Part shown: in pieces, positions 1 to 64,000 of the stretch
How positions within the stretch are numbered: position 1 is the first letter of the stretch
How the letters are laid out: each line of letters begins with the position of its first letter
Assembly: GCA_963720715.1 (NCBI GenBank)
Contig: CAVRGM010000002.1
Span: forward strand, 129,871 to 193,870
DNA length: 64,000 nucleotides
Direction: 5' to 3'
Origin: an uncultured Chloroflexia bacterium
Lineage (GTDB): Bacteria; Chloroflexota; Limnocylindria; Limnocylindrales; CSP1-4
Made by a program: the position numbers and the translations under genes
The notes under the pieces: model-generated
The model's input: only the letters and a program-made list of their open reading frames with translations
The model's database searches: none
Told to the model about the DNA's origin: nothing

Positions 1-69
1 AATCGACAGCCCTGCTGCCGTGCCGCGACATCATCGGGTGGGCCGGGTCCCGCTGTCGAGCGGTATCGT

Positions 70-1602
70 GTGGGCATGGCCACGGAGAAGGAGATCCTCA
101 CGATCGGCGGCCGCGAAGTCACGGTCACGAACCCGCGGAAGGTCTACTTCCCGGAGACGGGCCACACGAAACTCGATCTGGTCAACTATTACCTGGCGGT
201 CGCGGACGGGGCGTTGTGCGGCGCCGGTGGGCGGCCGATGGCCCTGAAACGGTTCGTGGACGGCGCCGCCGGGCAGCCGTTCTTCCAGAAGCGGGCGCCT
301 GAGAACCTGCCCGAGTTCATCCGGACGGCTACCTTGACGTTCCCGTCCGGGCGGACCGCCGACGAGGTCGTCATCGATGACGCGGCCGGTCTCGCCTGGG
401 TCGCCAACCTCGGCTGCATCGACCTCAACCCGCACCCGGTCCGGGCCGAGGACCTCGACCATCCCGATGAACTCCGGGTGGACCTGGATCCGGTACCCGG
501 CGTTGCCTGGGCACAGATCCGGGACGTCGCCATGGCGGTCCGGGAGGCGCTTGCCGCCGTCGACCTCGTGGGCTGGCCCAAGACGTCCGGGTCACGCGGG
601 ATCCATATCAACGTCCGGATCGAACCGCGCTGGACGTATCCGGAGGTTCGGCGCGCCGCACTGGCCCTCGCCCGGGACGTCGAGCACCGCGTCCCGGACC
701 TGGCTACCTCCAAATGGTGGAAGGAGGAGCGCCATGGCGTTTTCCTCGACTACAACCAGAACGCCAAGGACCGGACCGTGGCATCGGCCTACTCCGTCCG
801 GCCCCTACCCGACGCCCGCGTCTCCACGCCGTTGTCCTGGGACGAGGTGCCGACCGTCGAGGCGGAGGCGTTCACGATCGATACGGTACCGGCACGGTAT
901 GCGGCCATCGGGGACCCTGGCGCCGGCATCGACGGTGCGGTCGGCTCGCTCGAGGCGCTCCTCGCGCTGAGCGCACGACACGAAGCGGAGGGGCTGGGCG
1001 ACGCGCCCTGGCCGCCGAACTACGCCAAGCAGGCCGGCGAGCCACCTCGAGTCCAACCCTCGAAGGCGCGACGCAAACCAGCCGAGTACGACCCGGGACG
1101 GGGTGAAGGAGGTGGGCCACCACCCGATGTGGCCGCGGAGCGCGCGGCGGCCGTCGCGGCAGGCGATCCCGACGCCGGGCTGCCGAACGAGTGGGTCGGG
1201 TCGCGACCCACTCCCACGGGTCGCCGCAAGTCGAACATCCCGGTCGTCGAGATCGCCCGGGCGGAGCACAAGAAGGAGGCGCTGGCCGGGCTGGACCGCT
1301 GGAAAGCGCGCCACGCGGACATCGTCGGCTTCCTCGAGCCGGCCGACATCCTCATCGATTCGATGCGCGGGCGGTCGACGACATGGACCCGCGTCCGGGT
1401 CAATCTCGTGCACGTTCCCGAGGGCGAACGACCCGTGCAGGAGCCGCTCGAATCAGATTTCGACCCGTGGGCCGGCCAGGATATCGAGGCCTGGAAGGCG
1501 GCCACGGCGGGTTCGCGCGCGCGGCGGCCTGGGCCGAAGTCCAAGTCGGGATCGCCCAAGCCGGAACCGCCGAAGACGCCGACCGACGACCCATCCGCGT
1601 GA
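70..1602 (+). CDS. Stand-alone primase-polymerase of the LigD Pol-domain family (Prim-PolC-like), with a roughly 200-aa basic, Pro-rich C-terminal extension
   Basis: GTG start at 70. The N-terminal 300 aa carries LigD polymerase-domain motifs (EVTVTNPRKVYFPETGHTKLDLVNYYLAVA, HRVPDLATSKWWKEER). It ends in a GTGA overlap with the next gene. Confidence 0.85.
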   Translation: MGMATEKEILTIGGREVTVTNPRKVYFPETGHTKLDLVNYYLAVADGALCGAGGRPMALKRFVDGAAGQPFFQKRAPENLPEFIRTATLTFPSGRTADEVVIDDAAGLAWVANLGCIDLNPHPVRAEDLDHPDELRVDLDPVPGVAWAQIRDVAMAVREALAAVDLVGWPKTSGSRGIHINVRIEPRWTYPEVRRAALALARDVEHRVPDLATSKWWKEERHGVFLDYNQNAKDRTVASAYSVRPLPDARVSTPLSWDEVPTVEAEAFTIDTVPARYAAIGDPGAGIDGAVGSLEALLALSARHEAEGLGDAPWPPNYAKQAGEPPRVQPSKARRKPAEYDPGRGEGGGPPPDVAAERAAAVAAGDPDAGLPNEWVGSRPTPTGRRKSNIPVVEIARAEHKKEALAGLDRWKARHADIVGFLEPADILIDSMRGRSTTWTRVRVNLVHVPEGERPVQEPLESDFDPWAGQDIEAWKAATAGSRARRPGPKSKSGSPKPEPPKTPTDDPSA

Positions 1603-2381
1603 CGCGCGACGAGTTCCACGCCTTGCTCGAGACCCTCGCGGCCGGCTGGGCCGACGGCGATGCGTCGGCGGTGGCCGCCTGTTTCGCTGAGCGGGTCGAT
1701 TACCTCGATCCGTACCGGTACCGGTTCGAGTCCCGCATGGATCTGGTGCCGTTCTTCGAACCGCCAGCCGGCGGCCACCACGTCACGTGGCACACGATCC
1801 TGTGGGACGACACGGCCCAGACGGGCAGCGTCGAGTACACCTATGTGGGGCACCACGCCTATCACGGGGCGGCGGTCGCGCATGTCGATGCGGCCGGGCA
1901 GATCGATGCCTGGCGCGAATGGCAGCATCTCGACGATGGCGTCGATTGGGAGACTCGCGTGCGCGGACGGAGGCCGGTCTCGAGCGAACCCGATGCGGCG
2001 GTCCTCGGAACGATCGACCACGTCCAACTCGGCATGTCGGCCGGTGGGGAGGAGCGTGCCCGAGCGTTCTACGGTGCGATCCTTGGCCTCCGGGAAGTCG
2101 CCAAGCCTGACGAGCTGGCCCGGCGCGGCGGAGCCTGGTTCGCCGGCCGGTCCGTCGCCATCCACCTCGGCGTGGAGGCCGACTTCCGGCCGGCGTCCAG
2201 GGCGCATCCGGCGTTCACCGTGGATGACCTCGATGCGGTACGCGGCCGGTTGGCGGCGGCCGGGGTGACGACGACCGCCGACGACAGCGGGATACCCGTC
2301 AGACGCTGCTACGTGCACGACCCGTTCGGCAATCGGATCGAACTCGTTGATGCGCGTGATGCCGGGTTCTCTGCGCGCTGA
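1599..2381 (+). CDS. SnoaL-like (NTF2 fold) domain fused to a glyoxalase/VOC domain protein
   Basis: GTG at 1599 is in frame with ORF 1191..2381, and the stop of the upstream ORF lies inside it. The N-terminal half resembles SnoaL/NTF2 proteins and the C-terminal half (HVQLGMSAGGEERARAFYGAILGL...HDPFGNRIELV) resembles the VOC/glyoxalase fold. Confidence 0.6.
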   Translation: MTRDEFHALLETLAAGWADGDASAVAACFAERVDYLDPYRYRFESRMDLVPFFEPPAGGHHVTWHTILWDDTAQTGSVEYTYVGHHAYHGAAVAHVDAAGQIDAWREWQHLDDGVDWETRVRGRRPVSSEPDAAVLGTIDHVQLGMSAGGEERARAFYGAILGLREVAKPDELARRGGAWFAGRSVAIHLGVEADFRPASRAHPAFTVDDLDAVRGRLAAAGVTTTADDSGIPVRRCYVHDPFGNRIELVDARDAGFSAR

Positions 2382-2390
2382 GCGGCCCGG

Positions 2391-3485
2391 CTAGCCCTTC
2401 GTGCCGAAGATGCCGGCCAGCAGGAATGGGGCCGTCTCTTCGAGCTGGTCGTAGCGGCAGGCGTCGGTCGGCTTGTCCGGGCGCCAGCGCTTGAACGTCG
2501 TGGCGTGGCGGAAGCGATCGCCCTGGAGGTGGTCGTAGGCGACCTCCGCGACGCGCTCGATGCGGAGCGGTTCCCAGGACAGGTCCTTGCCGCGGTTCCA
2601 ACGGGATGTCGCTCCGGGCAACCGTTGGCCGGATGCATCGGCGTCACCTGTCGCCGCCCACTCGGCCCACTCCTGCCACGGATGGTCGTCGGCGGCACCT
2701 GACCGCAACGGCGCGAGCTCGTCCACGAGTTCCGCTCGACGATCCCAGGTGAAGGACGAGGTGATCCCGACGTGATGGAGCGTGCCGTCGTCGTCGTACA
2801 ACCCGAGCAACAGTGACCCGACGTGGGTCCCTGGGCCGTTCTTGTGCCATCGGAAGCCGGCGACGACGCAGTCGGCGGTCCGCTGATGCTTGATCTTGAG
2901 CATCGCCCGCTTGCCCGGCTGGTACGGCGCGTCGAGGCGCTTGGCGACCACGCCATCGAGGCCGGCACCCTCGAACCGTTCGAACCAATCCGCCGCTGTG
3001 GCGCGATCATGCGTCGCGGGAGTCAAGTGGATGGGTGCCGTGGCGTTCCCCAGCACCGCCTCCAGACGGGCTCGTCGCTCACCTTGTGGCGTTTGTCGCA
3101 GGTCATCATCGCCGAGCGCAAGGAGGTCCCAGGCCACGAACGATGCGGGTGATTCATCGGCCAGCATCCGGACGCGCGAGGCGGCCGGATGGATCCGCAG
3201 CAACAAGGCCCCGAAGTCGAGCGCGCCGTCCCGCGCGATGACCACCTCGCCGTCGAGGACGCAACGGTCCGGCAGCGCAGCCAGCAGCGGCGCGGCCAAC
3301 TCTGGGAAATAGCGGTCGAGCGGCTTCAGGTCCCGCGATTGCGTGTAGACCTCGTCCCCATCACGAAACACGATCGCGCGGAAGCCGTCCCATTTGGGCT
3401 CGAACAGCCAGTCGTCGCCGGCCGGGATGTCGGGCGCGGCCTTGGCGAGCATCGGCTCGAGTGGCGGGTCGAACGGCAAGTCCAT
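2391..3485 (-). CDS. ligC: ATP-dependent DNA ligase, LigC-like (adenylation plus OB domains)
   Basis: Internal ATG at M190 of ORF 2391..4052. The sequence is MDLPFDPPLEPMLAKA...LDGEVVIARDG...EGAGLDGVVAKRLDAPYQPGKRAMLKIKH. The adjacent polymerase gene mirrors the mycobacterial LigC/Prim-PolC pairing. Confidence 0.85.
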   Translation of the reverse strand: MDLPFDPPLEPMLAKAAPDIPAGDDWLFEPKWDGFRAIVFRDGDEVYTQSRDLKPLDRYFPELAAPLLAALPDRCVLDGEVVIARDGALDFGALLLRIHPAASRVRMLADESPASFVAWDLLALGDDDLRQTPQGERRARLEAVLGNATAPIHLTPATHDRATAADWFERFEGAGLDGVVAKRLDAPYQPGKRAMLKIKHQRTADCVVAGFRWHKNGPGTHVGSLLLGLYDDDGTLHHVGITSSFTWDRRAELVDELAPLRSGAADDHPWQEWAEWAATGDADASGQRLPGATSRWNRGKDLSWEPLRIERVAEVAYDHLQGDRFRHATTFKRWRPDKPTDACRYDQLEETAPFLLAGIFGTKG

Positions 3486-3596
3486 CGGCGCCAACGATAC
3501 CGCCCGGCGGCCACGCCGCGGAACCACACGACCCAGCGAGCCGTCTCGACCGGGCCGACTCGGCCAGCCAGGCCGCGGCACTACGGAGGTCCGATC

Positions 3597-4517
3597 ATGC
3601 GCACCATCCGTCCATTCCTGCTCCTCGCCGCCGTCAGCCTGGTCATGGCAGCCTGCGCCGGCTCTGCTTCGGCCCCCAACCTCGACACGGTCGGGTCCCC
3701 GGTATCCGAGAACGACGGTGCCCAACTCAGCGGTGGCGCCGCCGCGAGCGCGGCTCCAGATGCCGCATCCAACCCGGAGCCATATGCACCCGGCCAGATC
3801 GCGGCCGTCGATGATGCCCGGATCATCCGCACCGGCACGATGTCGCTGGACGTCAGTGACGTCCCGGCGGCGTTGCGGGCCGCTCGCGATGCGATCATCG
3901 GCCTGGGCGGCTACATCGGCGCGTCGACGACCAGCAACGACGACCGACCGACGGCCGCGGTCACCTACCGGATCCCCGTCGTCCGATGGGAGCAGGCCTT
4001 GGATGCGCTGAGGAACCTCAACGGCCTGACGACCAAGGTCGTGGCCGAGCACACCGATGCGATCGAGGTGACCAGCCAGATCGTCGACCTCGATGCGCGG
4101 ATCCTCAACCTCCGGGCCAGCGAGACCGCACTCCAGGCGATCGCCGCCCAGGCGACCAAGATCAGCGACATCCTCGATGTGCAGGCTCGGCTGACCGAGA
4201 CCCGCGGCCAGATCGAATCGCTGGCGGCGCAGCGCAAGGACCTCAGTGACCGAGCCGACTACTCGTCGCTCACCGTCAGCTTCAACGTGCCGGTCGTCGC
4301 CGTCGAGGTCGCGACCAGCGGCTGGGACCCCGCCAGCGTGGTCAATTCGGCCTCGGCAACGATGGTCTCCGTGCTCCAGGGCGTGGCCACCGCCGGGATC
4401 TGGTTCGGCATCGTCTGGCTGCCCATCATCCTGGTCGTCGGGCTGCTGTGTCTCGCATTCGTCGTGATCGCCCGACGGTTGGGCGTTGGCCGGCGGGTGA
4501 CCCTCGACCAGGGGTAG
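3597..4517 (+). CDS. DUF4349-like lipoprotein with a C-terminal transmembrane anchor
   Basis: ATG at 3597 lies 6 nt after a GGAGGT ribosome-binding site. The protein has a lipoprotein signal (LLLAAVSLVMAACAGS), a coiled-coil middle region and a C-terminal TM segment. Confidence 0.7.
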   Translation: MRTIRPFLLLAAVSLVMAACAGSASAPNLDTVGSPVSENDGAQLSGGAAASAAPDAASNPEPYAPGQIAAVDDARIIRTGTMSLDVSDVPAALRAARDAIIGLGGYIGASTTSNDDRPTAAVTYRIPVVRWEQALDALRNLNGLTTKVVAEHTDAIEVTSQIVDLDARILNLRASETALQAIAAQATKISDILDVQARLTETRGQIESLAAQRKDLSDRADYSSLTVSFNVPVVAVEVATSGWDPASVVNSASATMVSVLQGVATAGIWFGIVWLPIILVVGLLCLAFVVIARRLGVGRRVTLDQG

Positions 4518-4551
4518 GACCGGCGGTCACCGGGCATGGCACGATGCACGG

Positions 4552-5373
4552 ATGACCGATCAGACCGAACGCTACGACCGGATCGCGACCGGCTACGCGC
4601 GCTGGTGGGCGCCGGTCCTCGCACCGGCAGTCGGGGAGCTCGTCGACGAGGTCACCCCCCGGGCCTCGTCCTGGGTGAGCGTCCTGGACCTCGGGACGGG
4701 GACCGGCCAGCTTGCGCTGTCGGCCCTCGAGCGTTGGCCGAACGCGGCGATCGTCGGCGTGGATGCATCGGTCGGGATGCTGGCCCTGGCCGACGTGGCC
4801 GCGGATGCCCGGCTTGACCCCGGACAGCGGACGCGGTTCGAGACAGTGACGGCGATGGCCGACGAGCTGCCATTCGAAGATGGCTCGTTCGACGCCGTGA
4901 TCTCGTCGTTCGTCCTCCAGCTCGTGCCGAACCGGGCGCGGGCGCTGCGTGAAGCGCGCCGGGTGCTCCGGCCCGACGGCCACCTGGCGTACGTCTCGTG
5001 GCTGGATGACGACCGACAGTTCCGTCCCGACACCATGTACGACGACCTGCTCGATGAGCTGGGTCTGGAGGGGCGCTGGTCTGGTGGCCGGTCCGGCGAC
5101 ATCCCGACGGTCGAGCGCGCCGCGGGTGAACTCCGCCGAGCCGGGTTCGCTGGTGCTTCCGCCAGACGAGGCACGCTGCGGCATCGGTTCACGGTCGAGG
5201 GCTATCTCGCATTCCTGACCGAATTCGACGAAGAGAGCTACCTCGGCGAGCTCGACCGGTCCGTTCGGGAACGGCTCGTGGGCACGCTGCGCGATCGCCT
5301 CGATCGATTGAGCGATGCGGATATGACGATGACCTACCCGATCGTCTTCGCGAGCGGCCGCCGCTCGCGCTGA
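4552..5373 (+). CDS. Class I SAM-dependent methyltransferase
   Basis: Motif I VLDLGTGTGQL and post-II motif LRPDGHLAYVSW. Confidence 0.8.
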   Translation: MTDQTERYDRIATGYARWWAPVLAPAVGELVDEVTPRASSWVSVLDLGTGTGQLALSALERWPNAAIVGVDASVGMLALADVAADARLDPGQRTRFETVTAMADELPFEDGSFDAVISSFVLQLVPNRARALREARRVLRPDGHLAYVSWLDDDRQFRPDTMYDDLLDELGLEGRWSGGRSGDIPTVERAAGELRRAGFAGASARRGTLRHRFTVEGYLAFLTEFDEESYLGELDRSVRERLVGTLRDRLDRLSDADMTMTYPIVFASGRRSR

Positions 5374-5384
5374 ACGACGGCCCG

Positions 5385-6068
5385 CTACTCGGACGAGGCG
5401 TCGCCCGCTGGAGCCTCGCCGGCTTCGCCACCTTCGCCGGCCTCGCCCTCGCCTTCTTCCGGTGCACCCTCGCCGATCTCGGCCTCGACGACGGGCGCTT
5501 CCTCGACCCGTGGTGGCTGGACCTTGGCGATGATGTCGTCGCCGTCGGTCACGAGCACCACGTCGCCCGGGATGACAAGGTCTCGGACGTGCATGGTCGT
5601 GTCGAAGTCGACCAGCGACTCGACCGAATACTCGATCGCCTGCGGCAGGTGATCCGGCAAGGCCCGGATGCGGACGGATTCGATCGGGTGGAGGAGTGTC
5701 CCGCCCTGGAGGGTGACCGCGGGCAAATCGCCGATCGCGACGAGCGGCACATCGACGGTCAGCTCCTCGGTCATCCGGACGAGGAACAGATCGACGTGGA
5801 TGGTCCGTCGGTTGACCGGGTGGACCTGGACGGACGAGACCAGGACCGGTCTGGCCTTCTGACCGTCTACGGACAGGTCGACCAGCGCGTTCGGGCCGGA
5901 GTGTCGGCGGAGTTGCTCGAAGTCATGAGCATCGATCGAGATCGGGTCCGACGCTTCGCCATGGCCATACACGACCGCCGGCAATCGACCGGCATCGCGG
6001 AGTCGGGCGACCTTCTTGCCAGTCAGGTCGCGATGTTCGGCGGCCAGCGTCGCGCGGGCGGTGGACAT
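5385..6068 (-). CDS. rplY: 50S ribosomal protein L25 / general stress protein Ctc, with an acidic Glu/Gly/Ala-rich tail
   Basis: ATG at 6068 (M41 of ORF 5385..6188). Conserved L25 core (KVARLRDAGRLPAVVYGHG...PVNRRTIHVDL). Confidence 0.85.
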   Translation of the reverse strand: MSTARATLAAEHRDLTGKKVARLRDAGRLPAVVYGHGEASDPISIDAHDFEQLRRHSGPNALVDLSVDGQKARPVLVSSVQVHPVNRRTIHVDLFLVRMTEELTVDVPLVAIGDLPAVTLQGGTLLHPIESVRIRALPDHLPQAIEYSVESLVDFDTTMHVRDLVIPGDVVLVTDGDDIIAKVQPPRVEEAPVVEAEIGEGAPEEGEGEAGEGGEAGEAPAGDASSE

Positions 6069-6178
6069 GTCTTGGAACCTCGGGATGTGTTGGTCTGAGC
6101 GTTCAGGCCGCGGCTCGCTGGCGAGGCGCCCGGAAGCGTCGGCTAGGGTACCACGGCCGCGCGGTGTAGCATCCCGTC

Positions 6179-6877
6179 GTGGCAGCAACGATCCTCATCG
6201 TCGAAGACGAGCACGCCGTCGCGCGTGGCATCCAGTACGCGCTCCAGCAGGAGGGCTACGAGGTGGCCGTCGCGAGGTCGGGCGAAGAAGGCCTGGACAT
6301 CGCGACCAAGCAGGCACCGGACCTTGTCGTCCTCGACGTCCGGCTGCCCGGGATGGATGGCTTCGAGGTCCTGCGCCGCCTTCGGGCGGCCGGAGCCAAG
6401 ATGCCGGTCCTGGTCCTGACCGCCCGCGATGATGAGGTCGACAAGGTCATCGGTCTGGAGCTCGGCGCGGACGACTACCTGACCAAGCCCTTCGGGTTGC
6501 GCGAGTTGATGAGTCGGATCAAGGCATTGCTCCGCCGTTCCTACGGTGACCTGTCCGACGCGGTCGGTGGGCGGGTCATCCGGCATCGCGATCTGCTCAT
6601 CGACCTGGAGCGTCGACGTGTCCAGCGAGGCGATCGGCGGGTCAGCCTGACCCCGACCGAATTCGAGATCCTGCGTCACCTGGCATCGCGACCCGGACGT
6701 GTCTACACCCGGTCCGAATTGCTCGAACTGCTGCGTGACTACGAGGCGCTCGACCAGGACGAGAAGACGATCAACGTCCATGTCAGCCATCTGCGCGACA
6801 AGATCGAGGACGATCCGGCCACGCCGGCCTTCGTCTTGACGGTCCGAGGTGTCGGCTACGCCTTTGCCGAGCGCTGA
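6179..6877 (+). CDS. OmpR-family response regulator (MprA/MtrA-like)
   Basis: GTG start. Receiver motifs ILIVEDE, DLVVLDVRLPGMDG and KPF, followed by a winged-helix DNA-binding domain. Confidence 0.9.
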   Translation: MAATILIVEDEHAVARGIQYALQQEGYEVAVARSGEEGLDIATKQAPDLVVLDVRLPGMDGFEVLRRLRAAGAKMPVLVLTARDDEVDKVIGLELGADDYLTKPFGLRELMSRIKALLRRSYGDLSDAVGGRVIRHRDLLIDLERRRVQRGDRRVSLTPTEFEILRHLASRPGRVYTRSELLELLRDYEALDQDEKTINVHVSHLRDKIEDDPATPAFVLTVRGVGYAFAER

Positions 6878-6914
6878 TCGACCGGCGGAGCGACGATCCC
6901 GCTTCCCGCATGGG

Positions 6915-8540
6915 ATGCGCCGGCTGCTCCCGAGGACGTTCCAGGGCCGCCTGACCGGTGCCTTCGTGTTCGTCGTGACGCTGACCCTGGCGCTCGTCAC
7001 GGTCCTCGTCATCAACCGCCTCGACGACTACTTCTCGACCCAGCAGAAACTCGACCTGGAACAGCGCGCCACGTCCGTCGCCACGTTCGTGTCCGGGGTT
7101 GCCGCGGGGGCGGCCGATGGCCGGCCGGTGGTGGGAGTCGATAGCCGCATCGACCCTGCCGTGCTGGCTGCCATGCAGGAGCCCCGCTTCCAGGGGCTCA
7201 TCGCCGACACCCTCGGCCAGGCCGACGTCTCGATCACCTTCGGGGAGTCCGTCGCGAACGGCGAGGGGCGGACGTTCATCCCTGCGGCAGACGAATCGAT
7301 CCTGGCAAGGGTCGCGGCCGCGCCGGCCCCCGGCCAGACCCAGGAACGAGACGCCGGCTACCGACACGTCTACAGCGCGGGCGGCCTGTACACGCCGTAC
7401 GCGATCGAAGTCAGATTGTCGAACCCGTACACGTTCAGGGCCGTCGCCCTGGCCAATGTCACGGGCCTGCTTGCCGCCGTTGCGCTGTTCGCGCTGGCGT
7501 TGAGTGTGGTCGTCTCGGCCGCCATGGCCCGGCGCTTCACGACCCCGCTGCGCCGATTGACCGAGGCGTCGCGCGGGTTGGCTGAGGGCGATCTCGATCG
7601 GCGGGTCCCGGCCGACCAGGTCCGAGCCGGCTCGTCCGAGCTGGCCGAATTGGCCGTGCAGTTCAACGCCATGGCCGACCGGCTCCAGGAGAGCGTCGAG
7701 ATCATCCGTCACGACCGGGATCGGAGCCGTGATTTCCTGGCCGACGTCTCGCACGAGTTGCGGACGCCACTGGCGGCGCTCCGGACCTTCAACGAACTCC
7801 TGACCGAAGGCGCGGCCGACGATCCGGCGGCCCGATCGGAGTTCCTGGAGTCGAGCGGCCAGCAGATCGAACGCCTCGATTGGCTGGCCCAGAACCTGCT
7901 GGAACTCTCCAAGCTCAATTCCGGGTTGGTCCTGCTCGACCTTCGCCCGGATGATCTGCGGGCCGCGGTCGAGTCGTCAGTCGACCAGGCGACCGCGGCA
8001 GCCACCCGACGCGGCGTGGTCCTGTCCCTGCACCTGCCCGATGGGCCGATCCGGATCCGGCATGACCCGCAGCGGATCGGCCAGGTCGTGGCCAACCTCG
8101 TCGCGAACGCCATCAAGTTCACGCCGCCGGGCGGATCGGTGACCGTGGACGTCCAGCCTGCGCCGGACGGGGCCGTCATCCAGGTCAGCGACACCGGCGT
8201 CGGGATCGAAACGGCAGAGCTGCCCCACATCTTCGAACGCTTCTACCGTGGTTCGCGCCTGAACGAGGCGCGTGGCAGCGGCAGCGGTCTCGGGCTGGCC
8301 ATCGTTCACTCGATCGTCGACATGCACGGCGGGACGATCGAAGTCGAGAGTCGCATCGGGTCGGGTACCCGGTTCACCATCCGGTTGCCGCGTGATCCAC
8401 GATTGATCGAGGGCAGTCCGGACGCCGAGCGCGCGGCTGTGGCGTCGGCGGCTGCGGGGCGGGCGCGAGCGGGCGATCCGAACATGCAGGAAACTTCACC
8501 GTCCGAGCGGCCGCAGGTCAACCCTGAACCGGCACCCTGA
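6915..8540 (+). CDS. Sensor histidine kinase (TM-HAMP-HisKA-HATPase; MprB-like)
   Basis: ATG at 6915 (MRRLLP). An alternative GTG at 6849 overlaps the response regulator by 29 nt. H-box SHELRTPL, N-box and G-boxes GTGLGLAIV. Confidence 0.85.
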   Translation: MRRLLPRTFQGRLTGAFVFVVTLTLALVTVLVINRLDDYFSTQQKLDLEQRATSVATFVSGVAAGAADGRPVVGVDSRIDPAVLAAMQEPRFQGLIADTLGQADVSITFGESVANGEGRTFIPAADESILARVAAAPAPGQTQERDAGYRHVYSAGGLYTPYAIEVRLSNPYTFRAVALANVTGLLAAVALFALALSVVVSAAMARRFTTPLRRLTEASRGLAEGDLDRRVPADQVRAGSSELAELAVQFNAMADRLQESVEIIRHDRDRSRDFLADVSHELRTPLAALRTFNELLTEGAADDPAARSEFLESSGQQIERLDWLAQNLLELSKLNSGLVLLDLRPDDLRAAVESSVDQATAAATRRGVVLSLHLPDGPIRIRHDPQRIGQVVANLVANAIKFTPPGGSVTVDVQPAPDGAVIQVSDTGVGIETAELPHIFERFYRGSRLNEARGSGSGLGLAIVHSIVDMHGGTIEVESRIGSGTRFTIRLPRDPRLIEGSPDAERAAVASAAAGRARAGDPNMQETSPSERPQVNPEPAP

Positions 8541-8606
8541 GGACTGACAACCCGACTCTCGGTCGCTCACCGACCGACCAATGCCCGGAAGGGACCTGCG
8601 ACGGAC

Positions 8607-10028
8607 ATGCACGACGAACCCAGCCATGACGGCACCGACCCGAGTGAACTGACGCAACGCCAACCGACGGTGCCGTTCACGCCAGCCCCGATCAGCCCCG
8701 CTGCGCCGATCACCCCCGCGGACGCCGGCCCCAGCGAGACTCCGCCGGCCGACCACTTCGCGCCAGGCCCGGAGCCACGCGCCGCGCGGACCTGGGCCTG
8801 GGACGAGACCCCCGCGGTCACTCCGGAGCGCTGGTACGAGCCGGCACCGGCGGCCGTGGAGGCCACGACCCCGACGAAGCCGAGCCGCGCACGCACGGGC
8901 ACGAGCTCCATCCTTGCGGTCTCGCTCCTGTCGGCGGTTCTCGCCTCGGGTGGGACGGTCCTCGCCCTGGGTGCCAGTGGCGCGCTCGATCGCCAGGCCA
9001 GCCCGACATCGGCGGTCGCACAGGGCACCAACGTCGGCAGCGTCCAGCCGGTCACCATCGATGAGTCGTCGGCTACCGTCGCGGTCGCGGCCAAGGTCAG
9101 CCCGGCCGTCGTCCGGATCACCGTGACCGGGACCACGAACGCCGGCAACCTGGGCGTGATCCCCTCCACCGGCGTCGGGTCGGGCATCATCTTCGACAGC
9201 AACGGCTGGATCCTGACCAACCACCACGTCGTCGAGGGCGGCGGGAAGTTCGACGTCGAACTCAAGGACGGTCGAGTCCTCCAGGGCAAGGTCTACGGCA
9301 TCGACACCCTGACCGACCTGGCCATCGTCAAGGTCGATGCGACCGACCTGCCGTCCGTGGCGATCGGTGAATCCGATGCACTCAAGGTCGGCCAGCTGGT
9401 GGTCGCCATCGGCAGCCCGCTGGGCACGTATTCGAATTCGGTGACCAGCGGCATCGTGTCGGCCAAGGGTCGATCGATCACGACCGACAACGGCGAGCAA
9501 CTGTCCAACCTCATCCAGACCGATGCGGCCATCAACCCGGGCAATTCCGGCGGTCCGCTGCTGGATGCCGGCGGCAACGTCATCGGCATCAACACGGCCA
9601 TCGCGTCCAACAGCAACGGGATCGGCTTTGCCATCCCGATCGACATCGCCCGGCCGATCATGGCCCAGGCCGTGGCCGGCAAGGAACTCAGCCGCCCCTA
9701 TCTGGGCATCCGCTTCGTGTCCATCGACCGGCAGGTCGCCGACGAGGAGAAGCTGCCCGTCCAGATCGGCGCGCTGGTCCGCGGCTTCAACCAGAACACG
9801 GGACAGCAGGAGAGCGGGATCGTACCCGGCCAGCCGGCCGAGAAAGGCGGCATCAAGGACGGCGACATCGTGACCAGCGTCAACGGCAAGGTCATCGATG
9901 AGGAGCATCCACTCGATGCCACGCTCGCCCAGTTCTCACCCGGCGATACCGTGACCATCGACGTCCTGCGCGACGGCGCGCACGTCTCGCTGCAGGTGAC
10001 GCTGGGGACTCGACCGCCCGGCCTGTAA
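8607..10028 (+). CDS. HtrA/DegP-family trypsin-like serine protease with a C-terminal PDZ domain (PepD-like)
   Basis: Catalytic-triad context TNHHVV...DLAIVKV...GNSGGPL, followed by a PDZ domain. It sits downstream of the two-component system, as in mprAB-pepD. Confidence 0.9.
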   Translation: MHDEPSHDGTDPSELTQRQPTVPFTPAPISPAAPITPADAGPSETPPADHFAPGPEPRAARTWAWDETPAVTPERWYEPAPAAVEATTPTKPSRARTGTSSILAVSLLSAVLASGGTVLALGASGALDRQASPTSAVAQGTNVGSVQPVTIDESSATVAVAAKVSPAVVRITVTGTTNAGNLGVIPSTGVGSGIIFDSNGWILTNHHVVEGGGKFDVELKDGRVLQGKVYGIDTLTDLAIVKVDATDLPSVAIGESDALKVGQLVVAIGSPLGTYSNSVTSGIVSAKGRSITTDNGEQLSNLIQTDAAINPGNSGGPLLDAGGNVIGINTAIASNSNGIGFAIPIDIARPIMAQAVAGKELSRPYLGIRFVSIDRQVADEEKLPVQIGALVRGFNQNTGQQESGIVPGQPAEKGGIKDGDIVTSVNGKVIDEEHPLDATLAQFSPGDTVTIDVLRDGAHVSLQVTLGTRPPGL

Positions 10029-10049
10029 GCCTCCTGTCAGGGGCGACGC

Positions 10050-10499
10050 TCAGAGCTCAGCGTCGCCCCACAGACTCCAGCCCGGATCCGGAGCGGCTGA
10101 CGGTGCGGCCGGGACCAGGTCTTCGTCGGGCCCGGTCCGCTGCGGATCGGTCGGTCGTGCTGGACCGGCCCCACGCGGGCTGCCGTTTTCGACGTCGACG
10201 AATTCAAGCCGTCGAACAGGGGTTCGACCGGTCATCCTTGGTGGCGCCCCTGGGCTGGCGGTCGGCGACCCTGCGCTCGGTGTCTCGACCGCGACCCGAC
10301 GGGCCTCCCAGCAGGCGCGGATCTCATCCCCGTGGAGCGGTCGTCGCTGCCGGTCGAGACCGCAGTACCCAAGCTGGCCGGCGACCGAGTTGCGGAAGTT
10401 CTGGCAGGTCCCGCAGGCAGTACTGGAGCGGCGGCAGACCCAGCAGCGGGCCGTTTCCTGCTGCGGGGTCCCGCAGTGCGGGCAACGCCACATCGGCAT
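10050..10499 (-). CDS. Zinc-ribbon (multi CxxC) hypothetical protein
   Basis: The N-terminal 70 aa contains CPHCG, CWVC, CGTC and CG motifs. The C-terminal half is low complexity. Confidence 0.45.
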   Translation of the reverse strand: MPMWRCPHCGTPQQETARCWVCRRSSTACGTCQNFRNSVAGQLGYCGLDRQRRPLHGDEIRACWEARRVAVETPSAGSPTASPGAPPRMTGRTPVRRLEFVDVENGSPRGAGPARPTDPQRTGPDEDLVPAAPSAAPDPGWSLWGDAEL

Positions 10500-10537
10500 G
10501 CCCGGATGGTAGCTGCGACTCGCGTCGCTGTCGAATG

Positions 10538-11734
10538 CTAGCGAACGATCCGGATGACCGTGTAATCCTCGGTGGATCCGTACTCGTCCGAGGTGACCAG
10601 CACGGTCGCGCTGCCCTGCCCGAGCGTCGCGCCCTTGGGGATCGTGGTCTGGAACGTGGCTCGGCCATTGGCGCCCGTCTTGCCATCGATGGTCACGGTC
10701 GGGATGCCCGGCATGCTCAGGGTGAACGTGACATCCGCCCCGGCCAGGGCGCGACCATCGGGATCGGTGACGGTCGCGGTCAGGGTCACCGACTGCGGGA
10801 GCGCTGAGCGCCGGAACTGATAGGCCGAACTGGTCAGGTTCACGGCCAACTTGCCCGAACCGCGTCGGACCGTGAGGGTCGTTTCGCTCTCATTGCCGGC
10901 TGGGTCGGTGGCGCTGATGGCGATCTTGTTGATCCCGGTGCTCAGGACGAGATCGAGACTGAACGAGCCGTCCGTCGCGGCGGTGCCACCGACCGATGAA
11001 CCGCTGGCGGCGTTCTTGGCCAGCAGGGTCGAACGAGCCTGGGTCTTGCCCTTGATCCGGACGGTCTTGCCGTTGATGGTCGCACGGTCCTTGGGTGACG
11101 TGATCGTGATCTTGGGTGCCGACGCGTCGAGGACGTATCGAACCACGGCCGACGGCTCGGATTCGCCGCCGGGTCCATCGATGGTCGCGGAGAAATCGTT
11201 GATCCCCTTGGTGAGCTCGACCGGGATGACCGTCTGCCGACCGGCCGCGATGGGCGAATCCTGGATCGGGGTCGGATCCCCGTCGGGAAGGGTCAGGTAA
11301 AGCTTGATCCGAAGTTCCGGCTGGCCGTCGAGGCCGGGCGGCACCGTCACGATGAGATCGACCTTGTTCGAGTTCACATACGGCTCGGGTGGCTGCTCGA
11401 TGGATGGGGCGTCCGCGACGACCGCGACGCTCGGCGCCGGGGTCGGTGTCGATGTCACGTCGCCGACGAACCCGGTGATGGTCGAGCCGAGGGTGCCCAC
11501 CACGAAGCCGAGACCGTTGACCCCGACGTACAGGACGCCCACACCCAGCGCGGCGACGAGCGCGATGAAGCCCAGTCGGAGGATCAGGGGCATGCTTCTG
11601 CGTTCGATCGGGCGGTGGCGGGCCAGGCGCTGCGGACCCGGCGAACGAGGCTTCGCCTTGACCGGGGCGGGGCGGCCGCCTGATGGCGGGCGGGGCCGGA
11701 CATGCGTCTGGCGGGAGTCTCGCCGAGAGGTCAT
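10538..11734 (-). CDS. Membrane-anchored surface protein with tandem bacterial Ig-like domains
   Basis: Arg-rich cytoplasmic N-terminus followed by a TM segment (ILRLGFIALVAALGVGVLYV) and three Ig-like beta-rich repeats. The start is ambiguous (ATG at 11734 or 11593). Confidence 0.7.
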   Translation of the reverse strand: MTSRRDSRQTHVRPRPPSGGRPAPVKAKPRSPGPQRLARHRPIERRSMPLILRLGFIALVAALGVGVLYVGVNGLGFVVGTLGSTITGFVGDVTSTPTPAPSVAVVADAPSIEQPPEPYVNSNKVDLIVTVPPGLDGQPELRIKLYLTLPDGDPTPIQDSPIAAGRQTVIPVELTKGINDFSATIDGPGGESEPSAVVRYVLDASAPKITITSPKDRATINGKTVRIKGKTQARSTLLAKNAASGSSVGGTAATDGSFSLDLVLSTGINKIAISATDPAGNESETTLTVRRGSGKLAVNLTSSAYQFRRSALPQSVTLTATVTDPDGRALAGADVTFTLSMPGIPTVTIDGKTGANGRATFQTTIPKGATLGQGSATVLVTSDEYGSTEDYTVIRIVR

Positions 11735-11998
11735 CGGGGAGGATTGTCGCACGCGGACCCCGGGACGGTCGGTGACTGCCCAGCCGGAGGTGTGCGGTGC
11801 GTTGTACTCTGGCCGGGTCGCGCGCGTGGCGGATCCGTCGCGCTCGCCTCGAACACGAGGGATGGAGTGCAGGCTCGCGATCCAAGAACCGGTCGACCGT
11901 CGCCAAAGCCCACCGGCCGGCCGGAGTTCGGGGTCGGACCGATCGCCCGGGTCTCGCCGTCGCCGCTGGCGGCCGCGACCGGCGCCGGTCCGTCCACG

Positions 11999-12262
11999 AT
12001 GCCGAATGGCCCACGATCGGGCTTCGGCCTGCCCAATCTGCGCCGCAACGTCTGCCCCCACTTCTACATGACCGGATCGCGTGGCGCCATCCCGATCCAG
12101 GCTCCGCATCTACTCAAGGCGCTGATCCGTCAGGACGCCAATACCTCGCGCTGTCAGCTGCGCGGTGGGGTCCACATGGAACAGGGCTACGTCAACGACG
12201 TGTGCCTGACGCCGCGGTTCAATCAATGCGTCTTCTACGAGGACGAGCTGACTCGCGAGTGA
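11999..12262 (+). CDS. Small Cys-rich hypothetical protein (87 aa), translationally coupled to folC
   Basis: ATG at 11999. Four Cys residues (CPHF, CQLRGG, CLTPRFNQC). The stop TGA overlaps the folC GTG start (GTGA). Confidence 0.3.
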   Translation: MPNGPRSGFGLPNLRRNVCPHFYMTGSRGAIPIQAPHLLKALIRQDANTSRCQLRGGVHMEQGYVNDVCLTPRFNQCVFYEDELTRE

Positions 12263-13590
12263 CGCTGACCTATCGACAGGCGCTCGACGCACTCGAGGTC
12301 CGCGGCCAATTCGGTGTCCGCCTCGGCCTGGGCCGCACGCGCGCCCTGCTCCGCGAACTCGGCCACCCCGAGCAGGCGGTTCGGGGCGCCCTGGTCGGGG
12401 GCACCAACGGCAAGGGCAGCGTCCTGGCCCTCGCCGGCGCCGCGCTCCAGGCCGCGGGCTACGTGGTTGCCACGACACCGAAACCGCACCTGGTCACCTA
12501 CCGCGAACGGATCCAGATCGACGGCCGACCGATCGATCCGAGCGACTTCGCCCGGTTGGTCGAACAGGTGACGATGGTGGCCGACCGCCTCGCTCCACGC
12601 CATGGCCAGCCGACAGAATTCGAGCTGTTGACCGCTGTCGTCTTCGCCCAATTCGCAGAAGTCGGTCCGGATCTCGCGCTCGTCGAGGTCGGACTGGGCG
12701 GGCGGCTGGATGCGACCCACGCCTGGGACGGCGGAGTGGCCGTCATCACCAACGTCGATCTCGATCACATGGATCGACTGGGCGACACGATCACCAAGAT
12801 CGCTCGTGAGAAAGCGGCCATCATCGAGCGCGGCGATCTGGCCGTGACCGGCGCGACCGGTGACGGGCTTGCGGTCATCCGGCGGCGTGCCCGGCGGATG
12901 GGTACCGAACTCCGCGAGGTCACCGCGCCAACCCTGCTCACCTGGGATCGCGATGGCATCGATGTCGACCTGCCCCGTCTGGGTCGGACCCGGGTCGGCC
13001 TACGCGGCCGCCATCAGGCGGTCAATGCGGCCGTCGCCGATGCCACGCTCGACGCGCTCGAAGCGGCTGGCATCGCCGTCGTCGGCGACCCGGCACGCCG
13101 GGCGGGATATGCGTCGGCGGTCTGGCCGGGCCGGCTGGAACTCCTGGTCGTCAATGGTCGGGACGTGCTCCTCGACGGTGCTCACAACCCGGCAGGGGCG
13201 GCCGCCCTGGCCGAAGCGCTCGATGATCTTCGGCCATTCCTGACCGACGGCCCGCTGAGCGTGGTCACCGCCGCGATGGGTGACAAGGATGTCGATGGGG
13301 TCATCGCTGCCCTCATGCGTGCCTCATCGATGTCGGCGGCGACGATCATCGCCACGAGCCTCGACCTGCCCCGGGCCATGGCGGCAACCGACCTTGGCGC
13401 CCGCTGGTCGTCGGCTGGGGCGACGGTCCAGGTCGAGGCCGATCCGATCGCGGCCATCGATCGCGCTGTGGCGCGGCCGGGGCCGACCGTCATCGCCGGT
13501 TCGCTCTATCTTGTCGGGGTGGCTCGGGGCTGGCTGCTGGACGATCCGACCCTGCGCGACCCGGAGCCCGCCCCCACCGAGGACCGATGA
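12259..13590 (+). CDS. folC: Bifunctional folylpolyglutamate synthase / dihydrofolate synthase
   Basis: GTG at 12259 (alternative ATG at 12226). Mur-ligase P-loop VGGTNGKGS, and DGAHNPAGAAAL. Confidence 0.85.
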   Translation: MTLTYRQALDALEVRGQFGVRLGLGRTRALLRELGHPEQAVRGALVGGTNGKGSVLALAGAALQAAGYVVATTPKPHLVTYRERIQIDGRPIDPSDFARLVEQVTMVADRLAPRHGQPTEFELLTAVVFAQFAEVGPDLALVEVGLGGRLDATHAWDGGVAVITNVDLDHMDRLGDTITKIAREKAAIIERGDLAVTGATGDGLAVIRRRARRMGTELREVTAPTLLTWDRDGIDVDLPRLGRTRVGLRGRHQAVNAAVADATLDALEAAGIAVVGDPARRAGYASAVWPGRLELLVVNGRDVLLDGAHNPAGAAALAEALDDLRPFLTDGPLSVVTAAMGDKDVDGVIAALMRASSMSAATIIATSLDLPRAMAATDLGARWSSAGATVQVEADPIAAIDRAVARPGPTVIAGSLYLVGVARGWLLDDPTLRDPEPAPTEDR

Positions 13591-14459
13591 TCCCGTCGAT
13601 CAGCCCGACCGCCGTGCTCAGCCCGACCCGGATCGGGCCGACCATGGTCCGGTGGGGTGAACGCACGTATGTGATGGGGATCATCAACGTCACCCCCGAC
13701 TCGTTCTCGGGCGACGGCCTCCTGGAGGGCTCGCCGGATCCCGTCGAGGCGGCCGTGGCCCAGGGCCGGCAGATGGTCGCCGACGGCGCCGACGTCCTCG
13801 ACATCGGGGGCGAATCGACCCGGCCCGGCCACGAGCCGGTCGACGCGGCCACCGAGCGAGGGCGCGTGGTCCCGGTCGTCGGCGCGTTACGCGCGGCGCT
13901 TCCCGGAACGCCGATCAGTATCGATACGACGAAGCCGACCGTGGCCGAAGCCGCCCTCGCCGCTGGTGCCGACCTGGTCAACGACGTATGGGCGGTCGGT
14001 GCCGACGATGCCCTGGCCAGGCTGTCGGCAGAACACGGTGTCCCCTTGGTGCTCATGCACAACCGTGCCGAGCCGACCTATTCCAACCTGCTGGCCGAGG
14101 TCATCGCCGACCTGGAGCGAGCCATCGAGCGGGCGCTGCGACTGGGCGTCGCCTGGGACGACCTCATCGTCGACCCCGGCTTCGGGTTCGGGAAGACGCC
14201 AGACCAGAACCTCCGGCTGCTGCACGATCTGGGCTCGTTGCGGATGCTCGGTCGGCCGCTCCTGCTCGGGACGAGCCGCAAGTCGACGCTCGGCCGGATC
14301 CTGGACCTGCCCGCCACCGAGCGCCTCGAGGCCACCCTCGCGACGACGGCGCTGGGTATCGCGGCCGGGGTCGATATCGTCCGGGTCCACGACGTCCGGG
14401 AAAACGTTCGAGTGGCTCGGGTCAGCGACGCGATCGTCCGTGGGTCGCCGATCCCATGA
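13587..14459 (+). CDS. folP: Dihydropteroate synthase
   Basis: Motifs MGIINVTPDSFSGDG, DIGGESTRPG and GTSRKS. The ATGA overlap couples it to folC. Confidence 0.9.
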   Translation: MIPSISPTAVLSPTRIGPTMVRWGERTYVMGIINVTPDSFSGDGLLEGSPDPVEAAVAQGRQMVADGADVLDIGGESTRPGHEPVDAATERGRVVPVVGALRAALPGTPISIDTTKPTVAEAALAAGADLVNDVWAVGADDALARLSAEHGVPLVLMHNRAEPTYSNLLAEVIADLERAIERALRLGVAWDDLIVDPGFGFGKTPDQNLRLLHDLGSLRMLGRPLLLGTSRKSTLGRILDLPATERLEATLATTALGIAAGVDIVRVHDVRENVRVARVSDAIVRGSPIP

Positions 14460-14833
14460 CCGACCGGATCATCCTTGCCAACATGCGTTTCGAGGGCCGC
14501 CACGGCTACTTCGAGGAAGAGCGGCTGACGCCGCAGCCATTCGAGGTCGACCTCGAACTCGTCCTCGATCTCGCACCGGCCGGGACGACTGACGACCTCG
14601 ACCGATCGATCGACTACGCCAGGGTCTACGAAGCGGTCCGTGAGATCGTCGAGTCGACAACGTTCCGATTGCTCGAAGCGATCGCCGAGTCGATCGGCCA
14701 GGCGGTCCTGGCCGATCGTCGCGTGGCGGAGGTCGTGATCCGGGTCCGGAAACCCGCCGTCCAGCTGAGCGGCCCACTCGACTATGCCGGGGTCGAGATC
14801 ACCCGTTCGCGCGGTGGGCTCGACCCGGGCTGA
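14456..14833 (+). CDS. folB: Dihydroneopterin aldolase
   Basis: ATG at 14456 forms an ATGA overlap with the folP stop. The IILANMRFEGRHGYFEEERLTPQPFEVDLEL region matches the FolB fold. Confidence 0.85.
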   Translation: MTDRIILANMRFEGRHGYFEEERLTPQPFEVDLELVLDLAPAGTTDDLDRSIDYARVYEAVREIVESTTFRLLEAIAESIGQAVLADRRVAEVVIRVRKPAVQLSGPLDYAGVEITRSRGGLDPG

Positions 14834-14839
14834 GCCTGC

Positions 14840-16576
14840 TCAGGGAGCGAGCGTTGGTGTCGGCGTCGGCGTCGGCGCTTCAGTCGGGGTCGGCGTCGGG
14901 GTCGGGGTCGGCGGGGCCGTCGGCGTGGGGGTCGGGGCAGGTGTCGGGGTCGGCTCCGGAGTAGGCGTGGGCGACGGTGTCGGGCTCGGTGTCGGCGTCG
15001 GGGTCGGCGTCGGCTCTGGCCCCTTGGACACCACGTAGTCGATGGGTGTGCCGGTAGCGACCACGATCCCGGCCGATGGATTCTGGGCGGCGACCTGACC
15101 GGCCGGCACGAGTGGATCGAAGGCCTCCGTCCGCTGGCCGACCCGCAGGTTGGCATCGGAGATGGCCTGGAGTGCCGCGCTGTCATCAAGGAACTTGAGA
15201 TCGGGGACCGGGACCGTCCCCGGTCCGGACGCCACGGTCACCTTGATCGGTGTGCCCTTGTCGACCTGCGTGTCAGGCGCCGGATCCTGACTGAGGATCG
15301 TGCCATCGGGCTGGTCCGAGGAGGCCGTCGCGGTCGGATCGAGCGTCAGACCGAGGGCGACCGCCTGTTGGCTGGCCGCCTGCGACGTCATGCCCACGAA
15401 GTTCGGGACCGAAACCTGCTCGACCCGCGCCGACCCGCCGCCCGATGCCAGCTGGAAGACGAAGAAGGCGATGACCGCCAGCAAGGCGATCGCCACGGCA
15501 CCGGCGATCCAGACCAGCGGACTGGTCGTGGCCGTCTGATCGTACCCTGGTGGCGGGGGAGTGGCGCCGGCTGTGGTCTGGTCGCCGTCGGCGCCGACGT
15601 AGGCATCGGCCGCGTACGGGATCGCACCGGCGTTCGGCCGCGCTGTCGCGGAGACGACCGTGGCGCCGACCGCGGCTGCGCCGACCGCGGCTGCTCCGGC
15701 CGCAGCGGGAGCACTGGCCGCCAGGCTTGCGTCCAGGGCATCGGCGAATATGGTCGCCGACGACCAACGATCCTGGGGGTCGAGCGCCAGCGCCCGCCGG
15801 GTGATGGCGGCCAGGTCAGGCGGGACCGTCGGACGCACGGCGAGTGGATCGGGGATCGGTCCGGATAGCCGGGCGAGCGCGACAGATGCCGCGCTGTCAC
15901 CCTCCCAGGGGCGCACACCGGTCAGCATCTCGTACAGGACGATGCCCAGGCTGTAGATATCGGACGAGGCAGTGGCCGGTTCGCCGCGGGCCTGTTCCGG
16001 GCTGAAGTAGTGGACCGAACCAAGCGTCATCCCGGGCAGCGTCACCTGGGCCTCGGAGATCGCCCGGGCGATCCCGAAGTCGGCGACCTTGACCTGGCCA
16101 TCGGCGCCGATCAGCACGTTGCCGGGCTTGATGTCGCGATGGACGATCCCGCCGGCGTGGGCGGCGCTGAGCGCCCGAGCGACAGATGAAGCGATCCGGG
16201 TCGATTGCCGAGCGGGCAAGGCTCCGCTTCGACGGAGGATGGAGGCCAGATCCTCACCGTCGACCAGCTCCATGGCGATGAACGGGCCGCTTGGATCCTC
16301 GCCATAGTCGTAGACGGTCACGATGTTCGGATGGGACAGCGAGGCCGCTGCCTGGGCCTCCTGGCGGAACCGAGCCGAGAAGTCCGGGTCGCGGAGGTAT
16401 TCGGGCCGGAGCAGCTTGAGCGCGACGTCACGGCCCAGACCGGTGTCGGTCGCCCGGTAGATGGTCGCCATCCCGCCCGTGCCGAGCAGCTCGATCAGCC
16501 GGTACCTGCCGCCAAGAGTCTGCCCGATCTCCGCCAAATTCACGCTCCTCGATCGCCGACCGTGGTGATCCGACAC
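14840..16576 (-). CDS. Ser/Thr protein kinase, PknB-like: kinase domain, TM segment, two PASTA domains, Pro/Thr-rich tail
   Basis: [10 protein letters not shown] and DFGIA motifs. A TM segment is followed by two PASTA repeats. The C-terminus is (TP)n. Confidence 0.9.
14846..15010. repeat. Imperfect tandem hexanucleotide repeat (GGCGTCGGGGTC-like) encoding the PT-rich tail of the kinase
   Basis: Repeated ggcgtcgg and ggggtcgg units are directly visible. They encode [11 protein letters not shown]. Confidence 0.7.
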
Positions 16577-16616
16577 GGTCGGCCACGGCCCGCATCGTAC
16601 CGCACGGGTCCCGGGC

Positions 16617-17495
16617 TCAGAGCTGCAGCTCCTGGAGATATGCCCGGAATTCGGCTCCGAGGTCCACCCGGCCGAGGGCGATCTCGACCGAGGCCTTCAG
16701 CCAGCCCATCGTCGTGCCGGCGTCGTAGCGAGTGCCCTCGAATTCGTAGCCGAAGACCTCCTGCTCCTCCATCAGGGCGGCGATCGCATCGGTCAGCTGG
16801 ATCTCGCCTCCTGCGCCACCCTGGGTCTGCTCGAGCTTGTCGAAGATCTTGGGAGTCAGGACGTAGCGGCCGATGACCGCGAGGTTTGACGGCGCGGTGC
16901 CCATCTCGGGCTTCTCCACGACCCGGGTGACCCGGTGGAGTCGTCCGTGGTCGAGCGGGTCCTCCGATAGCTCCGAATCGATGATGCCGTACCGGCTCAC
17001 CTCGGTGGGCGGGACCTCCATGACGGCCACGACCGACCCGTGGGTCTGCTGGTAGGCATGGATCAGCTGGCCGATGCAGGGCCGGTCGGCGATGACCACG
17101 TCATCGGGCAGGATGACCGCGAATGGCTCGTGGCCGATGAGATCCTTGGCCATCAGCACCGCGTGGCCAAGCCCGAGTTGTTCCTTCTGGCGAACGTAGG
17201 CGACCTGGGCCAGGTCGCTGATCGCCCGGACCTGCCGGAGCATCTCGATGTCGCCCTTTTCCTCGAGCAGGTGCTCGAGTTCATAGGACAGGTCGAAGTG
17301 GTCCTCGATGGCCCGTTTCTGGCTGGACGTGACGATGATGACCTGCTCGATGCCGGCCGCGACCGCCTCTTCGACCGCGTACTGGATGATCGGCTTGTCG
17401 ACGAGCGGGAGCATCTCCTTTGGCTGGGCCTTGGTGGCGGGCAGGAAGCGGGTTCCCCAGCCCGCGGCAGGGAAGACAGCTTTTCGGACGCGCAT
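16617..17495 (-). CDS. galU: UTP--glucose-1-phosphate uridylyltransferase
   Basis: N-terminal [34 protein letters not shown]. Confidence 0.9.
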
Positions 17496-17835
17496 CGAAC
17501 CTCAACGTGACCGGGCTTGGGCGGTCGGGCCAGTATACCGGGGCGTCCGAGGCGGGCCGGCCGAGCGGCGCCACACACTTCCACCCGTCACCCGACCCGT
17601 GGCCAGGACGAACTGGCGCAACTCTCATCCACGGACCGCTATGTCAGATCCCTGGCCTCCGAAACGGCCTCCAAACGGCCGCTACCGGGGTCCGACCGGT
17701 CACTCCCACGCTCGGATCATCGCTCGCTGGCCCGTCCGGACGACTCGGCACGCCTCCATGGCCCAGGGCATATGTCTTACCGGTCTGTGCATGGAAGTTG
17801 CGCCACATCGTCGCCCGTTCGGACCGGGGCAACCT

Positions 17836-18543
17836 TCAGGACACGGATCGGGCGAACCGGCGGACCGCCTCGTTGAACGCGGCCGGGCGGTCGAGGTTGG
17901 CCAGATGGGATGCTCCGGCGATGCGGACCCGGCGGGCGTCTGCGGCAGCGCTCGCGAATGCACGAGAACCTGGCCGGAAGACGAAGTCGAATTCGCCGTT
18001 CACGATCAGGCTGGGGCCCGGATAGGCGGCCAGCCTCGGGGTGAACAATTCGCCGGCGATGGCCCGCAGGGCCGTGGCGCCGGCCCCCGTCCAGAACCCG
18101 CCCGCGATGATCGGGTCGGCCAGGGCCGGCGGGTACCGGCGCCGGAAGAAGTGAGCCTGCAGCGCGTCCAGCCGCGACCCGGCGGCGAGATCCATCGAAC
18201 CCGCGAGGGCGCGCACCGGGACCGCCCGCCAGCCGACAGGCTCGGCCGTGGCCCCGGATACGATCAGACCCTGGACATGAGCCGGTGCCGCGGCGGCGAG
18301 GGCCATGGCGATGTAGCCGCCCAGCGACAGACCGACGACGACGGCCCGGCGAGCCACCGTGTCATCGATCGCCTCGGCCACGACCTCGACCGCGCGATCC
18401 AGGCTGAACGGTTCGTGCGACCGTGCGCCATGCCCGGGCAGGTCGATCGCGATGGCCTCGAATTCCTCGCCCAGGCCGGACAGCTGCGGGGTCCACATCG
18501 ATCCGGTCAATCGCGTGCCGTGGACGAACACGATGGCGGTCAT
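17836..18543 (-). CDS. Alpha/beta-fold hydrolase
   Basis: ATG at 18543 (internal to ORF 17836..19089). HG box VFVHG and nucleophile elbow GLSLGG. Confidence 0.75.
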   Translation of the reverse strand: MTAIVFVHGTRLTGSMWTPQLSGLGEEFEAIAIDLPGHGARSHEPFSLDRAVEVVAEAIDDTVARRAVVVGLSLGGYIAMALAAAAPAHVQGLIVSGATAEPVGWRAVPVRALAGSMDLAAGSRLDALQAHFFRRRYPPALADPIIAGGFWTGAGATALRAIAGELFTPRLAAYPGPSLIVNGEFDFVFRPGSRAFASAAADARRVRIAGASHLANLDRPAAFNEAVRRFARSVS

Positions 18544-18556
18544 CGCCGGATCCCGA

Positions 18557-19027
18557 TCAGCCCTCGCCGCGGCGAGCTCGTTGGATCTGGGCAGCGTGAT
18601 CGTGGCCGTGTGAGGCGTAGATGCGCAACCAATCCGCGACGGCATACGGGCCAGACTCGGTGTGGCTGCCGGCCCGCTCCCATTCATCGGGCCGCAGGGA
18701 CCGGAGGAGCTGGAGGCTGCCGGCCCTGACCGCGTGCAGGACGGCCACGGACGAGGCGATGGGGCGGTCGTAGTGAAGCCGGCGTGCCCACTCAGGTTCG
18801 TCGTATCCGGCGATGACCGGCGCGTCCTCGGCGATGAGCCGGCGGAGCCGGATGAAGGCCATCGCCTCGGAGTCGGCGAGGTGATGGACGATCTGTCGCG
18901 CCGTCCATCCGCCCGAAACCGGCTGCCGGTCGAGGTCGGCGTCGGTCGCGCCCTGGAGTGCACGATCGACGGCATCGGCGCCGTCCGCGAACCGGTCAAG
19001 CAACGCCGATCGCTCGCTGTCATCCAT
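18557..19027 (-). CDS. DinB/YfiT-like (DinB_2) four-helix-bundle metal-dependent protein
   Basis: WTARQIVHHLADSE...HGHDHAAQI His-triad pattern. Confidence 0.65.
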   Translation of the reverse strand: MDDSERSALLDRFADGADAVDRALQGATDADLDRQPVSGGWTARQIVHHLADSEAMAFIRLRRLIAEDAPVIAGYDEPEWARRLHYDRPIASSVAVLHAVRAGSLQLLRSLRPDEWERAGSHTESGPYAVADWLRIYASHGHDHAAQIQRARRGEG

Positions 19028-19069
19028 GGTCTGGGTCCTCCTCGTTCGACTTCGTGATCCTGCAGCTCG

Positions 19070-20035
19070 TCATGTTGCCGCACCCACATCGGCCTCGATC
19101 GCCGGTGCGACGACGATCCGTCCGTCTCCGGCCGCGCTGCGCTGCAGGATCACGGCCGCGGCCAGGATCGCCAGACCGCCGACGGCCTGGATCGGCGACA
19201 GCCGTTCGCCCAGCAGCACGGCCGCAAGGGCGACGCCGACGACGGGCTCGAACAGCATGAGGATGCCAGCCTGGGTCCCACCGATGAGCCGGATCCCGGA
19301 CAGGAACAGGATCGACGGGATGGCCGCTGCGAACAGGCCGGTGAACAGCAGGAGCGGCAGGACCGCGGGGTCGGCCAGCGGGTAGACGAGCGCAGCCACG
19401 GAGTCGGTCAGCAGCGCGAGCACGACGCTCAACGCGACCGTCGTGGCCAGCACCGCTGCCATCGCCTGGGCCGCCGGCACCGCGGCATATCCGGTCCGGC
19501 TGACGACCATGAAGACCGCCTGCCAGACGGCGGCGCCGAGGGCCAATCCGAGGCCGAGGGCGTCGACCCGGATCCCCGACGCCGGATCGAGCTGCGACGC
19601 GACGACCGCGACCATCCCGGCGACGGCCAGCATCAGGGCGATGCGGCGAGACCGATCGAGCGACTCGCGGCCCGACGCGACGTTCACCGCGGCCACGATG
19701 ACCGGGTAGGTATAGAACCCGAGGAGGGCCAGCGCGACCGTGACCAGATCGAACGCCACGAACATGAACAGGTTGAGCCCGAACCCGGATACGGCGGCGA
19801 TCGCAAGGCTGATCCGAGCCCCACGGTCGAGGTCGGCGAGCCTGGTCCAGTGCTCGCGGCCACGGTTGATCCGCCAGGCGATGAAGACGAGGGTCGCGAC
19901 CAGGCCGATGGCGCCACGCCAGGCGACGAACGGCAACGGCTCCATCCCGGCTTCATACGCGAAACGGGACAGCGGACCGAGCATCCCGAACATGGATGCC
20001 GCGACGATGACGATGGCGAACCCGGCGCGATGCAT
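19070..20035 (-). CDS. DMT-superfamily (EamA-like) transporter
   Basis: ATG at 20035 (M84 of ORF 19070..20284). Ten predicted TM helices with a duplicated EamA-like architecture. Confidence 0.75.
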   Translation of the reverse strand: MHRAGFAIVIVAASMFGMLGPLSRFAYEAGMEPLPFVAWRGAIGLVATLVFIAWRINRGREHWTRLADLDRGARISLAIAAVSGFGLNLFMFVAFDLVTVALALLGFYTYPVIVAAVNVASGRESLDRSRRIALMLAVAGMVAVVASQLDPASGIRVDALGLGLALGAAVWQAVFMVVSRTGYAAVPAAQAMAAVLATTVALSVVLALLTDSVAALVYPLADPAVLPLLLFTGLFAAAIPSILFLSGIRLIGGTQAGILMLFEPVVGVALAAVLLGERLSPIQAVGGLAILAAAVILQRSAAGDGRIVVAPAIEADVGAAT

Positions 20036-20073
20036 GTCGCCGCATCGTAGGGCCGATCGAAGCGTCGTGCGGT

Positions 20074-21189
20074 TCAGCCCGGCGCGGTCTCCGGTTCCGG
20101 TGGCGACCGCTCCCCCGCCACGTCCGCGGCATCGGCCAGGGCGTCCGCGCCGGCCGGTTCGTGTCGTGTCCGCGACAGCCGGATCGATGTGAACGGCACG
20201 CGGAACTGGCGGAAGACCTCGACCGAGACGAGGAACCCGCCGAACAGGAACAAGACCCCCAGGAACTTGCCCAGCTGGAACCACTCGGTCATCCCGAACC
20301 GGTTGAGCGTGTCGCCCAGCGTCGCGACGAAGGCGCCGATGGCGATGAGGATGGTGGCCGGGACCCGGCTGTGGAGGTTGCCGGCCAGCAGTGCCCGGAT
20401 CGCCCCGGGCAGCGACGCCACCAGGTTCACGGTGATCGCCACCGGCGCGATGATCAGGTTGAACAGGAACTCGTCACCGGGCTGGTTGGGATCGAGCGAG
20501 TAGGCCAGGACGCGACGTTTGGGCATGAACACATAGGTGGAGAAGATGGCGCCAAGGATCAGCGCGAATGCCCCGGTGATGTTGAGGAACGGGGTCAGCA
20601 GCCGGAGCTGTGGCGGGAAGAGTGTCGCGATCGGGGCCCCGGTCGCCGGATCGACGGCGTAGCCGGGGGCCGGCAGGGTCGTGGTCAGCATCAGCACGAC
20701 ACTGAGGGCCGTGGCGCCGACGACGGCCACCGCGGCCAGCGTCGGCCAGCGGTCATTGGCGAAGTAGGTCTCGACCGCGACGGCCAGGGCCAATAGCCCG
20801 GCTGCGATGAAGTACAGCAGCGGCAGCGTGCCGGCTCCGGCGTACTCCGGCTTGTTCCGGAGGAGGAACGTGAACAGGCCGGCCAGGAACAGGCACAGCG
20901 CGAAGCTGTAGCCGAAGCGCGTCCGGCCCAGCAGGTACGCCGTGCCCAGGCCTAGCCAGCCGGCGGTCCAGACCGCACCGGTCAGGTACCAGGTCCGATA
21001 CAGGCTCTCGTTCCAGCCGCTGGCCGCCGCGATGGCTTCGCAACCGGCACCCACGCCGTAGAACACCATCCCGATCGTCCAGATCAACTGGAACCCGCCG
21101 CGCCGCTCGCGCCACTGGTCGATCAGGGCGACCGCGAACGCCAGTGCAAGGATCGAGGTCAACCCCGGCAGGACGACCGCCGGGTTCAC
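20074..21189 (-). CDS. Polytopic integral membrane protein, function unknown
   Basis: 371 aa with about 10 hydrophobic helices. No recognisable catalytic motifs. Confidence 0.55.
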   Translation of the reverse strand: MNPAVVLPGLTSILALAFAVALIDQWRERRGGFQLIWTIGMVFYGVGAGCEAIAAASGWNESLYRTWYLTGAVWTAGWLGLGTAYLLGRTRFGYSFALCLFLAGLFTFLLRNKPEYAGAGTLPLLYFIAAGLLALAVAVETYFANDRWPTLAAVAVVGATALSVVLMLTTTLPAPGYAVDPATGAPIATLFPPQLRLLTPFLNITGAFALILGAIFSTYVFMPKRRVLAYSLDPNQPGDEFLFNLIIAPVAITVNLVASLPGAIRALLAGNLHSRVPATILIAIGAFVATLGDTLNRFGMTEWFQLGKFLGVLFLFGGFLVSVEVFRQFRVPFTSIRLSRTRHEPAGADALADAADVAGERSPPEPETAPG

Positions 21190-21821
21190 GCGGTGGCCCT
21201 CTGGTAGGTGTCGATCAATCGGAGAAGCAGGCGGTCGAGCAGGCCGGAGGCATCCTCGTACAGGGTCGCCAGCCTGGCCGCATCCAGTGTCCGGCGCCGG
21301 CCCAGCCCCGTGAGTGCGTCGAGGAACGGCCGGCGAGCGGCGACGAATAGTGCGACGGCCTCCGTCAGGCTCGTGCCGGAGGCAGCCAGTCGACGCGCGA
21401 GGTCATCCACGAGAGCGGTCGCGCCGACCTCGGTGCGGTTCCGGCTAGCCGTGTCGTCCGCGTCGGCATCCAGGTGCGCGACGAGGATCTCCACGAGTCG
21501 TCGCCCGTCTCGTCGATAGCGCTCGCGGGTCACGTCATCGAGGACGCTCGCGCCGGGCTCGCCGGCGTCGGCGGCATAACGGCGTTGGTACGCACGGTTC
21601 ACGCGCTCCGGACTCGCACCGAGGCTGGCCAGCGGGCGGGCGCCCGGACGTCGCGTCGTCACCAGCCGCTCGATCGCCCGACGCTCGAATCGTCGATGAC
21701 CGCCGGGCGTGACGTAGGCCTGGATCCGGCCCTCGTCAGCCCAGCGCCGGAGCGTGTCGGGATCGACGCCCACGAGACGGCTCGCCGGTCCGAGCGACAG
21801 CCAGGTGGCTGGCTCTGGCAT
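21186..21821 (-). CDS. MerR/excisionase-family HTH transcriptional regulator
   Basis: ATG at 21821. HTH region LSLGPASRLVGVDPDTLRRWADEGRIQAY. Confidence 0.7.
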   Translation of the reverse strand: MPEPATWLSLGPASRLVGVDPDTLRRWADEGRIQAYVTPGGHRRFERRAIERLVTTRRPGARPLASLGASPERVNRAYQRRYAADAGEPGASVLDDVTRERYRRDGRRLVEILVAHLDADADDTASRNRTEVGATALVDDLARRLAASGTSLTEAVALFVAARRPFLDALTGLGRRRTLDAARLATLYEDASGLLDRLLLRLIDTYQRATA

Positions 21822-21988
21822 CGGCGACCGCCCGGCAGGAGTCGTACCGTGACGGGGCAGATCGGGCAACGGGCGCCTCGAAGTGGAATCTAGGCGAATC
21901 TAGGCATCGACCGAAATCTCAACCGGCCGGAGGATAGGCGTCACCAGCCGACCCTGTCAAACCATCGCGAACCTGAGCGATCAGGGCC

Positions 21989-22342
21989 TCAGGCGGGGAC
22001 GAACTCGTGGTCGTCGCGGTGGATCCCGTCGCACAGTCCAAGCGTCGGCGGATCCGTCGGGACCGGCACCGGTCGCATGATCTCGCGGACCTGACCACGC
22101 TGGCAGAACAGGTAGCCCCGGTCGGCCATCCAGCGTCGGACGTGGCTCGGATCGCCATGGAACTGGAACGGACCCGGGTTGATGGCCGGCCGCATGGTCC
22201 AATCGACCGGGGACTCGGCGGCGACGATGTCGAGGAGATTGATCCGCCAGGGTGTCCCGTCGATGATCTCGAGGCAGCCGTCACAGCGGGTCGCCACGTT
22301 GTCCTTGACGATCGTCCGGATGTGGATGCCCATGATCTCCAT
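21989..22342 (-). CDS. Conserved hypothetical Cys4 protein
   Basis: ATG at 22342 (MEIMGIH). The longer ORF start would overlap the tRNA. Four Cys residues (CDGC...FCQ...LCDG). Confidence 0.45.
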   Translation of the reverse strand: MEIMGIHIRTIVKDNVATRCDGCLEIIDGTPWRINLLDIVAAESPVDWTMRPAINPGPFQFHGDPSHVRRWMADRGYLFCQRGQVREIMRPVPVPTDPPTLGLCDGIHRDDHEFVPA

Positions 22343-22363
22343 GCCGGCCGATGGTAGCAGCAG

Positions 22364-22440
22364 TGGTACCCCCAAGGGGATTCGAACCCCTGATCTCCAC
22401 CTTGAAAGGGTGGCGTCCTAGGCCTCTAGACGATGGGGGC
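22364..22440 (-). tRNA. tRNA-Glu (anticodon TTC) with encoded CCA
   Basis: The reverse complement reads GCCCCCATCGTCTAGAGGCCTAGGACGCCACCCTTTCAAGGTGGAGATCAGGGGTTCGAATCCCCTTGGGGGTACCA, with T-loop GGTTCGAATCC and anticodon loop CTTTCAA. Confidence 0.9.
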
Positions 22441-22467
22441 AAGGGCGCCGGGCGAGTCTACCAGCGC

Positions 22468-22800
22468 TCAGCCAGACTGCGACAGCAGGAACAGGATCAA
22501 CGCGCCGGCGATGCAGCCGAAACCGACGATCGCCGCGATCCCGCCGCCGATGCCCAGGCCCAGGGCCTGACCGTTGCGGCCGGCGATGCCGGCCCGCCAG
22601 GTGGCCCGCAGGGCGTACGTCGCGAGGGCGAGAAAGACGATGCCGAGGGCCACCCCACCGGCCGCGAGCAACGGGATCTGCGAGGCGTCCCGGACGGTGA
22701 CGGCATAGAGCGCGAAGGCGACCGACCCCAGGAGGGCGACACCGAGGAAGACGGCGCCGGGTGTGATCCGGAGACCCGATCGTTGCGGTCGAGCGGTCAC
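22468..22800 (-). CDS. Small membrane protein (3 TM)
   Basis: 110 aa, hydrophobic and Gly/Ala-rich. Its start overlaps the stop of the next minus-strand ORF. Confidence 0.45.
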   Translation of the reverse strand: MTARPQRSGLRITPGAVFLGVALLGSVAFALYAVTVRDASQIPLLAAGGVALGIVFLALATYALRATWRAGIAGRNGQALGLGIGGGIAAIVGFGCIAGALILFLLSQSG

Positions 22801-23408
22801 GCTGCGACTCCCATCGTCCGGTGATAGATGGCCACGTTGTACGACAGGCGCGGCCGATTGAGACCACGGGCGACCGCCCGCCCCGCCTCACCGAACGCTT
22901 CCCCGAGAAAGCTGCCCGCCTCGTCGAGTGAGCCGAACGTCCAGAAGCAGTGGACCACCCGGACCTTGGAGCCACCGCGCAGGAACGGCCCATCGCGCCG
23001 GCTGAGGCGGCCATACTCCGGGCGATCGCCGCGCAGATGGGATACGTCGTCCCGGCCGTAGTCCAGCACGACGAGCAGTCGGCCTCCGGGACGCAGGACG
23101 CGGGCCGCCTCGGCGACCTCGAGGTCGGTCAGGCCCATGAACGGGCCCCACAGGCTGAGCAGCACGTCGGCGCTGGCGTCGGGCGCGTTGATACCGCCCG
23201 GTCCGTTCGCGGTCGCGAACGAAACCCGGCCGCCGAGCTCCGTGAGTTGCCGGGCTCGGATCCCATCGGTACCGTCCAGAAGCAGGATGTCGCGTCCCCC
23301 GACCGGCCCCAGCGCGTCCAGCGTCCGTGGGATCTTCGCTTCGACATCGAGCGAGAGGGCCAGTCGCTCGGCGAGCCCCTTCGCAAGGTCGATGGGTAGA
23401 TCAGCCAC
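22797..23408 (-). CDS. SAM-dependent methyltransferase-like protein (degenerate motif I)
   Basis: GTG at 23408. DILLLDGTDG and VLRPGGRLLVV motifs. Confidence 0.5.
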   Translation of the reverse strand: MADLPIDLAKGLAERLALSLDVEAKIPRTLDALGPVGGRDILLLDGTDGIRARQLTELGGRVSFATANGPGGINAPDASADVLLSLWGPFMGLTDLEVAEAARVLRPGGRLLVVLDYGRDDVSHLRGDRPEYGRLSRRDGPFLRGGSKVRVVHCFWTFGSLDEAGSFLGEAFGEAGRAVARGLNRPRLSYNVAIYHRTMGVAA

Positions 23409-23611
23409 AGGGCGGGAGTATGACCTATCGGCACTCAGGACAACCCGCGGCGGGCGACAAGGTTGCGATCTTGGCCCGCGCCACCGCCGTATTGACACCG
23501 CGCCGCGTCGATTGGTACCGTCCATAAACCGGTTTGCTAAACCGCTTTTCCTGTCGCCACGATCTGGGCAGGCAGGGGTTGCGGTGGTCGCACGTCGGTG
23601 TCGGAGGAGCC

Positions 23612-24685
23612 GTGCAGGCGACCACGCGCCGCACCACGATCGCTGATGTGGCCAAGGCGGCCGGCGTATCAAAGACCGCAGTCTCGTTCGCCTTCAATTC
23701 GCCCGCCCGCCTGAGCGGCGACACGGTCCGACACATCCGAACGGTTGCAGTGGAACTGCACTATCGCCCGCATCCGATCGCCAGATCGTTGGCCCAACGT
23801 CGGACCTGGACGATCGGGGTGCTGACGCCCCAGGCCCTGGATCTGACCTTCAGCAATCCGTACCACGCTCTCTTCACGGCGGGGGTCGCCGCGGAGTCGG
23901 AGCGGGCCGGTTACGCCCTTCAATTCATCTCGCCGCTGCATGGTTCGCTGGCGCGGGCCATCGACCGGGCGACCGTCGACGGGATCATCGCCGTCGGCCT
24001 GTCGGCCGCCCATCCGGAAGTCGGACGGATCCGGCGGTCGGGGATGCGGCTCGTCGTCGTTGACTCGGCCGAGACCGATGACGAGCCCAGCATCTCGGTC
24101 GACAACGAAGGCGGCGGCCGGGCGGCCGCCCGGCACCTGCTCGAACTCGGCCATCGCGAATTCCTGATCATCAGCGTCGAGCCGCCAGCCGGTTCGGGTG
24201 GTCGGCCATCTGCGATCGCCACGCTCCGGATGCGCGGCTACGAAAGCGTCCTGCGAGAGGCCGGGATCGAGCTCCGCGACGAGAACGTGGTCATCGCGCC
24301 GACCACGATCGAGGGTGGGCGGGGCGCGCTCCACGCTGCCTGGGAGGACGGCCTCCGACCGACGGCCATCCTGGCCATGAGTGACGTGACGGCCATCGGC
24401 GCCCTGCATGCGGCACGCGAACTGCGGATCGAGGTGCCGGCCGCATTGTCGATCGTGGGCTTCGACGACCTTGAATTCGCCCAGTACACCGATCCGGCCC
24501 TGACCACGGTCCATCAGCCGATCCGAAGAAAAGGCGAGGAAGCGGTCCGCCTGCTCTTGCATAGCCCGCGTGAGGGCGAACAGGCGCGATCCGACCACCG
24601 CCGCCTTGATGTCCACCTGGTCATCCGGGAGTCGACCGGCCGGCCGACCCCATCGCTCAAGGAGGTGAGCGTCAACAAGAGCTGA
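23612..24685 (+). CDS. LacI-family transcriptional regulator
   Basis: GTG at 23612 follows a GGAGGAG ribosome-binding site. HTH TIADVAKAAGVSKTAVSFAFN, followed by a periplasmic-binding-protein-like sugar-binding core. Confidence 0.85.
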   Translation: MQATTRRTTIADVAKAAGVSKTAVSFAFNSPARLSGDTVRHIRTVAVELHYRPHPIARSLAQRRTWTIGVLTPQALDLTFSNPYHALFTAGVAAESERAGYALQFISPLHGSLARAIDRATVDGIIAVGLSAAHPEVGRIRRSGMRLVVVDSAETDDEPSISVDNEGGGRAAARHLLELGHREFLIISVEPPAGSGGRPSAIATLRMRGYESVLREAGIELRDENVVIAPTTIEGGRGALHAAWEDGLRPTAILAMSDVTAIGALHAARELRIEVPAALSIVGFDDLEFAQYTDPALTTVHQPIRRKGEEAVRLLLHSPREGEQARSDHRRLDVHLVIRESTGRPTPSLKEVSVNKS

Positions 24686-24749
24686 TGACAGCGGACCGAT
24701 CTGACGATCGGGACCGACCGATCAAACGGAGAGTATCGGAGGAGCAAAG

Positions 24750-26048
24750 ATGATCGGCAAACGTGCCAAGGCAGCGGCGGTCATGGGCTTGACCCTGATC
24801 GTCGCCGCCTGCAGCAGCAGCGCCGCCTCGACGGCGCCTGAAACCAGCACCGCTCCGGTGTCGCAGCCACCGGTGGCGTCCGAGCCGGCGGCCAGCCAGC
24901 CGGCGGCCGAGACCGAGGTCCTGCGCATCTGGGCGGATGAAAAGCGCGCGACGGCGCTCAAGCCGCTCGCCGAACAGTTCGCGGCGGACAACGGGGTCGA
25001 GGTCAAGATCGAGGCCATCGCCAAGGACATCATCCCGGCCTTCCTGACTGCGAGCCAGGCCGGCACGGCGCCAGACATCGTTGTCTGGGCCCATGACGTC
25101 GTCGGTCAGCTCGTGGCCAACGGCGCGATCGATCCGGTCCAGCTGGCCGACACGTCCGGCTTCGACCCACTCGCCATCCAGGGCATGACCTTCGACGGTC
25201 AGCTGTACGGGATCCCGTACTCCGTCGAGAACATCGCCTTGTTCATCAACACGGACCTCGTGCCCGAATGCCCGGCCACGATGGAAGACCTGGTGACGAC
25301 CGGCAAGCAACTCGCCAAGGACGGCAAGACCAAGGAGATCCTCGCGCTGCAGAGCGGACAGTCGGGTGATGCCTATCACATCTACCCGGTCTTTTCGTCC
25401 GGCGGCGGATCGTTCTTCGGCGCCAACGCCAACGGCGACCCGGATCCGACCAACGTGACCGTCGATTCACCGGAATCGATCGCGGCCGGCGAACTCATCG
25501 GCTCGATCGGTGAGAAGGGCGACAAGGCCCTGAAGACGTCGATCGACAACACCAACGCCATCCCCTTGTTCGCCGATCAGAAGACGGCGTTCCTCGTTTC
25601 CGGCCCGTGGGCTGTCGCCGACATCAAGGCTGCCGGGGTCAACTACGACATCTGCCCCATCCCCATGTGGGCTGATGGCGGACCGGCCGGTCCATTCATC
25701 GGGGTCAATGGCTTCTACCTGTCGAGTGGAGGCAAGAACAAGGCGCTGGCCCAGGAGTTCGCCACGAACTTCCTGACCACCAATGACGTCCAGGTCGCCT
25801 TCTACAAGGCAGAGCCTCGGCGCCCCGCGCTGATCTCGGCCGTCGACCAGGTCAAGGCGACCGACCCCGACATCGAGAAGTTCCAGGCCGCCAGCGCCGG
25901 CGGCACGATCCTTCCGGGCATCCCGGAGATGGGCCAGGTCTGGGGACCGTTCGGGGTCGCCGAGGCCGCCATCATCAAGGGTCAGGACGCGAAGACAGCC
26001 CTCGAGGCTGCTGCCAAGGCCATCCGGGACGGCATCGCCTCCCAGTAG
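24750..26048 (+). CDS. Maltose/maltodextrin-type ABC substrate-binding lipoprotein
   Basis: Ribosome-binding site GGAGG; lipobox LIVAACSS. MalE-like fold. Confidence 0.9.
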   Translation: MIGKRAKAAAVMGLTLIVAACSSSAASTAPETSTAPVSQPPVASEPAASQPAAETEVLRIWADEKRATALKPLAEQFAADNGVEVKIEAIAKDIIPAFLTASQAGTAPDIVVWAHDVVGQLVANGAIDPVQLADTSGFDPLAIQGMTFDGQLYGIPYSVENIALFINTDLVPECPATMEDLVTTGKQLAKDGKTKEILALQSGQSGDAYHIYPVFSSGGGSFFGANANGDPDPTNVTVDSPESIAAGELIGSIGEKGDKALKTSIDNTNAIPLFADQKTAFLVSGPWAVADIKAAGVNYDICPIPMWADGGPAGPFIGVNGFYLSSGGKNKALAQEFATNFLTTNDVQVAFYKAEPRRPALISAVDQVKATDPDIEKFQAASAGGTILPGIPEMGQVWGPFGVAEAAIIKGQDAKTALEAAAKAIRDGIASQ

Positions 26049-26126
26049 CCTGTTCGACCGCGACCGGATGCCGCCCTCGGGCGGCATCCGGCATCGTCTC
26101 TGGATCCGAGCCCAAGGAGCCACCAG

Positions 26127-27698
26127 ATGACCGCGCCGCCGAGGAACCGAGGGTGGGGCCTGAACGCCGCCAGCACGTCTGGCATCCTCCTCAAGATCAT
26201 CCTGCTCGCGGTCATCACCGCGATCGCCATCTGGCTGGCCGTTCCGCTCATCTCGACGGAGATGTGGGTGCCATTGATCGTCGTCGTCGTGACGACGGTC
26301 CTGCTGTACGTCATCTTCCTGCAGCCCTGGCACATCCCGATCAAGTACATCATCCCGGGCACGATCTTCCTGATCGCGTTCCAGGTCATCCCGGTCATCT
26401 TCACCGCAAGCACCGCGTTCACCAATTTCGGTGATGGCCATCGGGGGACCAAGGACGAAGCCATCCGCTCCATCGAGTCGGGCTCCGTCCAGGCCGTCCC
26501 CGGCTCGACCGAATACGTCCTGAGCATCGCCGCCCGGCTCGATCCGGCGGTCGGCGATCTCGTCTTCCTGCTGGTCGACCCAGTCACGAAGGTCGCGCAG
26601 CAGGGCGACGCCGACGGGCTGACCCCCTTCCCGGACGCCCAGCTCAACGAGCGCGGCAAGGTCACGGTCGCCCCGCAAGGGCTGGTCCTGCTGACCGCGA
26701 GCCAGGTCGCCGCACGATCGGTCGAACTCGAATCGTTCGCCGTGCCGACGGAGCAGGGCGCGATCAAGAGCCAGGGACTCAGTCGAGCCTACGAGGGCCG
26801 ACCGACGCGACAGTACGCCGAAGCCTGCGACTGCATCACGGGTGCGGTATCGGGCGAAGTGTGGACGGCCGACAATTCCGTCGGATCGTTCACTGATGCG
26901 ACGGGCAAGTCGTTGCCCCAGGGCTGGCAGGTCAACGTCGGGTTCTCGAACTTCACCCGTGCGTTCACCGACCCGGCGATCTCCGGTCCGTTCCTGAGCA
27001 TCCTGACCTGGAACTTCGCCTTCGCCTTCCTGTCGGTGATCATCACCTTCGTCGCCGGCCTGCTCGTCGCGATGGCCTTGAACTCGCCCGACCTTCGGGC
27101 GCTTCGGTTTTACCGCGTCCTGATCGTGTTGCCCTACGCGATGCCGTCGTTCGCGATGCTCCTGGTCTGGCGAGACATGTTCAATCAGGACTTCGGGCTG
27201 CTGAACAACCTGACCGGCCAGCACATCAACTGGTTCGGAGAGGTGTGGACCGCTCGGTTCGCGATCCTGTTCATCCAGTTCTGGCTGGGCTATCCGTACA
27301 TGTTCCTGGTCTGCCTCGGCGCGCTCCAGTCGATCCCGCAAGACCTGACAGAAGCCGCGGCCGTCGACGGCGCCAAGCGATACCAGGCGTTCCGGGCCGT
27401 GGTCTTCCCCTTGCTGTTGATCGCCGTCGCACCGTTGCTCATCGCATCGTTCGCGTTCAACTTCAACAACTTCAACATCATCGCGCTGACGACGAACGGC
27501 GGGCCATTCCCGCCCGATAACCCCAGAGCCGGCGCCACCGACCTCCTGGTCAGCCTCGTCTACAAACTCGCCTTCGCCTCCGGCGGAGCGCAGTACGGCT
27601 TCGCCGCGGCCGTGTCCATCCTCATCTTCATGATCGTCGCCGCCGTGTCCATCATCGGATTCCGCCGGACGGCAGCCCTTGAGGAGATCAACCGATGA
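26127..27698 (+). CDS. Sugar ABC permease, MalF-like (long N-terminal periplasmic loop)
   Basis: EAA-type permease signature (EAAAVDGA...FRAVVFP). 523 aa. Confidence 0.9.
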   Translation: MTAPPRNRGWGLNAASTSGILLKIILLAVITAIAIWLAVPLISTEMWVPLIVVVVTTVLLYVIFLQPWHIPIKYIIPGTIFLIAFQVIPVIFTASTAFTNFGDGHRGTKDEAIRSIESGSVQAVPGSTEYVLSIAARLDPAVGDLVFLLVDPVTKVAQQGDADGLTPFPDAQLNERGKVTVAPQGLVLLTASQVAARSVELESFAVPTEQGAIKSQGLSRAYEGRPTRQYAEACDCITGAVSGEVWTADNSVGSFTDATGKSLPQGWQVNVGFSNFTRAFTDPAISGPFLSILTWNFAFAFLSVIITFVAGLLVAMALNSPDLRALRFYRVLIVLPYAMPSFAMLLVWRDMFNQDFGLLNNLTGQHINWFGEVWTARFAILFIQFWLGYPYMFLVCLGALQSIPQDLTEAAAVDGAKRYQAFRAVVFPLLLIAVAPLLIASFAFNFNNFNIIALTTNGGPFPPDNPRAGATDLLVSLVYKLAFASGGAQYGFAAAVSILIFMIVAAVSIIGFRRTAALEEINR

Positions 27699-28546
27699 CC
27701 GGTCAAACGTGGTTCGGGCGCGTCGGTTGGCGTCATCTGGTGGCCATCGGGGCCTGCATCTTCGCCCTGTTCCCGATCGTCTTCGTCGTTTCGGCCGCGT
27801 TCAACCCGCTGGGCACCCTGAGTTCGAGCAAGCTGATCCCGACGGGTGCGAGCCTGGTCAACTTCGATGCCCTGTTCAACCGGACGGGGTTCACCCACTG
27901 GTTCCTCAATTCGATCGTGATCGCGGGCTTCGCGGCGGTCTTCTCGTTGGCACTCTCGGCCTTCGCCGCGTACGCCTTCTCGCGCTTCCGGTTCTCCGGT
28001 CGACGACCGGGGCTCCTGTTCCTGCTGATCATCCAGATGTTCCCGCAGTTCCTGGCGATCGTGACCATCTACATCATGTTCACGACCATCACCGACCTGT
28101 ATCCGCCGATCGGTTTCAACACGTCGTGGAGCCTGATCCTGCTGTACATGGGCGGCGCCCTCGGGGTCAACACGTGGCTGATCAAGGGTTTCTTCGACAC
28201 CGTCCCGATCGAACTCGACGAGTCGGCCAAGGTGGACGGGGCGTCGCACACCACGACGTTCTTCCGGATCATCCTGCCGCTGGTCATCCCGATCCTGGCC
28301 GTCGTCGGCGTCCTGTCGTTCATCGCCGCGATCAACGAGTTCCTGATGGCCAGCGTGTTCCTGACCCAGGACGAGAGCAAGACCCTTGCGGTCGGACTGT
28401 ACGGGCTCGTCTCCGGCGAACGGAATGCCAACTTCGGGATCTTCGCGGCGGGCACGCTCCTGACCGCCATCCCGACCGTCGTCCTGTTCTTCTCACTCCA
28501 GCGATACATCGTCGGTGGCCTGACCTCCGGAGCGGTCAAGGGCTGA
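27695..28546 (+). CDS. Sugar ABC permease, MalG-like
   Basis: ATGA overlap with the malF-like gene. EAA-type motif ELDESAKVDGA. Confidence 0.9.
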   Translation: MTGQTWFGRVGWRHLVAIGACIFALFPIVFVVSAAFNPLGTLSSSKLIPTGASLVNFDALFNRTGFTHWFLNSIVIAGFAAVFSLALSAFAAYAFSRFRFSGRRPGLLFLLIIQMFPQFLAIVTIYIMFTTITDLYPPIGFNTSWSLILLYMGGALGVNTWLIKGFFDTVPIELDESAKVDGASHTTTFFRIILPLVIPILAVVGVLSFIAAINEFLMASVFLTQDESKTLAVGLYGLVSGERNANFGIFAAGTLLTAIPTVVLFFSLQRYIVGGLTSGAVKG

Positions 28547-28572
28547 GCGCGACTGGCCACGGGAGGCGTCCG

Positions 28573-30138
28573 ATGCTCGAACCCGTAAGGGGCGAGTCGT
28601 GGACGCCTGCCTGGGTCCGCGACGCGATCTTCTACCAGATCTTCCCGGACCGGTTCGCTCGAAGTGACCGGGTCGCCAAACCCGGGCCACTCGAGTCGTG
28701 GGATTCGCCACCGACCGTCCACGGCTTCAAGGGCGGCGACCTTCTGGGTGTCGTCGAGCATCTCGATCACATCCAGGCCATCGGCGCCAACGCCATCTAC
28801 TTCACGCCGATCTTCCAATCGGCATCGAACCATCGGTACCACACCTTCGATTACCGGTCGGTCGACCCGCTGCTCGGTGGCGACGCGGCGCTCCGCGAAC
28901 TCATCGATGCCTGTCACGACCGTGGGATCCGGGTCGTGCTCGATGGCGTGTTCAACCACGCCAGTCGTGGGTTCTGGCCGTTCCATCACGTCATGGAGAC
29001 GGGCAAGTCATCGCCCTACCGGGACTGGTTCTTCTTCGACGAGGCCGCGCTGGAAGCCGGCCGCCAGCTTCGCGCCTATCCGGAGGAGTCGACGACGCAG
29101 GACATCGCGACGATCGAGGAGACGCACCGGGAGGGCCTCGCATCGAAGGCTCGGTTCGGCTACCAAGCCTGGTGGGGACTGCCGGCTTTGCCGAAGTTGA
29201 ACACCGACCACCCGGACGTGCGGGCGTACCTGCTCGATGTCGCCGAAGCCTGGCTGCGGTTCGGCATCGACGGCTGGCGACTGGACGTGGCCAATGAGGT
29301 ACCGGCCGACTTCTGGCGCGTCTTCCGGCAGCGGGTCAAGGCCGTCAAGCCCGATGCCTATATCGTGGCGGAGATCTGGCACGAGGCGCCCGACGACCTG
29401 CGCGGCGATATGTACGACGCGCAGATGCACTACGAGCTCGGGGCGGCGATCACGTCGTTCGTCGGTGTCGGCCGACATGACCGGCGAGTCGTCGACCAGC
29501 ATCCGACCGTCGCCGCGGCGGTCCGGGAAGATGATGCGGCCCAGTTCGCGGCGAGACTCGAGCGCGCCTTCTCGATCAACGACCCGGCCTGCACATACGT
29601 GCAGCTCAATCTGCTGGGCAGCCACGACACACCCCGGTTCCTGTCGATGGTCGGCGGCGATACCGACTCCCTCCGTCTGGCGACGCTCATCCAGATGACC
29701 GTGCCGGGCGCGCCGTCGATCTACTACGGGGACGAGATCGGGATGCTCGGCGAGCTGGACCCGGGCAGCCGGGCGGCATTCCCATGGGATCGGCCGGACA
29801 CCTGGGATCGTGCCCTGCAGGCCTACGTCGGCGGGGCGGCGGCGACACGTCGCGCCAACCCGGTCCTTCGGCAGGGGTCGTTCCAGATCCTGGCGGCGCA
29901 GGACCAGGTCATCGCCTACCTTCGGAGGTTCGAGGGTCGCCACGCGTTGATCACCGTCAACGCGGGCGACGTCGGGCGGCGACTGGCGATCACGCTCCCT
30001 GATATGGACGGGCACGAGTTCCGACCCGAACGATGGGCGGGGATGACCGGACCGACGATGGGCCCGGTCACGGTCGAGTCCGGGCGCGTCGAACTCGATC
30101 TCGCGCCGCGCGACGGCGCGGTCTGGCTTGCCGACTAG
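28573..30138 (+). CDS. GH13 alpha-amylase-family enzyme (alpha-glucosidase / maltodextrin glucosidase-like)
   Basis: ATG at 28573 after a GGGAGG ribosome-binding site. GH13 regions I-IV (DGVFNH, GWRLDVANE, EIWH, NLLGSHD). Confidence 0.9.
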   Translation: MLEPVRGESWTPAWVRDAIFYQIFPDRFARSDRVAKPGPLESWDSPPTVHGFKGGDLLGVVEHLDHIQAIGANAIYFTPIFQSASNHRYHTFDYRSVDPLLGGDAALRELIDACHDRGIRVVLDGVFNHASRGFWPFHHVMETGKSSPYRDWFFFDEAALEAGRQLRAYPEESTTQDIATIEETHREGLASKARFGYQAWWGLPALPKLNTDHPDVRAYLLDVAEAWLRFGIDGWRLDVANEVPADFWRVFRQRVKAVKPDAYIVAEIWHEAPDDLRGDMYDAQMHYELGAAITSFVGVGRHDRRVVDQHPTVAAAVREDDAAQFAARLERAFSINDPACTYVQLNLLGSHDTPRFLSMVGGDTDSLRLATLIQMTVPGAPSIYYGDEIGMLGELDPGSRAAFPWDRPDTWDRALQAYVGGAAATRRANPVLRQGSFQILAAQDQVIAYLRRFEGRHALITVNAGDVGRRLAITLPDMDGHEFRPERWAGMTGPTMGPVTVESGRVELDLAPRDGAVWLAD

Positions 30139-30141
30139 GCG

Positions 30142-32052
30142 ATGCCAGCGCCGAGATCGGTCAATGAACTCGCCTCGATCCACCATGACGGCTCGGCCCG
30201 GTACGTCACGCCGCTCGATGGCGCCGATATCGACCGACTGCGGATCGGTGATCGAGTCCGGCTTCGCGTCCGGGCTGCCATCGAGGCTCCGGTCGAGCGG
30301 CTCTTCCTGCGGACCGTGCCCGACGGCGAGCAACTCCTCGAGGAACTGGTCGAGATCAGCGCCGACTCGGCGACTCGCTGGTGGGAGGTGACCACCGACG
30401 TCGCGATGCCGACGACCTCATACCGCTTCCTGGTCGTGGCCGCTGGCGAGACCGGCTGGTTGAACGGATCCGGGCTCCACGTCGTGACGCCGACGGATCG
30501 AGACGACTTCATCCTGCTCGTCGGATACGAGCCACCGACCTGGCTGCGCGATCGCGTCTTCTACCAGATCTTTCCCGACCGTTTCGCCAACGGCGACACG
30601 GATAACGACGTACGTGATGGCGCATGGACCTACCGAGGGAATGTCGCCCATCGGCGTGACTGGGACGAGCGCCCATCCCCGGACCGGTCGGGCATGGTCG
30701 AATTCTTCGGCGGCGACCTGAAGGGCATCGCCGACCACCTGGACCACCTGGTCGCGCTCGGGGTGAATGCCATCTATCTGAATCCGATCTTCGCGTCGCC
30801 CTCGAACCATGGCTACGACACGTCCGATTACACGCGAGTCGCGGACCGCTTCGGGGGGAATGCGGCACTCGCTGCCCTGCGCAGCGCGACCGAGGCGGTC
30901 GGGATCCGGCTCATCCTCGACGTGGCCCCGAACCATGTCGGCGTGGAGCACGAATGGTTCAAGGAAGCCCAGGCGGACCCCGATTCGCCGGAGGCCGGCT
31001 ATTTCATCTTCCGGGAGCACCCGCACGATTACGAGTCGTGGCTGGGGGTGGGTTCGCTGCCCAAACTCGACTACCGGAGCGCCGGTCTCAGGGACGCGAT
31101 GTATGCCGGCGATGATGCCGTCCTGCGTCGGTGGCTTCGCCCGCCCTATTCGATCGATGGCTGGCGGATCGATGTGGCGAACATGCTCGGCCGATCGGGC
31201 GCGGTCCAGCTCGGCCCCGAGGTCGCTCGCTCGATGCGGACGGCGATCAAGGACGAGTCGCCCGAGGCATACGTCGTCGGTGAGCATTGGTTCGATGCGA
31301 TCGATCAGCTGGCCGGCGACCAATGGGACGGTGTCATGAACTATGCCGGGTTCATGGTCCCGCTCCTGCACTGGCTCGATGGCCATGAGGTGCGCAGCCG
31401 GGCTGGCACGCTGCTTCGCATCGAGCGGTCGACGACGGAGTCGCTCGTGACCACGCTGGGAGCGTATCGGGCCGCCATCGCCTGGTCGGTCGCCCGACGC
31501 CAATACAACCTGATCGACAGCCATGACACGGGCCGGGTCCAGTCCGTGCTGCATGGTGACGATGGGCCGGTCCGGGCGGCCTTCGGGGCGTTGCTGACGT
31601 ACGTCGGCGTGCCTTCGATCCTGTATGGCGATGAGATCGGGCTCGACGGGCTCGACGGCGGCGACGCCCGCCGGACGATGCCGTGGGATACGACCCGTTG
31701 GGATCGCGATCGGCTCGCCTTCGTGCGCCGTCTGGTCCGGTTCCGGGTCCGGTCTGCGGCCCTGATGGACGGCGGGTTCCAGGTCCTCGAAGTGGGCGAG
31801 GACCACCTCGCGTATCTCCGCGATACGGATGCGGCCCAGGTGATCGTCCTCCTCGTCCGTGGTCCCGGCCCTCGGCCTCCGGGGCCGCTCCCGGTCCGGC
31901 TCGGCGGGATCCCGGACGGCGCCGTGTTCACGGAACTGCTCTCGGACGTGACCGCCGTCGTTCGAGATGGGGGACTGGACCTCGGCCCGACGCCGCCAGG
32001 GGTCGTCATCTGGGTCACCGGGGAGGACCTGTTGGTGCTCCACGATGGCTGA
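30142..32052 (+). CDS. GH13 alpha-amylase-family enzyme with an N-terminal N-domain (cyclomaltodextrinase / neopullulanase-like)
   Basis: DVAPNH, GWRIDVANM, EHWF and DSHDT motifs. Confidence 0.9.
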   Translation: MPAPRSVNELASIHHDGSARYVTPLDGADIDRLRIGDRVRLRVRAAIEAPVERLFLRTVPDGEQLLEELVEISADSATRWWEVTTDVAMPTTSYRFLVVAAGETGWLNGSGLHVVTPTDRDDFILLVGYEPPTWLRDRVFYQIFPDRFANGDTDNDVRDGAWTYRGNVAHRRDWDERPSPDRSGMVEFFGGDLKGIADHLDHLVALGVNAIYLNPIFASPSNHGYDTSDYTRVADRFGGNAALAALRSATEAVGIRLILDVAPNHVGVEHEWFKEAQADPDSPEAGYFIFREHPHDYESWLGVGSLPKLDYRSAGLRDAMYAGDDAVLRRWLRPPYSIDGWRIDVANMLGRSGAVQLGPEVARSMRTAIKDESPEAYVVGEHWFDAIDQLAGDQWDGVMNYAGFMVPLLHWLDGHEVRSRAGTLLRIERSTTESLVTTLGAYRAAIAWSVARRQYNLIDSHDTGRVQSVLHGDDGPVRAAFGALLTYVGVPSILYGDEIGLDGLDGGDARRTMPWDTTRWDRDRLAFVRRLVRFRVRSAALMDGGFQVLEVGEDHLAYLRDTDAAQVIVLLVRGPGPRPPGPLPVRLGGIPDGAVFTELLSDVTAVVRDGGLDLGPTPPGVVIWVTGEDLLVLHDG

Positions 32053-33946
32053 CGACATCTCCGACGATTTCGTCTTCGGGACGCTCTCGACCGACGGCCA
32101 GCGTGTCGCGCAGATGCAGGCCGCGGCTGCCGGCGTCGATCATGCCCACGACGTTGATCCGCGAGACCCGGCGCCCGGCGAACCGGTCACGATCCGGGTC
32201 AGGATCGGCCCACGGGTCGAGGCAGACCGCGTCACCACGTACTACACGACCGACGGCGACGATCCCACAGGCACTCGCGGCGTCGCCAGCGTGGGGCAGT
32301 CGCTCAGCCTCACCCGGATCGCGGTCGATTGGGACACGCTTGCCTGGGGGTATCGCGAGACGTGGGCCGGCCAGATCCCCGGACAGCCCGATGGCACGCT
32401 GGTCAGGTACCGGATCGAAGCCTGGTCGTCGCTCGGCGGGCAGAGCGTCTGGGCCAGCGAGATCGCCGGGGTGGTGGCCGGCGAGCGGCCGCCGGGCGTG
32501 TCGGACCTTGACGCGGAACCGTTCCGGTTCGCGGGGGAGTTGTGGCCCATCCGCCGGACGGCCGCAGATGCCTACCACGTCGACCGTGAGACGGTCCCCG
32601 ATTGGCTCATGGACGCGGTCATCTATGAAGTCTTCGTCGATCGATTCGCGACGAGCGGCGGGCAACCCTTCGCCACGCCCGACTCGCTCGGCGGGTTCTT
32701 CGGAGGCACGCTCCGCGGCGTCCTCGAGCGGCTGGAGCACATCGTCGATCTCGGCGCGACCTGCCTGTGGTTGTCGCCGATCTTTCCCAGCCCGTCACAC
32801 CATGGCTACGACCCATCCGACTATCGATCCGTCGAACCCCGGCTCGGCTCCACGGAGGACCTTCGCGCGCTGGTCGACGCCGCACATGCCCACGGGCTCC
32901 GGGTCATCCTCGATCTGGTGGCCAACCACATGTCCTCGGAGCACCCGGCGTTCCGCGCAGCGACCAGTGATCCGGATGCGCCGGAACGGCGCTGGTTCAC
33001 GTTCACCCGGTGGCCCGACGCCTATCTCACATTCTTCGGCGTCCAGGACCATCCGCAGATCGACGCGGACGATCCCGGTGCCCGGCGATATCTCATCGAC
33101 AGCGCCATCGGCTGGCTGAAGACCGGTATCGATGGCTTCCGGTGCGACTACGCGCAGGGTCCGTCCCATGCGTTCTGGAGCGAGTTTCGTGCCGCCACAC
33201 GGTCGGTCGCGCCGGACAGCGTGACGCTCGGCGAGGTCGTCGAGACGCCGGCGCTCCAGCGGACCTACGCCGGCCGGCTCGACGGCTGTCTCGATTTCGT
33301 GCTGAACCAGGTCCTCCGACAGGCATTCGCGTTCGGCACGCTCGGGCTGGCCGATCTCGAGACGACCGTGCACCGCCATCTGGCGTACCAGGACGACGGG
33401 ATGGTGTTGCCGTCGTTCCTGGACAACCACGACATGAACCGGTTCCTGTGGGTGGTCCAGGGCGACGTCCGCCGACTCCGCCTTGCCGCGCTCTATCAAT
33501 TCACCCTGCCGAACCCGCCGATCGTCTACTACGGAACCGAAGTCGGCCTGTCGCAGGTCCGTGACGTGCGCCGGCCGGATGGCAGTGGGCACCCCGAGGA
33601 GAGCCGGATGCCGATGGTCTGGGACGAGCGACAGGATCGTGCCCTGTACGAGACCTATCGCGACCTGATCCACGCCCGTCGTTCGATGGGGTCGGTCTGG
33701 CGCGGTCCCCGTGAGACACTCATCGCCGACGACGGCCTCGGGGCGCTGGTCGTGCGCTGTCGGAACGAGCATGCCGATGCCGTGGTCGCGTTCAGTCTCG
33801 ATGAGCAGGGCCGCACCCTCGAACATCGCCTGTTCGAGGGTCGCACCATCGCGTTCCGGACAAGCTCGGCCGTCCGGCTCGAAGGTGGCCGCCTCGCGCT
33901 TGGACCGTTCGACGGTGCGATCCTCAGATCCGTCGATGCGGAGTAG
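32045..33946 (+). CDS. GH13 alpha-amylase-family enzyme (third tandem paralog)
   Basis: ATG at 32045 overlaps the upstream stop by 8 nt. DLVANH, GFRCDYAQG, EVVE and LDNHDM motifs. Confidence 0.85.
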   Translation: MADDISDDFVFGTLSTDGQRVAQMQAAAAGVDHAHDVDPRDPAPGEPVTIRVRIGPRVEADRVTTYYTTDGDDPTGTRGVASVGQSLSLTRIAVDWDTLAWGYRETWAGQIPGQPDGTLVRYRIEAWSSLGGQSVWASEIAGVVAGERPPGVSDLDAEPFRFAGELWPIRRTAADAYHVDRETVPDWLMDAVIYEVFVDRFATSGGQPFATPDSLGGFFGGTLRGVLERLEHIVDLGATCLWLSPIFPSPSHHGYDPSDYRSVEPRLGSTEDLRALVDAAHAHGLRVILDLVANHMSSEHPAFRAATSDPDAPERRWFTFTRWPDAYLTFFGVQDHPQIDADDPGARRYLIDSAIGWLKTGIDGFRCDYAQGPSHAFWSEFRAATRSVAPDSVTLGEVVETPALQRTYAGRLDGCLDFVLNQVLRQAFAFGTLGLADLETTVHRHLAYQDDGMVLPSFLDNHDMNRFLWVVQGDVRRLRLAALYQFTLPNPPIVYYGTEVGLSQVRDVRRPDGSGHPEESRMPMVWDERQDRALYETYRDLIHARRSMGSVWRGPRETLIADDGLGALVVRCRNEHADAVVAFSLDEQGRTLEHRLFEGRTIAFRTSSAVRLEGGRLALGPFDGAILRSVDAE

Positions 33947-33958
33947 GATTCAGCCGAC

Positions 33959-34258
33959 ATGTCGGTGGACCTTCTCGACACCACGATCAGCGCCCTGATC
34001 CTGTTCGGCGCCTATCTGTCGGCACGCCATTGGATGGACCGCTGGGCCGACCTCCGGATCACGATCTTCCGTCCATACCGTGGCGACCCCTGGCCACAGG
34101 GCGTCCAGGAGGAGGACGGCGTCCGCTGGCGATGGACCGGCAACGGCGCGACCGGCCCCGCGACCGAGGGTGATGCTGGTCCATCCATGTCGGATGCCGA
34201 AGTCATCCCGGTCGGGCGAGTCGGATCGATCGATATCCACCGGCCGACCCACCGCTGA
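33959..34258 (+). CDS. Hypothetical small protein
   Basis: ORF only; one hydrophobic segment. Weak evidence. Confidence 0.3.
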   Translation: MSVDLLDTTISALILFGAYLSARHWMDRWADLRITIFRPYRGDPWPQGVQEEDGVRWRWTGNGATGPATEGDAGPSMSDAEVIPVGRVGSIDIHRPTHR

Positions 34259-34299
34259 CCGCGAGGGTCCAGCCCCGTCTCCGCTACCATGCAGGCCCG

Positions 34300-34671
34300 A
34301 TGATCGACCGCATCCGAGCCATGCCCGGTGGCATCCGCTTGTTCCTCGTCTACGCCTTTCTGATCCTGGCCGGGATCGGGCTCAGCCTGCGCTCGGTCAT
34401 CGACCTGGCCATCTCGGCACCGGTCAGCTTCGAGGGGCTTGTCGTGATGGCCCTCCTGGCCTACACGATCTTCACCACGACCCTCGTCCTCCAGCGCAAG
34501 CAGGCCGCGCGCGGCCTGGCCCTGGGGCTGGCCAGTCTGACCATCCCGCTCGTCCCGTTGCTGGCGCTCAGCCGGTTGATCATCGAGGCGATCTTCGTGG
34601 CCGCCTTCGGGCTCCTGCTGTTCCGTGGCCTGCTCCGGACGGAGGTCCGGACCTATCTGGATCAACCGTGA
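34300..34671 (+). CDS. Hypothetical membrane protein (3-4 TM)
   Basis: Hydrophobic helices: LFLVYAFLILAGIGL, LVVMALLAYTIFTTTL, LALGLASLTIPLVPLLAL. Confidence 0.45.
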   Translation: MIDRIRAMPGGIRLFLVYAFLILAGIGLSLRSVIDLAISAPVSFEGLVVMALLAYTIFTTTLVLQRKQAARGLALGLASLTIPLVPLLALSRLIIEAIFVAAFGLLLFRGLLRTEVRTYLDQP

Positions 34672-34726
34672 GGTACCCTCACCCCCGTGTCACTGACCGC
34701 CGAACCCCCGACTTCGAGGCACCCGC

Positions 34727-35689
34727 GTGAGTAAAGCCAGCCGCCGGCGATCGCAGACCGGCAATCCATCACCCGCAGCGGGCCAGACCGCCGACTTGGC
34801 GACGAGCGCCTCGGCCGCCACGACCGGCGCACCGCGGAGCAGTACGTCCCCGTCGGCACGGTCAAGCCGCCGCGAGCGCCAGCGGACCGCTTACAAGCCG
34901 AGTTTCTTCGAGCGCTACCGGACCGCGATCATCGTCGTGGCCGCGCTGGTCGGGGTCGGCTTGCTGTCCATCTTCGTGTTCACGTCGGCCGCCCAGCCGA
35001 CCTACGCCTGTTCGACGATCTGGAAACCGGATCCGACCCCTTCACCCGCACCCGGCTCGACGCCAGCGCTCGGCTACGCGCAGCCGGACATGGGTCACAC
35101 CCATGTCAGCCCTGGCGAGAAAGTCACCTACACGTACTGCGCACCGGCCTCCGGGAAGCACATCAACGTGTCCGGCCAGGGCCCAATCGCCGCGCGCGTC
35201 TACGGCCCGGACGATGCGGTCATCCCGCAGGGCTGGATCCACAACCTCGAGCACGGCGGCCTGGTCATCCTGTACAAGGGCGACAGCGCCGGCGCGACCG
35301 ATGCCGGGCAGGCCGAATTCAAGGCGTTCTGGGAGGCCTTTCCGCCGGCCCAGGACTGCGGACCGGTCATCGCTCGATTCGACCAGATGAGCAGCCCGTT
35401 CCAGGCGATGGTCTGGGGTCGCGTCCTGTTGCTCGACACGTTCGACCAGGACCAGATCGACGCGTTCTGGAACCAGTGGGGTGGGATCACCAACACCGAG
35501 AAGATCTGTCCGACGCCCAACCAATCCGGGCCACTCGCGACGGCGATGACCCCGACGGACGGGACCGCGACCGCGGTGCCCAGCGTCGCAGCCTCGCCGA
35601 GCGCCAGTCCCGCCACGGAGCCGAGCCCTTCCACCGACCCCAGCCCGGCCTTGGCACCCAGCCCCAGCGCCGCACCGTCGGCCAGCTGA
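34727..35689 (+). CDS. DUF3105-domain membrane-anchored protein with a Pro/Ser/Ala-rich tail
   Basis: GTG start; N-terminal TM segment. Conserved GWIHNLEHGGLVILY motif. Confidence 0.75.
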   Translation: MSKASRRRSQTGNPSPAAGQTADLATSASAATTGAPRSSTSPSARSSRRERQRTAYKPSFFERYRTAIIVVAALVGVGLLSIFVFTSAAQPTYACSTIWKPDPTPSPAPGSTPALGYAQPDMGHTHVSPGEKVTYTYCAPASGKHINVSGQGPIAARVYGPDDAVIPQGWIHNLEHGGLVILYKGDSAGATDAGQAEFKAFWEAFPPAQDCGPVIARFDQMSSPFQAMVWGRVLLLDTFDQDQIDAFWNQWGGITNTEKICPTPNQSGPLATAMTPTDGTATAVPSVAASPSASPATEPSPSTDPSPALAPSPSAAPSAS

Positions 35690-35699
35690 GCGCCGACCG

Positions 35700-36656
35700 A
35701 TGCGTCTCGTCTCCTATCTCGGTCCGGATGACGCCGGTACGGCGGTGCTCTTCGGCGACCGGCTCGTTCCGCTCATGGAAGGCTTCCTGACCGGTTTCGA
35801 ACTTGACCCGATCGCATTGTCCGAACTCGCACTCCGGGCCGAGGCCCTGCAGGGCGCGGTGGGCTTCGAACTGGAGGACGTGGACGTCATCCCGCCCATC
35901 CCGGAGCCCGGCAAGATCGTCTGCGCCGGGTTGAACTACCGGCAACATGCTGCCGAGGGCGGCGGACCGCTTCCGACGCGCCCGTTGTTGTTCTCCAAGT
36001 TCGCCAACACGGTCATCGCCGATGGCGAGCCGATCGTCCGCCCGGAAGGCACCCGGGCCCTCGACCTCGAGGTCGAGCTGGGGGTCGTGATCGGGACCCG
36101 CGCCAGGCGGGTCTCCCGGGAGGACGCCCTGGATCACGTGGCCGGCTACGTCGTCCTCAATGACGTGAGCGCTCGCGACTGGCAGGGCGTGCCAGCGGCC
36201 CTGGGCGAGGGCGAATTGGGCGATGGCCAGTGGCTGCGGGCCAAGGGTTCGGACTCGTTCCTGCCCATCGGCCCGATCTTCGTCACGGCCGACGAGATCC
36301 CGGATCCGCAGGCCCTGCGACTCCGGTCCTGGCGCATCCCCGGGTCCGGGCCGGATGACGGCGCCGAGATCCTGATGCAGGACAGTTCGACCTCGGACAT
36401 GATCTGGTCGGTCGCCGAACTCATCGAATTCATCAGCCGGACGATCACCCTCGAGCCGGGCGACCTCATCGCGACCGGCACGCCATCCGGGGTCGGTGCC
36501 TATCGCGACCCGCCGGTCTTCCTCGTGCCTGGCGATCGGGTGCGCTGCGCGATCGAGGGCATCGGATCGGTCGAGAACCCGATCATCGACTGGTTCGATG
36601 CCGATGACGAGCTCGCCGGCGAGCTGGATCTCGACGACCTGCCGGCCGATCACTGA
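35700..36656 (+). CDS. Fumarylacetoacetate hydrolase (FAH)-family protein
   Basis: FAH-fold signatures [14 protein letters not shown] and ELGVVIG. Confidence 0.85.
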
Positions 36657-36667
36657 GCCGATCGACG

Positions 36668-37696
36668 ATGCTCGCGCTGGTCAAGACCGGAGCCGCACCG
36701 GGCCTTGACTTGACGGACGTCCCGATCCCGACCGTCGGCATCAACGACGTCCTGATCCGGGTCCACAAGACCGGCATCTGCGGCACGGACCTGCACATCG
36801 AGTCGTGGGATGCATGGGCGGCCCGGACGATCAAGCCGCCGCTGGTGGTCGGTCACGAATTCGTCGGCGAGATCGTCGAGGTCGGCGCCAATGTGGATGG
36901 CTTCGCTGCCGGGGATCTCGTCTCGGGCGAGGGCCACGTCGTGTGCGGTCGGTGCCGCCACTGCCTGGCCGGCCGTCGCGAACTGTGTGCTCGGAGCATC
37001 GGCCTGGGCGTCGGTCGCGACGGGGCGTTCGCCGAATACGTGGTCCTGCCCATGACCAACGTGTGGAGTCACTGGCCCGGCATCGATGAGGAGGTCGCGG
37101 CGATCTTCGATCCGTTCGGGAATGCCGTCCACACGGCCCTCGCGTTCCCGGTCCTGGGCGAGGACGTGCTGGTGTCCGGAGCCGGGCCGATCGGTCTGAT
37201 GGCGACTGCCGTCGCCCGCCATGCCGGCGCCCGTCATGTCGTGGTCAGCGAGCCGAACGCGTTCCGACGCGAGCTCGCGATGCAGATGGGCGCGTCGCTC
37301 GCCATCGATCCGCGCGAGCGCCAGCTCAGCGATGCCTTCGCCGAACTCGAGATGGTCGAAGGCTTCGATGTCGCCCTGGAGATGTCCGGAGTGCCGGCCG
37401 CCCTGCGAGCTGCCATCGCCGCGATGGCTCACGGCGGCGGGATCGCGATCCTGGGCATCCCGACCGAGGACATCGCGCTCGACGTCAACGCCATCGTGTT
37501 CAAGATGCTGACCCTGCGCGGGATCTACGGTCGCGAGATGTACGAGACCTGGTACAAGATGACCGTGATGCTCCAGTCCGGGCTCGATATCACGCCGGCG
37601 ATCACCCACCGATTCGGGTTCCGCGAGTACGAGGCGGCCTTCGCCGCGGCCCGCGCGGGCGACTCGGGCAAGGTCGTCATGGACTGGCAAGCGTGA
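36668..37696 (+). CDS. tdh: L-threonine 3-dehydrogenase
   Basis: Zn-ADH motifs GICGTDLH and [12 protein letters not shown]; Rossmann motif GAGPIGL. Confidence 0.9.
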
Positions 37697-38922
37697 GCAG
37701 CAACGCCGGCCGACCGGACCCGCTCGCCTTCCTCGCCGACGAGGTCGAGGCACTCCGCGAGCGCCACCTGTATCGACCGCTGCGGATCATGTCGTCCGCC
37801 CAGGGGCCGATCGTGTCCGTGGACGACCGACGCCTGGTCAGCCTGTCATCGAACGACTATCTGGGTCTCACCCATCATCCTCGCCTGCGTGCCGCCGTCC
37901 TGCAGGCCGTCGATGATCGGGGCGTCGGCTCCGGCGCGGTCCGGACCATCGCCGGGACGATGTCCATGCACGAGGCGCTGGAATCCGAGCTGGCCGAGTT
38001 CAAGGGCACGCCCGCCGTGCTGACCTTCCAGTCCGGGTTCACCGCCAATACCGGGGTCATCCCGACCATCACCGGCGAGACCGACCTGATCGTCTCGGAT
38101 GCACTCAACCACGCCTCGATCATCGACGGCATGCGCCTGTCCAAGGCGCCCCGCGAGATCTATCCGCATGCCGACGTCGGCGCGCTGCGGGACATCCTCG
38201 AGCGGGCCAGACGAGACGGCCGAGCCGGCAGCGGCGAGCCATACCGGTTGATCCTGGTCGTGACCGATGGCGTGTTCTCGATGGACGGCGACATCGCACC
38301 GCTGCCCGGGATCGTCGAGGCGGCCGAGGCGTTCGGTGCGGCCGTGATGATCGACGACGCCCACGCGTCGGGCGTGCTCGGACGCGATGGTCGTGGGACG
38401 GTCGATCATTTTGGGCTGCACGGCCGGGTCGCCATCCAGGTCGGGACCCTGTCCAAGGCGGTCGGCTCGCTCGGCGGGTACGTCGCCGGGTCCGTGGCCC
38501 TCCGCGAGATCCTGACCCAGCGGGCCCGTCCGTTCCTGTTTTCGACGTCGGCCCCACCGGCCGTCGTGGCGGCCTGCCGGGAGGCGATCCGGGTGATGCA
38601 GGAGGAACCCGAACTCCAGGAGCGGCTGTGGGCCAACACCCGCCGGTTCAAGGCCGAACTGACCCGGCTCGGGTTCGACACCGGGCGGTCAGAGACGCCG
38701 ATCACCCCGGTCATGATGGGCGACCCGGACACCGCCGGCCGGTTCAGTGATCGACTGATCGAGGAGGGCGTGTTCGCCCAGCCCGTCGTCTTCCCGACGG
38801 TGGCCATCGACAAGTCGCGCCTGCGCACGATCGTCACTGCCGCCCACGCCGACGAGCAACTCGACGTCGCGCTCGACGCCTTCGACCGGGTGGGTCACGA
38901 ACTGGGCCTGATCTCCGGTTGA
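37693..38922 (+). CDS. kbl: Glycine C-acetyltransferase (2-amino-3-ketobutyrate CoA ligase)
   Basis: GTGA overlap with tdh. PLP-fold alpha-oxoamine synthase motifs ([18 protein letters not shown]). Confidence 0.9.
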
Positions 38923-39767
38923 CCCACGATCGACTGCCGCGCGACCTGCCGCTCGACGCCCACATGCACACGGACCTGTCGCCCGACAGCGACGTCCCGA
39001 TCGATGTCTACGCGGCCGGCGCAGTGGAGCGCGGCATCACCGAGATCGCCATCACAGACCACGTCGATTTCGAGCCAGGCGCCCCGGCCTTCGGCTACAC
39101 GACCTTCGCCGACCGGGAACGGATCGTCCGTGGCGCCGCCGAGCGCTGGGGTCCCCAGGGCGTCCAGATCCGGTTCGGGGTGGAGCTGACCTACGATCGC
39201 GAGTGGGAACAGGACATCCGCGAGCATCTGGCTCGACACGCGTACGACTTCACCATCGGGTCCGTCCACGATCGCGTCGAATCGCCCTACTCCCATCGGA
39301 ACGTCGCCGCGTTCACCCGGGGTCGGTCACTGGCGGACATCGTCGCTCCGGCGTTCGACGAAGTCGAAGCGGCTGCGCGATCCGGCCTGTTCGACGCGAT
39401 CGGTCACATCGATGTCGTCAAACGCTACCTGTACCCACACGTCAAGCCCGCGGCCCTCGAGGCGGCCCCGGAACTGTATGAGCCCATCCTGCACGCATTG
39501 GTGGAGAGCGGGACCGCGCTGGAGGTCAACGTCAGCGGCCTGCGCTTTGCGATCGGCGTACCGTTCCCGCACCCGGCCATCGTGGCCCGATTCCACGAGC
39601 TTGGCGGTCGGGCGGTGACGGTCGGCTCGGACGCCCACCGGGCGGGTCATGCCAACTGGGGCCTGGACCAGGGCTACGCCATCGCGGCCGATGCCGGGTT
39701 CACGGCCCTCACCTTCCGTCGCGGCCCTGGCGCCGCCCGCGTTTCGGTTCCCATCCCTGCGCCCTAG
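38919..39767 (+). CDS. PHP-family histidinol-phosphatase
   Basis: TTG at 38919 overlaps the kbl stop (alternative ATG at 38964). PHP His motifs HMHTDLSPDS, DHVDFE and GSDAH. Confidence 0.8.
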   Translation: MTHDRLPRDLPLDAHMHTDLSPDSDVPIDVYAAGAVERGITEIAITDHVDFEPGAPAFGYTTFADRERIVRGAAERWGPQGVQIRFGVELTYDREWEQDIREHLARHAYDFTIGSVHDRVESPYSHRNVAAFTRGRSLADIVAPAFDEVEAAARSGLFDAIGHIDVVKRYLYPHVKPAALEAAPELYEPILHALVESGTALEVNVSGLRFAIGVPFPHPAIVARFHELGGRAVTVGSDAHRAGHANWGLDQGYAIAADAGFTALTFRRGPGAARVSVPIPAP

Positions 39768-39825
39768 GAACGTGGCACCATGCGGGTCCGATGGGCGAAC
39801 CTAACGGTCGGACCGGACATTCGTT

Positions 39826-40420
39826 GTGACTCTGGACGATGCCGCGATCGAGCGGCTGGTGGATGCGGCGCGAGCGGGGGACGGCGGAGCCTTCGGGCGG
39901 CTGTTCGACCACTATCACCGACCGGTCTATCGCTACGTCGCCAGCCGTGTGCGCCGCCCGAGCGACGCGGAGGACCTGACGCAGTCGATCTTCGTCAAGG
40001 CCCTGGAAGCCTTGCCGCGCTATGAATCCCGCGGCATCCCGTTCGGGGGCTGGCTGTTCCGCCTGGCACGGAACGCGGTCATCGATTTCGTCAGGACCAG
40101 CCACGAGCACGCCGACCTCGCCCAGTCGGTCGATCGCGCCGGGCCTGACGCCGCGCCCGGACGACCTGGCCGTCACGCGCCAGGAGATCGAGGCGGTGGG
40201 GATCGCCCTGGCAACCCTGACCGATGACCAGCGGGAGGCCATCGCCCTGCGCTTCTTCGCCGGCCTGTCCGCCCGCGAGGCCGCCGAAGCGATGGGCAAG
40301 CAGGAAGGCACCATCCGGGGGCTGCAGTTCCGGGCGATCGCCGCGCTTCGGCGCCAGCTCGGGATCGAACAGCCGGTCCAGCGTGAGGCCGGCACGCCGA
40401 CAGGTTCGGAGATGTCGTGA
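39826..40420 (+). pseudogene. ECF (sigma-70 family) sigma factor, with regions 2 and 4 in different frames (apparent +1 frameshift near 40110-40165)
   Basis: ORF 39826..40227 carries region 2 (FGRLFDHYHRPVYRYVASRV...RNAVIDFVR). ORF 40022..40420 carries region 4 (LTDDQREAIALRFFAGLSAREAAEAMGKQEGTIRGLQFRAIAAL). A single-base indel would fuse them. Confidence 0.6.
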
Positions 40421-41070
40421 TGGACGACGAGATGAGCGACGGAATAGACGACCAGGCCCAGCCCGGCGACGCGGAGGTCGAGCGCCGACTGTCGGCCTTT
40501 GCGAACGCGCGCCTGTCACCGACCCTCGACGCGGAGGCCCGGATCCGGGCAACGGTGATGGCCCGCGTGGCGGCGCCGAGCGGCCCGACGGCTGGCCCGG
40601 CCGCGACGACACGCCGCTGGCGTGCTCCGCGTCCGATCGCGCTGCTCCTGGCAGCGTGTCTCACGCTGGCGGTCATCGTTGGTGGCGCGCTGGCGGCGCG
40701 GCCTGGCGGGCCGTTGTATGCCACGAGCGTGTCCATCGAGGCGGCGAACCTGCCGACCCAGCTGGCGCAGCGTGCCCAGGCCGAAGTCGATCGACTGGAA
40801 CGGCGGATCGCCGAGGCCCGATCGGCGGTGGCCGGTCGAGACGCCGGTGCCGCGGAGGCCGCATTGACGGCGTATTCGAGCATCGTGACCGTGGCTGGCA
40901 CAGAGTCCGGTGGCGATGCGTCGGCGGTAGCCACGCTCGCCAGCACCCTGACTCGACACGTCGGGATCCTTGAGGGATTGGTAGGCACGGTGCCCGCACC
41001 TGCGGCGGACGCCGCGACGCAGGCGCTTCAGTCGTGCAACATGACGCTTGATGGACTCGATCAGCCGTAG
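40417..41070 (+). CDS. Putative anti-sigma factor (single TM; coupled to the ECF sigma gene)
   Basis: ATGA overlap with the sigma gene stop. Acidic N-terminus, a TM segment (IALLLAACLTLAVIVGGALAA) and a coiled-coil C-terminus. Confidence 0.6.
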   Translation: MMDDEMSDGIDDQAQPGDAEVERRLSAFANARLSPTLDAEARIRATVMARVAAPSGPTAGPAATTRRWRAPRPIALLLAACLTLAVIVGGALAARPGGPLYATSVSIEAANLPTQLAQRAQAEVDRLERRIAEARSAVAGRDAGAAEAALTAYSSIVTVAGTESGGDASAVATLASTLTRHVGILEGLVGTVPAPAADAATQALQSCNMTLDGLDQP

Positions 41071-41085
41071 CCGAGCGCGGATCGT

Positions 41086-42153
41086 ATGCGCCTGACCGTC
41101 ATCGGCGCCGGTCCCGCCTACACCGATCGCCCGGGCGCCGCCGGCGCCGCCTACCTGGTCCGGCATGGCGACGCGGCGATCCTGCTCGATCTCGGCCAGG
41201 GGGCCTTTCCCCGATTAGCCGGGCTGCTCGACCCGGCAACGCTGGATGCGATCGTGATCAGCCACCTTCACCCGGATCATTTCGTCGACCTGGTGTCGAT
41301 GCGCCACTACCTTCGCTGGGAGAAACCGCGCCGGCGGGTCCGGGTCCTCGGCCCGGCCGGTCTGGCCGACCGTCTCGATGCCTTGCACGACGAACCCGGC
41401 TTCGCGGCGGCCGCGCTTGATTTCGAGCCCCTGCTGGAGGGCCGTTGGGAGATCGGTCCGTTCGAGGTGGAGGCCACCCGAGTGACCCATACCGCGTCGA
41501 GTTTCGGTTTTCGGGTCGGTATCGCGGCGACCGGTCGTGACGCCGGACCGGGGCTGGTCTACTCCGGTGACTGCGGTCGCGCGGAAGATCTGGACGTGCT
41601 CGTTCGACCTGGCGACACGCTGCTGTCCGAGGTTTCGTTCGGGCCGGGTCCGATCGTGCCCGGACCCTGGCATCTCGACGGGCCGGCCGTCGGCGCCCTG
41701 GCGCGTCGGAGCGGCGCGGGTCGCGTGCTCCTGACCCACATCCAGATGGGGTTCGACCGTCGGGCGACCGTGGACAGCGTCGCGGCGGTGTTCGACAGCG
41801 GTCCGGTCGAGCTCGTCGGACCCCGGCTTCGAGACCACCATCGGCGACTAGAGGAGTGGCGTTTGGCCGGGCCTGTGTCGGCCGGGCCACCGCCCTCGCA
41901 TCCGGCCGGCCCATCGGCGCCCCACGCCCGTTACGACCGCCCAACCACGTCGTGGAGCTTCCGGCAGCGCCCAGGGTCGTGTTCGTTGGTCATCTGGGCG
42001 CCAGGCGCTCCTCCTGACTGCCGAGGTGCATGCGAGCCGGTCCGGGCCGAGGTTCGTCGGTCGGTGCGGGCGCCTGGCGCCGATGTCGAACCGGCCGCCG
42101 GATCCGGACCTACAGCAGCGGGGCTCCGCGGCGCAGGGCCCGCCCGCGGTTGA
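41086..42153 (+). CDS. MBL-fold metallo-hydrolase. The last roughly 100 aa may be a spurious read-through.
   Basis: HxHxDH motif ISHLHPDHFVD. The C-terminal tail overlaps the convergent GT2 gene by 44 nt and contains a copy of the GGCGCCTGGCGCC palindrome. Confidence 0.7.
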   Translation: MRLTVIGAGPAYTDRPGAAGAAYLVRHGDAAILLDLGQGAFPRLAGLLDPATLDAIVISHLHPDHFVDLVSMRHYLRWEKPRRRVRVLGPAGLADRLDALHDEPGFAAAALDFEPLLEGRWEIGPFEVEATRVTHTASSFGFRVGIAATGRDAGPGLVYSGDCGRAEDLDVLVRPGDTLLSEVSFGPGPIVPGPWHLDGPAVGALARRSGAGRVLLTHIQMGFDRRATVDSVAAVFDSGPVELVGPRLRDHHRRLEEWRLAGPVSAGPPPSHPAGPSAPHARYDRPTTSWSFRQRPGSCSLVIWAPGAPPDCRGACEPVRAEVRRSVRAPGADVEPAAGSGPTAAGLRGAGPARG

Positions 42154-42883
42154 CCCACATGTGGAGTCGCAGGCGCCAGAAATCACGAACGGCGCGGAGC
42201 ACGACCGAGGGCTTGGCCCCGGTGGCCGAACCGGCCGTGCGCGGATAGTGGGGGACCCCGACCTCCACGACCGAATGGCCGGAGGCGCGCAACTTGATGA
42301 CCATCTCGGCGGAGAAGAAGGCGCCATCCGACTCGACCCGCAGGCCGTCGAGGGCGTCACGTCGGAAGAGTTTGGCCGCGCAGTCGACGTCGGTGACCCG
42401 GAGACCGAAGAAGATCCGATTGGCCAGGCGATAGGCGCCGGCATAGGCGAGTCGAAGCGCCGCATCGGCTCGCTTGATCCGATAGCCGACCACGATGTCG
42501 GGCTGGTCCGGCTCCGCCAGTCGTGCGGTCAACCGCCCGATGTCGATGATGTGGAATTGGCGATCGCCGTCCGTGAACGCCACGAGTTCGTAGCGGCTGG
42601 CCGCGAACCCGGATCGGAGCGCTGCGCCGTAGCCCAGATTCGTCGGATGGTGGACCGCCCTGACGACGTCGGGATTGGCCGTCGCAAGCCCGTCGGCGAT
42701 CTCCGCGGTGCCGTCGGTCGACCCGTCGTCGACGGCGATGATCTCGAACGTCTCCGCGAGCTGCGGCAGGATTTCGAGTGCCTCGGCGATCAGGCCCTCG
42801 AGGTTGTCCTCCTCGTTATGTGCGGGAAAGAAGTAACTCAGGCGCGGGACGCGCGAAACGGTCGTGAGGCTCGTTGCTGGCAT
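42110..42883 (-). CDS. GT2-family glycosyltransferase (polyprenyl-phosphate mannosyl/glucosyltransferase-like)
   Basis: YFFPAHNEEDNL, IIAVDDGSTDGT and DGDRQF (DxD) motifs. Confidence 0.85.
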   Translation of the reverse strand: MPATSLTTVSRVPRLSYFFPAHNEEDNLEGLIAEALEILPQLAETFEIIAVDDGSTDGTAEIADGLATANPDVVRAVHHPTNLGYGAALRSGFAASRYELVAFTDGDRQFHIIDIGRLTARLAEPDQPDIVVGYRIKRADAALRLAYAGAYRLANRIFFGLRVTDVDCAAKLFRRDALDGLRVESDGAFFSAEMVIKLRASGHSVVEVGVPHYPRTAGSATGAKPSVVLRAVRDFWRLRLHMWVNRGRALRRGAPLL

Positions 42884-42908
42884 GGCGCGGATTGTAGGCC
42901 GGAATCAC

Positions 42909-42940
42909 GGAACCCCGGCTGGCGAACCAGCCGGGGTTCC
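42909..42940 (-). terminator. Perfect 14-bp GC-rich stem-loop (GGAACCCCGGCTGG cgaa CCAGCCGGGGTTCC), 20 nt downstream of the collagen-like gene stop
   Basis: The inverted repeat is read directly from the sequence. There is no clear U-tract, which is common in high-GC actinobacteria. Confidence 0.5.
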
Positions 42941-42960
42941 GATGAAACGCGAGGCGTTGC

Positions 42961-43993
42961 TTACGAAGCGCAGAGCGCGTAGGCGGTCAGCGACGGCGGG
43001 TTGCCGTTCTGCTGATTCCCAGCGACGATCGTCGCGACGACTGTCCACGTCGTGCCATTGCCGTTGGGATAGGAGGCGGTGATCGCGGCGTAATGCTTTG
43101 CGTTGTTCCCGGTGACTTCGCCACCGCCGGCGACGAGCGTTCCCGAGGAACATGTCGCCGTCGCGGTCACGGTCGTCCCGAGGCCGTTATTGCCGTTGAA
43201 ACCGCTGGTGGTGCCAGTGTTCCTCGCCACGCTGCCGAGGCCACCGGAGGGACCAGCTGGACCGGCTGGACCGGTGTCGCCCGTGTCACCCTTGTTGCCC
43301 TTCGGCCCCTGGTCGCCCTGGGGCCCCGTGTCGCCCTGCGGCCCGGTGTTACCCTGCGCGCCAGCGGCACCTGGGGCTCCGTCTGCGCCGGCAGGACCCT
43401 GCGGTCCGGGATCGCCCTGAGGACCGGCAGGACCCTGGGCGCCATCAGCACCGGCAGGGCCCTGGGCGCCATCAGTACCAGCTGCGCCGTCAGCACCAGC
43501 CGCACCATCGGCACCAGCGGGACCCTGGGCGCCATCAGCGCCGGCAGGACCCTGGGCGCCATCGGCGCCTGCAGGACCCTGGGCGCCATCGCACCAGCGC
43601 GCCTGCAGGACCCTGGGCGCCATCGGCACCGGCAGGACCCTGGGCGCCATCGGCACCGGCGGCACCGTCAGCGCCGGCCGCACCCTGGGCACCCGTGGCG
43701 CCCTGCGCACCGGTCGCACCGGTCGCACCGGTCGCACCCGTGGCTCCGGTCGGTCCCGTCTTATTCCACTCGACGTAGATCTTGCCGGACTTGCAGCTCG
43801 TTGGGCTGGCCTTGGGCCGGATCTTGACATTGTGATTCTTCGGGTTCAGACAACCTTTGATCGTCGTCCCGCCACCGGGCGGGTACGAGGATGCGGCGAG
43901 CGCCGCGCCGGACAGGCTGAGCGCCAACGCCCCGGCCATGACGACCGTGGCCGGCTTGCGATAGCGGCTGATCTGAGGTGAGATCGTGATCAT
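42961..43993 (-). pseudogene. Collagen-like triple-helix repeat protein (paralog 1): signal peptide, a Cys-containing N-domain, G-X-Y repeats and a C-terminal globular domain, split by a frameshift near 43590-43620
   Basis: ORF 43535..44107 supplies the N-terminus (MITISPQISRYRKPATVVMAGALALSLSGAALA...[45 protein letters not shown]). ORF 42961..43830 supplies the remaining G-X-Y repeats and the C-domain. One 27-nt repeat unit is replaced by an irregular 34-nt unit (gccatcgcaccagcgcgcctgcaggaccctgggc). Confidence 0.6.
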
Positions 43994-44118
43994 TCGGTGC
44001 CCTCTCGGGATGCAGGACTGGTCGCGCAAGAAGTCGCGCGATGGATGAAGTCCAGCCGAATAGTCGTTCCCGCGGTGCGTCGGCGCGATGAGTCCAATGG
44101 ACCGCACGGACCGGTACC

Positions 44119-45099
44119 TTATAGCCCCTCAACACGGATGCCAGCAGGCATGAAAGAACCCCGCCAGGTTGCTCCGGCGGGGTTCTTCGTGACGTCAGAC
44201 GGAATCTGCCGTCGATCGAGATTCGCTAAGCTTTCGCGCACACCACGTACGCCTGCAAGCGAATAAGACGTGTTGCCAAGGCTAAAGGAGACATCGCCGG
44301 TCGCCGTCCATGTATCCGAAGCACTCGGATAGCTATTGGTGATGACCACGGCCCCAACGTTGCTCACGTTGCTGGTCCGGAAGCCGCCACCGATCGCGAC
44401 CTTGCTGCCGGGGCAGGTGGCCGTCACGGACTTGGCATTCTCGTTGTCGGTCGATGCCGTTCCGTTGACGATCTCGTAGCCACTCACGCCGTCAGCGCCG
44501 TCAGCGCCGTCAGCTCCATCGGCCCCGTTTGCCCCGTCAGCCCCGTCAGCACCATCGGCGCCGTCAGGACCGGGATCGCCCTGGGGACCGGGATCGCCCT
44601 GGGGACCGGGATCGCCCTGGGGACCGGCAGGTCCGGGATCGCCCTGGGGACCGGGATCGCCCTGGGGACCAGTAGCGCCGTCGGCGCCATCTGCACCTGG
44701 GGCGCCGTCAGCGCCGTCAGCACCGGCGGGTCCGGGATCGCCCTGGGGACCGGGAATGCCATTACCGTCAGCGCCGGCAGGACCGACATCGCCTTGGGGA
44801 CCGGCGGGACCGGCAGGACCGGCAGGACCATCTGCGCCCGCGGGACCGGCTGGGCCTTGGATCGACCACTCGACGTATTTCGTGCCCTTCTTGCAGGAGG
44901 AAGGCGATGCCTTCGGGCGGATCTTGATGTAGTGGTTATCCGGGTTGAGGCAGCCCTTGATGATCGTCTCGCCGTGGGGCGGGTAGGCGGTCGTGTCTGC
45001 GGCACCAACGGCGCCGGCCATGCCCAGAGCGAGGACTCCTGCGGCCATCATGGTGAATGGCTTTCGGTAGCGACCGATGGAACTCGGGAATGTCGCCAT
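44119..45099 (-). CDS. Collagen-like triple-helix repeat protein (paralog 2); the 3' end is possibly frameshifted
   Basis: [33 protein letters not shown] signal, the same [26 protein letters not shown]-domain, about 50 G-X-Y triplets ([12 protein letters not shown]..., GADGADG...) and a C-domain [15 protein letters not shown]. An alternative frame at the 3' end ends ...[10 protein letters not shown], matching paralog 1's ...TAYALCAS*. Confidence 0.7.
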
Positions 45100-45302
45100 G
45101 CGTACCCCTTTCGCTTGCGGACCTTGTCTCGAGGAATGCGGTGAGACACATTGAGTCCACTAGGCACATTCTCAGGCCCGCTGGCTGGCGACACTATAGG
45201 CCGGACCGCCTAACCTTTGTCCAGACTGGATAGGCAGTTGGTCGGGTGCGGGTCACGACCACCCCGGACCATCGGGGCAGCCGATCCGGTCGGCGAAGTC
45301 GG

Positions 45303-46244
45303 CTAGTTGGTCAGGTGGAGCGTCGGGCTCCCGAGGAACCTTGGGCAGGAGCCGAACGCACAGCCCGTTGTCGTCAGCTGCTCGTTGACGTACGGGGCGA
45401 CGAAGTAGCCGGTGATGTGCTTGTTGCTGCCGCCGGACGCGCTCACGACGTGGAACGTGGCCCAGCCCTGGAAGTTGCCGTTGTGGTCGACGACCGGGAC
45501 CGGCACATTGGTGCCAGCGAGATATGACTGAACGTCGCTGTACAGCGCCGTGTGGTTGCCGTTGTTGTGCTGGCCGATGTATTCACCGAATGCCAACGTC
45601 TTGTTGATCACGAGCGAGCCGTCGATGATGCTGCGGACGGTGCTCGTGTTGACGTTGCCGGTCCCGTAGTTCGTCCAGGCGATGTCGCCCGGTCCGTTCG
45701 GGATGTCCCCGTTGCCTTCGCCGAAGTCATATGGGTTTGACGGATTGGCGTAGGCAGACAGTGGCTGACCGTTCGGCCCGAACGCATCGATGCTGAAGAT
45801 GAATGGTGCCCCACCGTTCACGGTATCGGGGTAGCCGCTCTGTGCGGTCGCAGTGGTACTCACATCCCAACTCGGCATGCCGACGATCGAGGCGAAGTTG
45901 TTGCGGTGCGGCGCGGTGATGTCGACCTTGACGATCGCCCCGTTCGTCGTCGTGATCGCCACGTTGACGGAAACGCCGTCGGTCCCGTGCGTGTAGCCAT
46001 TGATCGCGGCCACCGACCGGGCTCGAGCGATCGCGAGTGGCGTGTCCGAATTGAGCAGGTAGTCATTGGCTGCAGCGAGTGCCGACAGGTCGGCAGCGCT
46101 CTGCTCGTCGCGACGCATGGCGAAGGAGGATCCACCGTCGAGCACGAGGCCCACCATGGCGATGAGGGCGATGAGTGCGAGTGCGAAGAGGACGACGATC
46201 TGCCCCGCCTGACCCCTGCGGTCGGCCCGGTCGATTCGATTCAT
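45303..46244 (-). CDS. TadG-like pseudopilin (Tad-domain N-terminus)
   Basis: Internal ATG (M59 of ORF 45303..46418). MNRIDRADRRGQAGQIVVLFALALIALIAMVGLVLDGGSSFAMRRDEQSAADLSALAAANDYL is a typical TadG/Tad-domain prepilin-like N-terminus. Confidence 0.75.
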   Translation of the reverse strand: MNRIDRADRRGQAGQIVVLFALALIALIAMVGLVLDGGSSFAMRRDEQSAADLSALAAANDYLLNSDTPLAIARARSVAAINGYTHGTDGVSVNVAITTTNGAIVKVDITAPHRNNFASIVGMPSWDVSTTATAQSGYPDTVNGGAPFIFSIDAFGPNGQPLSAYANPSNPYDFGEGNGDIPNGPGDIAWTNYGTGNVNTSTVRSIIDGSLVINKTLAFGEYIGQHNNGNHTALYSDVQSYLAGTNVPVPVVDHNGNFQGWATFHVVSASGGSNKHITGYFVAPYVNEQLTTTGCAFGSCPRFLGSPTLHLTN

Positions 46245-46261
46245 GGTTGTGCCTGGACCTT

Positions 46262-46678
46262 TCACTGGATGTTCACTGAACTGCTGGATTGCATGTCGAA
46301 GGTGCCGACGAGGCCAAGGATCGGCGTGATCGGCGTGTATGGCGCGTGGATCACGACCTTGACCTGATAGCCCGCGCGACAGGTCGTGGCGATGGTCGAA
46401 CCGTCGATGTCGACGCAATAGAAGGTCGGATTCGCGAGACCGGGGATGAGTTTCTTTTGCGTGGCCAGGACGGCCACGGTCTCGGCGCTGGTCCCGAGCG
46501 GACTGCCGGGATGGACGCTCGTCGCCCGGGCGATCTCGCGAGCCGCCTGGGAAACCCCGTTGTACATGTAGATGCCTCGACCCATGTCGAAGACGCCCAT
46601 CAACAGCATCATGAAGATCGGCAGAGCCAGAGCGAACTCGAGAACCGCCTGGCCACGCTCGGCTCGCACTCGGCGCAT
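46262..46678 (-). CDS. TadE-like pseudopilin
   Basis: ATG at 46678 (M92). RGQAVLEFALALPIFMMLLMGVFDMGRGIY is a TadE-family N-terminal motif. The start shares one nt with the upstream stop. Confidence 0.75.
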   Translation of the reverse strand: MRRVRAERGQAVLEFALALPIFMMLLMGVFDMGRGIYMYNGVSQAAREIARATSVHPGSPLGTSAETVAVLATQKKLIPGLANPTFYCVDIDGSTIATTCRAGYQVKVVIHAPYTPITPILGLVGTFDMQSSSSVNIQ

Positions 46679-47989
46679 CAATTGGTCACCGTGACCTGGT
46701 GCGACACCGTGCTCGAACCGCCAAGGGTCGAGACCGTCAGCTGGATCGTGTAGATGCCGGACGAGTTGTAGACGTAGCCCGGCGGGTTCTGGAGCGACGA
46801 GTTGCCGCTGCCGTCGCCGAAGTTCCACGACCAGGTGTTGTTGCAGCCGGCCGTCGTCATGTTCGTCGACGCGTCCGTTACGGCGAAGGACGCCTTCTTC
46901 TTCTTGCCGCTTGCCGGTGTGACGGTGAACGCCGCCACGGGCACCGGACATGGGGCCGCGGCATTGATCGTCTTCGTCTTGGTGTCAGAGCCAGTTCCGT
47001 TGGTGACGGTCAGGCGCGACGTTATAGACACCGATCGTCAGGGTAGGTATGGACCGGCGGAGATTGCACGTTCGACGTCTGGCCGTCACCGAAGTCCCAC
47101 GCCCACAGCGTCGGGGTCCCGGTCGACGTATCGGTGAACGTGACGTCGAGTGGCGCAGCGCCCGTCATCGGCGACGCATTGAAGGCGGCGACCGGCGGCT
47201 GCCGGGGCGGCCGAACTCACCGTGATCGTCCGTGTGACCGAGTTGCTGCCACCCGCGTTCGTCACCGTCAGGCGCGCATAGAAGAACCCGAGCGACGCGT
47301 AGGTGTGGGCTGGCGGGTTCTGGCCGACGAAGGTCTGCCCGTCACCGAAGTCCCACGACCATGTGGTCGGCCCTCCGGTCGAGGTATCGACGAACGTCAC
47401 CGCCAAGGGTGCGGTGCCGGACGTGGGGGTCGCGGTGAAGTTCGCGCTTGGCGCCGCCGACACGAGGTTCGGCGTCACCAGGAGCTGCGCCGAGGCTGTC
47501 GAGTCGAACGAGATCTCCTGACCGCCGAAAAAGCTCGAGAGGAGCGGCGTCAGCAACGTGAAATGACCGGAAACCCGGACCGAGACCGTATCGCCGAGGG
47601 CGCTGGACGTCGGCGGGCACGGCGTACGTCGAGCACTCCATCGTGACGTCCGTCGCTGCGACTGTGACGAAGCTGCCTTTTGCCTCGTTGAGCGCCCGAC
47701 ACATGACCCGGTTCTGCTCCTTGTTGGCCGAGGTGCAGGCCGTATTCGGGATGAACGAGGACGGGTTGCGAGAAGCCTCGAGGGCTGCCTCGCGGGCGGC
47801 GTCATTGACGCTGATCTGCGAATAGAAGAGGCGGCCGAGATCGATGGCCGCGCCAAGCATGATCAGCATGATCGGCAGGATCAGGGCGAGCTCGACGATG
47901 GCCTGCCCTCGAGATCGAGAAGCACGCTTCGAGGCGGTGCGGCTACCCGTTGACGAAGGGCGTCGCCCCCTCAACGGAATGGAGTTCAT
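46678..47989 (-). pseudogene. TadE-like N-terminus fused to three PKD domains, split across three frames (at least 2-3 frameshifts)
   Basis: Frame a (47342..48022): MNSIPLRGRR...RGQAIVELALILPIMLIMLGAAIDLGRLFYSQ. Frame b (47086..47856): ...FSFLTPLL-type linker plus PKD (TTWSWDFGDGQTFVGQNPPAHTY...ARLTVTN). Frame c (46678..47031): the end of a second PKD plus a third PKD (TWSWNFGDGSGNSSLQNPPGYVY...IQLTVS). WDFGDG-encoding motifs are visible at about 47350, 47090 and 46815. Confidence 0.55.
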
Positions 47990-48154
47990 GAACGTGAGGC
48001 CTCTGCTTGGTGCGTTGGACATGAGGTGTCGTCAAAACACCATCGCCCCGACACCTTTCAGCCTCACTTGAAACGGTGCCCGCGTGCATAGCCCGGACGT
48101 TCACACCAAAGGCTCAATCGTCCTGTCGCGATCGCAACTCACGCCCGAAATGGA

Positions 48155-48180
48155 AGAGCCGCGACTCGTGTCGCGGCTCT
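48155..48180 (-). terminator. 11-bp stem-loop (AGAGCCGCGAC tcgt GTCGCGGCTCT) 24 nt downstream of the TadG-like stop, followed by a T-rich stretch
   Basis: Perfect inverted repeat read from the sequence. It lies in the 180-nt gap between tandem module 2 (TadG-like) and module 1 (TadE-PKD). Confidence 0.5.
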
Positions 48181-48203
48181 TTGCGCAGGGCCGGAACGAC
48201 GAC

Positions 48204-49259
48204 CTAGTGGATCAGCTGGACGGCCAAGGGAGCGCCCGCGAATCCCGGCGTGGATGTGGTCGGACCCGTGAAGAACGGAACTCTCCAGACGCCTTCGACA
48301 TCCTTGCCGCCGTGGCACGCCGTGAGCTGGAAGCCCGTGAACCCGACGATGTGGTACCAAGCGTTCTGGCCAGTGCCACCCGCGTAGTCCCAGACTGGTA
48401 CGGTCACGACGATCTTGTTGGTGATGTAGTAGTCGCAGTCCGCGCTCGCCTTGTTACCCGGAAGGTTGCCGATCTTGTCAGCGCTACCAGGGAGGCCGAC
48501 TTCGGTGCAGCATCCAAAGCTATTGGATGGTGGCCCGATCTCGGTCTGCAAGAACGGCTTGGAATTCGCACAGCCGCCATTGGAGCCCTGACCCAGCCCA
48601 TAACCGGAGCAGCCGAACTTGAGCCACCCGAAGCCGCCCGGGACGTTGAGCGTGCCCGGCGTCATATGGGCCGGATAGCACGGGTCTCCTGGCACGTTGC
48701 TGACCGGGCCGGAGCAAGGCTGACGCCCGTCGAAGAATGCCTGGGCGATCCCGACCGGGAACACTCCCGTTCCGGGGCCGCCCGCGGCATACCCGCCTCG
48801 AGCGATCGCATCCGCGGTCGCTGTCCAGTTGTTGAATCCGGCGATCGACAGGAAGTACGGCTTCCAGTCATTGCTCGACGACACCTTGACGCCCACGGCC
48901 GTCCCGGGCATCGTCCCGGAGCCCACATACCCGAGCGTCCCGCCCGCGGCATTGACGTAGCGAGGCCCATCCGGTGCGCCAAAGACGATCGGTGTCCCCT
49001 TGTTGGCAGCAATAGACGCGACGATCGCCGCTTTGACGTTGGCGTCTGTGCCGTTGGCCGCATCTCCGCCGATCTTGACCGCGACGACACGAGCTCCGGC
49101 CATCGCTGCAAAGTCCGATGCGTTCTGGGCCTCGCGTCGATGAACGAGCGCGGTGCCACCGTCGATGACGAGGCCAACCAACAGGATGATGGCGACGAGG
49201 CTGATGCCGAACAGGGCGATCATCTGACCTCGCTGACCGGCGCGCGACGTGTTTGGCAT
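48204..49259 (-). CDS. TadG-like pseudopilin (paralog of 45303..46244)
   Basis: ATG at 49259 (M64). MPNTSRAGQRGQMIALFGISLVAIILLVGLVIDGGTALVHRREAQNASDFAAMAGA. The Cys/Gly-rich C-terminal region is shared with the paralog. Confidence 0.75.
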   Translation of the reverse strand: MPNTSRAGQRGQMIALFGISLVAIILLVGLVIDGGTALVHRREAQNASDFAAMAGARVVAVKIGGDAANGTDANVKAAIVASIAANKGTPIVFGAPDGPRYVNAAGGTLGYVGSGTMPGTAVGVKVSSSNDWKPYFLSIAGFNNWTATADAIARGGYAAGGPGTGVFPVGIAQAFFDGRQPCSGPVSNVPGDPCYPAHMTPGTLNVPGGFGWLKFGCSGYGLGQGSNGGCANSKPFLQTEIGPPSNSFGCCTEVGLPGSADKIGNLPGNKASADCDYYITNKIVVTVPVWDYAGGTGQNAWYHIVGFTGFQLTACHGGKDVEGVWRVPFFTGPTTSTPGFAGAPLAVQLIH

Positions 49260-49270
49260 TGCTGGGCTCC

Positions 49271-49766
49271 CTAATTGATCGTCATGGTCGCCGCGCCGGC
49301 GAGCGTCACGTTGCCCACGATGTTCCCGATGACCGGAGTGAGCGGTCGAAATGTGAGTTCCGTCCGAACCGACACGCGATTGCCGTTTGTTGGCGACCCG
49401 CACGTCGTATCTGTCCACGCCCCGGTCGGCGCTGCGCCGCTCGTGCATTTCGTATAGACCTTGTTGGTCGGGATAGATTCAAATGGCGCGACCATCCGAT
49501 TGGCCGCATTCGCGACGTCTGTCCGCCACACGCTCACGTTCGCCGGACACGTCGGGCCACCCGATGTCCCGCAACTTGCATCAGCCTTGCCGATCCAACT
49601 GGCCTCGACTGATCCGACCCGAGTGGCTTCTCTGGCCGCCTGGGACAGCACCGTGTTCATGTACACGAGCCGACCCACGTCGATGAGCCCGAACAACATC
49701 AGCAGGAAGATCGGCAGCACGAGCGCGAACTCAACGAGCGCCTGGCCTGCGTCGTCGGCGTGTCAC
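49271..49766 (-). CDS. TadE-like pseudopilin (paralog of 46262..46678), with the N-terminus apparently frameshifted
   Basis: Frame B encodes ...GQALVEFALVLPIFLLMLFGLIDVGRLVYMNTVLSQAAREA but has no start codon. Frame A, directly upstream, reads GTG-TRRRRRPGAR*. A one-base indel would give MTRRRRRPGQALVEFALVLP..., a typical TadE N-terminus. Confidence 0.6.
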
Positions 49767-50870
49767 GGAAAGACGACCTGATGGCTCACCGCGCGAGCCG
49801 GATCGACACGATCCATTCGTGACGGTCAGGGTGACTGTGAACGTGCCTGAATTTCCGTAGGCGTTGGAGTCGTTCTGCGGCCGGTTCCGCTGATTGCCCG
49901 TCCCCGAAGATCCAGGCCCAAGATGACCGGGGCCGGTTGGCCGCTGTAAGCGCCGTAGAACGTCATCTCGTGCTTCTTTGCCCCATTGCCCTGCCCAGTG
50001 AACGCGTACGTGAATGTCGGAAGCGTTGTGCATACGGGGCCAGTGGGGGTTGGCGCCGGCGTCGCAGTCGGCGCGGGCGTAGGCGTCGCGGTTGGCGTAG
50101 GTGTCGGCGTCGCGCCGGGGCCCGACTGCGATGAACTGCGTCGAGGAAAGCTCACCCCCGGGATTGCTGACCGTAAGCGTGATCCGGTATGTCTGCGCGC
50201 CTGCGTACGTGTAGCTCGCAGTCCTACCAACGATCGGTGGGAAGGGATCAAGTCCATCACCCATATCCCAGTCGTAGCCGGATATTGCACACGCCCCTGT
50301 ACTTGGAGCTGCAGCGGATGCGTCCAATGCGACGTCGTACGTCGCGACAGTGACCGTGAAGGCCGCGCTGGTTGGGGGTGCGCACCCGGACGGCGGCGCC
50401 GCGCCGCCGTTCGGGGCGAGACCGAGAACCGCCGCCGTCGAGGATGACTTGATGTCAAGTCCGCCGCCGAAGAAGCTGTTGATCAGCGGCGTGAGGAAGG
50501 AGAATCGCTCGGTGACGTTCACCGTCACGGTGTTGCCCGTTCCTCCTCCTCCGGCTGCATCGACGCATGAGATCGTCGTCCCGGCGGGATTGGCACACGT
50601 CGCTGCGACCGCCAGCGTGCTTTCTCCCGTCTGGCCCTGGACATTGGTTTCCTGCCGAGCGCGGGACGTCATCGTCGCGCTGTCGTTCGGATAGACGGAG
50701 CCGTAGGAGGCCGCTTCGCGCGACGCGTTGCTGATCTGGACGTAGGAGAAGAACATCCGCCCGACGTCGATGGCGATGAGCAGAAACAGGAGGAGCAACG
50801 GCAACAGTAGAGAGAACTCGACCAATGCCTGGGCCCGCGACTTGTCGGAGCGAGATCGATTCAGGCGCAA
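49731..50870 (-). pseudogene. TadE-like N-terminus fused to PKD-like domain(s) and a PT-linker (paralog of 46678..47989), split over at least two frames
   Basis: Frame A (TTG start at 50870): MRLNRSRSDKSRAQALVEFSLLLPLLLLFLLIAIDVGRMF...FSFLTPLINSFFGG...ISGYDWDMGDG...YRITLTVSN, then nonsense. Frame B (49826..50458): PTPTPTATPTPAPTATPAPTPTGPVCTTLPTFTYAFTG... continues the protein. Confidence 0.5.
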
Positions 50871-51132
50871 GGGATGGCGTGAGACCGTCTGTCGCGTGCG
50901 CGACGAGGCGATCGCCGGGATCCGTGGGCCGGGTAATCGGGGCGAATTCTTTCGGGCACCGGCGGATACTAGGCCGGAAACCTTACGCCGGACCTTTCAC
51001 TTTGTCGGGGGTGACCAAGGTTCGGTGCCGTCACGCACCGTCCGCGGCCCCGAGCGAGCCCTGGGACCGTACTCGGGCAGGACTTCCGGGCGGGTGGTCG
51101 AACGCGCGGTCGCCGTCGCACCATGGCGCGCC

Positions 51133-51351
51133 ATGAGACGAGTCGTCGCCACGATCCTGTGGTTCTACGTTGGCTGGTATGCCGGAAACATGGTGGCTGA
51201 GTTGATCGGCGTGACGCCGTATCTCGGTCCAGTCGTCGGTGTGGCCCTCGCCCTCGTGGCCCTTGGGGATCCCCGGCGCTTCCGGACAGCGACCAAGGCA
51301 TCGGAGCAGACGACTGCCTCGATCGCCGAGGGCCAGACCGAACCGTCCTGA
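51133..51351 (+). CDS. Small two-TM membrane protein (72 aa)
   Basis: Internal ATG of ORF 50770..51351. MRRVVATILWFYVGWYAGNMVAELIGVTPYLGPVVGVALALVALG. Confidence 0.3.
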   Translation: MRRVVATILWFYVGWYAGNMVAELIGVTPYLGPVVGVALALVALGDPRRFRTATKASEQTTASIAEGQTEPS

Positions 51352-51361
51352 CCGGTCTGGG

Positions 51362-52780
51362 TCAGGCCTCCGTGCCTGGTTCACCTGGGAGCTGGATGCT
51401 GAACGTGCTGCCCGAGCCGACGACGCCGTCGGCGAGGCTGAGTTCCCCGCCCATGGCTCGGCACAGTTCCCTCGATACGTAGAGCCCAAGGCCGCTGCCC
51501 TCGCTCGACTGGCCAGTTTCGCCTCGGGCGAACCGCGCGAATAGTCTCGATCGATCCTCCGGCGCGATGCCCGGGCCGCCGTCGGAGATCGTCATGCACA
51601 GGCGCGCCGCCTCCGCATCGACCGTGACCGCCACCGTGACCGGCGAACGGCCGCCGTACTTGATGGCGTTGTCGAGGAGGGCCCACAGGACCTGGTCGAG
51701 CTGGTCGCCGTCGGCGATGGCCAACCAGCCGCCGGAACCATCATCGAGGCTGAAGTCGACGTCGTCCGCGCCGAGTGCCTCCCACGCTTTGCGCGCGCGG
51801 GTCGCCAGGTTGAGCACCTCCGCTCGCGGTCGCAGCGCCCCGGACTCGAGCCGGTTCACCATCAGGAGCTGGCGGACCATCCGCGACAAGCGTTCGGCCT
51901 GCTCGGAGATGATCCCCAGGCGTCGATCCGGGTGGTCGCCTTCGAGCTGCTCGGCATAGGCACGGATGCTCGTCAGCGGGGTCTGAAGGTTGTGGCTGAC
52001 GCCCCGCAGGAAGTCATCCTTGGCGGCATCGAGCTCAAGAAGCTGAGCGTTCTGGGACTCGACCTGGCTGAACAGCTGGGCGTTCCGGATGGCGATGGCC
52101 ACCTCGCTGGTGAACAGCTGGAGCAGGTCCTGATCGGCCGGCTCCCAACGCCGGGTGGCGGGCAGCCGACCCAGCAGGACACCGAGTTCATCGCTGCCGG
52201 CGCGCATCACTGCCCGTAGCTGGCGGACCTCGCCGGCCACGACCTCGACCTCCGGCACCAGCGACGGATCGCCCAGGATGACGGTCGCATCGATGAGCCC
52301 GAACGCGGCTCGCGCGTCCTTGCCCGCCCGCTCGACGAGGTCCTCCACGCCATCGCGCGGCGACATCGATTCGATGGCGGCCAGGATCTTGTCCAGCTCG
52401 CGGTTCCGCCGTTCGAGCGACGCGGCCAGTGTGTTGTGGCTCTCCGACAGTCGAGCGAGTTCGTCGTCGCCGGCAACTTGGATGGGTGTCGAAAGATCAC
52501 CACTCGAGACCCGGTCGACGGCCTCGGCGACATCGTGCAGTGGCCGGGTCAGGTCGCCGACGAGGACGTATGAGCCGAGGATCGACAGGACGGCGACGAT
52601 GGTCAGCCCGAACAGCAGCAGGCGGCTGAGGTTTGCGTCGGCCGATGATCCACCGAGCGCCGAACCGACGACCAGCACGAAGATCCCGAAGATGGCCAGC
52701 GGACTGAGCGACGCGAGCATCAACGCCCCCGTCAATCGCGTCCGGAAGCTCAGTCCAGGCGACCGCTCCGGGTCAGGCAT
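51362..52780 (-). CDS. Sensor histidine kinase (TM-HAMP-HisKA-HATPase)
   Basis: ATG at 52780 (M20) overlaps the response regulator stop by 8 nt. H-box GVSHNLQTPLTSI; G-box GSGLGLYVS. Confidence 0.85.
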   Translation of the reverse strand: MPDPERSPGLSFRTRLTGALMLASLSPLAIFGIFVLVVGSALGGSSADANLSRLLLFGLTIVAVLSILGSYVLVGDLTRPLHDVAEAVDRVSSGDLSTPIQVAGDDELARLSESHNTLAASLERRNRELDKILAAIESMSPRDGVEDLVERAGKDARAAFGLIDATVILGDPSLVPEVEVVAGEVRQLRAVMRAGSDELGVLLGRLPATRRWEPADQDLLQLFTSEVAIAIRNAQLFSQVESQNAQLLELDAAKDDFLRGVSHNLQTPLTSIRAYAEQLEGDHPDRRLGIISEQAERLSRMVRQLLMVNRLESGALRPRAEVLNLATRARKAWEALGADDVDFSLDDGSGGWLAIADGDQLDQVLWALLDNAIKYGGRSPVTVAVTVDAEAARLCMTISDGGPGIAPEDRSRLFARFARGETGQSSEGSGLGLYVSRELCRAMGGELSLADGVVGSGSTFSIQLPGEPGTEA

Positions 52781-53525
52781 CGACCGACAGGTCCGGCGGC
52801 GGAACGCCGACCGTCGGCACGAGCCGGTAGCCGACACCCCGGACGGTCTGGATGTGGATCGGGCGATTGGGGTCCATCTCGACCTTCTGGCGGAGCCGTC
52901 GCATCGTCACCCAGACATAGGAAGGGTCGGCGTCGTCGGTGTCCGCCCAGCCACGGGCGAGGAGCGTTTCGGTCGGGACGGTCTGGCCGATGCTCGCGGC
53001 GAGCGCGTACAGCAGGCGCGATTCGGTCGGGGTCAGCTCGACCGTCTTGCCACCGACGGTCGCCTCGCGTCGATGGAGGTCGAGGGTGAGGTCCGGACCG
53101 AGGACAAGGCTCTGGCGCGGGACCTTGTCGCCGAGTCGGCGCAGCACTCGATTGATCCGCGCTCGCAGCTCCGGGTAGTGATACGGCTTGGTGACGTAGT
53201 CCTCGGCCACCTCCTCGAGGAGATCGGCCTTGGAGTCGCCGGCATCGATGGCCGACAGGACGATGACGGGCAGGTCGGCTCGAGACTTGATCTCGCGGGC
53301 CAGGGACAGGCCGTCCATCCGGGGCATCATCATGTCGATGATCAAGAGGTCCGGCCAGGCGGTCTCCATCCGTCTGAGTGCCTCCACGCCGTCGCGTGCC
53401 GTGATCGTCTCGAACCCGTCCGCCTGGAGCTGGTCGGCCAGCAGGACGAGCAGGTTCGGGTCGTCATCGACGATGAGGATTCGTGGGGCCTGCAGCCGCG
53501 GCCCCGTGGGCCAGACGCTCGACAT
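52773..53525 (-). CDS. OmpR-family response regulator
   Basis: ATG at 53525 (M39). RILIVDDDPN, DLLIIDMMMPRMDG and a winged-helix C-terminus. Confidence 0.85.
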   Translation of the reverse strand: MSSVWPTGPRLQAPRILIVDDDPNLLVLLADQLQADGFETITARDGVEALRRMETAWPDLLIIDMMMPRMDGLSLAREIKSRADLPVIVLSAIDAGDSKADLLEEVAEDYVTKPYHYPELRARINRVLRRLGDKVPRQSLVLGPDLTLDLHRREATVGGKTVELTPTESRLLYALAASIGQTVPTETLLARGWADTDDADPSYVWVTMRRLRQKVEMDPNRPIHIQTVRGVGYRLVPTVGVPPPDLSVDA

Positions 53526-53572
53526 CGTCGGAGGATAGCAGCGGGCCGGGGCGTGCCCGGACCCCGACGTGG

Positions 53573-54301
53573 TCAGTCGGACTTCTTGCCCTCGACCGCC
53601 TGATCGCGCAGTTCGGGTCGGAAGTCGGCTTCGGGCCACGGGGGCACGGGGGACTCGGGGCCGTCGGCAGGTGCCTCGACGTCGCTCCCATCAGGGTCGC
53701 TCGCATCGGCGTCGCTCGTATCGTCGCCGTATTCGAGCTCCGAGGCGGCGATCATCTGGGTCCGGTTGATCAGAACGAACGGATACTCACCGGTGATCCG
53801 ATCCTCAGCCAGGGAGCGAACGGTCACCTCCGTGACCGAGACGAAACGAGGATCGGTGGCATCGACGAAGCCGTCGATGTGGGTCTGGCCGAACAGGTAG
53901 ACGTGACCGGACAGCGTGTGCGCCGGTGTGAACATGACGAACTCGCGAGCCCGGCGAACCTCGATGCCGGGGGTCGACATCTCTTCGACGAAACCGGTCG
54001 CGACGAGCGTCTCCGGTGGTTGTTCCTCGCTCTGGGCGATGAACGAGATCTCGTCCTGGTCGACCATGATCTCCGCGAACTCTGCACCTGTCGGCTCGCC
54101 GTCGGGCCGGAGGAGGCGGACATCGTGGACGCGGATGTACCCGCTCGAGGCATTGATCAGGTCCGACAACCGGCCGAACCGGCCCAGCCCGACCTTGCCC
54201 ACGAGCCGGAGGTGGAGACCGAAGAGCTCGATCGCCTGCTCGTGCTCGCTCCCGCCAGCAGCGACACCGTCGCCGATCGTGAAGCCACTCTCCCAACTCA
54301 T
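53573..54301 (-). CDS. Conserved hypothetical protein (243 aa) upstream of the two-component system, with an acidic C-terminal tail
   Basis: ATG at 54301 (M49 of ORF 53573..54445). No recognisable motifs. Confidence 0.5.
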   Translation of the reverse strand: MSWESGFTIGDGVAAGGSEHEQAIELFGLHLRLVGKVGLGRFGRLSDLINASSGYIRVHDVRLLRPDGEPTGAEFAEIMVDQDEISFIAQSEEQPPETLVATGFVEEMSTPGIEVRRAREFVMFTPAHTLSGHVYLFGQTHIDGFVDATDPRFVSVTEVTVRSLAEDRITGEYPFVLINRTQMIAASELEYGDDTSDADASDPDGSDVEAPADGPESPVPPWPEADFRPELRDQAVEGKKSD

Positions 54302-54412
54302 GCCCGGGATTGTAGCGGGCGATCCGCTCTCGATGCCATGGGCCGTTCGGGTCAGCGCGGCGGGGGGGCCTGAGCGGGCAGGGGGGCAGGCGGGGGCGCC
54401 CAGCGACATTTC

Positions 54413-54425
54413 GGCGCCAGGCGCC
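54413..54425. repeat. 13-bp palindrome GGCGCCAGGCGCC (family GGCGCCWGGCGCC), copy 1
   Basis: Read directly. Further copies at 54566-54578, 55465-55477, 55547-55559 and 42069-42081, with an imperfect copy at 55393-55405. Confidence 0.7.
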
Positions 54426-54565
54426 TGCTGCGGCGAGCGAATCACTCTGCGTGCCCGTTGACGGGCCGAATCGGCGTGTGGCGCCTAGGGACTGCGAGAT
54501 CTGCGGGTTGCCGAGGCATTTGAGGCCCGCATGGGCCGTGGGACAGGCAGCCATCGGTCCGGACG

Positions 54566-54578
54566 GGCGCCTGGCGCC
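54566..54578. repeat. Palindrome GGCGCCTGGCGCC, copy 2 (66 nt upstream of the XRE gene GTG)
   Basis: Read directly. Confidence 0.7.
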
Positions 54579-54670
54579 GACGGCGCGGGCGGTCGCGGTC
54601 GCGTGTCCGGGTGAGATCCAGATCTGTGGCGGTCGACTGACGGGTGATCGCTGATCGCGATGATGCGGGC

Positions 54671-55324
54671 ATGCCAACGCGAGAGCGACGAGTGGATCGC
54701 GGCCGACGGACCGGACTCAGGATCCGTCAGGCCGTAGGCGATGAGTTCCGCGAGGCCAGACTTGCACTGGGTCTTCGTCAGGAAGATGTCGGGCGCGCGG
54801 CGGACCTTTCACCTACCCAGGTCGGCCGCATCGAGCGGGGAGTCTTGACCAGCGTCACCATCGACCAACTGGCTCGACTCGCCGCCGTTCTGGGACTCGA
54901 CTTGACGGTCAAGGTCTATCCAGGAGGACGTCCGCTGCGCGACCAGGCTCAAGTCACGCTGCTCGACCGATTTCGGGCCGATCTCGGGCCTTCGCTTGCG
55001 CTGCTCACCGAGGTGCCGGTCCCGATCATGGGTGATCGGCGTGCCTGGGATGCCCAAGTCGTCGGTGGCTCTGCGACTATCGGCGTCGAGGCGGAAACCA
55101 GATTGCGCGACGCGCAGGCGGTGCTGCGGCGGATCGCACTGAAGAAGCGCGACTCGAATATCGACGTCGTGATCCTGCTTCTCGCCGATTCGCGCACCAA
55201 TCGGGCAGCAGCGCGCGACGCCGAAACGTCGCTGCGGGCGATGTTCCCGACGCCGCCACGGGAGGCACTTCGAGCGCTGCGCCAAGGCTCGATCCCGCGC
55301 GCATCGGCGCTCCTCATCCTGTGA
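54671..55324 (+). CDS. XRE-family helix-turn-helix transcriptional regulator with a C-terminal domain of unknown function
   Basis: ATG at 54671 (alternative GTG at 54644). HTH region LRQEDVGRAADLSPTQVGRIERG. Confidence 0.7.
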   Translation: MPTRERRVDRGRRTGLRIRQAVGDEFREARLALGLRQEDVGRAADLSPTQVGRIERGVLTSVTIDQLARLAAVLGLDLTVKVYPGGRPLRDQAQVTLLDRFRADLGPSLALLTEVPVPIMGDRRAWDAQVVGGSATIGVEAETRLRDAQAVLRRIALKKRDSNIDVVILLLADSRTNRAAARDAETSLRAMFPTPPREALRALRQGSIPRASALLIL

Positions 55325-55442
55325 GTGGCGCCGGGAACATCTGTAGCCGGCTGCGCCCCGGCGCTGCTCCCCGGCGCGGCCGGCTGCGCGTCGGCGCGTG
55401 GCGCCTGTCCGGGCCGACGAGATCGGTGGCACGGTCGAGTTC

Positions 55443-55477
55443 GGCGCCTATGCTTGCCGGCATAGGCGCCTGGCGCC
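55443..55477. repeat. Composite palindrome: 10-bp stem GGCGCCTATG...CATAGGCGCC overlapping a GGCGCCTGGCGCC copy
   Basis: Read directly at 55443-55477, 120 nt downstream of the XRE gene. Confidence 0.65.
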
Positions 55478-55546
55478 GTCCAGGGCCACCAGGTGGCGGA
55501 TCTGATGGTGCGCGCGGCACGCAACTCCGATCCGTTCGCTCTTGCA

Positions 55547-55559
55547 GGCGCCTGGCGCC
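55547..55559. repeat. Palindrome GGCGCCTGGCGCC, copy 4
   Basis: Read directly. It lies just 3' of the nth stop codon on the opposite strand. Confidence 0.7.
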
Positions 55560-55591
55560 GGAATGTGGCTCGAGCGCCGAATCGGCCCGGG

Positions 55592-56581
55592 TCAGAGCGC
55601 CTTGGGGTCCACGTACCGACAGCGAGGTCGAAGCGGGCAGTGATCGCAGTCCGGTCGGCGGGCGTGGCAGACCTTGCGCCCGTGCTGGATGAGGTTCACG
55701 TGGGCCTCGTACATCTGATCCGGGTGAAGCAGACCGAGGAACAGGTCGTGGGCGTCATCGGCGGAGACCTTCGGTCCGATGAGACCGACCCGGTGGGCGA
55801 CCCGCTCCACGTGCCGATCGACGGGCATGAGCGGGAGGCCGAACGAGAAGAGGAGCAAGACCGAGGCCGTCTTCTTCCCGATGCCATCGATGGAGGTCAG
55901 CCAGCCCCTTGCTCCGAGGGCGGTCATGGCGCCCAGGAACTCAAGGGAGTAATCGCCGCGCTGCTCGCGGATATGTCGCAGCGTGGCCTGGAGGCGTGGC
56001 GCCTTCTGGTTGGCCAGCCCGCCCGGACGGATGGTGTCGACCAGTTCGGGGAGCGGCGCGAATTCCACCGCCGCCCAGTCCGGGGCGATCCCGTCCGGGA
56101 GTCCATCGCCACCCCAGCCCGCGCCCGGGTTGTGGGCCTGGATCGGGCCCTCGCCCGGGTACGTCGTGCGCAGGGCCTCGAAGGCGACCTCCGCGTTCGT
56201 ATCGGCGCTGTTCTGGGTCAGGATGGTCAGGATGAGCTCACTGGTCGGATCCAGGCGCCGCTGCCAGACCGGACGGCCATACGAGGCAGCGAGTTCTCCG
56301 AGGGTGAACGTGACCAGACCCGGCCGGTAGCGCTCGAGGGTCTTGGCCCACGTCCGGCCCGGGTCGGAGAACCGCCGTTTTCTGGGTTTCGTCCTGCGCG
56401 GTTTGGCCGCCGGTCTGCTCGGATCGATCACCCGTCCATCGTCGACGCGCGGCGGGCGCGGCGTCAATCGGGGTTCGCGCGCGGCGGCCGGTGTCGGCCT
56501 TGGCCTGGCGTGTGGCCCGGCCCTGCCGGTGGCCAGATATCCGTGGGACGACTGATAGGCCACGGTGTCGGCGGCTCTCAT
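55592..56581 (-). CDS. nth: Endonuclease III-family DNA glycosylase (HhH-GPD plus 4Fe-4S cluster), with a basic N-terminal extension of about 100 aa
   Basis: HhH region LTSIDGIGKKTASVLL; FeS cluster C-x6-C-x2-C-x5-C (CHARRPDCDHCPLRPRC). The start is uncertain. Confidence 0.8.
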   Translation of the reverse strand: MRAADTVAYQSSHGYLATGRAGPHARPRPTPAAAREPRLTPRPPRVDDGRVIDPSRPAAKPRRTKPRKRRFSDPGRTWAKTLERYRPGLVTFTLGELAASYGRPVWQRRLDPTSELILTILTQNSADTNAEVAFEALRTTYPGEGPIQAHNPGAGWGGDGLPDGIAPDWAAVEFAPLPELVDTIRPGGLANQKAPRLQATLRHIREQRGDYSLEFLGAMTALGARGWLTSIDGIGKKTASVLLLFSFGLPLMPVDRHVERVAHRVGLIGPKVSADDAHDLFLGLLHPDQMYEAHVNLIQHGRKVCHARRPDCDHCPLRPRCRYVDPKAL

Positions 56582-56696
56582 GGCCAGCGTGCGTCCGGGA
56601 TCTGGCGGCTGAGCGTGGATCGACCTCGATCTGCGGCACCTGAGCCGGCGATCTGTGACTAGTAGGCGCTCGACGAATTTCTGACCGGCCGGTCCG

Positions 56697-56760
56697 GGGA
56701 CGAGCGGGGCCGGGCCGGGGCGAGCGGGGCCGGGCCGGGGCGAGCGGGGCCGGGCCGGGT
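56697..56760. repeat. Tandem repeat 3 x 21 bp (GCGAGCGGGGCCGGGCCGGGG)
   Basis: Read directly. It is intergenic, between the nth start and the TadG-vWA stop. Confidence 0.8.
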
Positions 56761-56776
56761 TCGCGCGCGGTGGCCG

Positions 56777-58420
56777 CTACTTGTATGTGTACTCGTCGGC
56801 CGCCGTGGCCGTCGACGCGCCGCCCGGTGTGGTCACGATGATGTCGACCGTCTTGCCCTTGGTGCCGGCCGGCGCGGTCAGGCTGATCGACGTGTCGCTC
56901 GTCACGGTGAAGCCCACCGGCTTCCCGCCGAACGTGACCGACGTGGCCCCGGTGAAGAAGACGCCGGTGACGGTCACCCCGTTGCCGCCCACCGCGAGCC
57001 CGGACCCAGGGCTGACGCCCTTGACGGCCGGGATCGGGTACAGCTGGACGAGGTGGGAGCCGCTCTTGGCCAGTTGCGCGGCGGCCGCCTTGAAGATCCC
57101 GGACAGGTCGGTCGAGGCCCCGGTCTTGCCGATGCAGAAGAAGTGGTCGTCGTCGGTGTTCTCGGTCGCCGTACAGGTGGTCGGATTGACCGTCGGTTGG
57201 GTCGACATACTGGCCAGGAGAGCCGTCGCGGTCTTGCCCTTCCAGGCGCCGGACGTATCCGGGCAGGCGGGATCACCGCCGCTGGCGGCGTCCAGCCCGA
57301 AGCCGATGGTGAAGATCTCGATGTTCTGCGCCTTCGCGGCAGCGGCCGCGTTGCTCGCCAGGAGGCAATAGTTCGGCCCGGAGCCCACCGCGTTGTTCGG
57401 CTGGCCGTCGGTCTCGAAGATGATCCCCTTGCGGACACCGGGGCGACCGTTCTTGATCAATTCGTAAGCCGCCGTCGTGATCGGGTCGGCGAGATCCGTG
57501 CCGGTGCTCGAATTCGTGTAGCAGGCGATCGCCGCCGAGACCTTCGAATAGTTCGAACTGAAGGACGACCCGACGCCGCTCAGGCCGACGGGGACCCAGC
57601 GCCGCAGGTCCGTGGGCAGGTTAGCCGTCCCGATCGCACTCGCGCCGCCTGCGACGCAGCCGCCCGAGGTGACGCTGGGCCCAAGCGCGCCGAGTCCCAG
57701 CCACTGGACGTTCGGGTCATACAGGCTGACAATCGAGTTCGCGGCTGCCTTGGCGTTGGTCGTATCGGTGCCGCTCATGCTGCCCGTCCGGTCCATCACC
57801 AGCATGACGTCGACCGGCGTGACCGGAGATTTCCCGCATGGGCCGTTGCACGCCGCGGAGGTGACGACGCCGGTCGATCCGCTGTTGACGCCGACGACGC
57901 GAGAGAACGAGTAGGGCGTCGTGGCGGCCCCGGAGATGAACACCGCGTTGCACATGTCGCCGACTTTCGGCACGCACGACGAGAACCTCGTCGGACCCGC
58001 GCCGTAGAAGTCGCTGGCGACCGGCTGCCGGCCCATCGACTTGCTGGGATCGCAGACGAGCGGGATGTCTCGCGAGATGTAGGGCTTGGCCGGCGTGCTC
58101 GTGTCGACTCCGATGAGGCACTTGTAGCTGATCGTGTAGGCCGACGACGGCAGGCCCGGGTAGTTGGCCTGGATCGTCTTGGTGATCAGGCTGTCGGCGG
58201 CCGCGGCCGATCCGGCCACGGAGCCATCGACTGGCAGCAGGGTCCCGCCGGCGAGCGCCGCGGAGTCGAGCGCATTGGCCAGCGTCTGGCGGTCGTTTCG
58301 CAGCAAGCCGATGTCGACGACCATCCCGGCGAAGGCCAGGATGACCACGAGAACGAGCGCGAACAGGACGATGATCTGGCCCTGTTCGCCCTCGGCGTGG
58401 GCATGGCGGAGGCGGCGCAT
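56777..58420 (-). CDS. TadG-like pseudopilin with a von Willebrand factor A domain and a C-terminal IPT/TIG (Ig-like) domain
   Basis: N-terminus EGEQGQIIVLFALVLVVILAFAGMVVDIGLLRNDRQTLANALDSAALAG. vWA MIDAS-like motifs DVMLVMDRTGSMSG and IIFETDGQPN. C-terminal TIG region VTVTGVFFTGATSVTFGGKPVGFTVTSDTSISLTAP. Confidence 0.8.
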   Translation of the reverse strand: MRRLRHAHAEGEQGQIIVLFALVLVVILAFAGMVVDIGLLRNDRQTLANALDSAALAGGTLLPVDGSVAGSAAAADSLITKTIQANYPGLPSSAYTISYKCLIGVDTSTPAKPYISRDIPLVCDPSKSMGRQPVASDFYGAGPTRFSSCVPKVGDMCNAVFISGAATTPYSFSRVVGVNSGSTGVVTSAACNGPCGKSPVTPVDVMLVMDRTGSMSGTDTTNAKAAANSIVSLYDPNVQWLGLGALGPSVTSGGCVAGGASAIGTANLPTDLRRWVPVGLSGVGSSFSSNYSKVSAAIACYTNSSTGTDLADPITTAAYELIKNGRPGVRKGIIFETDGQPNNAVGSGPNYCLLASNAAAAAKAQNIEIFTIGFGLDAASGGDPACPDTSGAWKGKTATALLASMSTQPTVNPTTCTATENTDDDHFFCIGKTGASTDLSGIFKAAAAQLAKSGSHLVQLYPIPAVKGVSPGSGLAVGGNGVTVTGVFFTGATSVTFGGKPVGFTVTSDTSISLTAPAGTKGKTVDIIVTTPGGASTATAADEYTYK

Positions 58421-58425
58421 CGGGA

Positions 58426-58896
58426 TTACTCGCGAACCATCTGGACCGTGGAGCCCAGGTCGATCGTGTTCCCGAAGAGCAACGGGAAGAACGTGTGATA
58501 CGTGTAGGTCACGTTGACCGAAACGGCATCACCGGCCTGCGAACCGGTCGACGACGAGAATGAACAGGACCCCGACGTGGCGATCGCGACGCAGCTCGTG
58601 TTGACCCCGATATCGGCCTTGACCAGCCCGGTCGACACGGACAGGACCTTGCCCTTGGCGACGCTCGGGATCGTGGTGGGATCGCTTGCGATGATGGCCT
58701 GGCGGGCTCCCTCGCGGGCGGCACTGATGACGGTCATCCGGGAGTAGAGCAAGAAGCCGAAGTCCAGGATGCCGGACAAGACCAGCAGGAATGCCGGCAG
58801 GACGATGGCGAATTCCACGAGCGCCTGGCCTCGGGAGCGAGGTCTGCGGCGCCGTCGCCGGGAGCCTGGTGCCAATGATCGGTCGGTGGTAGGCAT
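58426..58896 (-). CDS. TadE-like pseudopilin
   Basis: MPTTDRSLAPGSRRRRRRPRSRGQALVEFAIVLPAFLLVLSGILDFGFLLYSRMTVISAAREGAR. Confidence 0.75.
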   Translation of the reverse strand: MPTTDRSLAPGSRRRRRRPRSRGQALVEFAIVLPAFLLVLSGILDFGFLLYSRMTVISAAREGARQAIIASDPTTIPSVAKGKVLSVSTGLVKADIGVNTSCVAIATSGSCSFSSSTGSQAGDAVSVNVTYTYHTFFPLLFGNTIDLGSTVQMVRE

Positions 58897-58939
58897 CGTG
58901 CCTCGCTGACTGGGCAGAAGTTGGAGGCAATCGTGCGAT

Positions 58940-59047
58940 CAACGTCCTGGGGTGGGCAATGGGACGTTGGTACGGTCGGTCGACCTACCGCGCTTCACAG
59001 CGCGGTGCACTCGGGCGCCACGAAATCGGCGACGGGACGTTGGTACG
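58940..59047. promoter_or_regulatory. Direct repeat GGGACGTTGGTACG x2 (58961-58974 and 59034-59047) plus an inverted half-site CAACGTCC (58940-58947), upstream of the TadE/TadG-vWA pair
   Basis: Read directly. The repeats lie 45-150 nt upstream of the tadE-like ATG at 58896. Confidence 0.4.
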
Positions 59048-59090
59048 ACTTGACGACTCGGGATTCACGCGCGTCGCGAGCCGCGGGCGG

Positions 59091-60254
59091 TCAGCCGCCC
59101 AGCGTTATGAGCCTGGCCAGCCGCTCCCCGGCGCGCTCGAGCGGGACGATCCCGGCGGCCATCGCCTCGGTGACGGTGCATGGTCGTTCAGTCGCCGACA
59201 CCGCGATCGCGCCGACCGCGGCCAGTGCCCGGATGCCATCGGGCTCGACACCGCCACCGATCGCGATGCACGGGACTCCGGCGTCCCTGGCGCGCTGGGC
59301 GACCCCAAGTGCGGTCTTGCCGAACGCGGTCTGGGCGTCGATCCGGCCCTCCCCGGTGATGACGAGGTCGGCCTGGGTCAGGCGAGCTTCGAAGTCGGTC
59401 GCGTCCATCACCAGCTCGACCCCGGGCCGGAGCGCGAATCCCGCGAATCGTGGTCCGATCGCCATGAGCGCGTACCCGACTCCACCGGCGGCACCGGCAC
59501 CTGGTGCGTCACGCAGCGATACCGGTAGGTCGAGCTCGACCTCGAGCAGAGCGGCAAGGTGGGCCAGCCGGCCATCGAGATCGACGACCTGCTCGGGTGT
59601 CGCCCCCTTCTGCGGACCGTAGATGGCGGCCGCACCATCTGGACCGAGGAGGGGATTGGTGACGTCGCAGGCGACCGACAACGCGATCTGCCCGAGGTCC
59701 GGCAGCAAGGCGTCAAGATCGACCGACGCAAGGACCGTCGGGATGCCGCTCGGCGGCGGCGCCTGATCGGCACGTGGTCGATGGTCCATCCCGAGGGCGG
59801 TGAGCATCCCGAACCCGCCGTCCGAGGTCGCGCTACCGCCGATCCCCAGGATGACCTCGCGGATACCCGATCGGGCGACCTCGCCCAGCAACTCACCGAG
59901 CCCGGCCGACGTCGCGTGGACCGCGTCCCGTTCGTCCAGAGTGACCCGCGATAGGCCCGATGACTCGGCCATCTCGATGACGGCCCGCGTGCCATCCACC
60001 GATCGCAGCCAGCGCGCCTCGATCCGACGATGGATCGGGTCGGTCACCTCGGTCTGCCGCCATTCCCAGCCGCCGGCTCCAGCCACCGATTCGAGCGTGC
60101 CCTCGCCACCGTCGGCGAGCGGACAGAGGAGCACGGTGTCATCCGGCCGCGCATTCCGCCAGCCATCGGCCAAGGCGCGCGCGACGTCGACGGAGGTGAC
60201 CGAACCCTTGAATGAATCGGGTGCGATCAGGACGGTCCGCGCTCGACCGGTCAC
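59091..60254 (-). CDS. Glycerate kinase (GarK/GlxK family)
   Basis: GTG at 60254, adjacent to the gpgS stop. VLIAPDSFKGS...GGEGT...ILGIGGSATSDGGFGM...VITGEGRID. Confidence 0.8.
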   Translation of the reverse strand: MTGRARTVLIAPDSFKGSVTSVDVARALADGWRNARPDDTVLLCPLADGGEGTLESVAGAGGWEWRQTEVTDPIHRRIEARWLRSVDGTRAVIEMAESSGLSRVTLDERDAVHATSAGLGELLGEVARSGIREVILGIGGSATSDGGFGMLTALGMDHRPRADQAPPPSGIPTVLASVDLDALLPDLGQIALSVACDVTNPLLGPDGAAAIYGPQKGATPEQVVDLDGRLAHLAALLEVELDLPVSLRDAPGAGAAGGVGYALMAIGPRFAGFALRPGVELVMDATDFEARLTQADLVITGEGRIDAQTAFGKTALGVAQRARDAGVPCIAIGGGVEPDGIRALAAVGAIAVSATERPCTVTEAMAAGIVPLERAGERLARLITLGG

Positions 60255-62242
60255 GATGCCGGGGCGCGCCGCCGTCGGGAGCGCGCGGGACGATCGCTCG
60301 CAGGTTCCGCCGGATCCGGCACCGCACCGGCCTGACCCCGGCGCTCCAGGTATTCGGGGATCCGGATCATGGGTGGACGTTCCTGATCGGCGAGTTCGAT
60401 GACTTCGAGCGACAACCGGCCCTTGCCGGAACGGGGCAGCTTCATGGTCGAGCCGAGTTCGGCGAACAGGCGAGCCTTCCGTCGTTCCTCGAGCCGTTTC
60501 ATGACCGCCTGCAGGATGACGAACGACATCCGGGACAGGCCTTCGAGCTCCTGGTTGCGGTGGATCCGACGCTCCAGGTCGACCTGGCCGAGGCCTTCGA
60601 TGCCGAGTCGCTCGGCAGCGTCGATCAGGTGCCCGATCTCGACCGCGTAACCGGTGAAGAACGGGATGGTCTCGAGGAGCGCCCGCCGCCCGGCGTATTC
60701 GCCCGACAGGGGCTGGATCATGCCGGACAGCTCCGGGTAGAAGAGGTTGATGAGGGGCCGGGCGACGAGCTCCGTGACCCGTCCTCCGCCACCCTCCTTG
60801 AGCACGCCGCCTTCGACGATCGGACGCTGGTAGTAGCCCTTGACGTACTGCAGCCGTGGCTCGTGGAGGAGCGGTCCGAGGGTGCCGTAGACCATCCGCG
60901 GGTGCCAGTTCCTGACATCCGTGTCGGCCCACACGATCAGGTCGCCACTGGTCTCGTAGAGCGACTTCCAGAGTGCCTCGCCCTTGCCCGTGAACGATCC
61001 GTAACGCGGCAGGACGTCCGGATGCTGGACGACCCGAGCCCCTTCCGCCTCGGCGATCTCGCGGGTCCGGTCGGTCGAGGCCGAATCGATGACGAGGACT
61101 TCATCGAGCAGCGGTACCCGGCCGACCATCTCGCGGAGCGCCCGTCGAACGATCGGGCCGATCGTCTCTTCCTCGTTGAGGGTCGGCAGGATGAGGCTGA
61201 CCGTCAGGTTCTGCTTCTCCTTCAGGGTCACCAGCCGGCGCAGGTCGGAGAACTCAGCGTGATGGAAATTCGATTCGCCGAACCAGCGTTCCACTCGAGC
61301 CGGTACCGCTCGCGCTTCCTCGGCCGCACGATCGGCTGCAGCCAGCGTCTCCGCCCGGGCAGCCAGTTGGTCGAACGTCGTCCGCTCGACGGCCTCACGG
61401 GTCTTGACGACCATGACCGTCGGCTTGGCCCTGGCGGCGATGGCTTCAGGCAGCGCCCCGAACAGGTATGGATCGCCATTGCCGCTCGAACCGACCGTCT
61501 GGGCGGATGCGCCCATCACGACCAGGTCCGACTTCTCGGCCTCTTTCAGGATCGCGTTCCGGACGTTCGGCGCCTCGTGCAGGATCGCCTCGCTCCGACC
61601 GGTGATGTGCTGCTTGATGAACGACGCCAGCGCCCGTTCCGCCTGGGCCCGAACGGCCAGGGTGATGCCTGGTGGGACGAGGTGCAGGACGGCGACCGTC
61701 GCATCGTGCTGTCGGGCGATGGCATCGGCGAAATGCAGGGCGAGCTCAGCGTGGGGGCCGCCCCGGACCGGTACGAGGACCCGCCGGATCGTCTTGGTGC
61801 CGCGCTGCTTGACGACGGCGATGTCGCATGGCGCGTCGCGGACCACCTCGTCGATCGTCGGCGAGAAGACCGTCGGGCCGCTGTCATCACGACCGCCGGC
61901 GGCGCGCCCGCCCCAGCCGAAGATGATGAGGTCGGCTTCCTGCTCCGCCGAGGCTTCGATGATCCCTTCCGCGGCATGTCGGCCGATGCGGACGATGGGA
62001 TGGATCGTCGTGCCGTCAGGGGCGAAGTCGAGCACCCGCTGGAGCAGCCGTCGGGCGTGCCTGGCCCGCGTCGCGCCTTCTGACAGGGGCATCCCCTCCG
62101 GGACCTCGACGATGCCCAGGGCCGAGAGTTCGCCGGCCCGCCGATCGAGCATCGCGGCGCCCAGCCGGATCAGCTCCTCGGCGGTCATCGGATTCGCGAC
62201 CGGGATGAGGATGCGGCTGGGCAATGGTGCCTTGACGGCCAT
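60251..62242 (-). CDS. gpgS: Two tandem universal-stress-protein (UspA) domains fused to glucosyl-3-phosphoglycerate synthase (GpgS, GT81)
   Basis: ATG at 62242 (M316 of ORF 60251..63187) shares one nt with the upstream stop (TGATG). USP motifs DLIIFGWGGRAAG and DLVVMGASAQTVGSSG. GpgS core SLILPTLNEEETIGPIV...IVWADTDVRNWHP...GGGRVTELVARPLINLFYPELSGMIQPLSGEYAGRR...HRNQ, which is close to mycobacterial GpgS. Confidence 0.85.
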   Translation of the reverse strand: MAVKAPLPSRILIPVANPMTAEELIRLGAAMLDRRAGELSALGIVEVPEGMPLSEGATRARHARRLLQRVLDFAPDGTTIHPIVRIGRHAAEGIIEASAEQEADLIIFGWGGRAAGGRDDSGPTVFSPTIDEVVRDAPCDIAVVKQRGTKTIRRVLVPVRGGPHAELALHFADAIARQHDATVAVLHLVPPGITLAVRAQAERALASFIKQHITGRSEAILHEAPNVRNAILKEAEKSDLVVMGASAQTVGSSGNGDPYLFGALPEAIAARAKPTVMVVKTREAVERTTFDQLAARAETLAAADRAAEEARAVPARVERWFGESNFHHAEFSDLRRLVTLKEKQNLTVSLILPTLNEEETIGPIVRRALREMVGRVPLLDEVLVIDSASTDRTREIAEAEGARVVQHPDVLPRYGSFTGKGEALWKSLYETSGDLIVWADTDVRNWHPRMVYGTLGPLLHEPRLQYVKGYYQRPIVEGGVLKEGGGGRVTELVARPLINLFYPELSGMIQPLSGEYAGRRALLETIPFFTGYAVEIGHLIDAAERLGIEGLGQVDLERRIHRNQELEGLSRMSFVILQAVMKRLEERRKARLFAELGSTMKLPRSGKGRLSLEVIELADQERPPMIRIPEYLERRGQAGAVPDPAEPASDRPARSRRRRAPAS

Positions 62243-63609
62243 CAGGCTTCGTTCCAGCGGCCGATGAGGTATGGCTTGAGCAGCTCGAACTCGCGGGCCT
62301 GGCGCTCGACGCGCTCTTCGGCCTGTTCCGTGGTGACGCTCCGATTCTCGATGATGAAGCTGCCGACCCGCCCGAAGTAGATCGGGACAAGGGCCGCCAC
62401 GATCGTCTCGAGCGACGGTTTGGGGTCCCGAGCGGCCACGATCAGGTCGTAGACGACCCGGGCCCACAGGTCGTCCGGGAAGTGGAAGCTGGCCACGGCG
62501 TCGGCCATCTCGAGCGTGGTGGCCGTTGTCGAGGCGACATCGCCGCCGAGCCCGAGCCGGGTCCGTGCGACGTCGCCGAGCCTGCCGGCCTCGGCGGCCA
62601 GCTCGAGCACGGTCTCCAACGTCGCCGGGGCGAGCATCCGGCCCCAGGTCTCGGTCAGGGTCAGCGACCCGGCATGGAATTCGGACAGGAGGCGGAGCGT
62701 GTTGACCTCGAGTGGCGGCGGCTCGATGACGCGCTCGAAACCGTAGGCCGGCACGTCGTGGCTGCCCTGGATCGACAACCACCGCTCCGGATAGCGATTG
62801 GCCAGTTCCAGGATGGTCCCGACGACCTGGCGGAACATCGGCCCGAGGTCGGAGCCCGGGTCCTTGGGGTCGTGGATCTTGGCCCCGAGGCGCGTCTGGC
62901 AGACCGCGAAGCCGCCGGTGATGGCCGAGGTCGTCATCCAGATATCGATGCCGAATCGGCTGATCTCGGGGGTCCAGTCGTCGAGTTCGAGATAGTGCTT
63001 GACGAGGTCGCCCGAAACGCCGAAGTCGCCGCCGATGGGCTGTCGGATGCGGTGTCCGTACAGTGCCCGGGTGAGTGGATACGTCACCGTATTGGTGATC
63101 GTCCCGTCGAACTTGTAGCGAGCGTAGAGCGGCGCGACGAAGTCGTAGCCGCCCTTCAGGATCGGCCCGGCCAGCAATTCGATCCATTCCGGGACGATGC
63201 TGCGCAGATCGCTGTCGACGACGACCAGGGCCTGCACCTGGAGCGCGTCGGCCATCTCGAAGATCGTGCGCAGCGCGGCGCCCTTGCCACCGACGCCGTC
63301 GATCTCCGGATAGGTCAGGCTGACCCGTTCGAGGCGGTTGGTCGGACGCACGAGCAGGATCTGTTCGATGTAGTCCGGCGGCTCAGTCTCGACGACGACC
63401 CGGCCCGTGCCGTCGGGCGAGCCGGCGTCCGAATTGACCACGACCGGGTGCAGGTCCGGGAAGTACTGGACCAGGCCAGCCTGAGCAGCGCGGACGACAT
63501 ATCCGATCGTCGCCGCGTTCTTGAAGCTGGGGATGCCGACCATGATGTCGGCCCGGCCGAGTCGCGCGATCTCATCGCGGATGGCCGGTGACAGCGTCGT
63601 CTCTGGCAC
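62242..63609 (-). CDS. GT-A fold glycosyltransferase of unclear specificity, possibly a second glycosylglycerate-pathway transferase
   Basis: GTG start at 63609. IMVGIPSFKNAATIGYVV and VVVDSDLRSIVPEWI (DxD-like). Confidence 0.7.
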   Translation of the reverse strand: MPETTLSPAIRDEIARLGRADIMVGIPSFKNAATIGYVVRAAQAGLVQYFPDLHPVVVNSDAGSPDGTGRVVVETEPPDYIEQILLVRPTNRLERVSLTYPEIDGVGGKGAALRTIFEMADALQVQALVVVDSDLRSIVPEWIELLAGPILKGGYDFVAPLYARYKFDGTITNTVTYPLTRALYGHRIRQPIGGDFGVSGDLVKHYLELDDWTPEISRFGIDIWMTTSAITGGFAVCQTRLGAKIHDPKDPGSDLGPMFRQVVGTILELANRYPERWLSIQGSHDVPAYGFERVIEPPPLEVNTLRLLSEFHAGSLTLTETWGRMLAPATLETVLELAAEAGRLGDVARTRLGLGGDVASTTATTLEMADAVASFHFPDDLWARVVYDLIVAARDPKPSLETIVAALVPIYFGRVGSFIIENRSVTTEQAEERVERQAREFELLKPYLIGRWNEA

Positions 63610-63627
63610 CCATAAACCCTACCACCC

Positions 63628-64000
63628 TCAGCGGCGGGGCATGCCTCCGACCGCCCAGTCGGGGCTCGTCACGCCCGATCTATACCGGCTGTTTGCGGCC
63701 TTGTAGGTGAGTCCAGCGAAGCCCTGGGCTCGCCAGGACGACAACCACGTGTCGATCGGCGGCCGGACGTAGATCCCGTGCCGGATGAGGTCCGACTCGA
63801 CGATGACGCTATCGAGGAGACGACGTCGCTCAAGGAGTGGGACGTCCAGCAAGGACGTCTCATCGAGCCAAAGCAGATCGGTGGCGACGAAGCTGATCTC
63901 CTCATCTGGATCGAGGGTCCGTGCCGCAAGCGCCTCCTCGCGCAAGCGTGACGGCGTCCGCGGCGCGGTTTCGACGAAGGCCGATCAGCGAACTCAGCGA
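63628..64000 (-). pseudogene. ATP-dependent DNA ligase fragment: the C-terminal part of the adenylation domain only, with no OB domain. It is either truncated or runs off the window edge.
   Basis: EEISFVATDLLWLDETSLLDVPLLERRRLLDSV...AQGFAGLTYKAANSRYRSGVTSPDWAV aligns to ligase motifs IV-VI (EGxVxK...Y.PG.R...W.K). The stop at 63628 comes immediately after motif VI. Confidence 0.35.

Follow-up and report, generated by a model that had tools for sequence, protein, structure and literature searches.

Three-gene Tad minor-pilin sets in a soil Limnocylindria genome, most likely encoding alternative sticky pilus tips

The region described here lies in a 64-kb stretch of DNA (hereafter the window) from the genome of a soil Chloroflexota bacterium of the class Limnocylindria, and encodes several sets, of three genes each, of minor pilins of the Tad pilus, which most likely provide alternative sticky tips of the pilus. 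We consider it probable that these sets act as alternative tip or priming cassettes of a Tad (type IVc, Flp) pilus and are used by a core machinery encoded elsewhere. A pilus-tip adhesin complex had been suggested in a preliminary description of this DNA and is the most reasonable function. The minor-pilin genes were rightly recognised there; the novelty claimed for a partnership with collagen-like proteins and for an undescribed architecture was not upheld. What is left is of modest value: tandem arrays of TadE/F/G-like cassettes, with heads of PKD, VWA/TIG or Cys-rich type, occur lineage-wide in Limnocylindria, which are known here from metagenome-assembled genomes only, mostly from soil and sediment.

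Gene content of the array

The previously described minus-strand gene order was reproduced: A (TadE-PKD), B (TadE), C (TadG-like), D (TadE-PKD), E (TadE), F (TadG-like), collagen-like 2, collagen-like 1 and GT2 (Table 1). Matches to PF07811, PF13400, PF18911/PF00801, PF01391 and PF00535 all passed the curated Pfam cut-offs. A third module of TadE and TadG-VWA-TIG genes (56777-58896), overlooked earlier, is located on the same strand 6 kb upstream. All eight pilin-like proteins scored between 37.8 and 64.7 bits (cut-offs 22.3-22.9), with PF07811 TadE found in A, B, D, E and H and PF13400 Tad in C, F and I, which bears out the Tad-type pseudopilin (minor-pilin) identity of the modules; in NCBIfam the TadE matches were sub-threshold only. 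The fusion to PKD domains reported for two proteins was present in A and D, but with two PKD domains in A and three in D rather than one apiece.

Table 1 Features of the array and its upstream region in the window (all on the minus strand)
Feature	Coordinates	Strand	Basis
Collagen-like protein 1, paralogue of collagen-like 2 (44% identity)	42961..43993	-	Pfam
Collagen-like protein 2, hydrophobic leader, small Cys-containing N-domain, ~85-aa beta-rich C-domain	44226..45099	-	Pfam Collagen 68.4 bits
Gene F (TadG2), TadG-like pilin, 313 aa, intact	45303..46244	-	Pfam Tad 39.1 bits
Gene E, small TadE-like minor pilin, intact	46262..46678	-	Pfam TadE 55.8 bits; 72% identical to L006 ortholog
Gene D, large TadE-like minor pilin, three PKD domains	46678..47989	-	Pfam
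Gene C (TadG1), TadG-like pilin, 351 aa, intact	48204..49259	-	Pfam Tad 39.8 bits
Gene B, small TadE-like minor pilin	49271..49766	-	Pfam TadE 64.7 bits; 79% identical to L001 ortholog
Gene A, large TadE-like minor pilin: PKD, Pro/Thr linker, second PKD	49731..50870	-	Pfam TadE 49 bits, PKD_4 49.5 bits
Degenerate cassette box TGAAAGGT-CCGG-CGTAAGGT, upstream of gene A	50980..50999	-	3 mismatches to consensus
Inverted repeat CGGTGC-N6-GCACCG, HK/gene A spacer	51023..51040	-	spacer alignment
Sensor histidine kinase (HAMP-HisKA-HATPase_c), RR partner	51362..52837	-	Pfam
OmpR-type response regulator (RR; Response_reg + Trans_reg_C)	52773..53639	-	Pfam; ortholog alignment from ~53525
Module 3 gene I, TadG-like pilin with VWA + IPT/TIG	56777..58420	-	Pfam Tad, VWA, TIG; 72% identical to L001 ortholog, one frame
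Module 3 gene H, small TadE-like minor pilin	58426..58896	-	Pfam TadE 59.5 bits; 73% identical to L001 ortholog

The two three-gene modules had been taken for a clear tandem duplication, with paralogues alike throughout. This was refuted, as identity is only 34% for A/D, 31% for B/E and 30% for C/F, in the last pair confined to the N-terminal ~215 residues, and no DNA similarity between the modules was found beyond patches of ~115 bp. At this level of sequence identity (30-34%) the modules are old paralogues, and a recent duplication is not supported. TadG1 and TadG2 belong to two separate families, each widely conserved (>700 homologues with 62-86% identity and ~990 with 60-89% identity, respectively). 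The lineage-restricted C-terminal domain of TadG1 has eight invariant cysteines; it gave 123 representative matches only, nearly all of them C-terminal in proteins of ~340-400 aa. Gene A is 76% identical to its ortholog in the closest relative (L001), and an intact ortholog in L002 has 376 aa. Its start is uncertain, the ATG of the closest relative being GTA in the window, and on the 3' side the gene in truth probably stops near 49786. The stop codon of gene D overlaps the start of gene E by 1 nt; the intact ortholog of D in L006 comprises 435 aa, and the alignment of the window copy to it shifts frame.

A leader of the form [G/A]↓QA(L/I/V)(V/L)E(F/L), followed by a hydrophobic stretch (the arrow marks the predicted cleavage site), was found window-wide only in the TadE-like proteins A, B, D, E and H, and matches that of the Flp pilin of a relative, L021 (G↓QTLVEY). 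In the three TadG-like proteins, C, F and I, this place is taken by G↓Q(M/I)(I/V)xLF, with Leu at +5 and no Glu5. In the AlphaFold2 (AF2) model of TadG1, the one of the eight pilin-like proteins that was modelled, a helix spans residues 7-63 and strands residues 100-154, with pLDDT of ~70-92 over residues 1-155; the predicted fold is pilin-like, with a long N-terminal helix and a beta-sheet. The C-terminal domain of TadG1 was modelled with pLDDT <35, and a fold search gave no match.

As noted before, no Flp, CpaF/TadA or TadB/C gene is present within the 64 kb (Pfam on large ORFs; Flp and motif scan). The Tad core is missing from the window, and its genes are presumably located in another part of the genome. 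No prepilin peptidase was seen among the ORFs scanned in the window, a scan that was not dedicated to this enzyme.

Conservation in relatives and the cassette box

We have compared the locus with those of 80 species-level relatives, and counted the linkage to the tad core over 58 informative loci. Genes B and C (TadE-TadG1) are adjacent in all 80 relatives, and A is located upstream in 77 of them; judged by this gene order, the A-B-C module is a conserved unit belonging to Limnocylindria. In ten of the 58 informative loci a tad core is located upstream of the orthologous module at a distance of up to 10 kb, and the order before the module is flp-cpaB-tadZ-tadA-tadB-tadC plus a two-component system. 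The position directly behind the core identifies the module as the tadE/F/G set of those loci. A complete example is L021 (Flp-RcpC/CpaB-TadZ-CpaF-TadB-TadC-RR-HK-TadE_PKD-TadE-TadG1). Orthologues of both window cassettes adjoin the core in L038 and L078, and in L004 the core is 8 kb away from a TadG2 orthologue. Additional TadG-like genes are present within 10 kb on either side in 39 of the 80 loci; some arrays comprise three or four cassettes. The view of the modules as orphans of an undescribed architecture cannot be maintained, since off-core clusters of Myxococcus have been published (PMC12075869) and 10/58 relatives embed the module in a complete tad locus. Such cassette sets are common in the lineage, and the principle is already described.

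The genes for a response regulator and a histidine kinase (HK) precede cassette 1. Both are read in one frame, with 88% (RR) and 86% (HK) identity to the proteins of the closest relative. An orthologous regulator (≥70% identity) is located directly upstream of the module in 25 of the 80 relatives, and one of ≥65% identity downstream in eight. The pattern GGTGC-N6-8-GCACC is kept in an alignment of the HK/gene A spacer from 21 orthologous loci. The spacer also contains a degenerate copy of what we call the cassette box, a direct repeat GCAAGGT-N5-GCAAGGT with the consensus TGCAAGGT-N4-TGCAAGGT, which precedes cassettes in relatives. Exact boxes were found in 36 copies in 27 of 88 loci (~0.002 expected), and 31 of these 36 precede a TadE-type leader by 80-246 bp. 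The copy upstream of A is the sole match in the window at three or fewer mismatches (0.06 expected); no good box was found before D or module 3. Cassettes of Limnocylindria are often tied to a two-component system and have a conserved direct-repeat box before them, which offers a testable regulatory element.

Collagen-like neighbours, frameshifts and alternative readings

In the two collagen-like genes next to cassette 2, PF01391 scored 68.4, 61.7 and 38.3 bits (cut-off 27.2), and the GXY triplets number 11+31 (42) in collagen-like 2 and 17+38 (55) in collagen-like 1. Long, uninterrupted GXY tracts, non-collagen flanking domains and a signal-peptide-like leader are shared with Scl1/Scl2 of Streptococcus, Lcl of Legionella and BclA of Bacillus. 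Unlike Scl and Lcl themselves, the window proteins match the respective NCBIfam equivalogs by repeats alone and far below their cut-offs (SclB 108.7 vs 325, Lcl 89.4 vs 500, SclA 74.8 vs 400 bits), and these assignments were rejected. No LPXTG motif was seen by eye, and the small beta-rich C-domain gave no significant structural match. Three homologues only were found, all fragmentary.

It is very improbable that PKD minor pilins and collagen-like proteins make up one surface-fibre system, in which the pilins would anchor or present collagen fibres via the Tad core. The genes share one strand and are separated by no more than short spacers (about 70-230 bp), both groups encode extracellular proteins, and an unrelated collagen-like ORF is located just upstream of the RR-HK-module in L084. 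However, the N- and C-domains of the collagen proteins were found within 10 kb of the orthologous module in none of the 80 relatives, and any ORF with (GXY)≥10 in just one, a lack of co-occurrence that largely refutes the functional Tad-collagen unit proposed earlier. In the closest relative GT2 follows directly after TadG1, with no collagen gene between them; the closest TadG2 orthologues (79%, 73% and 63% identity) are without a collagen neighbour; and the collagen homologue of L007 is flanked by ABC-transporter and acetyl-CoA synthetase genes, a non-Tad context. The N-termini, by eye, resemble ordinary signal peptides and not prepilin leaders, and the collagen genes have no cassette box upstream (≥7 mismatches). 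They look like chance neighbours of cassette 2 outside the Tad module. Little credence can likewise be given to a functional adjacency, by which cassette 2 and the collagen pair would have entered the TadG1-GT2 interval as a block in this strain, with PKD domains of subunit D docking secreted collagen-like trimers to give a collagen-decorated Tad tip. The cassettes are also rather unlikely to serve a non-adhesive Tad-like machine, either a short export pseudopilus or a DNA-uptake filament like the Flp of Micrococcus luteus. Roles of Tad-type systems are diverse, and minor pilins of type II secretion likewise prime a pseudopilus (background knowledge and PMC4322843, PMC10191384), but PKD, VWA and IPT/TIG domains are typical of adhesins and not of secretion pseudopilins, and the complete L021 locus begins with a genuine Flp pilin gene.

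As sequenced, A, B, D and both collagen genes are broken by at least nine frameshifts in total: at least three in A (about 50120, 49925 and 49890), one in B (~49748, near the N-terminus between the Arg-rich leader and G↓QALVEF), three in D (about 47620, 47215 and 47040), a 1-nt indel in collagen-like 2 (~44256) and a 7-nt insertion in collagen-like 1 (~43590). Cassettes 1 and 2 may therefore be non-functional in this strain. That the frameshifts are real, with all five as decaying accessory genes and function left to module 3 and a cassette elsewhere, appears doubtful to us. Nine frameshifts fall within 4.8 kb (five genes) vs none in 17.2 kb of other coding sequence of the window checked against orthologues, a clustering with P ~1e-6 at a uniform rate for a five-gene set chosen post hoc. 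Some of the indels, such as the 7-nt insertion, are non-homopolymer, and in the closest relative, too, gene A is disrupted within its second PKD domain, while the other genes called in that 20-kb locus are of normal length. On the other hand, relatives from the collection were assembled with Flye from nanopore reads alone and polished once with Medaka (PMC12313526), and the window is probably from the same project. At many of those nanopore loci split alignments occur in RR, HK and TadB, too, and orthologous PKD genes are broken in the nanopore MAGs L003 and L088 but intact in the JGI contig L006. The frame segments are all open and conserved, without in-frame stops, which is unusual for three independent frameshifts, and C, E and F of the same operons are intact. 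For genome scans this calls for caution, as repeat genes with many frameshifts in nanopore-only MAGs may mimic odd gene structures.

Proposed function and known systems

For the alternative Tad tip cassettes that we favour, the following sequence of events can be proposed. Each cassette mirrors tadE-tadF-tadG, with a large PKD-bearing TadE-like subunit, a small TadE-like subunit and a TadG-like protein without Glu5 but with a big distal domain. The Tad prepilin peptidase would cleave at G↓Q-x-x-x-E-[FL], a leader type shared with the lineage's own Flp. The three alpha-1 helices could then bundle on the TadB/C platform and prime TadA-driven polymerisation of Flp; the complex would reach the tip of the pilus, where PKD, Cys-rich or VWA/TIG domains might serve as adhesins. 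By swapping cassettes, one machine, its core presumably placed outside the 64-kb window, could carry different tips. The OmpR-type two-component system probably controls cassette 1 via the direct-repeat box upstream of A. More likely than a collagen-decorated tip is that Limnocylindria as a class select from up to five Tad tip cassettes in a regulated way, with an OmpR-type regulator acting on the putative direct-repeat site.

The closest precedent in architecture is the Kil (Tad-like) pilus of Myxococcus xanthus (Herrou et al. 2025, PMC12075869). Of its four paralogous TadE/F/G-like clusters, one belongs to the core locus and three do not. Each of its Tips 1-4 (KilL/KilM/KilN) consists of one short, one extended and one large pilin, the last with a disulfide-rich domain of unknown nature, and the tips were proposed to be interchangeable on one Tad filament (PMC12075869). 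Both systems have several paralogous three-gene TadE/TadF/TadG-like clusters per genome, mostly off-core, and sets of a small, an extended and a large pilin with a Cys-rich domain. As the Kil Tip families are reported to be restricted to Myxococcota (PMC12075869), the window proteins are unlikely to be members of them, and the resemblance is architectural. In contrast to Kil, the window cassettes carry PKD repeats on the TadE-like subunit, or VWA and TIG on TadG, occur in tandem arrays with OmpR-type two-component genes and the cassette box linked to them, and belong to a Chloroflexota host with no known predatory lifestyle. The idea of interchangeable Tad tips is thereby extended from predatory Myxococcota to a distant phylum.

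With the canonical tadE-tadF-tadG genes of Aggregatibacter, Pseudomonas and Caulobacter the modules share PF07811/PF13400 N-termini, an Flp-type leader with Glu5 in the TadE-like proteins, the order of small pilins followed by a large TadG (some with VWA) and, in the ten relatives mentioned above, the place directly downstream of tadA-tadB-tadC. Unlike these, the window modules are away from the core and present in three copies, the first subunit has PKD domains, and TadG1 and TadG2 have lineage-restricted domains instead of VWA. Clusters of minor pilins and PilY1 of the Myxococcus type IVa pilus (T4aP), as cited in PMC12075869 from Treuner-Lange et al. 2020, similarly provide alternative priming and tip sets for one machine; they belong to another pilus class and other families, and their adhesin PilY1 is a separate non-pilin protein.

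Gene content and age of the pilin cassettes

The minus-strand gene order of the preliminary description of positions 42961-50870 proved correct. It comprises cassette 1 (genes A, TadE-PKD; B, TadE; C, TadG1) and cassette 2 (genes D, TadE-PKD; E, TadE; F, TadG2), each a set of TadE/F/G-like minor pilins, followed by the collagen-like genes collagen-2 and collagen-1 and a GT2 gene. All domain calls exceeded the curated Pfam cut-offs, and matches to the NCBIfam families TadE_Rv3655c and Rv3654c were sub-threshold only. Comparison with intact orthologues gave the layout TadE-PKD-Pro/Thr linker-PKD for gene A and TadE plus three PKD domains for gene D. We have identified a further module, absent from the preliminary description (module 3, genes H and I), directly 3' of a glycerate kinase gene, a position kept in the closest relative, locus L001.

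Features of the array and its surroundings
Feature	Gene or location	Coordinates	Strand	Basis or remark
TadE domain	genes A, B, D, E		minus	Pfam
Tad (PF13400) domain	genes C, F		minus	Pfam
PKD domains	genes A, D		minus	Pfam
Collagen triple-helix repeat	two genes downstream of F		minus	Pfam
GT2	last gene of the array		minus	Pfam
OmpR-type response regulator (RR) and HAMP histidine kinase (HK)	directly upstream of gene A			Pfam
Module 3 TadE, 156 aa (gene H)	6 kb upstream of cassette 1	58426-58896	minus	
Module 3 TadG with VWA and IPT/TIG, 547 aa (gene I)		56777-58420	minus	
Degenerate direct-repeat copy	upstream of A	50980-50999	minus	3 mismatches; 0.06 matches expected
Inverted repeat	upstream of A	51023-51040	minus	
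ECF sigma factor and putative anti-sigma gene		39826-41070	plus	

Upstream of module 3, the minus strand (59094-63609) carries the glycerate kinase gene, a gene for a Usp-GT2 fusion with an open frame of 649 aa, and one for a 455-aa protein without a Pfam match; this trio may represent a compatible-solute (glycosylglycerate-type) set. NHEJ-type repair genes are located at both ends of the window: 1-1599 (+) encodes a LigD primase-polymerase domain protein, and 63631-63984 (-) a fragment of an ATP-dependent DNA ligase.

The two cassettes had been taken for a clear tandem duplication. A recent event of this kind is not borne out by the protein identities between paralogues, 34% for A/D, 31% for B/E and 30% for C/F (the last over the N-terminal part only), nor was any DNA-level similarity found between the two modules. 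TadG1 and TadG2 constitute separate families, each with hundreds of homologues at 60-89% identity. The GC content of the flagged region (0.63-0.65) is lower than that of the window (~68%). Horizontal transfer was considered as the source of the lower GC at 44-50 kb. It was dismissed, since cassette 1, which is syntenic and vertically conserved, shares this lower GC.

Conservation in Limnocylindria and relation to the Tad core

Homologues were labelled as Candidatus Limnocylindrales, Limnocylindria or ‘uncultured Chloroflexia bacterium MFD...bin’. The window shows synteny with the closest relative, L001/L008 (TadG1 identity 85-86%), in which the order is glycerate kinase, TadE, TadG-VWA-TIG, HhH-GPD, ..., DUF6812, RR, HK, TadE-PKD, TadE, TadG1, GT2, MBL, PHP. 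Two additions set the window apart from L001: 5.2 kb that separate TadG1 from GT2 and comprise cassette 2 and the two collagen genes, and an ECF sigma/anti-sigma pair placed between PHP and MBL. Apart from collagen repeats and short echoes of motifs, a search for repeats around the 5.2 kb found nothing. An XRE-type HTH gene lies on the opposite strand at 54644-55324 (+), where L001 has a DUF5666 gene.

Among 80 species-level loci retrieved with a TadG1 alignment, genes B and C were adjacent in all 80 and gene A was located upstream in 77. An orthologous RR (at least 70% identity) directly precedes the module in 25/80 loci, and an RR of at least 65% identity directly follows it in eight. Further TadG-like genes, and hence further cassettes, occur within 10 kb in 39/80 loci, with up to four extra. 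Loci L024, L034, L040, L041, L057 and L076 share the arrangement RR-HK-[A B C]-[D E F-like]-[third cassette]; three successive cassettes and an extra TadG are present in L006 and at least four cassettes in L003.

The reported lack of a Tad core in the window was confirmed: none of CpaF/TadA, TadB/C, RcpC and TadZ was detected by a Pfam scan of the large ORFs of the 64 kb, and a six-frame scan detected the Flp-type leader motif in five TadE-like genes only. The same general, rather than targeted, Pfam scan found no prepilin peptidase among the large ORFs, and a counterpart of a relative's Flp is absent from the window. Upstream sequence of 8 kb or more was available for 58 loci; in ten of them the module comes right after tadA-tadB-tadC and a paralogous RR-HK pair. 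Locus L021 shows the order Flp, RcpC/CpaB, TadZ, CpaF, TadB, TadC, RR, HK, TadE-PKD, TadE, TadG1; orthologues of both window cassettes adjoin the core in L038 and L078, and in L004 the core is 8 kb from a TadG2 orthologue. With the core next to the module in these relatives, cassette 1 is therefore the tadE/F/G set of its lineage, and it is separated, together with the two-component system, from the core in most genomes, including that of the window. The leader motif is shared with the lineage's Flp, which supports a common peptidase that would process both the Flp and the cassette pilins.

Each cassette combines three pilins: a short one, an extended one with PKD domains and a large TadG-like one that lacks Glu5 and has a distal domain. 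The same composition has been described for the Kil Tips of Myxococcus. In that organism interchangeable heterotrimeric tips for one Tad filament come from four paralogous TadE/F/G-like clusters, of which three lie outside the core, and the TadEFG proteins of other bacteria are predicted to form tips likewise (PMC12075869). The tip-adhesin reading proposed for the array is reasonable. By analogy with the Kil Tips, the cassettes would initiate the polymerisation of Flp and come to lie at the pilus tip, where they would show PKD, Cys-rich or VWA/TIG domains. Overall, the initial account was largely right in gene order and domains, whereas a recent duplication is not supported; its view of an undescribed architecture is not supported either, given the Myxococcus clusters outside the core (PMC12075869) and the ten core-linked modules. 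The variant features in Limnocylindria are TadE subunits fused to PKD domains, the arrangement of cassettes in tandem arrays, and their linkage to a candidate direct-repeat box and a two-component system.

The distal domain of TadG1 has eight invariant cysteines and is confined to the TadG1 family. In the predicted model of TadG1, the N-terminal half forms a pilin-like helix and sheet and the C-terminal domain has pLDDT < 35; Foldseek returned no match in the PDB (best E = 2.9).

Alignment of the HK-gene A spacers of 21 loci revealed a conserved inverted repeat GGTGC-N6-8-GCACC, a conserved direct repeat TGCAAGGT-N4-TGCAAGGT, and a conserved Shine-Dalgarno sequence with ATG. The exact form GCAAGGT-N5-GCAAGGT occurs in 36 copies in 27 of 88 fetched loci, against ~0.002 expected, in every case on the cassette strand and in 31/36 cases at a distance of 80-246 bp from a downstream TadE-type leader, including those of second, third and core-adjoining cassettes (e.g., L034 at 8233-8251 and 11464-11482, L021 at 8375-8393, also L041 and L057). 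Within the window, besides the degenerate copy upstream of A, a weak copy with four mismatches precedes D; module 3 and the collagen genes have none ahead of them. The period of about one helical turn and the adjacent OmpR-type regulator suggest that this tandem repeat is a putative box for that regulator, and the two-component system would then govern the choice of cassette or its expression. A promoter scan gave no sigma-70-like match, and a terminator scan gave fewer terminator-like sites than shuffled sequence. The 490-bp HK-gene A spacer of the window also contains a small hydrophobic ORF of ~72 aa (...VVATILWFYVGWYAGNMVAELIGVTPYLGPVVGVALALVALG..., ~51133-51351 (+)), and the long spacer of L031 has a stretch similar to it.

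The collagen-like genes

Collagen-1 and collagen-2 share 44% identity. Both proteins start with a hydrophobic leader ending Ala-rich, signal-peptide-like by eye, followed by a small Cys-containing domain, 42 or 55 GXY triplets and a β-rich C-domain of ~85 aa whose last residue is Cys. Matches to Scl and Lcl in NCBIfam are confined to the collagen repeats, and searching with the N- and C-domains retrieved three fragmentary database proteins only. The C-domain model has a moderate six-strand β structure (pLDDT 74.6); a C1q-like or other named fold found no support, because the fold search gave only non-significant Ig-like matches (E ≥ 1).

The proposed partnership of cassettes and collagen-like fibres did not hold in relatives. 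The non-collagen domains of the window's proteins were found within 10 kb of the module in none of the 80 loci, and no collagen neighbour was seen beside the TadG2 orthologues examined; the adjacency is thus specific to the window's genome, and there is no evidence for a functional link. An ORF with at least ten GXY triplets lies within 10 kb of the module in one locus of 80, L084 (5190-5657 (+)), just upstream of the RR; it is not homologous to the window's N- or C-domains. The collagen homologue of L007 has a different N-domain and is flanked by ABC-transporter and acetyl-CoA synthetase genes.

Frameshifts in the array

Five genes of the array are interrupted. Relative to intact orthologues, gene A has at least three frame changes and gene D three; in gene B the frame is lost after the Arg-rich leader and before G|QALVEF, the 1-nt indel of collagen-2 sits just ahead of the C-terminal ...AYVVCAKA, and collagen-1 carries a 7-nt insertion within the repeat. 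Genes C, E and F are intact. All nine frameshifts fall in these five genes (4.8 kb), against none in 17.2 kb of other coding sequence that was compared with orthologues in a single frame; the resulting P ~1e-6 under a uniform error rate is inflated, because the five genes were chosen after the frameshifts had been seen.

We consider assembly error a somewhat more probable cause than real decay. The related MFD genomes are Microflora Danica MAGs, nanopore-only Flye assemblies with a single Medaka polish (PMC12313526), and alignments of RR, HK and TadB are also split in many relatives. PKD-bearing orthologues are broken in L001, L003 and L088 and intact in a JGI contig, and each frame segment in the window is still open and conserved. 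Strain heterogeneity in variable surface genes possibly drives such artefacts. Genuine decay, to which we give somewhat less weight, draws on the strong concentration of the frameshifts, on indels that are in part not of homopolymer type, and on L001, which is broken in the same second PKD of A while the other called genes of its locus are of normal length. In both L001 (9100-9400) and the window (49790-50000), the WxFGDG segment of this domain and its flanks are in different frames, and the cause could be systematic consensus error or lineage-specific domain decay. This shared shift also raised programmed or phase-variable frameshifting, which found no support, because L001 and the window differ in the positions and net sizes of the shifts. 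One more frameshift was found outside the flagged region, in the ECF sigma gene, which has sigma regions 2 and 4 in separate frames.

Follow-up and report, generated by a model that had tools for sequence, protein, structure and literature searches.

Here we analysed a stretch of 64,000 nucleotides (hereafter the window) from an uncultured Candidatus Limnocylindrales bacterium of the Chloroflexota, an organism that is neither a spore former nor an actinobacterium and whose habitat is given as soil or freshwater. The minus strand of the window holds a tandem pair of collagen-like genes, gene 1 (44226-45099) and gene 2 (42961-43993). A first-pass annotation had proposed a paralogous collagen-like pair with a cysteine-containing N-domain and a globular C-domain at this site, and we found every feature that it described in place on the minus strand. 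Both genes share one layout: a signal peptide of the Sec type leads to a two-cysteine module of 32 residues (motif IKGCLNP..C..VEW), after which come a Gly-X-Y run and a beta head of about 85 residues. Neither gene is intact in the present sequence, and the features are therefore listed in their corrected frames, together with the open reading frame of gene 1 as it was called:

44226-45099, minus strand: gene 1 in the family frame, about 290 amino acids (ORF list, three-frame translation, homologue C-termini)
44119-45099, minus strand: gene 1 ORF as called, 326 amino acids (ORF list)
44998-45099, minus strand: gene 1 signal peptide, residues 1-33/34 (hydropathy profile, sequence, conserved in 7 aligned relatives)
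44857-44997, minus strand: gene 1 N-module (alignments, HMM matches in relatives)
44491-44856, minus strand: gene 1 collagen region (Pfam PF01391, E = 2.7e-19; triplet counts; DNA repeats)
44226-44490, minus strand: gene 1 head, 87 amino acids in the corrected frame, including the stop TAG at 44226-44228 (family clusters, AlphaFold2, fold matches)
44154-44187, minus strand: terminator-like hairpin behind gene 1, a 10-nt loop between perfect arms of 12 nt, then UUUCAU (inverted repeat)
42961-43993, minus strand: gene 2, about 341-344 amino acids when corrected (ORF list, translations, intact orthologue L002)
43895-43993, minus strand: gene 2 signal peptide, residues 1-33, ending AALA then A (sequence, alignment)
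43757-43894, minus strand: gene 2 N-module, two-cysteine motif included (alignment, HMM matches)
43243-43756, minus strand: gene 2 collagen region (Pfam PF01391, E = 6.1e-26)
43591-43601, minus strand: gene 2 frame break within the repeats (sequence, TRF)
42961-43242, minus strand: gene 2 head with the stop TAA at 42961-42963 (head-family HMM, E = 1.7e-16)
42908-42941, minus strand: terminator-like hairpin behind gene 2, a 4-nt loop between perfect arms of 15 nt (inverted repeat)

The signal peptides follow the n/h/c and -3/-1 rules by which they were recognized and are conserved in relatives, so that the export signal of the first-pass annotation stands. Each comprises RYRKP, 17-19 hydrophobic residues and a cleavage site that reads VGA then A in gene 1 or ALA then A in gene 2; in gene 1 the n-region RYRKP and the hydrophobic core lead to AVGA with cleavage before A. 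No lipobox cysteine or twin-arginine motif was seen in either N-terminus. The N-terminal regions had been called near-identical, of which the similarity holds and the near-identity does not (61% identical), and the two heads are merely 36% identical. The two-cysteine motif takes the form IKGC-x18-C-x8-W in gene 1 (44866-44961). Searches of Pfam and NCBIfam with the N-module gave no match, a word-indexed search with the gene 1 N-region as query returned nothing, and a scan of a genome collection with N-module patterns found no relative; the family was reached through one metagenome contig, GT2 synteny and a 7-sequence profile.

The collagen regions agree with what had been predicted for them. 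Gene 1 has about 41 Gly-X-Y triplets and gene 2 about 58, where 40-60 had been estimated, and Pfam PF01391 annotates both regions (69 and 90 bits; cut-off 27.2). In gene 1 the triplets form runs of 11 and 31 with a single G-N-G interruption (residue 112, 44764-44766), over DNA repeats of 9, 18 and 45 nt, while gene 2 carries 17 triplets upstream of its frame break and 40 downstream. Since the DNA is built of 9-, 18-, 27- and 45-nt units and several alternative ORFs overlap it, the Gly-X-Y periodicity could in principle be a by-product of untranslated GC-rich tandem repeats. We hold this to be extremely improbable, as conserved non-repetitive modules flank the repeats in frame and recur in many genomes, and the number of repeats, which varies among them, is always a multiple of 3 in intact copies.

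Both genes have their own ribosome-binding site, upstream spacer and terminator hairpin. Of the spacers given in the first-pass annotation (about 125 and about 200 nt), the longer is right, with 203 nt upstream of gene 1, but the genes lie about 230 nt apart and not 125, because the stop of gene 1 has been corrected to 44226-44228. Its suggestion of separate transcription gains from the strong hairpin behind each gene: that of gene 2 folds at -40.6 kcal/mol (z = -5.8), and the stretch around that of gene 1 at -42 kcal/mol (z = -4.5). A scan for consensus promoters and terminators found nothing, the terminator scan having missed both hairpins because they are without the U-run that it requires, and an Rfam search of the spacers gave nothing meaningful.

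The neighbours with Pfam annotation comprise Tad pseudopilin-like genes, a two-component system (HK/RR), a GT2 gene and an MBL hydrolase. Exact look-up of the gene 1 ORF and of GT2 in the gene index produced no record, and the window is therefore absent from that index. A functional tie of the collagen-like genes to the adjoining Tad pseudopilin genes or to GT2 was not adopted: GT2 is found in 80 of 80 relatives, whether a collagen gene is present or not, L003 keeps the Tad genes but no collagen gene, and in L008, L013, L021 and L022 the collagen genes stand with no Tad genes next to them.

Examination of the reading frames located one break in each gene. In gene 1, a single additional base near 44256-44260 throws the called ORF out of frame, and the ORF runs on to 44119; the shifted tail substitutes for the conserved last strand and reads through the gene's own terminator hairpin, which lies 3' of the corrected stop yet within the ORF as called. 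The called C-terminus lies outside the family frame, the conserved ending sitting in another frame with the stop TAG at 44226-44228, a correction that we made because homologue C-domains always end at most 5 residues from their stop with the sequence ...SLQAYxxCA. The gene 1 C-domain includes the sequence GVSGYE. Gene 2 starts at the ATG at 43993; its N-terminal part follows the frame of ORF 43535-44107 and its C-terminal part ORF 42961-43830. At its break the unit reads ggcgcGCTGGTGcgatgg in place of the expected ggcgccgatgg, which amounts either to 7 additional nucleotides or to two 1-nt deletions, and TRF reports there an odd 34-nt unit (x1.9, 43565-43630) amid 27-nt units. Once the frames are corrected, a need that the first-pass annotation had foreseen, the Gly-X-Y runs become continuous, and they are continuous in the intact gene 2 orthologue L002 (metagenome contig, 289 amino acids), which aligns with gene 2 from end to end except for the repeat number. 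Phase variation by repeat slippage was rejected: each unit is a multiple of 3 in length, and what is seen at the break is an irregularity of 7 nt (or 2 x 1 nt) and no gain or loss of a unit.

Whether these breaks are errors of the consensus or marks of decay bears on how the pair is to be read. Both genes may be true pseudogenes, relics in a decaying surface-protein island of fast turnover: besides the two breaks in the collagen genes there are about four more apparent ones in the adjacent TadE-PKD genes (46678-48022, 49731-50870), 20 other proteins tested elsewhere in the window show normal full-length domain matches (an observation that we count for the error reading too), the gene 1 break falls outside the repeats and in no homopolymer, and the closest genome, L003, has no collagen genes at the corresponding site, which argues that they are dispensable. 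Against such decay, each gene has a single break and is otherwise an open, conserved frame in which the invariant Cys, GGG and YP positions survive, and its start codon, SD-like motif and terminator hairpin are undamaged. The public relatives weigh further in the same direction. N-module homologues (n = 21) are mostly short calls of 68-148 amino acids; among the ten that were read, six go out of frame inside the repeats and three merely end there, and L001 and L021 have the same kind of break as the window genes. A systematic assembly problem fits like breaks in many independent relatives and metagenome-assembled genomes better than repeated decay does. Because truncation within the repeats is found in most public relatives too, we regard both breaks as most likely consensus errors of long-read metagenome assembly and not biology, and consider pseudogenes unlikely, although this is the alternative to be taken most seriously.

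Comparison of the ends of the proteins points to an exchange of modules. The N-module of gene 1 shares 61-63% identity with its counterparts in gene 2 and L002, and the gene 1 head is 76% identical to that of L001, though the N-domain of L001 differs; the gene 2 head is 80% identical to the L002 head and 74% to the L021 head. L012 combines an N-module like that of gene 1 and gene 2 with an unrelated C-domain, and L022 carries a family head behind a different N-domain. Judged by these alignments, the family is modular, heads and N-modules having recombined across the repeat region, and gene 1 has the local N-module joined to a head from another subfamily. Other collagen-plus-head proteins carry look-alike C-x17-20-C motifs; a regular expression matched such a motif in 10 of 31 complete proteins, and the Limnocylindrales N-hairpin HMM gave no significant match to the look-alikes (best E = 0.7); we treat the resemblance as a pattern and claim no homology from it.

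The head belongs, by profile searches, to a large, widespread and unnamed family. At E <= 0.001 it gathers at least 945 clusters (50% identity), and it has no Pfam entry and no Pfam match at E <= 1. The head stands singly after collagen or, where there is no collagen, in 3 or 6 tandem copies. Among N-terminally complete proteins, 37 have one copy, 46 have three and 14 have six, with other values in 4. Single-copy members (n = 68, many of them fragments) always have the head at most 5 residues from the C-terminus, and in 38 of these 68, fragments included, a Gly-X-Y run of at least 4 triplets lies upstream.

AlphaFold2 models the gene 1 head with six strands (pLDDT 96.4), in keeping with the beta-rich C-domain that had been proposed. 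The folds nearest to the single head appear to be trimeric fibre tips, in weak matches with TM about 0.5. The foot of the R1/R2 pyocin fibre and gp53 of phage AP22 match at TM 0.42-0.50 (E = 0.05-1.2); an H-type lectin domain and tail fibres of phages match at TM 0.51-0.59 (E about 5e-3 to 7e-2). The window head resembles the receptor-binding tips of R-type pyocin and phage fibres (6cl5, 6cxb, 6ct8, 4mtm) and H-type lectins in being a small beta sandwich placed distally on a fibre, which for the window proteins is predicted to be trimeric as well, and differs from the pyocin and phage tips in belonging to proteins with signal peptides and without a phage context, with weak scores (TM about 0.5, E 0.005-0.05). 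Some phage proteins place a similar beta sandwich behind collagen repeats. That the pair are tail-fibre genes of a phage or tailocin from a prophage remnant could be argued from this proximity to pyocin and phage fibre tips and to a phage collagen-repeat protein, and from IMG/VR contig L083, which encodes a protein with a matching layout. We consider it highly unlikely nonetheless: each protein starts with a Sec signal peptide, a feature absent from tail fibres, no phage structural domain occurs among the Pfam-annotated neighbours, and of two scans of viral contigs the first found no close relative and the second one weak relative.

Stronger matches came from the 3-copy relative P0032, whose AlphaFold2 model (pLDDT 93.5, pTM 0.87) aligns with the PCSK9 C-terminal domain over all three repeats (about 255 columns, E = 3.6e-9) and also with the PLP1 APC-beta domain (E = 3e-7). 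The title of PDB entry 2qtw speaks of homology to resistin. Resistin itself bears such heads on a trimeric rod, a coiled coil. Like the PCSK9 C-terminal domain and the resistin trimer, the head is a small six-stranded beta sandwich in threefold use, as seen in the P0032 model and predicted for the window heads; unlike them, it would have one disulfide per module and not three, and its stalk would be a collagen helix. Neither PCSK9 nor resistin was retrieved among the best 50 PDB fold matches of the single head, and the head-family profile found nothing significant among PDB sequences (best relevant match PLP1, E = 1.3), so that the modelled likeness is one of fold only. Given the confident model of the 3-copy relative and its match to the C-terminal domain of PCSK9, which is pseudo-threefold, the head is probably the trimerising unit.

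Bacterial collagen-like proteins such as Scl1/Scl2, BclA, Lcl and Bucl have a Gly-X-Y stalk without hydroxyproline and non-collagenous flanks, one of which nucleates trimerisation (PMC8968730). The window proteins share with them a stalk between non-collagenous domains, a secreted or surface-exposed location and a repeat number that varies between orthologues, and are unlike them in that both flanking domains are without a Pfam or NCBIfam model and no LPXTG, exosporium-targeting or other recognised anchor is present. The first-pass annotation had likened the pair to BclA or Scl fibres; as an analogy of layout, in which a collagen stalk lies between a signal or targeting region and a globular domain, this is sound, and as membership of a family it is not. 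The partial NCBIfam matches to SclB, SclA and Lcl, which might be taken as a sign of membership in one of these characterised families (BclA exosporium fibres, streptococcal Scl1/Scl2 or Legionella Lcl), reach 47-109 bits against cut-offs of 325-500 and cover the Gly-X-Y region only (Scl1/Scl2, NF038330 and NF038329, 47-109 bits against 325-400; Lcl, NF046116, 54 and 89 bits against 500). The LPXTG motif is in neither sequence and the V-domain is absent. BclA has an exosporium-targeting motif and a spore-forming Bacillota host, whereas the window proteins have a Sec signal peptide and come from a Limnocylindrales bacterium of the Chloroflexota. The heads speak against it as well. In C1q/TNF-like proteins (BclA, collagen VIII/X NC1, Cthrc1) a C-terminal trimeric beta head registers the collagen stalk, as is proposed for the window proteins, and these jelly rolls have about 130-150 residues and, in the solved structures of collagen VIII/X NC1, BclA and C1q, ten strands (PMC7058181). 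The window head, by contrast, is a six-stranded domain of about 85 residues, and neither BclA (1wck) nor a C1q chain is among its best 50 PDB fold matches. We therefore give such membership very little credence.

Taking these results together, we think it probable that the locus holds tandem genes for secreted homotrimeric collagen-stalk proteins of Candidatus Limnocylindrales, with frame breaks that are most likely consensus errors. By sequence rules, the Sec signal peptide would be cut after AxA. The six-stranded beta-sandwich head of about 85 residues would then trimerise, bring the three chains into register and nucleate the Gly-X-Y triple helix from the C-end, as the quantised copy numbers and the model of the 3-copy relative suggest. 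The product would be a rod with the head at one end, about 35 nm long for gene 1 and about 50 nm for gene 2 at 0.286 nm per residue, and at the rod end opposite the head would stand the small module with two cysteines, for which a hairpin closed by a disulfide is predicted. The head is a likely, putative ligand-binding tip, and no cell-wall anchor motif is visible in either protein.

A wider proposal, which we advance tentatively as possible but short of probable, is that the head defines a family of secreted modules that form trimers and span several phyla. Bacteria would use such a module in two ways, forming a true trimer when a collagen stalk bears a single copy and a pseudo-trimer within one chain when 3 or 6 copies are fused. 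The family would be what prokaryotes have in place of the C-terminal modules of PCSK9, those of resistin and the APC-beta modules of Apicomplexa, to which it may be homologous, with collagen repeats serving as a recombination-tolerant linker for swapping heads and N-modules, as at the Limnocylindrales HK-GT2 island.

Bacterial collagen-like proteins are designable biomaterials and, in pathogens, adhesins. To our knowledge, their trimerisation domains are few and mostly from pathogens. The head described here is compact (85 residues), occurs commonly among environmental bacteria and has no entry in domain databases, and it appears to trimerise collagen chains; if this is true, it would be a new registration and nucleation domain, and its natural single-chain threefold version a clear case of evolution from trimer to pseudo-trimer. 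GC-rich triplet-repeat genes appear to be systematically broken in long-read metagenome-assembled genomes, and gene catalogues would therefore under-report such proteins. For the little-known class Limnocylindria, this is a first description of collagen-stalk proteins, and it shows that their ends are exchanged as modules.

The interval 42961-45099 holds two minus-strand collagen-like genes, as the first-pass annotation had proposed, and its interpretation of both is supported in substance: the Pfam collagen repeat is matched in each protein (E = 2.7e-19 for gene 1, 44226-45099 in its corrected frame, and 6.1e-26 for gene 2, 42961-43993), the parts follow one another in the same order and the N-terminal regions are 61% identical. 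This repeat is the sole Pfam match in both proteins, and the modules flanking it have no match in Pfam or NCBIfam. After the signal peptide of gene 1 come a short Pro-rich segment, a two-cysteine motif (the 32-residue N-module), 11 and 31 Gly-X-Y triplets separated by one G-N-G interruption, and a beta-rich C-terminal domain of about 85 residues (the head) that opens with GVSGYEIV. The triplets of gene 2 lie in two frames, 17 in one and 40 in another. The features are as follows.

45099, minus: ATG start of gene 1, with AAAGGGG just 5'
After that start, minus: signal peptide of gene 1, a 19-residue hydrophobic stretch and then AVGA/A
43993, minus: ATG start of gene 2, with GAGAGGG just 5' and the parts ordered as in gene 1
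42908-42941, minus: hairpin 3' of gene 2, 15-bp perfect (-40.6 kcal/mol, z = -5.8)
42113-42883, minus: GT2 glycosyltransferase gene, adjoining gene 2

The frame of gene 2 changes at about 43591-43601, where ggcgcGCTGGTGcgatgg stands in one repeat unit in place of the expected ggcgccgatgg and where TRF detects an odd 34-nt unit amid 27-nt units. With 7 nt removed or two single bases restored, the periodicity that the earlier reading had assumed runs without break through 58 to 61 triplets. An intact orthologue of 289 aa, encoded on a 4.4-kb metagenome contig (L002) in the order TadE-TadG-collagen-GT2 as in the window, can be aligned over the entire gene 2 except for repeat number. Gene 1 as called is a 326-aa ORF with an unrelated terminal tail and a stop at 44119, and because the family-typical last strand and stop (44226-44228) sit one base out of frame, we infer an extra base near 44256-44260. 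The corrected end is supported by its homologues, whose alignments reach the final residues of the query (85-87), by the position of the domain, which ends at most 5 residues from the C-terminus in every single-copy member of the head family, and by a perfect 12-bp hairpin (44154-44187; z = -4.5) just past the corrected stop and within the called ORF. With hairpins behind both corrected ends, each gene comes with a separate upstream spacer (203 nt for gene 1, about 230 nt for gene 2), SD-like motif and terminator-like hairpin. Searches for a consensus sigma-70 promoter, a canonical terminator or an Rfam family gave nothing for either gene. The two hairpins have a common core, GAACCCCG(G/C)C...G(C/G)CGGGGTTC, and neither has a canonical U-tract; judged by eye only, a hairpin-like sequence apparently also lies 3' of the L002 orthologue.

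These frame breaks are probably consensus errors. The 21 public homologues of the N-module are mostly short gene calls (68-148 aa); among ten that were read (within P0154-P0173), six depart from the Gly-X-Y frame within the repeats and three end there, and two comparison loci, L001 (9100-10400) and L021 (8752-9856), are broken in like manner. Many related MAGs belong to one large soil series (isolate names starting MFD) with megabase contigs, and contig sizes and names suggest that these are long-read assemblies. Such a pattern is consistent with consensus errors that recur systematically in GC-rich triplet repeats. Real decay of both genes into pseudogenes, which we regard as rather unlikely, would agree with the break of gene 1 falling outside the repeats with about four further frame changes in the adjacent TadE-PKD genes, making some six breaks between 43 and 51 kb, and with the normal domain matches of twenty proteins tested elsewhere in the window. 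The loss of frame in GC-rich Gly-X-Y repeats looks like a systematic problem of assembly or consensus by which collagen-like genes stay hidden in MAG catalogues.

Comparison of the two ends of the proteins gave different relationships. The N-module of gene 1 shares 61-63% identity with the N-modules of gene 2 and L002. The head of gene 1 shares just 36% identity with the gene 2 head but 76% with the head of L001, whose N-domain is of another kind; for the gene 2 head the values are 80% with L002 and 74% with L021. In L022 a family head is joined to a different N-domain. At the same position in Limnocylindrales, L012 (8693-9640) shares signal peptide, hairpin and collagen region and has an entirely different Cys-containing C-domain (TFNSWRAGVATVPAG...YTAMPAN), a case of head replacement. 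These identities and combinations indicate that genes 1 and 2 are paralogous in their 5' halves, and that gene 1 acquired a head of another subfamily, plausibly by recombination within the repeats.

Signal peptide and hairpin are conserved across seven Limnocylindrales genes, with IKACVxKTTKxVRxSIxASPTxCKSTExYxxW as the commoner form of the N-module. A profile of these seven retrieved the 21 proteins; a source is named for three, two being from Limnocylindrales or Chloroflexota and the weakest match from an Actinomycetota MAG. Of the complete collagen-plus-head proteins that come from elsewhere, about one third have a similar C-x17-20-C motif right before the repeats, as does an IMG/VR contig; the N-module HMM showed no significant connection to them. 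Possible roles of the module, at the N-terminal end of the rod, are those of a cap, a staple or a docking element.

Orthologues of GT2 (66-85% identity) occur in 80 genome loci, all from MAGs labelled Chloroflexia, Chloroflexota, Anaerolineaceae or Candidatus Limnocylindrales. Together with the sources of the N-module homologues and the taxonomy, these labels place the host in Candidatus Limnocylindrales, so that what had been described as a high-GC organism is neither a spore former nor an actinobacterium. The stretch 42110-50870 is entirely on the minus strand and comprises GT2, gene 2, gene 1 and six genes for TadE/TadG-like pseudopilins, some of which carry fused PKD domains, with a histidine kinase (HK) and response regulator (RR) next. 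Two TadE-PKD genes (46678-48022 and 49731-50870, minus) each apparently have about two frame changes: the former passes from a TadE N-part to a TadE C-part plus PKD and then to a second PKD, the latter from TadE plus PKD to a Pro/Thr linker in another frame and a second PKD-like end. In the window and in L002, L008, L012, L013, L021 and L022, the gene immediately upstream of GT2 is collagen-like. L003, the closest genome, shows the order RR-HK-five Tad genes-GT2-MBL without a collagen gene; L008, L013, L021 and L022 have HK-collagen-GT2 with no Tad genes in between. The HK/RR-to-GT2 interval (42110-53690) is therefore a variable island in Limnocylindrales, in which Tad pseudopilin clusters and collagen-like genes occur together, singly or not at all. 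No specific functional tie of the collagen genes to the Tad genes or GT2 was seen in the compared loci. Beyond GT2, an MBL-fold hydrolase ORF (41086-42153, plus) is matched by the complete Lactamase_B_2 domain up to residue 219, after which an Arg/Pro/Gly-rich tail of about 135 residues runs into the convergent GT2 gene; the tail could reflect a lost stop or frame error, although the L003 ORF is of similar length. A second Tad-like pair (56777-58938, minus) combines a TadE-like gene with one for a TadG-like protein of 547 aa that has VWA and IPT/TIG domains. No Tad ATPase or platform protein was matched among the Pfam-scanned window proteins, which covered 34-64 kb most fully.

The likeness to BclA and Scl fibres drawn in the first-pass annotation holds as an analogy of layout and does not extend to features of membership: NCBIfam matches to SclA, SclB and Lcl cover the repeat region only and fall far below cut-offs. 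The Y positions of gene 2 residues 80-105 (43679-43756) and of the L008 and L013 collagen regions are very Thr-rich (GATGATGAT...), resembling the O-glycosylated GPT repeats of BclA. GT2 is polyprenyl-phosphate-sugar-synthase-like, its best NCBIfam matches (PpgS, ArnC, AglJ) all being below cut-off, and glycosylation of the collagen stalk is a possibility. Bacterial collagen-like proteins are known; the two undescribed flanking modules and the unstudied phylum-level setting are new.

For the gene 1 head, AlphaFold2 predicts from an 81-sequence alignment, with very high confidence (pLDDT 96.4), a six-stranded sandwich with the two invariant cysteines C26 and C84 in the second and last strands. 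The solved and predicted folds closest to this model score weakly and come from the distal ends of trimeric fibres (R1/R2 pyocin fibre, phage AP22 gp53, phage tail fibres, H-type lectin domain and a phage collagen-repeat protein). The C-terminal domain of PCSK9, called homologous to resistin in the title of PDB entry 2qtw, has three sandwich modules round a pseudo-threefold axis. The model of a three-copy head relative (P0032; pLDDT 93.5, pTM 0.87) matches this domain across all three repeats (E = 3.6e-9) and also the apicomplexan PLP1 APC-beta domain (E = 3e-7). Since the head profile had no significant match among PDB sequences, these links are structural only.

An exhaustive HMMER search with the corrected 87-residue gene 1 head yielded 945 representative clusters at a threshold of E <= 0.001, of which 68 also passed E <= 1e-10; all six matches displayed with precomputed annotation lacked a Pfam domain. 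In the best 150 representatives plus three further matches, re-annotated with an iterated profile, two architectures were found: a single copy at the extreme C-terminus, usually behind Gly-X-Y repeats and very diverse N-terminal domains, or a signal peptide followed by three or six copies in tandem and no collagen. The collagen region of the collagen-plus-head proteins P0012, P0057, P0119 and L083 (4392-5279), the last from an IMG/VR contig, contains an insert like KSAYE(V/I)A..NGY.GT..EW..SLKG, a motif typical of phage tail-fibre collagen proteins. N-terminally complete proteins carried one head copy in 37 cases, three in 46, six in 14 and another number in 4. Such quantisation in threes is what would be expected if the head works as a trimer, either as three chains held by collagen or as three head modules fused in one chain. 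The head family, with its apparent trimer-to-pseudo-trimer relationship, is the most interesting by-product of this analysis.
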